Shown: one piece after another, positions 1-59,595 of the stretch
How positions within the stretch are numbered: the stretch's first letter is position 1
How the letters are laid out: every line of letters starts with the position of its first letter
Origin: Phoronis australis
Taxonomy: Eukaryota; Animalia; Phoronida
Direction: 5' to 3'
DNA: 59,595 nt
Assembly (NCBI GenBank): GCA_002633005.1
Contig: NMRA01000135.1
Coordinates: forward strand, 1-59,595
Made by a program: the position numbers and the translations under genes
The notes under the pieces: model-generated
Told to the model about the DNA's origin: nothing
The model's input: only the letters and a program-made list of their open reading frames with translations
Database searches by the model: none

Positions 1-1794
1 GGGTAGTAGGGGCCATTGCAGCTGTGGTGGCGACAGATTCGGGTTCAATCCAGGGCTTGGGGGTAGGTGCAAATCCAAAGTGAAGAAACTTGCGAGCCAG
101 GTCAGGTCCTTCCCAGAATCCTCTGAAAATAAAACAGAGAATTGGCCAAGGTTTTAAAGTAGCAAAACAAATGGGAGCAACCGTTACAGCTACACACTTT
201 CTTGCAGCTGCTTAGCACTTGGCCTTATCACTGCACTCCAAGTCACTTGTGAGAAAAGCTATTGTGTGCACATCCTTCGCTAGTAATGCATGGTGATATC
301 TCATTAAGCCTTGCGTGATTTGGGCCTGTTTGCAAGTTTCTCGCGTCTACAGAACACAGCTCAGCTAACAGGAAAGATGAGACTCATCAATGTGGTGAAC
401 AATGCAAGCCAACTTACTGGATGCAGAACAAAGAAATAACTCCATTGCAGAATTGAATTTTTGACTTTTCATCTACCTGTCACTTACTGGGTCACATGAC
501 CATGTCTTTTAAGTAAAATAAAACAAGAAAGGTACACTGATGCAAAACTATGGGCTCAACAACATGACTACATTTTATCTAATATAAAATTTTCAAGATG
601 ACATCTCAAAAACACTGTTAGTTTTTTAACTTTTGTTTGAGCAGTTTTTTTTACTTTTTTATGAAAAGTCCCATTTTTCGATCGCCCCTCATACATACGT
701 GGTACATTTTAAAAACAATTCATATTATCTAAAAATTTCATATGAACCCGATCAGCCATTTCTGATACATGATAATCCGAAGTTGGCCAAATTTGGAATT
801 TTAGCAGGGTCCAACACAATTTTACGTCATTCCTCTTTACTGATATCATTTGGTTTGAGTGTTTTCAGGAGCACATAGACAGACTACAGGCACACTTCAG
901 AAGAAGATGGCTAAACCTGTACATTTGAACTCATATAAGAGTATTAACCCTCTGAGGTGGAGACATTTCTGATGACTTGCGGCATCTTAATTTTTTCCAT
1001 AAAAATGATGCTTAGATCCATTACCTCTGTGATAGTGTAGTTTGGATATGTGATGCACACTCCAGAAATACCTGTGCAAAGGAATATGCCTTGTTAATAA
1101 AATGTTTTGGGTCAAGTGAAAAGTACTTCTTTTTCTCCTGCCATGATGCAAACTGCCATCAGAAATCAACTAAAAAAGGCATTCTGACTAAACTTTGGAA
1201 AGAAATTGTGATTTTATAAATCACATTATTATTACTACTATTATTACTATTATTTTTATCATTATCATTACAATTTATGTTCTACATCTATCATTAAATA
1301 GCTGGCAGCGAGCTCCCAGGAAGAACAGTGGTGTAACAGGTTACACTACAAAAGATATTATTTGTAACCAAATAAAACTATCATAAGTTACACATTGTGT
1401 TAAGAATGCTAACATATCCGTGGATGCAATAACTTGTGCATGGTTTCAGTGACGCATTTCAAAGACAAAACTGGAGACAGTGAGCATGCAGTGTGACTCA
1501 AAATTACTACGTAAGACCCAAAATCTGACTATATTCTTGGTAACGAATCCTTTCAAGTCGGGAAATATTAACAGTGAACTTGTCACCAAGACACAGAATG
1601 TGGATTTTATATAATTCTGTGAACATAAGGAAATGAAATCTTGTACCAAATAGTGATAAATTAACAGGACGTATATCAGCTACAAATACAAAGATCAGCA
1701 AATAAACGTTACTTTCTTGATGGTGGTAGTCCGTCAGTGATGACCCAAAAGCCGCTTTTACACGAGTGACAGTTGTCACAGTGTCAGTTGCCAT
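1..1794 (-). CDS. Possible 5' part of an unidentified spliced gene running off the left edge (candidate exons 1794-1713 and 122-1)
   Basis: GCAATGG start (MATDTVTTVTRVKAAFGSSLTDYHHQE) is followed by a GTAACG donor. A GC-richer segment at 122-1 is preceded by a pyrimidine tract and TTTTCAG acceptor and is open in two frames. I do not recognise the product. Confidence 0.35.
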
Positions 1795-2110
1795 TGCGCG
1801 ACTTGCTCCACTTTAGTCGCATTTATACGACATAAGATCGCACACAGGATCAGCATGAGTCACTTATAAAAAGACTGTCATCTAAACAATAGTGAACGTT
1901 CAAACCATGTGGAATGCCAGTGGATCACCCGTACAGTATATACCCTATTGTGCACATGCATTGAAAGATGATCCCTTTCCTCCTTGCCCAGTTGTGTTTA
2001 GACGTGTAGTTGAAACTACAGCATCTGATCGAGTGCAACTTGCTCTATCTCTCAAACCGGTGTCAAAAATAGCCAGCACGGTGTCAACTTGCTCCATGTC
2101 AGTTGTGTTT

Positions 2111-2132
2111 ACACACACACACACACACACAC
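2111..2132. repeat. (AC)n microsatellite
   Basis: Direct reading. Confidence 0.95.
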
Positions 2133-2188
2133 TTGCACTTGATCAGCTGTTCAGTGTTACTTGCTCCGTGACAGCTGTCTCTGCGTAA

Positions 2189-2691
2189 CAGGGCTTGGAA
2201 TGACCAATGACAAAAAACGCGGAAACTTTTACGGCCCAAATCATGCCCCATAACCAGCCTTGAAATAGTCAATGTGAAACCTTTCCCCGACAAAAATCAG
2301 GACTAAAAAAAAAAAAAAGTTACCACCATCAGTAGCATGCGTCCGCGTCCTTTTAGCTCGCCCGTCAACACTCCCAACCCACACATTTTTGGCTGCAGAG
2401 CGGTAGTATTTGTCGCCGCGCTTAACAATAACACGAGACGCCATTGAAAATCCCACCACGCTGTCCCAGATGCCCCGGCAATGTTGACAATTTACGTTCC
2501 TCCGAAACATAAAGAGCAACTTCCGCTTTTCGAGGTGAACGTCGTCTGCAACGCCGCGGTAAGAAAGGAATTTGCCGCGGAAATTTTATATCAAAACCGA
2601 TTTTTTTTAAGCGGAAATATTATAAAAAAAAGCGGAAAGCACATTTGAAAAAAGTGGAAATCCGCGTTTCCGCGGAAAATTCCAAGCCCTG
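2189..2691 (+). mobile_element. Non-autonomous DNA transposon (MITE), TIR CAGGGCTTGGAAT, copy 1
   Basis: Terminal inverted repeats CAGGGCTTGGAAT...ATTCCAAGCCCTG; near-identical copy at 54428-54934; flanks GCGTAA/GTGTAA form an imperfect 6-bp TSD. Confidence 0.9.
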
Positions 2692-4268
2692 GTGTAAATG
2701 CAATTTTGAAAGACCCACGTAGTGAGAACTGTAGATATCTTTCACATCGGTGTGGTGATTGTGATTTGTTTGAATATGCGTGTGCGTAACGGCAAACTTG
2801 AAGAATAATCGCACAAAAGCCTGTGTCCCACGCTAATCACCCATCGTGACTCATCATTCCACGTACTTTGACCTTGAATTACAGGTACTTTGACCTTGAA
2901 TTACAGGTTGCAATTAGTCACAGTGACTGAGAATTTCAAGTCATTTGTCCGATGGTTTTTTGGAGTACATGCAGTTTACACTATGGCATGTCACAAACTG
3001 AAAAAACACAACTATACGTGAAAATGAATGTCACAGATGAAGAAGAGCAAGTTTCACCCTAGTCAGCCTGTTTCGTGTCAACCCACTTCTAATTGAACAT
3101 AAAGAGGTGTTAAGGTAAAAGTGGTCTAATCAGTTGTGTTAGTAGAAACAAGTCATGTCTTTATAGTAACCTTGACCATGCACACTCTGCCCAAACTTAT
3201 CAACAACTTCCGTCTTGTCACTGATGACCCCAAGCACTTGACGCTGTGCCAATCTGCACCAAGCCAAAAACAATACGTACATCTAAATGGGACACAGTGT
3301 ACACAGAAGGCAACGCTCGGCTAAAGAACCATACTTATTTGAATTATTCCTGGCACTTAAACACAACACAGATGCCTACTGACAACAACTGGAGCCGTCT
3401 TCCATGACACGTGAACAAATATCCATCAGAGTGCAAGTGTACCCATTTTCGACGCCTTTTCATGTTGTTTTGTACTTCCATATAAGTTCAGTGGGATTCT
3501 GGAAAAACTTGTTCAGTGTCATAAAACATAATTTTCTTGGGCTTTTGAATGATGTCACCTAGGAGAAAATCGATCAAGAGACTAAAATTTTACAAGCGAT
3601 AGAAGACAACTCAATTGGCTCACGAAAGATGCACCCATGATCGACCCCCACCACAACTCAACGTTTCTGAAAGCAGGTCTCTGCAAGTTGCAGTAATTTC
3701 CTGACAAGTAGTAATTTAATCAAATTATTAAACTGATACATTTTCAGTGCTATTTAACATACATTTCTGCTTCAAATTTATTAAGTTTTCAAAAGGGAAA
3801 CTGAACCCAGTGGGCTGCTTCCTCAGTTACTTAATTTGTCACTACCCGCTTTCAAAAAAGCAAGATTTTGCACACGTAAACAAGATGGCATGCACACAGT
3901 GCATGTTATTTGTGTCCAAGACTTGAACAGAAGTCAAAGTAACAGGTAAGACCACTAAGAACTTGCTTATTCAATGAAAATCATAAGGGTGTTGATCGTA
4001 GGTACACTGTCGATCGTAGGTACACTGATGCTATATACCTCTGCTGTTTGCTGTCTTGGGTTGCCTAGTTACACACAAGCCCCGCTCTCCCCCTCAGCAA
4101 ATTTGGGGGGAAAACCCAAATGCATTAGCTTACGGGGAATATCGGGTCCTTCCCAGTAACCACTGAAACGAAATTGGTGTCACTGTGAGGGCTTGGCAGT
4201 ACTGCACACACTAGCTACAGTTGTACTTTCATAACATCAAAACCTTATGTGTTCTCACATGTAGATGA

Positions 4269-4354
4269 AAAGTGCAGCTTTCAGCAATCACCGTTACTGA
4301 AAGTTAGCGATGAAGTCAACTTTCAGTAACGGTAATTGCTGAAAGCTGCACTTT
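4269..4354. repeat. Near-perfect hairpin (~37-bp arms), probably part of a DNA transposon remnant
   Basis: AAAGTGCAGCTTTCAGCAATCACCGTTACTGAAAGTT...AACTTTCAGTAACGGTAATTGCTGAAAGCTGCACTTT. Confidence 0.85.
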
Positions 4355-5512
4355 ACCCTGATAAGCTGGTCAAAAAATGAAAATCGAATACGGCCTTTTC
4401 CTTTCATAAATTGTTGTTATTATATTCCTTAAAGTGATAAGATTCTATTTCCATATCAAAACCATCAGTGACTCATGAAAATGCTTGCAATTATTATGGT
4501 TGAGCAACCTAAAAAACATCAAAACCATCACCAACTCAAGAAAACAATTCTGAAATCATAGGGGTTGGCCATCCTTAAATGGCGAATTTGAAAATGGCAA
4601 ATGTATGCATTCTCTGTGACTTAAGTTGGTCACCAAAATAAGATCCTATCAAGGTTAGGAATATTATGTGACTGACTTGATAAGAGCAAAAAAGGCCCAA
4701 TTCGATTTTTGTTTTTAGCCAGCTCAGAAAAGGGTGAAATGCAGTATTAACCATAACCAGTCAGAGAGGTTCAGTTGAAATGCCCAGACAAACGGTATGA
4801 CCTCAAATATAAAAGAATCTACTACATTTGTAGATTAAAGTTACACTAGGCTGAGGGCATATCAAGCTTTTTAATTCTAGCATAGCTTTAAATTTGTTAA
4901 TTTCCTGAGATAAATGTTCACAAGCCGACTATGAATATTACCGCCTCCTTGAACTGAGTTGAGTGCGAGAAAGGGAGAAAATGTAACACGAATGTGTTGA
5001 GGGCTCTCATGGAAAGTAGTGATGAGGTGATCGTCATTAAAAAACTGACGTCTCTTTCTCACGACAAAACACTGTAAGTGGCAAACTTAAAATTAGAATA
5101 ACGCATCATGAATGGCCTTAATGACATCATTTTTATCTTTTGTTTACTACCATGCTTTTAACTTAGTCCTTTTATTTTTTGTACAGTAAAATGCCTCCAG
5201 TTTGCTACAGAGAAAAATTAATCAATTTGCTCAAGGTCGAAGCTCGTACCAAATTTTAGGAATGGGCAATATTGGTCGTCCAAAATCAAAAATTTAAAGA
5301 CCGAAAAAATACTCATGCTGCATTTTGTTGAGCCAGTAACTATTTACAATGACTCTACCTCAGACTTTGATGATGCAAAATGCAGTGCCCAATACTTGAG
5401 AAATACGGTGAACACCAAAATCCCCCATGTTGAAATCATCCCAAGCTTTACGTACTTTCCCAAGCTGGAGAATTTTTACTGTAGTTACTCAGCGCTCTGC
5501 CTCAAACATCCT

Positions 5513-5589
5513 TGACAGACCTCTGACATCCCTGACAGACCTCTGACAACCCTGACAGACCTCTGACATCCCTCACACACCTCCGACAG
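5513..5589. repeat. 20-bp minisatellite (TGACAGACCTCTGACATCCC) x ~4
   Basis: Direct repeats visible in the sequence. Confidence 0.9.
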
Positions 5590-6848
5590 GTAAATAATTG
5601 GCCTGCAAGTGGTCAAGCCGGAAACCGCTGTCGTCTACAGTTGACACCTAACGGGAATGAGGTTTTGCCATTGGCGGGTTCGTGGTCCGCAGGAAAGAAT
5701 GTTGCCATGACATTTTGTCATCTCGACTGGTTACCTAAAATGCCGTTATCAACTGACTCATACTCATTCGAATGTTTCATTCAATTTCCTTCTGATGACA
5801 AGGCTACAGTAGCGTGCAACTACTGCGCAGCTGTAATGGCCTCTCTTCGTTTGTTTTTTCTGACATAGCCAGTCAGCTTATCCAAGGCCATTCATCATTT
5901 GAAAAAATTGAAACCATGCTCCGCCTCTTTCTGTGTAATGCCACTGGAGCAATCCTGCGGGGGCTACTGGTTGGAGACTGTAAATTAGTTTTAGACCAGT
6001 CATCTCCTTACTAAAAAAGGTGTTGTGTCGCGTCTTAGTTTGAGGTTATATAGAGAACTGAGTGCAAATATCGTTTTTACCCAGACGAACGCAATTCAAT
6101 TTTACGTTTACACCCTGATTTAAATTTGAGTACGATCCCAGTATTACGTGCGGATCGTGAAAATGCCTCATATAAACGAAACTAACGTCAACCAGTTTTG
6201 CAACGGATAAATATAAAAAAGCTCTAGATTTACAAAATATTCCAAAAAAGTGCTCTATGTTTTTAATAGAATGTCTCACCTGTAGGCTCGTGCACCCCAT
6301 TCTAGTTAAAGACGACGCTTTACTCGTTGGCGTGTCGGTGACGTTTAATGTTTTTATTTCAACTTTTGCTTTGAACACTGCAGCCGCGAATCCTGGATTA
6401 CATCCAAAAGGGGAGTTTCCGACAAGCGACAAACATAAAGGGTGTTTGAGATCCCTCCATAACAGCAATTCAAAATTGCTTGGTGGGGCCTGGACCCCCT
6501 TCTCTGGATCCGCTCCAGCACTTTACACATTGTATTACAACAGAAGTACTTTTAGCCCCAAAAAAAACAAGTTTTTTTCAGTACTTTTCATCACAGTGTT
6601 GACGATTTCATGAATGTTATTTATTAGCAGTGTACTGAGTCCATTAACAGTGCACTGAATTTCTATCACATGTAAAAAACTATCCTTAATGCGCACAGGG
6701 TACAGATTCGTGAGACTAAACACTACCTGTGGCTGTCGCCTTTAACAAACACAAATAAGATACGATTCTCCTTCGTAGAGATAATTTTTCGATCCTTTTG
6801 TAGAGTTCCAAACGAATAAAATAAAACCCTTTCTTGGTTGTAGTTTAA

Positions 6849-7182
6849 TAAAAAGGCACACCTTTCGTTAGTCTTGAGCTGACTATGAAAATCTCACCCA
6901 TCTCAGAGAAACATCCCGTGCCGGCTATTTATGATCATAGTATCCTGCCTGGGTACGCAGGGAGCCTGTGTGAGAGGAGGGCATGAAATTAGTGTCTACC
7001 GAGAAGGATGAAAAAAAAACATTATCAGGATGGCCAGAAGAGATATCTTCCTGATATAAAAAGGCACACTTTTCGTCAGTCTCGAGCTCACCATGAAAAT
7101 CTCACCCATCTCAGAGAAACATCCCGTGCCGGCTATTTACGCTAGTATCTGGAGGATGGCCAGTGGAGATATCTTCCTGATA
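6849..7182. repeat. Local tandem duplication (two related units) upstream of the globin gene
   Basis: TAAAAAGGCACAC...CATCCCGTGCCGGCTATTTA occurs at ~6850 and ~7056; GGATGGCCAG..GAGATATCTTCCTGATAT occurs at ~7028 and ~7154. Confidence 0.85.
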
Positions 7183-8041
7183 TTTGTGGTAGTGGTAATA
7201 TGACAGAGACAGTTGTAGTGTATTTATTATCGTCGTTGTCGCCGTTATTATTACTTTGAATATTATTATTTATATTACAATGTTATCGCATTGCATACAC
7301 GAGGTGAGCACAAAGTTTGACTTTGACTGGGGACCAGCCTCATGCGGGGGGACGCCACTCAACAGTCAACCAGCTGAACGTATTTGTCGCTAATTATTGT
7401 TTGATTAAAATATGTTAAAAGTCGTGAATTGAACAAGACACACATCATGTTTGAACCCACTATAGCTGTAGGTTAGTGTACTATTATTATTGATTTTGCC
7501 CACTGAGTACAATAAAACTATGCGGGATGCAGCTTCGATACATTTCTGTAGTTTGAGAATGCGTACAACAGAAACACGCTCGGCTATAAAAAATATCAGA
7601 GGTAAAAAACAAATCGAGGAATGTCGCTCACTCATTCTCTGCTAGTTTACAAACCCGCGACTGGACTTGCACGGTAATGTTAGAACATTAAACTACGACC
7701 AAAAAAACTCAAATGTTTTCGAGCAATGTACGGTAACCTTCGAAACCGACCTTACTAGTAAACTAACAAGCGGACGGCACGAATTGGTATCCCTGACATG
7801 GAATGCATTTTACCTATTTCATTGCTACAGGTTGATAACTTCAACCACCTAGTAAACGGTTGTTTTGCAAAAGAATTATATCTAAATTTATTCTCCCACC
7901 AGCCATCGAGCCGTGAGGAACCATGGAATGAGGTCTCGAATAATGAACTTTTGTTTCTCTGTTTCAAAAATTGCATAGAGGACTTTGTCTCGTACAGAAA
8001 ACATTAAACAAGTTTCGGAGCATCAAGACCACTTTCGAACC

Positions 8042-9922
8042 ATGGGAACTTGTTGTCAAAAGCAAACTTATTCTGTAGAAAGTTGGTTTGAACCGCAGTT
8101 GTCCGGAACGAGAATAAAAAGGCAAAGTCGGACCAACGATGATTTCATGGAGGGTAGCCAGGTGCGCCTGTCGGCCCAACAATGTGAAATCTTGCGACAA
8201 ACCTGGGCACAGACGCTGTCGACAGTTGACCAGAGAGTTCATATCGGGATCATGATTATCGTCAGGTAACGAACGGCATGTTATCTTTAAGCTTTCGATC
8301 TTATTTGATACTTCCCAATAGCTGCATAAATTGAGAGGCAACAAAAAGGAACCACGTCTTTCTCGGCTTTCAGAAACAAAGAATCATAATAACATCTGAG
8401 TTAGCAAATTTCGCGCAGCGTACCTTCCATCAAGAAGTCAACTTTTGATTTTGTCCATCTACCGTTATAAAATCGACTTCGTTACTCAGATTAGAAATTG
8501 TTTTGGAGTTAGCGTAGAACCGACAGTTCGTTACTGCATCAGACAAGACTAGGGAATTTTGTTTGTCACAACAGTTTAGTTTCTGCCGCCGAAGCAGTAT
8601 GACCGTCACGGTGATTTCAGTCAACAAATTTCAACCCGACTTTGAGTTGCCCATTAACACAGGCTACAAAAAGTAGTTAGAAATTTTGATAAGGAATTCC
8701 TATTCGAAACTTTTATTAATTCTTGCCTAACAAAACAGTCATGAAGCAGGCCTAGAAAATGTTTACGAAATTGAAAAGTGGAGAGAAAAACACAGATTTG
8801 ATAAAAGTGCAATTAACGCAGTTCTACTTATTCCAAATCAATCGTTGACAGGTTTCTCGACAAGTGTCCCCATTTGGCCAGAGACTTTCATAAAAACCAG
8901 GATGGCAAAAAAGGAAGTCGTCGTGAACGCTTTACCTTTGACACGATTCAAAAAGATGGCGTTGCTGTTGCTCTCGCTAATTCCATGGTGACGTTGCTTA
9001 CGAATTCTATCAACGGTTACCCGAACTTAGCAACAATTCGCTTAAATATGAACAGACTGGGCTTCGAGATGGGAAACAGAGGGATGTTCGCTAAAGATGC
9101 ATCAGTAAGTGGAGTTTGGTTACTTACGTCACACACCCAACAACAACAGTCGGGGATCATTACATGGCCGGCGCAGCGGCATCTATGGTGCGCGCTGCCC
9201 ATACATTAGTGCATGTAGTCAGATGCCTGTCCTTTGTATTTACCAGGAAATATAGAATGCGTTTCATCAATCGTAATACGTCACTTGAAATAGGAATTAC
9301 GCGTAATTACAGACCACTGTGTATACCTATTTGCGTTTTTATTGACTTATTTAAGATGATGATCAAGTCAAGCAAGTTTGATATCGTGGGCAGTTTGAAA
9401 GCCATTTTGTTGGTGCACAAGCAAAAATATATTCTATATTAGATCCTGCTTATTTTATAAATACTACCGATGTCATACATAAAAAGCAAACCATTCGTCG
9501 GTCAATAACTTTTGGCTAAATAAGTTCACATACGGAAATTTTCGTAGCCTCAAGTCCATTTGAAGCACCAGGGATATTATGGTAGTTTTCCTTCCGCGGT
9601 GAACGTTTTCTGCGCATGTCTCAAATTATCCTTCGAGTAAATTACTTGACGGCTCCGATCTATTCTAGCACAAGTGTGATAAAAAATAACGTTGAGAAAC
9701 TTAGCAACGAAGGCTGGCACTCCCAACAAGAGTACAGATTGGTCCCCTCCGCATTTTTGCTATTAAGCTCACGTTGTTGTCCACTCTGTAACTGCATTCC
9801 TTTTGAATGCTCCCTCTCTGTGTATAAGACCCTAGTGTTAGTGCCATCGTTATGAATGAGAAGCACTGGTGCAAACCTTATCCGTCGTATTATACTGCTT
9901 ATAGAATACTCTTGTACATAAT

Positions 9923-9966
<44 letters not shown>

Positions 9967-12900
9967 CGACAATAATAATAATAATAATAATAATAATCAC
10001 AATAATAATAACAAATAAACGGTTTATGTATTATCTGGGGCCTTTTTGAAAGTGCACGAAAAGAATCCTACGCTGAGACCCTCACCGGCCCAATTTAGGC
10101 AACTTCGACCCGTTCGCTAACTTTAAAATCCGCCGTTATCTTCCATACAGCTTCAGCTGATGTAATCGTTCCTGGAAATTAACTTGCCTTATCAGGTGCG
10201 AAATTGCCCATCGTAAACATGGCTGTAAGCACAGGGGGCAATATTGGTATTTTTCAAATTTTCATTTTGAAAGTTTTAAAATAGCATTTTTGAATAGCTC
10301 GTTTAAAGTTCACGTTATAATATAGTTAGGTTTTTGAATTAAAATCGGAGAAAACTAGGATTTTTATATCCCAAAACTAGAATTAATCCGCAACCAGTAT
10401 TCTGTTGGCCGCACAACATAATGGGCCAATTATCAAAGGTCATAAACCAGCAGTTGGCAATTAGGAAAACGAAGTGCCGTCGCCCAATTCTGGGCATGGA
10501 AATTAACGACCCTGCTTATCAGGTTAGTAAACTCAAGTGACTTTCCAAACTAGGAATTAATATACCGAGGAACGTGGTTGTGTTTTTGGCTTTCACGAAA
10601 TCGATCGCACGCTGGAGGTCAGTGCCCGGTTGCATGAAACAGTCCCAAATAGGGTCTCAACTACATTCTCTATATCTATTGCGTATTTTTGTGCATGTAA
10701 AAACACTGATTGTCCTTTCTTATGTTGTTTGAGTATCATTACTAAGCAAATTTTTGGCTTTTTGTATTAAAATACAAATTGAGAGTGAACTCTACGTTGA
10801 AATCTCAATGTCATTGGTCATACGACGCCCCTAATTTAAGGACTACGTCTCTAATTATTTTGATTGAATTAAAGGCTCAGTTTTTAATTATATTATAAGA
10901 ACGTGATTAGTCAAAGATGAGCCCATAATATAGATAAAATGATAGAAAAATAATACAGCTGTGAGTAAAGAAAGAACCAAATACACAAAAGATTTAGGGA
11001 ACTTCGTTGAGTTCGTGTCTGGGGCCGTTTTATGCAACCCTGCAGGCCTCAGGAGCCTTACTTTCATGAAAGTGAGTAAGATTTTTAATACAGAAATTCG
11101 GTTTTACTCTCCTACTTCGCAACTGCTGGGAAAATGTTCAGCTAAGTAATTACGAATGGATAACAATCTAGAAATAATGAATAAAAATTATATCATAGGT
11201 TAACTGTTATGTGTATATTCTCACACACTTTGTTCTTAATTTTGCTTAGAGATTTAATTGTTTTTCAGGAATAGTTGTGTGGAGTGTAACACTAAATTGT
11301 AGTCTTGAGTCTTGTGTAATTTTTCGTGATACAAACTCCAGAAAGAGGTCACCTTTGGAGGTGTTTCATACATTACGAAAACCTGCCGTTTTGTTTCAGC
11401 TCCATACGACAACGGTTTCTAAATCGAGTCTAAATCCAGATATCAGTCTAGTCCATTGTAAAGCGTTCTCGCGATCCGTTGCCTATAAGCACTACTCACG
11501 GTTCAAAGAGTTACTAAAGCATTCATCAGTGCACCTAACGTATTAATGGCTAATTTTTATCGTACTTCTTCGGGTAAAAGTGCTCTTAACTTAAATTTTA
11601 CTTAGAGTTCAATTTCAGAAGCTAAACAGTTCGAAAAATCACCATTTTTTAGTTCACGATACATCAATTTACTTTACCCAGTGTTTTATTGTCGTGAGGC
11701 CATCGCTAATGTGGTAATTCGTCAATTCCACAAAATAAGACCTTAGAGTCGGATATCCTGATTAAAAATAAGCCTCTTGACATCGGGACTTGTACAAATC
11801 TATTGACGATAGTGCAAGATGTCGTGAAACGGGCCTAGTTTCTAAGTGTCTGCGCGTGTTCAAGCTTCGATCACTAGCAAGTCATGAGACTCTCAAAATG
11901 GAGTGCTTTCGAATGTGCCAGGATAACCGTGTGATAACAGAATTTGGAACATCTCGGGTGTGTTCGTAGCCTCAAATTTCCCCTCGGAGATGAATGTTGT
12001 CACACATGTGGGAACTTAATTCACACGAAAATTTATGTGACTTTCAAACTGGAGAAATTGCTACCGGCTTATTACACATGGTACGTAGTTACTTCAGGAT
12101 TTCCGAGAGTTCAAATGAAAAATTGGTTTCTGTGAATCAAGCGTCACAGGAGGTTCAGGGAGACACAGTTCTCTCCGTGACTGGACTCCTTAACCAGCGG
12201 CCATGAATGACGTCACAGGCAGAATAATATTTGAGTACCCCTTTTGTAAACATGAATCCGCCACCTTTACACGATTTTTATTTGGTCTCATGAATTGTAT
12301 AAAGTAAAATGTAACTATTCATTCTTTCATCAAAAGGCGCTCGTTAATTCGTTGCTACAAGTGATTTCTGCTCAACTCGGCCAACAACAAGAATTTTCTG
12401 CCAATTCAATGGGAGCCTGGCAAGCGGCTGTCATGGTGATGATTCCGTTGATTCAGGAAGGAGTGAAGAGGGGCATCATATCTCAGAATGAACGTGCCGT
12501 GGACGTGCCAGGAATCGTGATAACGGATTCAGGTAAATCGTTTTTAAAACCTTAAAAGGGTATTTTATTCCTTGGTTACATATATGCCACATCCCTAGCA
12601 AGCAAAGCAGCGTTTCATGGGTCATTTTGGAACTTACGTCATCACAAAATATTACAGTTACTCTTGTTTCCCACCGCAGGACTCAGGTGGTTTTACAAAA
12701 AGCTTTCTTCGGTCATGTTAGCTACTAACCAGACAAGTCGATAGAACAAATTTTGCAAACTATATCGTATCATGCTACAATTCAGTGTAGAAATATCTAA
12801 GACATCGGCGTGATTATGCCCGTGCACCGACTATTTGTCAATTCTTATTACGATTCAATTAATTTGATCAAAAACCGGACGATCGCCGCACAAATAAAAA

Positions 12901-15900
12901 AGTTCATGTTCAATTCAACGTTTCGTCTTTTCATTAGACATCATCAGGATCATATTTACAACAATTTAGGACAACAAGTGCCAACATACAGCTCAGGTAA
13001 CATCCATAGAGTGAAGTGAGAGATACGTAGAGTATGGTCAGTAGCTGGTCATCACTATAGCTGCAGGGCCACAGAGCTCTGTGGCGCATGCGTAGACGGT
13101 CTGAACTAGATGAACAAAATGACAAGCCTGCTAATATAACAAAGCCAAACAGCGAACGGGCCTGAAGGGACACCATCGCTAAATGAATAAATCGTTTTAT
13201 AAACGGTGCTAAATTATTTCTTTTCCCTATCAACATAATTATAGAATTCAAACTATTTGTGGAAATTTTCGGAATTAAAGATGTATAGCATGAAAAAACT
13301 ATACTTTCGTGAAAATACGTGGGTAGACGGGAGGTCGCTTAAATACCGATTCTAAAATGCATCTTCTATCTGTTTCAGACGGACAGGGCGATAACCCTGA
13401 TTCAAAAGAGTTTTCTTCAATCCAACTCTTAGAAATAGAAAGCGCGTCGTCTGTTGATCTTTCGGTTCATGACGATGGGCCAAACACTCGCGCAGAAGCA
13501 TACACTACAACTTCGACGTTTAAAACCACTAAGGCAACCACACTATCCACGGAGGCAAAAAACAACCTCGGGTTCAATGAGTTGTCGTCTGCTGAATTCA
13601 ACTGTACAAGCCAGAATGTAACTTCCAATGTAGAGCAGGGCGAAACTACAACTGCAAGTGAAGATTTCAGCTTAGATGACTTTATACCCGACATGTCGAA
13701 TCACTTTAACTCAAAAATGGAAACATTGTTTCCTAAAGATGAACTTATGTTGGTTTCAAATTCGTCGTCCACGGCCAGCGTCTCCGGGATTCACGCCGTT
13801 GACATGTCCTCCCTTGAAAACACGACAGGAATGTCAGTAGGGTCGTCAACACCAAACATGGTAAGCTCATGTAATTAAGTTTTGTTGTGCTTAAAACATA
13901 ACTTGCGGATAAATTGACGACAAAGCGCTTCATGGCAAAAACAAAACTTAAATGCCACTATTCTAATTTGGTAAAACTGTGGTATGATAATTGCTATTTG
14001 GGGTCTTGGCCATCTACTAAAAATAACGATAAATCATCATGACACTGATAATTGCAGTGAAGTAAGCAGCCTGAATGTATGACTGAAATGCCTTTGGAGA
14101 GAAAAAACTTCATTAATACAGTTTACATTTGTATAAAATTCCTGGGTCTTTGATCGTTTCCATTCAGGTCAACAAAAAAGGCGAGGCGAGTCAAGAATTC
14201 TTCCTTTCAACACACGATAGTAGCGAGGTCAGAAGCATACAGGCAAATGTTGGTGACGAAGAAGAATATGGACCAAGTAATGCCGTTTCCATAGGTACTT
14301 TAAAATTTGTTCTCTCTCTATGCCCCTCTGAACATCTACGATGACGCAGTGCGCGTGTGTTGACCATGAAAACTGCTCTTAAGCTATATGAGAAACTAAA
14401 ATCAAAATTAGATTCATACTTACCCATACATATTTATCTTACCACAAAACAATCTTTATTTCCGTCGCCTTGATGAACATCAAGGTCATTCAAGAGTCAA
14501 AGAACGTCTCAAAAACCAAAGGGCTGGTAAGACCTTAAATTTTGACACCTTTCATTCAGTTGCAGATTTTAAGTAACCTACACCCTGTATGTGTAAATAA
14601 CTATTTACAGACACGCGTGTGTAGGTAGAAGTCCCTTGGAACACATGTGTGCCTAAATTTTGGAAATCAAAACGTTACTTGTGATATTTGAGAAGCAAAT
14701 TGAACTAAGATATAATACCGGTAAGTAAGGGCCACAGAAAAAGTCGAACGATGAAAGAAGTCAGCAGTACATGCGGAAATATCAACATATTATAAACAAG
14801 CTCGTCTCTTTTTCTTTTTCCCCGTGCCATTTTATCAAGGAGGCGGCTCAGTTTGCCGATTGCTGCAACGAGATCATTTAACAACCATGAGAGTTCTGCA
14901 AATACATTATTATTGTATTATTTGAACATTGTAAACAGGTAGGTAAGATGATAGTCACGAACTGTAGTAACCAAGATTGAAAATTTTGCAGATTCCACCA
15001 GTGAAAAAATGGGCGATGTGAAAGGTGACCATGCAAGTCAGCAACGCGTTTCTGTCAGAACTGAGAAATTTACAACGCTCGTCAAAGAAACTGGTTCATC
15101 TAACGGTGTTCCACAGGACAGCTTCATGAGTGGAAGTCTGACGTCAGAGTGGATGAGGGAGGCTAATGCTAAGGATTCCTTCATGGGGCAATCTGACGAG
15201 AAACCGAAGTACAGCAGCCACTCCCATGTCATTATTCGAACTGAAACAGAGACGAGGGATCAGATGATTGCCTCTGTAACAAGCAACGAAACAGATTGTT
15301 CAACGTTTGATGCCGTGATTACGGCTGAACCTGAATCTAAAGGTAGTGCCAACATTCGAACTGCGAAAGTGCAGTTAGATCGCAGCAGCTCTAGTAGCTC
15401 CAGTGGCAGTGTTGACGAGAAACGCTCAAAAGAGATTGCTGAAGGAGCTGGAGTTTCGTGTTCAGTTTCTGGAGTCACCGTAATGACTCGACAGAAGACC
15501 GATGGAGGCACCAATGTTTCCAACGACGACGACATTAGTTTACTTCGCAGAAGTAGCTCTCGACTTTCCAGCAGCAGTGATAATGATGAAGAAGGCAAGA
15601 CCAGTGATCACAGAAGCAGTTCTCATTGTTCCAGCAACAGTGAAACACTGACCAGTGGTCAGATTGTCTCTGATCTGACAGATGCGAACGAAATTTCTAG
15701 TGCAGCTGAGATGCGTTCTTCCAAAAAGATCAGAAAACATACCAAACACAATTCAAGCCGTAGATCTAGCTCTCAAAGTAACGACAGCAGCAGTAGTACA
15801 AGTGATGGAAGAGAGAAAACTGACGCAATTGAATGTCAACCATCGGATCGTGATGAATTAAATACGAAACAATGGGCAGAAAATGTCACCCAATACACTA

Positions 15901-18900
15901 GTGAAAATATGAATTTCAAACGCAAAAGTAGTTCGTGTAGTTCCAGCCGCAGTGGAGACGAAGAAAAGAAGTGTGCCGTTACTATGCAAACAAGGGATAT
16001 CGAGACCACGTCACATGTTCCGACTTCTGACGTAACCATTGAGATCCAGAGCCAGCAAGTTAGAAAAAGATACGCCATTTTCAGCACTTCGAATGCTCAG
16101 GTGATCAACAACAACAAGACTAAAAGAGGCAGTACTACATATGTCTCAAATTCTGATGTGTCTCTTAATGGAAACATTAAAGCGGTTACAAATAAGAGAA
16201 GCATCTCCAATACAGATAGCAGCAGTGATGATGAAGATGGAAATGTGGAGAGTAGTATATGTGAGAGCACACCGGCAGGCGTCACTAGTGCTGACGTGGC
16301 TCAGAAACTAAGAGAAAATTACACAGATGTCTCGGTTTCATTTACAAATGAGGAACATTCAAGCGGAGTCAGCGTCTTTGCTGACAGTGTGAAAGAAGCT
16401 AATGTTAAAAGAAGTGATAGTTCTAGCAGTAGTAACGACGAGAACAACGGCAAACATGTTCCTAAAGATGCTGACGTCGCCAAGGGTGAATTCCATGAAG
16501 AGAGTATTACCTTCGAAGAAGCAAAGGCTTCAACCAGACAAATAACGCGTCGTAACGTGCCTACAGTGCAAATAACATCGTTTCATGAACCTGACTGCAT
16601 CGGTAGATCAGACCACGTACAAGATGTGAACGAAGTATCTTTTTCGATGAGCCTTAACAAAACTGACGACTTCGCTGATTCAACTCCAGTTATAACTTTC
16701 AACACTGATGCCCAATTGCCACAATATTCACGTGAGCGAGAAAATTGGATAGTGGAAACCACTGCAAGTCATACAAAACGCCTCCATGCTGGATCTTCTG
16801 GTGAGGGTAAAGCTGTCGTACACGTTCCTCTCAGTCCTTTACCAAGCACAAGACGCATCGTTCGAGTAAGTAATAAAACTCAGGATAGTGATCAAAGTGA
16901 AGAAAAATCTTCCTCAGATTCATCCGACGGAATGGCAAGTAATGAGGACGACCCTGACGTCCAGGTGTTAAGAGCTTTGAAGAAATTGACATCGGCGAAA
17001 AGAAAGATAGTTGATGCTGGGGGCGATGTTCATGATACATCAACTTCGAGCTCGAGGGTTTACCGTTCTATTAAGACTGGAAACGATGAAACTGGTGAGT
17101 CCTATTCATGTGCGTCATTGATTAATTTAGACAATGAGTTTCACTTGTCTAGTGGAGACATAGTCGACACTGAAGAAATAGCTTCGGAGCAATATTCCAA
17201 CAAGGTCACCGGTGTAGTGGCAGCAAAAAGATTGTCTACCGGTATGCGACCACAATTGAATATTCTGACAAAGAACACTGATGTAGCTTCACGAGGTTCA
17301 AATGTCGTTTCCACTTCCAGCTCTCTTGAAGACGAACCGCAATTATTACTTCCCAGGGGATCGACCATAGCCACAAAGAGATTAACCAAAACATCTGACG
17401 ACAAGAGCTCTGTACAAAACAGGTCTACAAAATCTACTGACGGAGATGGCACGATGATCACTGTTCAAAGTGAGCATGCGTGTGGAGAGAGCAACAGTGA
17501 AAGTAATGATGCATCTGAGAAATATGAAGCTTCCACTACCAAGAATGAACAAAAACAGCATTTAGGCGACCTTAAAATTCCCGTGTTGTTTGGAAATTCA
17601 AATAGAAATGGTGCAACAGCGAATGATTCTCAAAATGGCTCCCTAGATGATAATGGGAACCACATGGCGCATGTAGTGCGAGATAACATGGATGATAGGC
17701 AAAATAGCGAGACCCATTCTTCAGATTCGTCTGATGGTGAAACAGGCAATGACGTAATGTCGGGTAAACTGGCATCATATGAGATCAGTAATGTTTCGTC
17801 GGAAAGGAAATTGAAACACACAGTTGGAATTAGTACGTCTAGAAATGATCAATGTTTTGAAAGAGCGGGGAACAATGACGACATCGCTGCGGAATCTACA
17901 TTTTCAAATGCATCCTTGGTAAGTTTAGACGACGAATTTCATGCAACTGGTGAAGATATTGTCGAAGCGGAGGAATTGGTAGCGGACGAATATTCCAGCG
18001 ATGCTGGTATAGTAGCGACAAAAAGACTGTCTACGAGTGTAAAACCAATCCTGAATATTTTGAAAGAAAATGCGGAAGGACACAACATCTGTAAACAAAA
18101 TGAAAATGAAAATACTGACGAGGAAGTAGTACAAGGTATCCATAATCTTGTCAAGGTATATGCAACTGAAATAGAAACAGAAGAAATCCCGGGAGACGCT
18201 AAAATTCCAATCTTAACAGGGGTATTCCCAAACACAGAGGAAGTCGAAGAAAATGAACAAACAATTAAGTCTTCAGGTAACGATGAGACTTTTTCGTCGA
18301 AGGCAAATGATGAAAATGGTTTCATGAGAGGACCTTCGTTTCAGACAATTCATTTCAGTTCTGGTAATAATGCGGATGAAGATGAACTCGATTCACTGAG
18401 GGCGGATGTTAAAAATGGACATGTCAGTGATCAGGCAAGGCAAGCTAGAGCAATGCCCTTTGTATCGTCTAGAATTGATGATGATGACGTCACTTTATCG
18501 CGAATAGTTGACAATGGTGAACCCATCAGTGGTTATACGAAAGAAACGATAAACTTTGTGTCGTCTGATGCATATGGCATTGATGGAGACGCTTCTGGTT
18601 ACAATAAACAAGCGAGGTATCGTTTGGCTTCTGATAATGAAGGTAAACATGAAGTTCAAGCAATAGACGTGAATGACAAGAGCAGATCTGTTACAGGCCA
18701 CGCAAACAATACTATGCAATTTGCAATTTCTGGAACAGAGGAATTTTCTGTACCTAGGGAAGGTGAAGATAATGGTCATATTGGTCATACAAAGACAGTA
18801 ACACATTTTGTGACTTCTCGTGATGAAGCTGAAAAGGTTATACGGGAATTAAAAGAAGAAAGGGCTCTTGTCGGAGGTAATATCGAGCAAACAATACATT

Positions 18901-21248
18901 CTGTGACTTCTGGCGATGAAGACGAATATGCTATACGTAAGGTGAAAGAAAATAAACTGGTCGGTGGTCAAGGCCATCAAGAAGATGACTACGTTACACA
19001 GAAAGTAGAAGAAGCAAAAGGACTAGACACTGGTTATACCAATGAAGCAAAACTTCTGACATGTGGTCATGAGGATAAAGATGTTATGCAGCAGGCAAAC
19101 GAAGAAAATGGGCTAATCCGTGGCCATATCAAAGTACATGTTCAGACTCCTGGCCATGAAGACGAACATGTTGTACTGAAGGGAATTGGAGAAAATGGAT
19201 TGGTGAGTGGTCGTACCGGTCAAGTAATGCAGTCTGTGTTTCCTGGTGGTGAAGATGGATACGTTGTACAGAAAGTAGAAGAGGAAAATAGTTCAGTTAG
19301 TGGTTATATCCTCCATGAAACACATCGCCTGAACTCTGGCGATGAAGACGATGGTGTTTCGGCTAACGTAGAAGACGAAAACGGATTGTTCGGTGGTATT
19401 ATTGAACAAAAACATTCTATGAAATTCGATCGTAGATATGCATATGTAAACAACAATGGAGGACTAGCCGGTGGTCCAGTCGAAGAAACAATGCATTTTG
19501 AGACCTCTGGTAATGAAGATGAAATGCAGAAGATAGGTGACGAACATGGATTGGTAGGTGGTCGTACCAAACTAACACTACATTCTGGGATTTCTGACAA
19601 TAAGGATGAATGTGTTGTACCAAGAACAGCCATAGAAAACAGACGGAGTGGTGGTCTTTCCGACCAAACTATGCATTTTGATGATAAAGGAGATGTTGGG
19701 CAGGCTGTTGATCAATTTCATGGAACAGTGCATTTTGTGGAGACAAATGATAATGGTGACAGCGAATACATCACGCAGAACTTGGAGAAAGAGAACATTC
19801 AGCAAACACGAGGTGAAAAGAATGTTAAGATCACAAGTAATTTCCAAGTAACAACGCATTTTGTGGTATCTGGCGATAACAACGACGAACACACTTCGCA
19901 AAGAATACTACTACGTGAGGTTAATCGTGGTGATGACCAAAATGCCGTTGGTCATTTACAGGAACAGATGCATAAAGCTGATTCTCCACATGGGTACGGA
20001 GGGGACGCATCCATTATCAACGGAAGGGACGAACGTCTAATTTTTAATTCACAACAAACGGGATCTTTTAATAGATCGGGTCATGACGCTCTTGGAACAG
20101 GCAGGGGTAAAGAGCACATCACGCGTGATTTTCAAGAAACGAAAACTTTCGTTGGTTCTGGTTATGGAGATGAGGACGCTGAACAGAACGTACGCAGAGA
20201 AAACAAGACCGTGACTAGTCATTTCCAGGAAATTATCCGAGACAAAAATACTGGACAAGTGGCAAATGAAAAAAGTCATTCCCAAGAAACAATTCAATTT
20301 GTTGGAACAGGTGACAATGGTGAATACGCCGTAGAGAAAGATGTTGGCGAACATTCCCACAAAACCTTAAGAATAATGGGCTCGGACAATGGTACTCACG
20401 TCGTTGGTGACTGCCACGGAATATCTATAAAAAGCGGAAAATCGGAACTACCGAATACGGTGGAGACGCGAGTGTTTGTGTCTAAAATAGAAAGAAAGGT
20501 CAGTAGAAGTAGTGACGTTGTTGCATCGAGTAAGTCCAGCGATGAAGAATTTCCGGATATTGTCATTTCACGTGGCAACAAAGCTATTCACGGACGAAAA
20601 GGAAGTCATAAAAGCATTTTGGAATTTGTCCAAGGGGAAGGGTACGGAGAGACTGGAAAGTGCCGTATAAGTATGGCCGATCAAGATTCGGGCAGCCTAC
20701 GCAATACCACAGGCAACGTTAACAGTGTTTTGACTTCATTTAATTCGAGCAATACAGACGCAAAAGATGTCCATTCGGAAAATAATACGTTCGAACCATC
20801 CGCACATGATATCGTTATCAACGAAATTTCAACGATTTCAGGTAGTGACCAGCTACCACCCGCAGCTACGAAAACACGAATGTCGAGTTCGACGATGAAC
20901 TCGGGCGATTTCGTTATTCCAAAGATCGAAGAAGGGCGTTTTCATCGTCTGCAACTTGCAACAAGAGACGGACGAACAGAATGGAGTGAAAGTGATTTAG
21001 TTACAACCCAACCGCTCAGGTGTGATAGCGACTTTTCCAACATTGCGCCTGCTTTTGTAAATACAGGAGGCCACGACAGTAGTGCCGTGGTATACGCCGG
21101 TGAAAACGATGAAGATACTCATCGAGTAGTGACGACAATTGTCGAGACGATTAGAGATGAATCCGGTCACACGATTGAACGCGTCAAGGAGATTGTTACA
21201 GTGGACGGGGTAACAGTCCAAACAACGGAAAAGGAGGAAGAATTGTAG
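8042..21248 (+). CDS. Giant N-acylated globin-domain protein (~2,512 aa): globin X-like N-terminus, degenerate globin fold and long disordered repeat tail; 6 exons: 8042-8265, 8852-9104, 12337-12532, 13379-13860, 14168-14294, 14992-21248
   Basis: All five introns are GT-AG with matching phases (2,0,1,0,1), giving a 7,539-nt CDS with no internal stop. The start MGTCCQKQ sits in an ACCATGG context. Globin landmarks: LSAQQCEILRQTW (helix A, Trp A12), GIMIIVR|FLDKCPHLARDF (Gly B6, Pro C2, Phe CD1), LGFEMGNRGM (F/FG), ALVNSLLQVI (G), GAWQAA (Trp H8). Introns 1 and 2 fall at the ancestral globin positions B12.2 and G7.0. Confidence 0.82.
9919..10013. repeat. Compound (ACA)n(ATA)n microsatellite
   Basis: Direct reading; lies in globin intron 2. 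Confidence 0.95.
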
Positions 21249-23189
21249 AGCAATGCTCAATACCGTCATTGCTGAAGTTATGAAAAGAGAAAGTCCCGTG
21301 CTAGAATGTTGAGAGATATTGATGCTCACTGTAATCTCATTTATTCAAACGTATGTGCAAACTTAAATGGAGTGCATACAGTGGTAAATGGTAAACCGCA
21401 GTTACGGCTACCCGAACTTCCAACATGCCCACGAGTCAAGTCGAAAGTATAACGCACGTGAGAGGAAGCATGCACGAAAGAAATACTCACGCTAGACTGA
21501 GACATAAACGAGCTCATTTAAAAACTATTTGGTAAAATTAAAGAGCACTTGAATTAACATTTTTACCTTGCAATGATTGCGCTTCTGACTTGAAATCCCC
21601 AATAGCATTAGGCCTATAAAAGTTCAACCTGTCGATATATCATCTTCATCTTGTACGACTTTGCGAGGGAGTTTCTGGTGCCGTATTAGCAAAGGTCGTA
21701 TGAACGGTATTAGCCGAGACGGTCGTAATTTTTACCGGCATACAGTTCAAATAACGTGGTTTATGAAGGTGTTCGCTTTAAAAGTGTGAATACACTGGTT
21801 CCCTCAGTCGCCACCATTCACTACCCAGACTGGCTGAGGTCCTTGTCGCACGGTTAGCGGAAATGGCTCTTAATCGAAATAATACGGTCTCGTTCCCCAT
21901 TCTTGCGTTCCTGTTTATGATGAGGGCCGGGGCTAGGATCCACGTTAATAAGAAAAAAGTAGCATAATTTCACAAAAACGGAAGAATAAACAATTGATTT
22001 GCGATTCGTAAGAGGAGAAAACAAATAATATGGAAAATGGTGGCCACGGGTGCCTTCCATGGGTCAGTCATCGTCAGCAGCAGCATGAAAACATGCAGCC
22101 TAAGCAACCAAAAATATGACATTGTATTTGAAAAAATGAACAACTACACTGACCCCATTTAAAGGATGAAAGTTTGAAAAAAATAAAGACCAAAATTTAC
22201 GAATTGCAGTCTCGATGGTTTTATCAATATAAAGCATTTATACGTTTTCACAAAAACAATCCAAGAACAGAATTTCTTTTGAAGAGCGTATTGTTGATGA
22301 AGAGGGAGTTGTTTGTAGGAGACGCTGTAGTACATGTCAATCAAACTGTGGGAGGTATGACTTTTTATGAGCGTGTAACACATTAAGGTGTTCAAACTAC
22401 ACCCACTCGTAATCGTAAACAAAGATTTCTGCGATTTTTTGAGGTACAAGTTTAACTTATAAACCATCTTGAAGTGAAACCGCCGTCTTCTGGGGCCAAA
22501 ACCAAACGGGAGGTTTTTGCAGTTGAGCCAGTTTGCCCCATCGGAAAATAATCACCTTCAATGACAGAAATTCATCAAAATCCTAATTTCTATTCATGTT
22601 TTGGACAAAAGAGCTATAGCCAGTATTAAGGTAAGGCTGTCGCTTGCGAGGCCAACCTATGATGTTACTGTACGGAATTAATATATTAGATTTACAAGAA
22701 CAGCAGTAGTGCCAGTTTCTAGTGGCCGTCAGCACCGGGTGGGGCAGGTGATATAAAACTGAGAGAAATTCACCGAACTGCGTAAAAATTAACCAAAACA
22801 CGAATTTCCAGAGAGTGATTTCAGATTGGAAAAAATCATAATCTTGCACTTTTAGCTACGGGCAAGATAATTTCCCGAATTTCAACCTGCATGCTGAAGC
22901 GTCATCAATTTCTAACACTATTGGCTTCCAGAAGACATAAATTGTCAATAAATTAGTCAACTTTCGTACATAAATAAACAGTTCAGTCAAAAGTTAAGCT
23001 TGAAGGTTACCAGAAGAAAATAGCCTTGACATGTTGGACCGTCGCATGGCAACACAATGCACACACTTCGATTTACTGCCGGTTGCTTTAAAAGTTGCAA
23101 GGATTTTTTGAAATCTGTATGTTTACAGTACAGAATTTTTAGAATGAATTTCTAAAGAGATTCGCGCAGATTTCTTGACTCGCACATCG

Positions 23190-23440
23190 GGCATGCGCGC
23201 ACCCAGCCTAAAATATAATGGGGCTTGAATTTTTGACGATGTGGACCTTTTACTAACAAAAAACGGGGGACTACAAAAAATGGGGTACCATTTCCAGTGC
23301 TACGAATTGTGCATTCGCGCCTTTTTAGTGGACTTTTGTCTGTTTTCTTGGACTTATTGTTTCTCCGAGCCGGACCTTTTTGCCCACTTTACCAAATGGG
23401 AGGGGGGTCCTTGAAGCACCCCCCTGTGTGCGCGCATGCC
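23190..23440 (+). mobile_element. MITE with GGCATGCGCGCAC TIRs, copy 1
   Basis: GGCATGCGCGCAC...GTGCGCGCATGCC termini; diverged homolog at 25976-26241. Confidence 0.7.
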
Positions 23441-23735
23441 AGGAAAGCACGGGAGACGGGGGCATCCCAAGAAATTTTCAGAATTTATTCCCATTGATGC
23501 TTTGCACTTGTCAAAGGAAACCGTTAAAATGCCCTCCTCCCTTCGGCGCCACATTTTCAGCTATATCAATAGCAGCAGCTGGTCATTTTTGCACAGGTTG
23601 AATTTCTACATCTAGACCACGAGTAAAAGTGTCCCGGTGTAATCTTTAAAACAGTCGAAAGCTCCCCTATGGGCGTCAACTCCTAAGTGAAGAGTGCGCG
23701 GCAGTCGTGCTGACCTTGTTTGCGCAGCCTCTATT

Positions 23736-24809
23736 ACAAGAGCAACGCGGAGCGTTGAAATGCGCCCACAATTGCACCGCATACGGTATCCCTCTAGGGT
23801 TGTTTATTGGTACCATAAAGTGGCCAGTAGAGGGCATACTTTGCAAAATGGAAAGGCATGGTCAATAGGCTAGGGGCAAAATGTGAGTAATCTTCATAAT
23901 ACAAGCACATCCTATACACCAGTTGCTTAAAGCACCACAGAAACATAGAATTAAAAACAAATTTACCAACATACGAGATTAGCACAGCATTAGAATGCCA
24001 GAAACAAATTTCTACTTGGAACTTTTCCTTCACAGTCACGAAGTAACACAAAGTATACACCTGAAGACCTATGAAAATACAGAGGTCAATGTAAAATACT
24101 AAAATTGCCACTAGAGGCAAATACTAAAATTGCCACTAGAGGCATACCGGTAGTCAGAATCATCCTAAAGTCGTCATCGTCCGTTGTCAACATCACATAA
24201 ATACACTTGCTAAATTTAGTAAAGATCCTGCAAACGGTTTGGGAGATACAGCCATGGGCGCAAAAAAACAAAACTGCCACTAGGAGGCGCCACAGTAGTC
24301 CAAATCGTCTGAAAATCATTGTCAGCTGTCTTCCTTATAGTAAGCACATACACGCCAATTTTCACAATCATCCTTTGAGCGGTTTGGTTGATAGAGGGGT
24401 GGACGCAAAAATACAGACTCGAAAACAGTAAAAATGGCCACTAGGTGGCGCAAACTACGTCGAATCCATCTGAAAACAGTAGGATAGCGTCATCTCACTA
24501 ATAGGTGCCTACATACCAAATTTCATGAAAATCCGTTCAATACTTTTGAAGATACAAAGGTAAGCGTAAAAAACTAAAATTGCCACTAGGGGGCACACCG
24601 GTAGTCGGATCCGTCCGAAAGTTCGCACATGCCGTCCCATTCATGAATGGAACATATGTGCCAAATTTCATGAACGTATGTCAAAGGGTTTTGGAGATAG
24701 AGCAGCGGACGCCGGACGCCAGACGCCGGACGTACGCCGCCCGGACGGACGGACGGACAGAGATGACAGCATAATGCGTCCACATATAAATATGTGGGCG
24801 CATAAAAAT
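23736..24809 (+). mobile_element. Helentron-associated (HINE/DINE-1/pearl-like) non-autonomous element, copy 1
   Basis: Subterminal inverted repeat ATGCGCCCACA/TGTGGGCGCAT, a short terminal hairpin, a (GGAC)n microsatellite, and internal degenerate ~150-bp repeats marked by AAAATTGCCACTAG. A near-identical inverted copy lies at 47825-48909. Confidence 0.8.
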
Positions 24810-25975
24810 GAGAGATCAAAATCTTACGTTTTTTTAATTAATGTGATGACACACGTTTACCGCACATGTAGATACAACATTTTAAGTATTATTCTTTATT
24901 TATCACCTTTCTTAAACAGTTAACGACATTTCCAAGGCTGTCAACGCCTCTATTCATGCAACGGTTTTGATTTTGCTTCCGAAGAACAAGAAGTAACAAA
25001 GCACTGTATACCTAAAACACATTAACGCCACAAATTACCTAACAACGTAGAACGGATAATAATATGGATAAAAGCCGAATGACAGTTACAATTGTCATAG
25101 CGTCCGATATACGTCACAATATTCTGTAAAATAAGATAAGTATACGACAGGAATAACAGACTGTATATGGGACTGAGTGCAGCCCCAAGTGGCAGACGCA
25201 CAGCACTGGACGGGCTTAGAGCGCCTAACCCTAATGTCACCTCCTAGTGCCTAAAGCCTTCCAATGCTCCAGGATCGCTTGTAATACATGGGGAAATTTC
25301 GCGACTCAGGCCAGCAAGAAGGTATAGGGTATAGCACAGCCAGAATCATTCATATTCAACTCCCCCGCAATCACTGTGGCCACCTCAGTAGCAACAAAAG
25401 CTTTCCTTCACTTCAGGGTTGCCACCTGGAGCTTACGCACTAGCCACCCCCAATCCCCCCCCTCCGCTTCCACCGGCCTGCAAAGATGACCAGGAATTTC
25501 GCCAGTTCTCAGGCGCGGGTCTGGGGCTGAACTTATTTTTAAGAAAAGCCTGTTGAATACGAGGAAGCACTTATTTGAAGGATAATCCTAAACCGATGAG
25601 AACACGGGAACCGCTGCTCTAAGGACATCAAAACTAATCAACAAAACACAAAGCCTACACACTGTGACGAGCGAAAACAGGAAACACATTCAAGACAAAA
25701 ACTTATTTACTTTCTGAAAATCAAGGGGTGGAAATAACCGCGCAGTTCCTCGCTTGACAACGCTCACGTGCCGGGTAAACTAAGATTGCGACACACAAAC
25801 ATGGGTCACCCACCGCCAAACAAGAAGCAGGACTCACAAGACATGGCACCCAAAACACACCTGGCGACTTACCAACACGGCTTACCCACCACCCACCATA
25901 GCACACGGTTTGTGACCAAGTTAGCGAGGGTACAACTGAAATTGCATTTTCCCAATTTTCTTAGTAAGCGTTCCT

Positions 25976-26241
25976 GGCATGCCCGCACTCAGCCTAAAAT
26001 ATAGGGGAGCTCAATTTCTCAGTATGGGGACCTTTTACTGAACAAAATAAACGAGGACTTAAAAAAACGGGCCACTCGGTTCAGGCCTACGATTTGTGCA
26101 TCTGCGCCGACTTCCCGTGTCCTTTGTGAAATTTTGTGTAGTTCATTTGGACTTTTTTCACTGAGGCAGACCTTTTTGCCCAATTCGCCAAATTGGGGGG
26201 CTCGAATGAGCCCCCCGAGCCCCCCTGGGTGCGCCCATGCC
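25976..26241 (+). mobile_element. MITE with GGCATG TIRs, copy 2
   Basis: GGCATGCCCGCAC...GTGCGCCCATGCC termini; shares CAGCCTAAAATATA, GGACCTTTTACT and GACCTTTTTGCCCA blocks with 23190-23440. Confidence 0.7.
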
Positions 26242-27277
26242 TAGCACCAAATTATGTTCTGTACCATACCCACAATACCATAAATAATATTTTGAAATAT
26301 TGCCAGTATATTCACAATGAATTAGAAAATCTTGAAGAAATGAAAAAAAGGGCTATTTTGGCAAATACTTCTGTCTAAAATAGGCGAGATTTTACCATAA
26401 GTGGGGAACTACATTCAGTTCCACAATTACCCTGGTGTTTCCACTCTTTAAACATTACATGACTACAGTGCAATGACTGGTTACCATAAGTGCGTGATAT
26501 CATGCTAAGACCTGGAAATTGTAATTAATTTCTGCTGCTCAATATCTATAACATTTAAAGAAGGTATAAAGCCCCATTCGTGATTGAGATCACTGACCAT
26601 AATAAAACTGGTCTCAGCTAGTTCCTTATTCAGATGAGAAATGATTTCTGGGCTCGCAAAAAACTAACAGATCGCCATTCCTCCAGACCACTTCCTGATC
26701 CACCCACAAGCCAACTTGTAGAGTCTGATCTCAACCAATAACAAGCCACCACTTCTTTCCAAGCCCTGAGATCACCTGCAGTTCGAACAAGGAACAAATT
26801 GAGCTCAATTTCTCACTGTAAGTGGTCTAAATTTTCTGTGATGGATAACGGCTTATAACCACTTTAAATTAATAACAAGTACAATATTATGCAAAATTGT
26901 AAAAACAAGACTTCCAATTACTCAGTGTCACCTCATAAAAGCAGCACCTCACTTAAACTCAGACTTGATAAATATCGACCTATGACTTAACTAAAAATGT
27001 CTGGGTTGTGTTCCGCAAACACAAAAAACTTGCAAAAACACAAGGTCACTCAAGTCCTCGGGAGATATCTCTTTCAGAAGGAAAAATGTGACCATGTTAG
27101 CTCTTCTTGCGGATGTCTTGTGTTTACGGAATACAGCCCAGCTAAGATTCATTCCATGCATTATGTTACTTACGGCAAGAATGAAATTCAGGTCTGAGAT
27201 GCAACCTTCAGCCACTTGGAACAAGACAAACCTCAAGTCTTTAAAAAACCTTAGACTTAAAAATTTAACTTTAAAAG

Positions 27278-30200
27278 CTAAAACTGATTGAGATGCTGAC
27301 CATAGGGACCACTGCCAGTGTTGCCACTACCAAAGGGAATCCCATCACTAGCTTCACTGACCTGCAGATTGCATGCATTATATGGACTATAACTGGGTGG
27401 GCTGGACACTGGACTATAGGAATAACCACTTTGCACACAAGGGTTTATCCCAGAAGCCATGTTACCAACAGGATCACATGAACGCACTTCTGCTAACTGA
27501 GGAGATGCCTTCAGATTGTAGGAGTCAAAATACTGCGTTATATTCCTTTTGGCCTTTTCTGGCCAGTGAGGATGGAGTCCGCGGTCTTGCTGAGGTCGAG
27601 TTTGTAATTTATTCTGCAGCAAATTTCCTAGAATGCCTTCTCGAGAGTTAGAATTCTGCGTAAATGGCATCTGCTGATCCCTTGACCATTTGTTAGTGTA
27701 GTGGGACACGGCGAATATTTCCCGCACTTCATTTGAGTATGGCGAATCTGGCGACAAACTGGATTCAACAACTGAAAAGCTTTGAGGATTCAAGTTGAGC
27801 GAAATGGGACGCTGTTGAGCACAACTCTTAGAGCTGCCATAAACCTCCTCGTATCCTCCTACACGGCGACCGTCACTCTGTTGTAATGGGGCATAAAAAC
27901 TGGGTACGTTACGATTCACTTCCACATTTACTTGAACAGGCGCGACAGGTGACGAATCGTACTGAACAGGGCTGTAAACATTTGTGACAGATGAATGCGC
28001 GGATGACACACCCAAACCACAGCTATGATCACCAAAGCTAACCGGTAAACTATACATTATGCTGGCAGCACTAGTACTATTGTCATCACTATCCTTGCTG
28101 TAAATAAAACTTTCAGCAGACTGTTGAACAGCAGAAGATACAGTGCTGATAGCATCGCTGTCTGTGCTATTGTCCCCGTAAGTTTCCTTATAAAATGGCT
28201 TCACAACATCAGGCACACTGTCACCGGATGGTGACTGCACCGGACGGAATTTGCCAACAGGTGTCATGGGTGGGTTCTGCAGTGCACTGTCTGCACGCGA
28301 GACACTTGCCTGCACACGCGACTGACCACTTGTCACAGACAGATTTGTTTCAAGCCACGATACACTAGCATCCATGTGTGATGAAGCTGATCCCAGGCGC
28401 GAGTCATTTGAGTTAGCATATGACACATCAGTGTCGGAATGTGATGAAATATTGCGGGAAATGTTGCCAGTAAATGTGACGCATGTGTTTTCATGTGAAT
28501 TGATATTTTCCTGATGTGATACAACCTTTTCAGGATACGACATATCAATATCACATCCTGAATCCTTGCACGTTAAAAGATTTTTCAACAGTGTCAAGTC
28601 ATCATTGGGTTCCCGGTGTTCAGGATCACTAGCCTGCATTTCTAGCAGTGGTGCAGAATGCCTGTGTTGAGACACAAAACTTGTGTCGTGGAACAAGAAT
28701 GAATTTAGGTCCTCACTATCAGGAAAATCTTGACTGGAGGAGTCGGTATGAGGAAGAAAGTCCAATTCTTTATCAAAGGTTATGTCACACGGAAGATCTG
28801 TTGGTAAAATGCTAAAATGACTTGTTGTTGTCACATCTTGCCACTCGCTGGAAGCTGCAGTTGTCTTGGAGGAGTCAATGACAAGTCGTTTCGAACTTAC
28901 AGTATCAGAAGTATCAGTCGACAGCCTCTTAACACCTCTTGGTGAAAGCACTTTTGGATTTGTTTTGTTTTTACTGATGACAGTTTTACTAGCGTCTGTA
29001 CTTGAAACACTTTTCTCTCCACCATGTACATTTGAATCAGAGAGTCCATCACCTGAACTTTCCAGAGCTTTTACATTAGACATTGGTAAGCTCCCAGTAC
29101 TTGCACTAGATCCTGCTTTGTGCTTTTGACTCTTTAGGACAAGTCTGTTTTTGACAGATTCTTTCACTGCAGCACTTTGCAGCTTGCGCTTTTCCTTCAG
29201 CAAGTTTGCAACAGTCATATTACTATTCCGTGAACTTGAGGACTGTCCTGTACCTACCCTCATTGACTTGTCAACCGGAACTGAAGCACTTCGGACTGTG
29301 ACAAGGGGACTTGATTTGTGACCAAATATAATTACCGATGGCACAGTTGGTGAAATCACAGGAAGTGAATCTGAGGCTGAAGTTGAAACTGCAGTGCCAT
29401 CTGTTGTAGTTGCCATCGTCATCGTTGTTGTTAAAGGCAAGGGCTTGTCCGGACTACTTTGAATAATGTCAGTAGTACTTTTGTTGGCAGAAAGGACAGG
29501 TACAAATGCACTGGGCACGCCATCCTGGGTTATTGGTTGTTTCATTTTCTCTGCAACAAGGGAAAGGTTAACGGATGATAATGAACGTGAACAAACTGAC
29601 CATGTGAACAAACTGACCATGTGAACAAACTGACCATGTGAACAAACTGACCATGTGAACAAACTGACCATGTGAACAAACTGACCATGTGAACTCTAGT
29701 TGTTTTAAGGTAAAGACACGTTACGTAACTAACTATTCGTGTTCATGCCCAAAGAGTTCAAATTACAAAACTCAAAAACCAGGCAGTGGGCATTCTACAC
29801 TGATAAGCTCTTATGACTTTCGGTAAATCGCTTCCCGCTAATGAAAACTTTTCTAAGCCACTGACCCACATTCATTTAAGGCAGTGACTACAGCGAAACT
29901 GACGAGAGACATTGCCTTATAAACTAGCATGAAATCAATGCATTCCAAGGCTGTTTAAAATACAAATTTTTGGAAAAATGACGAGGGCGTGTGCTTTCTT
30001 TAAGTAGTGATGAGCGACTTCAAAAATGACGTGGACGCAGAATAGAACTTAATATGGTTTTTGGCTTAATCACGACGACCAATATGACCATCACACTCAA
30101 AGTCAAGCTACAATAGAATAGAAAGCACACCAACAAGCATTATTTGAATCTAAAAGATTCACGGAATGATCAGATGAAAATAAAAACAAGTTTGCAAAGC

Positions 30201-33200
30201 TCATGACCCAAAAATTTACAACTGAGCAGATTGCGATATCTGGGCATTCTCTTCTAAGTGACATCAATATATTGTCAAAACCAAAATGGAAGTAAGAGCA
30301 CACATCTTGAATTTCACTGCAGGAAGATTAAGACATTTGTATTTCAAGGATAAAAAGAAATTATTACACATAAACTCTGACGACCTTTAGTTCACAAAGT
30401 GCGATCAAGTCCTCGCCAACGTGGAGGTTATTTCTGCAATTCTGAATCTAAAACTCAACATGAAGAGCTTCAGGCAGATAAAAAAGCAGCCATTTTACCT
30501 GATTAAGTTACATGTGCTTTCAAATTGAGCTTGTTCTTCTTTTGCAAACAAACTCAGTAGAAAACAGAGGATGTACAAGACGACTCTAAGGCACTCTTAC
30601 CAGACAGTTTATCATTCTGTTTTTCCAGAAGTTTTTTTTTCAGCTCCAACTTGCCACAAAGAACAGCTGACAGCTGTAACTGCACACTTGGCGCGGTCTG
30701 ACCTTGTTGTTTACAAAGGCGTGATGACAACTGAAGAGAGCTCTTGGACCTTGGATTTACAAACGCTTTAGAGACCAAAAATTCTGCTACAGACAGAAGA
30801 CTTATAAATTCTCGTCTAAAACTTTTCTCTGCCCATTCGCAAATGACAGCTTCACACGCCTCTTCAATTGAATTCGGTTTCTGTAAAACAAAGATTGCTT
30901 TAAAAACTTGCTCCAATTGATTTTTTAAAAAAATTGGCACGGCTGATTGTGATTTTTGTACTTTTTGTAACAAAGTCCCGGAGACTGACATACATATTTT
31001 CTAGGTTTGTAAGATTGTAAAGCCACAAAGAATTAGTTTATTTTGTGGCTAAATCAGATTTTAAATTATAATTTAATTATATCCATTTTAAAAATTCTCA
31101 ATTTTCCGAGTGCTCGGTACTCAAGAAAGCATGACCACCAACAGTTCCCCAGTAAAATTCCGAGCCCAATTTGGCAAATATTACTTAAAAAATCCCGAGA
31201 TTACCAAGTACCGAACTTGAAAAAGTACTCAAAATATACCATGACTTCATTGAAAAATGACAATGATCTTTATCACATCTTCTACTCTGCTGACTGACTG
31301 TGGTGGACGTTAGGTTTCAAATTAACAAATATGCCTTCACGTACAAACGTGCAATTCATTTTCAACAATTTTTCAACTGCTCATCAATAACACAGTACAA
31401 GCCAAAAGTATTCAGACAAAATGATCCGAAATTCCCCCATCATGACAGCTGGACGGAAGCCGAATTCATCGTCCGACTAGTCTTCCCGAATAACCAAGAA
31501 TGAAGAGGTATGAACAGGAAACTTAGTAAGGTGGCTAAAAGCCATTCTTTAATTAGAATTTTGCCACCGTTATAGTAGGTACCAGTCATTTTATCGTCAC
31601 AGTAATCTTCTCATGACCGAGAATGAATGTGGATTAACAGGAGAGTTAGCAAGGTGGCTAAGTCAATCTCTAATTAGAATTCCGTCGCCCTATTATTTAT
31701 TACCAGTCTTTTTGCTGTGAACAGAATTATTGGTTCTGACAGGCAAACAGTAGTTTGTCTCATCACTATTGTCTTGTGCTGTATTTACCTGTTTGGCTTT
31801 TTTGTCTGCCTTTTTCCTAACACCACTGTAACAATACTTGTGGTTCAGTCGGCCACCAAGTCTTCGCTCTTTGACATTTGGAAAGGCGATATGAAACACC
31901 TTCCCAAAGTTGCTTTCACCGATGGACTTTAAGCTATTGCTCTCACAAAAGGCACTGAAATGACAGTGATACAGCACTGAAATCCAACAAGTCAATGACA
32001 GGTACTTGGCTTAAGAGGATTTGACATTTTTTATTTATCGTTGAATTTTTGATTTTTTTTAATATTTTGATTATTTACTACTTGCAAACAAGTGGGGGGG
32101 TCCCCGGTATAGTGGCCCATATAGAGGAACCTCTCCCAAAATGCAAAATTTTCATGCTTAGCCTATTGGATTATAAAAGAAAACCTACATCAAATTAAAT
32201 AAGTGATTGAAATCCTTTTGAAAACATTAATTTTTTTTGGACGATCTCTTAATGGCTTTAATTACAACATCTGGCTTAGTGATTTTCCGACGTTTGCATA
32301 ATTTAATATTTCTCACATTTTAGCTTTTTGGCTTTACACCAAAGGTTGCATCGTTACTTTTTTAAATTTTCAATGTTCATCTTTAATCCTTCATGTTTGG
32401 TCTCGAAACATCTTGATATTGAAACCAGTATCTGACAATCCCAGCAAAACACAGTGAACATAGAGTTAAAACAGCAGCAATCTAAAGAGGGAACATTTTA
32501 GTAGAAACATGTGTGCCAAATGCCAATAAATTCCTATAATGGGCTTAAAAATAGGAACCAGGGCTGAGGGCAATGCAAAATGCATCTACAAATGCATACA
32601 GAAATGAACATTTCACAAGCATGCCAGTGTCATTGGCAAATCAAAAATTCCATTGACGCACATTGATTGCTCAACTCGGGTGAATAGGCACCTTAAAATT
32701 GGGTCTGCGTAATGTGCATTACATTCAGATTCTAACGCAATGGCACCGCAGGACGGCTGAACAAAACCAACATTTGAGATGCAACCAATTGACTTTAGCA
32801 TATTGCGAAAACACAAAAGCCAACTGCGAGCTTACCTGTTTGTTTGAACAAAAATAACATTAGCGTCACGTAACATACTGGGACGACAAACAAAATCACA
32901 AACACGAATGACGTCAAAAATGTGGTCAGAAAAATGTGACTCATATATGGTCTAATCTGACCTATAGTGTTAACAAAGAGCCACGTTTTCTAACATGACC
33001 CTTAGTATAGGAGCGCACAAAAATGAGATGTTATTCATGAATTACCAATAATCTTGAAAGACATCCTTCTTCACCAGTGACTGTCTTGGGTGATACTCAA
33101 CATGATCTTCAATCCAACCAAATGCCTGAGAGTATCCCGTGAACTTGCCTTCTTCAAACAAAGACCTGAAGAACAACATTAAAATTAGAAGCACCATGAT

Positions 33201-36200
33201 CATCCAGATAATTCATGAACATCAGGTTGTGTCGGAAATGTTACTCCTAAAAACAACTAGTTCAGATTCTACATTACAACTTTCTCTTGTTCAGAGTGGC
33301 AGTAAAAACCCAAGATTTTTCTTCATTGATGAGTAGTCCAGGTAGCCTACTGTCTGTGATCACGACAAACACTGTTTACAACGCTTCTAGGAGTTTGGGG
33401 CGATTATGAAAAAGGCAAGTAACAAGAAGTCACTAATGCTACTGTAACATTAATCAGTCATACAGTGTGACAACATCCCAACTGAACTGCTTACTTGTTG
33501 TTCATCTACTGAAGACAAAATTTCGCTCAACAAGGGAAATTTGTAATAACTAAATCCACTAAGAACCAAGTAACACCACCCAGTGGGAAAGCACAGAACC
33601 AGAACCTTGCAAGTTAAAAGTCGTATAACAGTAAAATCTCAATGATTCCAGACGCGCTAGCCACTTCAGAATGAAACAATATTTCTTAATTAATTGTTGT
33701 TATTCACTTCAAGACACATACTGAAATCAGCAGGGTTGGTTTTGCTAAGTTTGGACAAGGCCATTTGCAAACCTCGGTTATTCTCATTATTGCTGTAAGC
33801 AGAGGCTCTATTGGTAATTTGAATGGATGCCTTCTAAAGCTGACAGTAAACCAAGTTCCTGTACATAAAGTGCCCGTCAGTGACTTCAAACCATTGAATT
33901 AAATGCTCAGCACTAACAATTTTCAGTAATTGCCGAGTCCAAAAACAATCTCTAACCTGAGTGTTAGATGCTGGGATCAAATTTACAATCATGTTAAGTG
34001 ATCTTCATGAAATTCATTGTTTAACAATTAGACGATAAATACAAAAATTGCAAACAACATAATTCATAGTTTAAAATCAAATTGATACCTTGTAGACTCC
34101 TTGTCTTCTTTGTTTTCTTCTTCTTGTAAAACGACAAACAGCAATTGCTTTTCCTGGTCAGACAATTTTCGAATGCCCTCCTAGAAAATGACACTATCCT
34201 CTTGAGTCTTATAGAACATAGCATACAAAATAAAAATAAATCAATTTCTGGTCTTTATGTACATGATAACGTAGCGTCCCCATCTCAGAGACTTCTATAG
34301 ATCGCCTGAAGCCGATGTGCTAGCATGTCAGCATTGAGGGAGATTGTTGTCACATGGATTGGGACATAATTTCTTTGGTGGATGATGTAATACATAGTTC
34401 CAAACAGCTGCTAGATTATATGTAAGTCCTTCGTGTCTTTTGAGGATGGGAGACTTAATTCTCTCCTGAATCGCCTCTCTCACACCATGGANCTAATCTG
34501 AGTGTTAGATGCTGGGATCAAATTTACAATCATGTTAAGTGATCTTCATGAATTTCACTGTTTAGCAATTAGACGATAAATACAAAAATTGCAAACAACA
34601 TAATTCATAGTTTAAAATCACTGGTTAAACATAAAATTGATACCTTGTAGACTCCTTGTCTTCTTTGTTTTCTTCTTCTTGTAAAACAACAAACAGCAAT
34701 TGCTTTTCCTGGTCAGACAATTTTCGAATGCCCTCCTAGAAAATGACACTATCCTCTTGAGTCTTATAGAACATAGCATACAAAATAAAAATAAATCAAT
34801 TTCTGGTCTTTATGTACATGATAACGTAGCGTCCCCATCTCAGAGACTTCTATAGATCGCCTGAAGCCGATGTGCTAGCATGTCAGCATTGAGGGAGATT
34901 GTTGTCACATGGATTGGGACATAATTTCTTTGGTGGATGATGTAATACATAGTTCCAAACAGCTGCTAGATTATATGTAAGTCCTTCGTGTCTTTTGAGG
35001 ATGGGAGACTTAATTCTCTCCTGAATCGCCTCTCTCACACCATGGAAAAACCAACCCTCCTCATTATCAAGGATCATTTTCCACAGAAAAATCCTGGTCT
35101 TATGCGTAAAGGTGACTAAACACTGCTGAGTCATAGTCATCTCCAAAGGTAGGGCAACGGTGTTGGTAAATCCTACTTTTAAGCGCCTGCTTCGTTTCTC
35201 CAGCATAGGACTCAAGACAATTTGTAGAAGTCTCCCAGATGGGGGCGCTACATTATCATTTGTATAAAGAAGTCCAGAAATTGATTTATTTTTCTTTTGC
35301 ATTAGGCCATAACTGGATGAATAACATACATTCAATTAACATAGCATACAACTCGCAAACATTTTTAATTCTGGTGAGCACGCCACTTGTTGGCCATACT
35401 ACTGTTCAATACAAATATCACTAATTTCAGACAAAAATTATTGGCAATAGTCAGTTTTTGAGAACCAGTTGGGTGTCCATTATTCGGTGGAGAAAACTGG
35501 TTCTCAAAATGCAGGATCCTTAAAAGTGACCATTACCAAATTACTGACAAGTAGCCTTTTCTACTTATCAAGTTGTATTATGGTTGTGAAAGCTCATGAT
35601 TTTCAAATATTGTCTGATGGCAGCTACGGTACAGAACTTGAACACAGTGAATGCAAAGCATTAATTTGGTGGTAGATATCTTTGATGAAAAAATGAGATA
35701 AAAATTTCACTTTCCACCAAAGTGTGTCCTAAAATGAGGAGAATTTACCGTGTAAACCAAAAACAACCGTATAAGCTACCAAAGATATACGGTGTGCAAG
35801 TCTGATTTAGAACTATGAAAAGAATAGTAAACTTCATTTTTTAACATTAAAACTAAGAATATTTTAAGACAGATTGTAATATACACATTTTCATAATTAT
35901 GTACATTTATATAAAAGTGCATCCTAATAAAGGGATATCATCACCAAGCTCTGGTGCGGATCATGACATGCAGAGTGTTCTCACCAGGATTAAAGCTGAA
36001 CATAGTGGGACCGGCAGATAGCTGTCGGTCACAATTTTCAGTCTCGAAGGAAATCTGTTCTGAGTTTTTGGTTGATTTTTGTCAATTAATTATGTAATAT
36101 ACTCAAAATGATCAAATTCAAACTGTAGGCGACAGTGGACTGAAAAAAACGAGGCATTGGTTTGTAGGTCGCGACTAAGACCACTTAAAAACTGTACTCA

Positions 36201-37025
36201 TAACTGATATAATTACTCAAAAACCAATCATAGGGTTCCAAATTTGAGCGCAGTGGTCAAATTTTATCAAGGGAGCCTCAAATGTTTAACTTGGTGTGCA
36301 CATCAAGCTAAAAAAAACAGGTGAAAACTTAAGACAAATATTAGGAGCATTTTGAACAGCAATTTGAAAGCGGATTATCAGTGATGGAAGTGGACCCATT
36401 GGGACATTTTGAATCCGTAGGCCTACCCGAATCTTGTTTTTTAAGAGTTATATACCGATTCTCCATAACTCACCACAATTGCTTTGATCTTCTTGTCAGT
36501 TTCGAGACTGTAAAATTAAAAGTTTTAAAATCTATAAAACAATCCAATAATACACAAACCAAACTCACTGAGACACTATATGAGGTCAACACTAAGCCAA
36601 CAGACAATACAATAATTACATGGAAAAAGGGTAAGAGCAGAAAATCAGAATGTGAAGACTGGGGAGGAATTCTTTACTTAGTTAGTATTAGAAGGAATAG
36701 TTCTCAAAAGGCACTCAGCATGGATCATGACAATTTCCTTTAGACACTTCTTGTGAAAGCTAAGTTACCACAAATGCAGATAAAAAAGTCAGGTACAACA
36801 AACTGAATGTCAGTGAAACTGGATAATTGAAAATGAAACGTGAAAAACGATACACGAGTCATAACGTCCAAACATTCAGGAAATGCTTTCTGAAAACTCA
36901 ACAAACAACAACTCAACAACTGACCCCAGACCATCAGCATTCATAATGTATTGGAGGAACTAAGAAATGCGTTACCCAATCACGTACTCGGCATTGTTTC
37001 TGTACCACTCCACACCGCGATCCAT
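27278..37025 (-). CDS. RFX7: RFX5/RFX7-subfamily winged-helix transcription factor; exons approx. 37025-36988 (or 36976), 36507-36474, 34735-34644 (duplicated at 34180-34089), 33165-33046, 31954-31789, 30880-30601, 29550-27278
   Basis: The spliced DNA-binding domain reads AFGWIEDHVEYHPRQSLVKKDVFQDYCAFCESNSLKSIGESNFGKVFHIAFPNVKERRLGGRLNHKYCYSGVRKK. The RFX5/7 N-terminal helix is KKIKAIV|EGIRKLSDQEKQLLFVVL, and the post-DBD block is EAVICEWAEKSFRREFISLLSVAEFLV. A long Ser-rich terminal exon follows. Splice phases match. The start codon and exact orthology (RFX5 vs RFX7) are less certain. Confidence 0.85.
29586..29693. repeat. 17-bp minisatellite (GTGAACAAACTGACCAT) x ~6
   Basis: Direct perfect repeats just upstream of the acceptor of the RFX terminal exon. 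Confidence 0.95.
30921..31030 (+). pseudogene. Relic of an L1/Tx1-type LINE ORF2 C-terminal zinc finger (zf-RVT-like) in an RFX intron
   Basis: Translates as FFKKIGTADCDFCTFCNKVPETDIHIF*VCKIVKP, matching the CxFC...ETxxHxFxxC pattern, with an in-frame stop. Confidence 0.65.
31395..31695. repeat. Old dispersed repeat with a diverged inverted homolog at ~49100-49260
   Basis: TCTCATGACCGAGAATGAA here corresponds to TTCATTCTCGGTCATGAGA at ~49158; GGAAGCC and CAGACAAAATGA blocks are also mirrored. Confidence 0.6.
33953..35047. repeat. Tandem ~540-550-bp duplication flanking a single N (34492); includes one RFX exon; probable assembly/haplotype artefact
   Basis: 33953-34491 is almost identical to 34493-35047 apart from a few SNPs and a ~13-bp indel, and the junction is the only ambiguous base in the window. 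Confidence 0.9.
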
Positions 37026-37584
37026 TTCTTCGAACTTTCTTAAACTTTTATCAGCTGACTGACCCAAGATGACCTCGTTCTCGGAGCATGGGCATCGCCA
37101 ACCGACCTTCACCATGTGGTAAGAACGAGTCGAAAATAGGCCGTTACATTCACTGTTATGACATGAAATTTATACAGGCGTTTTATGTGCAAAATGATAC
37201 AAAAGATGCACTGTTGACTTTAATGAACAAACATGTAGGAACACAGAATTCTGAGTGTTACCATGGAGCTTCTGCAAACGCACACCAACCACCTGTGAGC
37301 ACATGCCGGAAGTATTATACCGGAAGCATGAGATAGGCATGCGCATAATTCCAAAACAAGCGCATTTTCCAAAAAGTAGCAAGGTGACAGATAGCCGATA
37401 AAACATATGAAAATGAGCAGATTGAATTCTGTAAGTTTATAATAACCTTCTTGATTGTTTCATGTCGTTCAAAAGTCATTTAAGCTTTACCTCAGCCCTG
37501 GTTGAGTCGGTGAGTGTCCTTTTGCCTGCAGTGACCACCGTGTAACTCGCCACGACCGACTCCAGCGGAGACGGTGTAAAATGG

Positions 37585-38039
37585 GAGCTTCATACGCCGG
37601 AAGCTTTTCAGCGAATTATGCCTCACACTGATTAAAAAATCAAAGTCACGTTGTTAGTAGTACCTTTATCTGCCGACTGCGCCAAATGTTGGATTAATCC
37701 TGCCGACTATGCCAAATGTTGTGTTAACCGGGTCGGCTGGCCAAGCAGACACACAGGTTCGGCCTATTAACACGGTGAAAGAGTAAAGTCTAGAGTCTAT
37801 TTACATCACGTCCGCACAGGACGGCCGCAAACTCCAGAAGGCACTTCTGGAGTTTGCGGCCCTCCTGTGCGGACGTGATGTAAGTATTGTAAGTACACTC
37901 TAGACTTTACTCTTTCACCGTGTTAATAGGCCGAACCTGTGAATCTGCTTGGCCAGCCGACCCGATTAATACAACATGAATTTGATGTTTTAGTTGGTGT
38001 GAGGCATAATTCGCTGAAAGCTTCCGGCGTATGAAGCTC
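37585..38039. promoter_or_regulatory. Long imperfect palindrome occupying the putative bidirectional RFX/TEX9 promoter
   Basis: The arms mirror each other around a GCA loop at 37841-37843 (CAAACTCCAGAAG-gca-CTTCTGGAGTTTG). The outer ends read GAGCTTCATACGCCGGAAGC and GCTTCCGGCGTATGAAGCTC, so each arm carries an ETS-like CCGGAAG. The region is relatively CpG-rich and lies between two divergent genes. Confidence 0.75.
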
Positions 38040-39082
38040 TTTTACTGTTTTAGGAGCTACACCGTCTATACTGAGCCACCTAGAGACGTTGGTCACTGTC
38101 TATGTGCCTTAATCCCCTTATTGCCCTGGCGGAGCCTTTTGAGTTTCAGCCCATGTGGCCAGGCCTTCAATGCTTCACTTGGATACCACGCCATTTCATC
38201 TTCAGTGCTGAACTAAATGTAAAGTCCTGACTCTTGACGTAGTTCCAAGGGGGTGGAGAATTGATGGCAACCTTGGGAGGAGTAAAAATTAGGTGTCAAA
38301 CGTGAAACTCAAAAAATGGTGTCATGAATTATGAATCACCAGTGATTTTGCCTGTGTGAAGTGTAACCACCTTCCTGAATGTCTTTCTTACATTTGTTGC
38401 TGTTCATCAACTTCAGCTTAATAGAGGTCCACCAGCTGCGGGTTCAAGAGCACGACCCAACAAAAATCTTCCTTGCTCTACAATACAAAAGAGTAAAGAG
38501 AGACTGGGACCTCTTTGAATCTGCTCCTGCACGTATTGTGTGGTTCTAGAAAAATACTATATTTGGCCAACGTCGGAACATCATATCTCTGAAATGACTG
38601 ATCAGATTCATACAAAACTTTCAGATACTATTCTTAATGCACTGTTCTACAAATTGCATTTAGAAATTAGTTCTAAAAGGCTGCACTCAGGGGCTTTCAA
38701 TAATGGAGTTTTTGTTTTAATAAAAAAGCTTAAAAGTTGGGTAGCATAAAAGGAAAACGAAGTGATAATTCTGAAAAATATTGCAGTGTTATTGAGAGTT
38801 CATCTTGAACCTTATATCAACCAAAATTTGGTCATAAATTGGTTTGCTTTGAATGCTTTTTGTTGCTAAATTTTACTTAAAATGCATGATCACGTGATCC
38901 AATTAATGGAAGTTTCTACTGGCTTTCTACTATTATACTTTTATTGAATTATTAATAAATCTTTAGTTTTGAAGATATTTGGCAAAATGCACAGACTTGT
39001 GTGTAAGGTCCAACATAACCACAAGTACTTGATTTGTCAAAATTCATGTTCTTGACAGGTTTGTGGTCTTGTTTTGTTGTAG

Positions 39083-49421
<10,339 letters not shown>

Positions 49422-50008
49422 GTCTCATCTAAAACCATCTAGCTCTCAGCTACAGTGGAAAGATGGGGTTTGGGTCCGAGGTACAATTGTGTGGAACCAT
49501 CAAAAGCATCTTCCATTGCAGCTATGTTGAAGAAAGACTAACGTAAAGTCTAAATACTACGGAACATCCAAAGAACTATGCTATAATTAGATAATATAAT
49601 ATTTTATTATTTATTTGATGTGTGGCGTGAATATTTTAGTAAAAGATTTAACAGTACCATGTAGTGGTTTAATCTAACCAAACATGCTGTCACTTTGCAG
49701 ATACAAAAACTGATAGACAGCTGATCGAATTCAGCGTTCAATACAGAGGCAGATTTCACAAGAGCGATGCACTCGCCTAATAAACCGCAACCCAAGCCTG
49801 AAAAGATTTGTTGAAACAAGAAATTATTTTTTCCTCATCCACCATATATTACCATCTAGACCTCTCAGCAGTGAGCACAACTTTTGATTGATGTTAACCA
49901 CGAAGCCCCTTGCACCGAACTGAATGTAATATCGCACATAAGCTGGGGATTCACATTTGCCGTCCACTCCTATGAATCGTGAAGGAGAACTGGCTTTGTG
50001 AAAGCATG

Positions 50009-58902
<8,894 letters not shown>

Positions 58903-59595
58903 CCCCGAACATAAATATCTTGAACCTAAAAGTATGCATAATATTTGCAATTTGAAATTTACGCGAAGAAAAGATCTGCTTGAATGATATGTGTGTCACT
59001 CGGTTAGCCAATTACATCACAAATCACATTGGAGTGGTGTTGTATATGTGCTCAGTGCTATTCACAAAAAGTCATCAAGTTGATATACGTACAGTACGGT
59101 TTGGGTTGGTTTGGAGTGAGGTCTTGCAGTGAAACTTACATTTCCAATGTTCTTGCAACATTTTATATTAAATCTAATCTGTTCAGAACAGGGTTGAAGC
59201 GCACTGGACTCTACACATGATACAAGTCGAATAGATCCCTCATTTGAGAACCATTGAGAATAATGCCCGTTATTCAGTGGTAGTAACTGATTCTCAAGTC
59301 AATTTTAAATCAGGGATCCATTGCCCAAGTCGAACTTAGCAGTCCCAGATTTTGGGAACGATGCTGTTTGCAGGCAAGCACTGAATAACAGGTTTGTTAT
59401 ACAGGGGACATGACAGTGTCATTAATCAATGTCATAAGACATGTCCGATGACGCGGATGATGATGTCATATTGAAGTCAGGGTCAACCAACATATGAACA
59501 GTGTATATACATATTTCAGTAGTGGATTTTGGGGGGCCAAGGGGGCCTCAGTGGCCCCCTCTAAAATTGTCCCAGATTCCATTTGGCAGTTCGGG

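Follow-up and report, generated by a model that had tools for sequence, protein, structure and literature searches.

Gene structure and open reading frame

The window, i.e. the whole 59,595-nucleotide stretch of Phoronis australis DNA analysed here, carries on its forward strand a gene whose six exons and GT/AG-flanked introns (phases 2, 0, 1, 0 and 1) give 7,539 nt encoding 2,512 aa in a frame free of internal stops. With its matching-phase GT-AG introns and one open frame, the six-exon gene model is real. This agrees with the preliminary description of the locus, in which exons 1-3 were linked through three further phase-matched introns to a 2,079-aa open reading frame, giving a protein of about 2,512 aa. 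The features are as follows (X1 is one of the RNA runs described below).

8042..8265, forward strand: exon 1, aa 1-75; Gly2/Cys4/Cys5 acylation-type start, N-terminal extension of ~37 aa, putative globin helices A-B; ends at B12, phase 2
8852..9104, forward strand: exon 2, aa 75-159; putative helices C-F with Pro81 (C2), Phe87 (CD1), Leu116 (E7, by spacing) and Met148 (F8)
12337..12532, forward strand: exon 3, aa 160-225; putative helices G-H with Trp187 (H8), then start of the linker; phase-1 donor
13379..13860, forward strand: exon 4, aa 225-385; Ser/Thr/acidic linker
14168..14294, forward strand: exon 5, aa 386-428; acidic linker
14992..21248, forward strand: exon 6, coding part, aa 428-2512; Ser-rich acidic tail, predicted to be disordered
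17037..18077, forward strand: duplicated block of ~80 aa (aa 1110-1191 and 1375-1456, 39-49% identical; self-comparison E down to 9e-14)
18738..19694, forward strand: degenerate repeat with units of ~29 aa (aa ~1677-1995; about ten copies, judging from the spacing); self-comparison offsets 60-230
21249..22200 (end approximate), forward strand: 3' UTR; X1 sense depth 8.1, 4.2 and 1.3 over 21127-22600

The start codon at 8042 has an ACCATGG context and is preceded by an in-frame stop 21 codons upstream. Exon 2 ends just before G7, in phase 0. The long open reading frame at 14955-21248 spans 2,097 aa from stop to stop, or 2,079 aa counted from its first Met, and an alternative in-phase AG at 14968 for the exon 6 acceptor would likewise keep the frame. 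By a crude score, the exon 4 acceptor was the best of five and fell in the top 0.5% of local AGs; among local sites, the donor and acceptor of intron 3 ranked in the top 3% and top 0.5%, respectively. Candidate polyadenylation hexamers are located in the 3' UTR at 21537, 21985 and 22182. The predicted protein has a mass of 274 kDa. No second globin-like copy was found in the window, and there were no Rfam matches.

Transcription and splicing

Transcription was assayed with three raw-read RNA runs (X1, X2 and X3) chosen by species label, about 18% of X1 being examined. Splice joints were counted when present in at least 3 reads, and statements on joints refer to those listed, in one case a part of the total. 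Sense-strand RNA from X1 was detected on 6/6 exons at 2-6x, with zero depth in five intron bins. Depth was 5.2-5.9x on exon 2, 5.1x on exon 3, 5-5.8x on exon 4 and 2.6x on exon 5, and sense depth varied from 3 to 13x along exon 6. The predicted exon edges were the points where X1 depth fell to zero. Expression was low overall and strong in only one of the three runs; X2 and X3 displayed zero depth on exon 3.

Two of the five predicted joints were found among those listed: 8265/8852 (intron 1; 4 reads in X1 and 2 in X2) and 13860/14168 (intron 4; 4 reads in X1). Therefore, splicing follows the model between exons 1 and 2 of the head and between exons 4 and 5 of the tail. The joints 9104/12337, 12532/13379 (head-to-tail) and 14294/14992 were not among the joints listed, none being recorded at 3 reads. 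Thus, of the three junctions singled out for an RNA check in the preliminary description, 13860/14168 was recovered, while 12532/13379 and 14294/14992 did not appear among the listed joints.

In X1, the bins flanking exon 3 (12093-12312 and 12533-12752) had zero depth, and coverage at the beginning of exon 4 was about 4x (4.3x, if the 34 exon bases in that bin carry all of its depth). Part of intron 3 is masked by a repeat at 12857-13081. The earlier model would have failed if transcripts ran through to the stop at 12555; since exon 3 was covered at ~5x, the 220 bases past its donor at zero and the start of exon 4 at ~4x, such read-through was not seen. From these depths, we infer that the head-to-tail joint is present.

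Resemblance of the head to globins

The head was aligned by hhalign to a profile of 71 bacterial globins. The alignment scored 22.8 over 124 columns, colinear from helix A to helix H; none of 300 shuffled sequences reached this score and none aligned 100 columns. The corresponding hhalign probability, 15%, refers to this profile of exclusively bacterial sequences. In hmmsearch the head scored 5.7 bits, as did or exceeded 2 of 1000 shuffles.

Arg75, Pro81 and Phe87 are separated by 6 and 12 residues, as are B12, C2 and CD1 in myoglobin, and Phe87, 6 residues after Pro81, aligns with the CD1 Phe of the profile. Moreover, both head introns occupy ancestral globin positions and phases. Intron 1, whose joint is present in the reads, lies in phase 2 within Arg75 (B12.2); intron 2, placed by sequence and depth, lies in phase 0 before Ala160, twelve codons past the F8 column (G7.0).

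In the ESM Atlas, the top three clusters for exon 2 were all globin (best score 0.86, taken as a lead only), and the rows with a named family for exons 2 and 3 were globin, with scores below 0.9. Pfam, in which the globins are family PF00042, returned no match for the five exon pieces or the long open reading frame, each scanned alone, and no globin was present among the PDB sequence matches of exons 1-3. A single-sequence fold of exon 2 was all helical (pLDDT 54), with no Foldseek match at E<=0.001, and that of the last 866 aa of the tail had a pLDDT of 31. Neither fold was counted as evidence, because alignment-free models score low regardless. Altogether, the weak but shuffle-controlled profile match and the intron positions indicate that the head is most likely globin-derived. 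The globin-type head of the preliminary description is thereby retained, with one correction: the proximal His is missing (Met148), which had been overlooked.

The haem pocket

The proximal His (F8) of the profile aligns with Met148 (codon 9069-9071). In the first 300 aa, His is found only at positions 67, 82, 88 and 255, residues 89-254 being His-free; thus no register shift can recover an F8 His. Helix E contains no His. From the E7-F8 spacing of globins, E7 corresponds to Leu116, in an E-helix register that is uncertain (Gln108 is nearby), so that E7 is probably Leu instead of His. Given Met at F8, the head is probably a haem-less, globin-derived domain. A scaffold or sensor, in place of an O2 carrier, had been suggested at the outset. 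The role other than O2 transport holds, but the sensor option is weakened by the replacement of His by Met at F8 and, probably, by Leu at E7.

The N-terminus and the tail

By inspection, the N-terminus (Gly2, Cys4 and Cys5) forms a myristoylation/palmitoylation-type motif, consistent with the membrane-type head proposed previously. Cys is absent from position 3, unlike in the MGC motif. Hydropathy analysis revealed neither a transmembrane helix nor an obvious signal peptide (maximum of 1.26 for a hydrophobic 19-mer), and a secreted or skeletal-matrix role was set aside for this reason.

Ser, Asp and Glu make up 30% of the tail, which has a pI of 4.85 and 81 S/T-x-x-D/E sites. In the tail, 80% of 51-aa windows were predicted to be unfolded, versus 24% in the head. 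The tail, described earlier as a Ser/Asp/Glu-rich repeat tail, is thus repetitive only in part, with the one duplicated block and the one repeat region. A profile made from six repeat copies detected three more, one of them at 7.9 bits versus a shuffle maximum of 1.3. The tail displayed no Pfam domain and no recognisable output domain.

Within exon 6, X1 and the reference differed at 5 synonymous and 19 non-synonymous codons, none of the 24 being a stop. This 5:19 proportion fits the neutral value of 22-28%. Among the indels listed, both in exon 6 were in frame (6 and 9 nt) and both in the 3' UTR were out of frame (1 and 2 nt). The tail sequence is thus close to neutral, a pattern equally compatible with drift and with a spacer.

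Homologue searches

Exon 2 was recovered in 0/62 candidates among proteins of 148-2000 aa, and the long open reading frame in 0/7,975. Metagenome contigs gave 0/176 pattern matches, exact look-up 0/4, and a plasmid search two matches at E 2-3. The two phmmer matches among 1.84 billion representatives were bacterial repeat proteins summing 20 and 9 weak stretches, and were rejected. As a control, an exon of the neighbouring gene, taken to be RFX-like and hence presumably conserved, likewise gave 0/753. Since the control exon was also missed, these negative results carry no information on age or conservation.

Interpretation

A globin-like head lacking the haem-holding His, followed by a tail predicted to be floppy, suggests that the protein is probably a membrane-anchored scaffold and not an oxygen carrier. 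In its full form, the reading that we put at about even chances is a single transcript encoding a haem-less globin-derived head, lipid-anchored at the inner face of the membrane, and an acidic disordered tail of 2,300 residues acting as spacer or scaffold. Gly2 would be myristoylated and Cys4 and Cys5 palmitoylated, as in acylated animal globins. The globin fold suggested by the alignment would serve as a compact structural module, through self-association or by holding a partner or a small hydrophobic ligand in the pocket left empty. The tail, judging from its composition and near-neutral pattern, may act via length, charge and phosphorylation and not via exact sequence. Such a gene could have arisen from a three-exon acylated globin gene that gained a phase-1 donor just past helix H and acquired three downstream exons.

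A more far-reaching version is possible, if doubtful: the protein would be the first representative of a conserved family of animal proteins, whose acylated globin no longer carries haem and, as the head, docks a giant disordered cortical scaffold to the membrane, and the vacated pocket (Met F8, Leu E7) would read a lipid or redox cue steering tail assembly.

It is unlikely that haem is still bound via Met148 (or a nearby Met, Tyr or B-CD His) in a membrane redox or gas sensor with output through the tail. Phe87 is kept at CD1, Met falls exactly in the F8 column, and cytochrome c, b562 and bacterioferritin use Met as an axial ligand of haem, but Met-only proximal ligation is weak and Met is usually paired with His. 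Acylated globins are proposed as redox sensors in the cited passages (PMC7457136, PMC3520999); however, helices E to H of the present head are His-free, E7 is apparently Leu, the tail offers no recognisable output, and a literature search on Met at F8 gave no papers with four of its five terms.

Quite unlikely is a globin duplicate under relaxed selection, which would have given up haem binding, taken in downstream sequence as one long exon and retained little function. The neutral-looking codon differences of the tail, the strong divergence of the head from globin profiles, the low expression, strong in one of three runs, and the lack of homologues (in searches that missed the control exon too) are all compatible with it. 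However, among the differences listed, the 6.3-kb exon is open in two diverged sequences and indels keep the frame in the exon and not in the UTR; moreover, the gene still has intact splice sites and structural landmarks and an intact acylation-type start.

Two genes or two main transcripts, with exons 1-3 forming a short globin-like gene of ~230 aa and exons 4-6 encoding a disordered protein of their own, are very unlikely. The in-frame stop at 12555 lies past the exon 3 donor, polyadenylation-type hexamers occur at 12893, 13186 and 13274, in-frame ATGs are present at 13357 and within exon 4, and the head-to-tail joint is missing from those listed. Nevertheless, X1 depth stays even across exons 2 to 4, drops to zero directly beside exon 3, and is restored at the very start of exon 4, and both splice sites of intron 3 rank high. 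Finally, a chance globin likeness of an unrelated helical domain, to which the missing invariant His, the Atlas scores and the lack of single-exon Pfam, PDB-sequence or Foldseek globin matches might point, is highly improbable in view of the colinear alignment unmatched by shuffles, the two ancestral introns and the globin rows of the Atlas for both exons.

Acylated globins occur widely among animals, and what they do is unsettled. A natural variant whose fold, lipid-anchor motif and ancestral introns appear to be kept without the haem His would separate a membrane or scaffold role from haem chemistry, and a haem-less head can be tested on a 170-residue fragment. The absence of a Pfam match for any exon means that genes of this kind would escape globin surveys, being annotated as 'uncharacterised' or broken up. 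Should the present gene turn out to be restricted to a single species and its tail to be drifting, it would be a curiosity.

Comparison with known systems

The N-acylated animal globins (globin X, globin X-like and the sea-anemone acylated globins) are described in the cited passages as single 3/3 domains of ~140-240 aa, with His F8 kept in 15/15 amphioxus globins and highly conserved in cnidarian ones; membrane protection, redox sensing and protein-protein contacts are suggested as functions (PMC7457136, PMC7771090, PMC6077788, PMC3087553). The present protein shares with them Gly2 and an N-terminal Cys, a short N-terminal extension, what is probably one 3/3-type globin domain, and introns B12.2 and G7.0. 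Unlike them, it has Met at F8, probably Leu at E7, and 2,288 aa beyond the domain; with 2,512 aa, it is roughly ten times as long as the acylated globins described there. Globin X and X-like have His at both E7 and F8, whereas the present head has neither. The central intron E10.2 described for globin X (PMC7457136) is also absent here, exon 2 being unbroken from B12 to G6.

Loss of the F8 His is described for Puriana HbL2 and for Daphnia HbL, where F8 is Tyr or Val; the authors doubt that O2 is bound and propose another function (PMC7457136). The proximal His is similarly replaced here, but CD1 Phe is kept, F8 is Met and the tail is giant, whereas those globins are mono-domain as described, with no long tail mentioned in the cited passage.

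Non-haem globin modules are known from RsbR and the sensor domain of a Bacillus sporulation kinase (PMC7475203) and from the pseudoglobin of Synechococcus NOS (PMC12922734). As in these, a haem-free globin fold, here predicted from sequence, would be part of a larger protein. However, these bacterial modules are joined to folded enzyme or signalling domains, with no lipid anchor described in the cited passages, whereas the present module belongs to an intron-bearing animal gene and precedes a tail predicted to be disordered.

Androglobin, with its calpain-like domain, IQ motif and circularly permuted globin (PMC7475203; also PMC13696810, PMC11077535, as far as their cited passages go), is likewise a large chimera of animal origin that contains a single globin domain. 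Unlike androglobin, the present protein has no Pfam domain in its tail or in any of exons 1-6, and its putative globin is N-terminal, with helices A to H in order.

Gene structure and surroundings

The gene is real and expressed. All six exons proposed in the preliminary description are present and join through GT-AG introns with matching phases (2, 0, 1, 0 and 1 for introns 1-5) into an uninterrupted 2,512-aa frame with no internal stops. An ACCATGG context surrounds the start codon, an in-frame stop lies 21 codons upstream of it, and the predicted product has a mass of 274 kDa and a pI of 4.9. The window comes from an intron-rich animal.

Exons of the globin gene and the neighbouring gene
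8042-8265, + strand, exon 1, GT-AG-bounded, open joined frame
8852-9104, + strand, exon 2, GT-AG-bounded, open joined frame
12337-12532, + strand, exon 3, GT-AG-bounded, open joined frame
13379-13860, + strand, exon 4, GT-AG-bounded, open joined frame
14168-14294, + strand, exon 5, GT-AG-bounded, open joined frame
14992-21248, + strand, exon 6 (coding), GT-AG acceptor, open joined frame
27278-33212, - strand, adjacent gene oriented towards the globin gene, ORF and upstream pieces

The neighbouring gene contains an ORF of 805 codons, rich in Ser, at 27278-29695. Upstream of it lie pieces at 30557-31000 and 33045-33212, which we take to resemble the RFX5/RFX7 DNA-binding region; Pfam gave no supporting match and no homologue was found. 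This minus-strand gene is usable as a synteny anchor. At the intronic repeats 10620-11010 and 12857-13081, each strand is covered and reads number in the hundreds, some with loose ends or joints to the opposite strand; these repeats probably belong to abundant mobile elements of hairpin type whose transcripts originate elsewhere. Two adjoining copies of about 550 bases (33952-35046, 96.6% alike) meet at the window's single N (34492) and are probably an assembly overlap, not a true duplication. A 1.1-kb element is present in two copies of opposite orientation (23736-24810 and 47825-48909, 94% alike), a 500-base direct repeat lies at 2189-2691 and 54428-54934 (92% alike), and intron 2 holds a compound (AAC)n(AAT)n microsatellite (9923-10011).

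Loss of the proximal haem histidine

The preliminary description overlooked the loss of the proximal haem His (F8) in the globin-like head (exons 1-3): in both profile runs, this column aligns to Met148. Histidines are found in residues 1-300 at positions 67, 82, 88 and 255 only. Helices E to H are devoid of His, and therefore no register shift can restore the F8 residue. Leu116, placed by the usual spacing in an uncertain E-helix alignment, presumably corresponds to the distal position E7. Judged by the standard criterion, the head is not a haem-binding globin, and it probably lacks haem. Precedents for F8 replacement exist but are rare. All three key residues are retained in 173 of 187 arthropod globins, and another residue takes the place of F8 His in Puriana HbL2 and some Daphnia HbL (PMC7457136). 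F8 His is retained in 15/15 amphioxus globins (PMC3087553) and highly conserved in a cnidarian set (PMC6077788). A haem sensor with a Met ligand would be in keeping with Met148 in the F8 column; we consider it unlikely.

N-terminus, tail and sequence variation

By inspection, the N-terminus carries Gly2, Cys4 and Cys5, and may be acylated. Similar dual acylation signals are described for globin X-type proteins (PMC7771090), although the MGC motif is not matched exactly. Ser, Asp and Glu make up 30% of the tail (residues 225-2512, pI 4.85), which contains 81 S/T-x-x-D/E sites, and 80% of its 51-residue windows are predicted to be unfolded (24% in the head). Neither a transmembrane-like stretch nor a Pfam domain was detected in the tail. 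Self-comparison revealed one duplicated block of ~80 aa, whose copies share 39-49% identity, and, at residues ~1677-1995, a degenerate repeat of ~29 aa; the preliminary term 'repeat tail' thus fits a minority of the tail.

RNA data consisted of three raw-read runs from one study aligned to the window (X1-X3) and one contig set; the X1 sample represented ~18% of the run. At many positions, nearly every X1 read disagrees with the window, so the run derives from another individual or lineage. Of the 40 X1 difference rows listed, out of a set with 344 more, the 25 in exon 6 were analysed and the 15 in intronic repeats were excluded. The exon 6 differences among those listed affect 24 codons (5 synonymous, 19 non-synonymous, no stops), for a neutral expectation of 22-28% synonymous. 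Listed indels measured 6 and 9 bases in exon 6, and 1 and 2 bases in the 3' UTR. In this small sample, selected by read depth, the exon 6 reading frame looks protected and its sequence looks free. A relaxed duplicate with little function would account for the free sequence and less readily for the protected frame; we regard it as rather improbable. Homologue searches with the gene returned no relative, but a control exon from the neighbouring gene was likewise unmatched, so this carries little weight.

Probable single transcript across head and tail

X1 exon reads share a single orientation, corresponding to + strand RNA in a usual stranded library. With a listing threshold of 3 reads, two of the five predicted joints were listed. 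That of intron 1 was spanned by 4 reads of X1 and 2 of X2, that of intron 4 by 4 reads of X1. Of the junctions proposed earlier as a check, 13860/14168 was therefore recovered, whereas 12532/13379 and 14294/14992 were absent among the joints listed; the joints of introns 2, 3 and 5 each had fewer than 3 reads in the ~18% of X1. In a second alignment of the runs, 17 joint rows ranked after repeat-derived joints and fell outside the listing. Exon depth was converted from 220-base bins, assuming that a bin's depth sits on its exon bases. X1 depth was 5.2-5.9x in exon 2, 5.1x in exon 3 and 4.3x where exon 4 begins (34 bases), then 2.6x in exon 5 and 2.0x at the exon 6 start; it climbs to 8-13x toward the 3' end and extends ~900 bases beyond the stop. 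Sense depth was zero in bins 9233-9452, 12093-12312, 12533-12752, 14293-14512 and 14733-14952.

Read-through to the stop at 12555, which the preliminary description named as refuting the fusion, was not seen: X1 reads end at the exon 3 donor, indicating that exon 3 must be spliced onward. The next exon with coverage is exon 4, which is phase-compatible and has the best of five acceptors by a crude score. Part of intron 3 is masked by the repeat at 12857-13081, and exon 3 depth is zero in X2 and X3. From depth and phase rather than listed junction reads, we infer the head-to-tail joint, and it is highly probable that one transcript spans head and tail exons. Two separate genes would explain why this joint was not listed, but not where X1 coverage ends, and are very improbable.

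Within intron 2, bin 9453-9672 shows sense-only depth of 1.5x in X1, with no coverage there in X2 and X3; it may be a repeat, a cassette exon or unspliced transcript. Expression varies strongly among runs, X1 covering the whole gene, X2 being weak and X3 almost nil, so the gene may be restricted to particular tissues, stages or conditions.

Probable globin ancestry of the head

Scanned singly, no exon matched Pfam, nor any globin in the PDB sequence search. As leads only, exon 2 had globin clusters in all three top rows of the ESM Atlas (best 0.86), and the highest-placed row with a family name for exon 3 was globin (0.84, assigned to 30% of members). A globin profile was built from 71 bacterial sequences (PF00042 domains found in 98/401 genomes). 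With hmmsearch, residues 37-206 scored 5.7 bits, a value reached by 2/1000 shuffles (reversed sequence -1.0; no tail window above 0.5). The score with an earlier profile of 31 sequences was 4.5 bits, exceeded by 2/500 shuffles. With hhalign, the bacterial profile aligned over 124 columns, colinear from helix A to H (score 22.8, probability 15%); none of 300 shuffles matched this score and none aligned 100 columns. Trp187 aligned to the H-helix Trp.

Independently of these scores, intron 1 splits Arg75 in phase 2, and Pro81 and Phe87 follow at +6 and +12, which we take to be the spacing of B12, C2 and CD1. Intron 2, in phase 0, lies twelve codons past the F8 column. Ancestral globin introns are placed at B12.2 and G7.0 (PMC7457136, PMC6077788). 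The globin head proposed earlier is supported by a weak, shuffle-controlled profile alignment and by intron positions. The head very probably descends from a globin and may retain the fold; that it is no globin at all is very improbable.

Proposed mechanism and comparison with known systems

The mechanism that we consider most likely, at about even odds, is as follows: lipid anchors would tether the protein to the inner face of the membrane, the globin fold, retained without haem, would form a compact unit for docking or dimerisation, and the acidic tail would serve as a spacer and phosphorylatable scaffold. Of these elements, gene structure, expression, His loss and tail composition were observed directly, and the head-to-tail joint, the fold, acylation, the absence of haem and the scaffold role were deduced.

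The gene was not assigned to globin X or androglobin, since the histidines of the former and the domains of the latter were not found. No comparably long tail on an animal globin was described in the full-text literature searched (few subscription journals, main texts without supplements); published supplements could contain a long or His-less cnidarian globin. By its probable descent, the gene resembles acylated animal globins. In its proposed mode of working, it resembles bacterial globin modules without haem: RsbR and the sensor domain of a kinase (PMC7475203), and the NOS pseudoglobin (PMC12922734).

Follow-up and report, generated by a model that had tools for sequence, protein, structure and literature searches.

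The window, a stretch of 59,595 nucleotides of a Phoronis australis contig (NMRA01000135.1), contains a transcribed three-exon gene for what we take to be a strongly diverged globin without any histidine in helices E to H. Its product is likely (probability of roughly 0.6) a heme-free globin held at the membrane by acyl chains, with a pocket for a lipid-like ligand or with a surface used for docking. In the mechanism proposed, loss of the iron ligand at F8, of the distal residue at E7 and of two propionate anchors would mean that heme is no longer held. A predicted myristoyl group on Gly2 and predicted palmitoyl groups on Cys4/Cys5 would tether the protein to the inner face of the membrane, perhaps with help from the basic stretch of the CD region. 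The emptied pocket, lined by Leu, Met, Ile and Phe, might then receive a lipid-like ligand, or the protein might act as a docking module. A lipid as the ligand is speculative; the idea follows the example of the RsbR-type globin domain of Bacillus, which is free of heme and binds a fatty acid.

Gene structure and transcription

The gene lies on the forward strand and its features are listed in Table 1. Splicing with canonical sites joins the coding parts of the three exons into an intact frame of 231 codons with a single, terminal stop, giving a product of 231 amino acids. The start codon is embedded in ACCATGG and the nearest in-frame stop upstream is found at 7976, 66 bases away. Intron 1 splits codon 75 (Arg75, B12) after its second base (phase 2). 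Exon 2 is bordered by AG at 8850-8851 and by GT at 9105-9106, and both VAVALANSMVTLL and NMNRLGFEMGNRGM are read in its open frame. Exon 3 ranks first among 6706 AG acceptors of both strands when compared with a profile of helices G and H (16.6 bits; the next acceptor has 7.4 bits). A joint between exons 2 and 3 was absent among the RNA joints listed; the position of intron 2 rests on the sequence, on this profile rank and on the RNA coverage of the exons.

Table 1. Features of the globin gene in the window.
Feature	Positions	Strand	Basis
MGTCC: predicted signal for myristoylation (Gly2) and palmitoylation (Cys4/Cys5)	8042..8056	+	sequence; likeness to the MGC motif of GbX
Exon 1, coding part: N-terminal extension, helix A (Trp55), helix B to codon B12	8042..8265	+	ACCATGG start; RNA depth 2-4 in X5
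Intron 1, GT..AG, 586 bases, globin position B12.2	8266..8851	+	RNA joint (4 reads in X5, 2 reads in X6)
Exon 2: end of B, C, extended CD loop, E, F, FG, G1-G6	8852..9104	+	sequence, RNA joint, profile and MAFFT alignments
Phe87 at CD1, kept	8886..8888	+	profile and MAFFT alignments
CD stretch, basic and Gly-rich: 6 Lys/Arg and 2 acidic residues in 14 amino acids	8889..8930	+	sequence; low pLDDT in the exon 2 model
Leu116 at E7, replacing the distal His	8973..8975 (CTC)	+	neuroglobin count and hand alignment
Ser119 at E10, Met120 at E11	8982..8987	+	hand comparison with Nematostella globins
Glu147 at F7, Met148 at F8	9066..9071	+	profile, MAFFT, register slide, hand comparison
Intron 2, GT..AG, phase 0 after Ser159, 3232 bases, repeat-rich, globin position G7.0	9105..12336	+	sequence
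Exon 3: helices G and H (Trp187), C-terminal tail, stop	12337..12555	+	G-H profile rank; RNA depth 1.5-4 in X5, same strand as exons 1-2

Transcription was followed in three raw-read RNA runs, of each of which about 18-19% was sampled. X5 is the sole one whose reads cover all three exons, on one strand and at a depth of 1.5-7; reads of X6 touch exons 1 and 2 only, X7 gave no reads on the exons, and no RNA contig of X8 was placed at the locus. Expression is low (16 reads in X5 and 3 reads in X6). X5 coverage of about 2 reads extends beyond the exon 2 donor to about position 9156, corresponding to unspliced RNA or to a retained intron 2.

The transcribed 5′ leader carries three upstream ATGs (7923-7978, forward strand) that open short frames of 2, 16 and 11 codons, ending before the main start. 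Intron 2 and the region 3′ of exon 3 (9920-10019, 10620-10663 and 12866-13000) harbour an (AAC)n/(AAT)n microsatellite and short dispersed repeats of very high copy number, whose summed contig depth reaches about 15000.

Globin identity of the encoded protein

We regard the protein as a genuine animal globin that has diverged strongly; its signal in sequence comparisons is weak yet above chance. The reference was a collection of 51 bacterial 3-over-3 globin domains, cut to 38 at <70% identity. Whole-domain alignment to the profile gave z values of 3.8, 4.1 and 2.8 under three gap settings (scores reached by 0, 1 and 5 of 1000 shuffles, respectively), and sets the helix A Trp/Phe, Arg B12, Pro C2, Phe CD1 and Trp H8 correctly. 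In local HMMER comparison the spliced protein scored 4.6 bits with the 38-sequence profile, a value matched by one shuffle in 2000, and 2.2 bits with the first, 30-sequence profile, for which at least 10 of 2000 shuffles were higher. The hhalign probability of the spliced protein against the bacterial globin profile was <1%. None of the three exons, scanned singly, matches Pfam at E≤1 (PF00042 included), and a PDB sequence search with each exon yielded no globin match. The profile that results from aligning exon 2 with 22 bacterial globins recognises neuroglobins (E ~1e-24). For exon 2, the top three places of an Atlas feature search go to globin clusters, with a score of 0.86 that is a lead only; for exon 3 unnamed clusters are on top and a cluster with 36% globins stands at rank 11.

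The introns provide evidence independent of these scores, both of them coinciding exactly with positions B12.2 and G7.0 of the alignment. This pattern is the one of cnidarian globins (PMC6077788), and the same two-intron structure is described for arthropod GbXL (PMC7457136). Residues 102-173 align by eye without gaps to the Nematostella protein A7SFV0 (PMC7771090, supplementary file 6), the identity over the whole comparison being ~18% by hand count (26 of 141 aligned positions). Trp55 (A12), Gly69 (B6), Pro81 (C2), Phe87 (CD1) and Trp187 (H8) are all kept in an intact frame, as the first-pass annotation of this DNA had stated. The helices follow each other in the normal A-H order in a frame of 231 amino acids with its own start and stop, unlike androglobin, whose permuted globin is embedded in a large calpain-domain protein.

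Structural modelling covered exon 2 only. Modelled alone, exon 2 reached a pLDDT of 54, and both this model and the fold search with it were uninformative. Modelling with the globin alignment, a circular input, raised the pLDDT to 74 (84-88 in helices E and F). Fold matches of the alignment-guided model were not significant and included globins only at Z ~4.2 or E>4; mouse neuroglobin residues 31-107 matched residues 1-84 of this circular model with a non-significant Z of 4.2 (rmsd 3.4 over 73 residues).

The weakness of the sequence signal speaks for a protein of non-standard geometry, in which heme would be held by His82, His88, Cys80 or Tyr131, or even for one with no globin fold at all. 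Of these, His82 and His88 are C/CD residues adjoining the pocket, and there is an insertion in the CD region. We give this possibility little credence: both introns sit exactly at B12.2 and G7.0, exon 3 is the top G-H match of all acceptors, the Atlas search places globin clusters first for exon 2 (as a lead), and the hand alignment to A7SFV0 is free of gaps over residues 102-173. Globin ancestry, like the register described below, is supported by the statistics.

Register of the heme-ligand positions

Histidine is found in the whole 231-residue product only at positions 67, 82 and 88, that is in the B, C and CD regions, and is absent from helices E to H. None of these residues can be F8 or E7, whatever the exact register, and no alignment can bring a His to F8. 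The F8 position is occupied by Met148 (ATG, 9069-9071). The His column of the 38-sequence bacterial profile, in which 37 sequences have His, falls on Met148 under all three gap settings, and both MAFFT alignments place the same residue there. When the register was slid without the F8 column, shift 0 was the best of 17 with +7.0 bits (next, -3.3). A hand alignment to neuroglobin and to Nematostella globins also gives Met148 at F8. In human neuroglobin B10, E7, E11, F8 and G8 are residues 28, 64, 68, 96 and 109 (PMC3535368); this numbering, combined with the G7.0 intron after Ser159, assigns Ile73 to B10, Leu116 to E7, Met120 to E11, Met148 to F8 and Leu161 to G8. The assignment of E7 rests on this count and on the hand alignment because the gaps of the bacterial profile vary in that region.

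A different register was considered and rejected. Myoglobin-type spacing is 12, which would put Glu147 at F8, still not a His, and is disfavoured in the slide test by -30 bits. A second, His-bearing exon 2 in the window was looked for among 7258 donor sites and was not found in the top 8; the scan is weak, since the true donor ranks 44th. The claims of the first-pass annotation that F8 is Met, E7 is Leu and helices E-H are devoid of His, including its count back from the G7.0 intron, are thus borne out. Its interpretation is supported in part: the register and the view of the protein as a pseudo-globin hold.

Chemistry of the pocket and of the N-terminus

The residues assigned to the pocket are Ile at B10, Phe at CD1, Leu at E7, Met at E11, Leu at F4, Met at F8, Ala at G5 and Leu at G8. 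Compared with neuroglobin, CD1 and E7 are separated by 7 additional residues. Hand comparison with nine Nematostella globins shows that the changes reach beyond the two histidine positions: F8 is His in 9/9 of them, E10 is Arg or Lys in 9/9 (Ser here), F7 is Arg in 8/9 (Glu here) and E11 is Met in 0/9 (Met here). Human neuroglobin, also read by hand, has Lys at E10 and at F7. Arg F7 binds a heme propionate in GLB-1 of C. elegans (PMC2867796). Since the F8 ligand, the distal E7 residue and the E10 and F7 propionate anchors have all changed, we infer the loss of heme; together these four losses form the pattern that would be expected of a pocket no longer holding it.

PheCD1 is kept and Met is found at both E11 and F8, a combination that could still ligate iron. 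Heme b might be bound through Met148 alone, or through Met148 and Met120 as a six-coordinate bis-Met heme, in a protein devoted to membrane redox or heme relay and not to gas carriage; we regard this as rather unlikely. The presence of Met at both positions (E11 Met being foreign to the nine Nematostella globins) and the kept PheCD1 fit such a scheme. The globin-coupled sensor of Geobacter sulfurreducens, with its HisF8-Fe-HisE11 coordination (PMC8076648), provides a precedent for E11 as the sixth ligand and shows that E11 and F8 can ligate heme in a globin, while bis-Met ligation of heme b is found in bacterioferritin and Shp (PMC11697534), whose folds are unrelated to globin. Against it stands the disappearance of positive charge at E10 and F7, the latter having become Glu, and the loss of these basic residues makes a heme-free protein more likely than Met ligation. 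A thioether is, moreover, a weak ligand of ferric heme. Met is frequent in the core (7 of 101 residues), and its occurrence at both E11 and F8 may therefore be due to chance. No report of a globin with Met ligands or with MetF8 was found in the openly licensed literature searched. The fully sulfur-ligated form, a membrane-anchored MetE11/MetF8 heme globin that would be the Met counterpart of the Geobacter HisE11/HisF8 protein, is less probable still. If true, sulfur would take the place of histidine as heme ligand for the first time in a natural globin, a new globin chemistry, and the protein would serve membrane redox reactions or heme relay instead of gas binding.

From the letters of the N-terminus, MGTCCQ, we infer acylation: Gly2 and Cys4/Cys5 are present, though the sequence is not an exact MGC motif and position 6 is Gln, not Ser/Thr. 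The myristoylation consensus used in PMC7771090 is MGXXXS/T, and GbX carries a myristoyl group on Gly2 and a palmitoyl group on Cys3 (PMC7475203).

Sequence accuracy and selection

An error of sequencing or assembly, or a private mutation, is effectively refuted as the origin of Met at F8. The ATG codon has no base in common with CAT or CAC at any of its three positions. No alternative letter is listed at 9069-9071 in X5 RNA (bin depth 3.4-6.7), and there is none in the X2 contig 8868-9145, which includes the Met148 codon, at a depth of 46.8. X5 comes from another sample and another study than the DNA runs; the DNA runs of 2017 may be the source of the assembly and are thus not independent of it. 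The distance of three bases from any His codon and the invariance of the reads together rule out an error at this codon, and several other pocket residues have changed as well.

The gene might be a redundant duplicate that lost heme binding and now drifts towards a pseudogene while still being weakly transcribed. Its very high divergence (~18% identity to A7SFV0), its low expression and the failure to find an orthologue (see below) agree with such a fate. The frame is nevertheless intact across three exons despite the divergence, and the change at F8 took three base changes. Among the coding variants listed, 6 of 7 are synonymous, where the expected share is 0.22-0.27 (P 0.0006-0.002; for exon 3 the count is among the variants listed), and in exons 1-2, for which the variant list is full, 3 of 3 are synonymous; this excess argues against decay. 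Exon 2 has 1 difference in 253 bases versus 34 in 567 in the flanking introns (Fisher P 5e-5), a contrast to be read knowing that contigs hide isolated variants and that the 5′ flank is invariant too (0 of 262). Purifying selection within the species, as opposed to the neutral variation that would signal decay, is supported by these statistics with a small variant count, and a decaying duplicate appears improbable.

The sole amino acid variant listed is at position 12409 and converts Met184 to Leu. DNA run X1 carries it, as do 4 of 6 X5 RNA reads, showing that it segregates across samples.

Searches for orthologues

None of the 62 candidates from a word index search with exon 2 (proteins of 148-2000 amino acids) reached E≤1, and none of 24 did so for exon 3. 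A full phmmer search of 1.84 billion representatives with exon 2 retrieved two long proteins, matched over 20 and 9 short stretches, that were judged spurious. Metagenome contigs gave 0 of 176 for exon 2 and 0 of 507 for exon 3; exon 1 was compared with Pfam and PDB only. As a control, an exon of the neighbouring gene region without a Pfam match (30557-31000), which we take to be part of an RFX gene, was searched and likewise gave 0 of 753. The control is a weak one, yet it indicates that the collections may lack this lineage, and the empty searches are no proof of an orphan gene. Six short motifs of the protein, sought in 8 supplements of PMC7771090, retrieved no relative and one unrelated match.

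Other features of the window

An exon coding for an RFX DNA-binding domain lies on the reverse strand at 31696-32010 (PF02257, E 6.2e-14), followed on the same strand by frames of 148 codons (30557-31000) and 805 codons (27281-29695). These three segments presumably belong to one RFX5/7-like gene. Immediately 3′ of the globin gene, on the forward strand, a frame of 183 codons (13327-13878) precedes a frame of 2097 codons (14955-21248) that is rich in Ser, Glu and Gly, contains internal repeats and has no Pfam match. Two exons separated by an intron at 50012-50926 (reverse strand) match DUF455 (PF04305, E 1.6e-18 and 5.2e-10), a domain mainly known from bacteria and plants. A coiled-coil exon at 44919-45173 (forward strand) has weak KIF21A-like and intermediate-filament matches, both below the cut-offs. 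Near-identical dispersed elements with matching open-frame translations occur in two pairs: 24570-24923 (forward) with 47703-48047 (reverse), and 2241-2585 with 54516-54863 (both reverse).

Comparison with known globins

The gene probably descends from acylated globins with two introns, which are typical of anthozoans. The closest resemblance seen by eye is to three acylated proteins of Nematostella vectensis (A7SFV0, A7RHV8 and A7RZB2; GbX-like clade, PMC6077788). They share with the phoronid protein the N-terminal Gly-Cys extension, the B12.2 and G7.0 introns and, in hand comparison, an LSxxQxxxxRxTW helix A, R-FxDxxP at B/C, a spacing of 32 from E7 to F8, an Arg three residues after F8 and an Ala at G7. 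The anthozoan globins differ by HisF8 (9/9), described as "highly conserved" in cnidarian globins (PMC6077788), by His or Gln at E7 and by basic residues at E10 and F7, and the identity (~18%) is low. GbX and GbXL also have an N-terminal extension with Gly2 and a nearby Cys, their mean lengths in arthropods being 228 and 199 amino acids (PMC7457136) as compared to 231 here, and GbXL has the same two-intron structure. In contrast, GbX has bis-His coordination through E7 and F8, where the phoronid protein has Leu116 and Met148, and a central E10.2 intron (PMC7457136), which is absent from the uninterrupted, RNA-covered exon 2. In both GbX and GbXL, conservation of the three key sites is high (PMC7457136).

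Among the residues of animal globins, HisF8 alone comes close to being universal, and the acylated classes have been called the most conserved ones. A member maintained without HisF8 would show a membrane globin keeping its job without heme, which bears on the role of globin X-type proteins and on whether selection keeps their protein surface rather than their heme. The divergence is so high that single-exon surveys of the Pfam or BLAST type miss the gene, and globin counts for such animals may therefore be incomplete.

The rarity of such a protein was overstated in the first-pass annotation, as animal globins without HisF8 have been reported at the sequence level. Five HbL globins of Daphnia pulex have Tyr (four) or Val (one) at F8, Puriana HbL2 has MetCD1, ValE7 and ValF8, and hexapod androglobins are also His-less (PMC7457136). 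These are likewise animal globin domains without HisF8, some also lacking the E7 residue, and an alternative function was proposed for them. They differ in belonging to the fast-evolving HbL class or to androglobins and not to the acylated class; none is reported there with MetF8, and here PheCD1 is kept. His-less animal globins being already known, what is new is that the loss would have arisen in an acylated class and that the E10 and F7 anchors are gone as well. No report of a His-less cnidarian or acylated globin was found in the openly licensed literature searched; one could stand in the supplements of PMC6077788 or PMC7457136.

Bacteria have globin folds without heme whose ligand is a fatty acid or a bilin (PMC8717448). 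The N-terminal domain of RsbR, the sporulation sensor domain of Bacillus anthracis, phycocyanin and photoglobin (PMC8717448, PMC7475203) all resemble the phoronid protein in having neither distal nor proximal His, and they reuse the pocket for another ligand, as is proposed here. The RsbR type has an Arg at the site equivalent to F8 and binds a fatty acid, and phycocyanin has Cys, Asp and Tyr, with the bilin-binding Cys at the E7-equivalent site (PMC8717448); the phoronid protein has Met148 at F8, Leu and Met at these positions and no Cys after residue 80. The bacterial folds are separate families, whereas this gene would derive from intron-bearing heme globins of animals. By analogy, the protein most likely works as these heme-free bacterial globin folds do.
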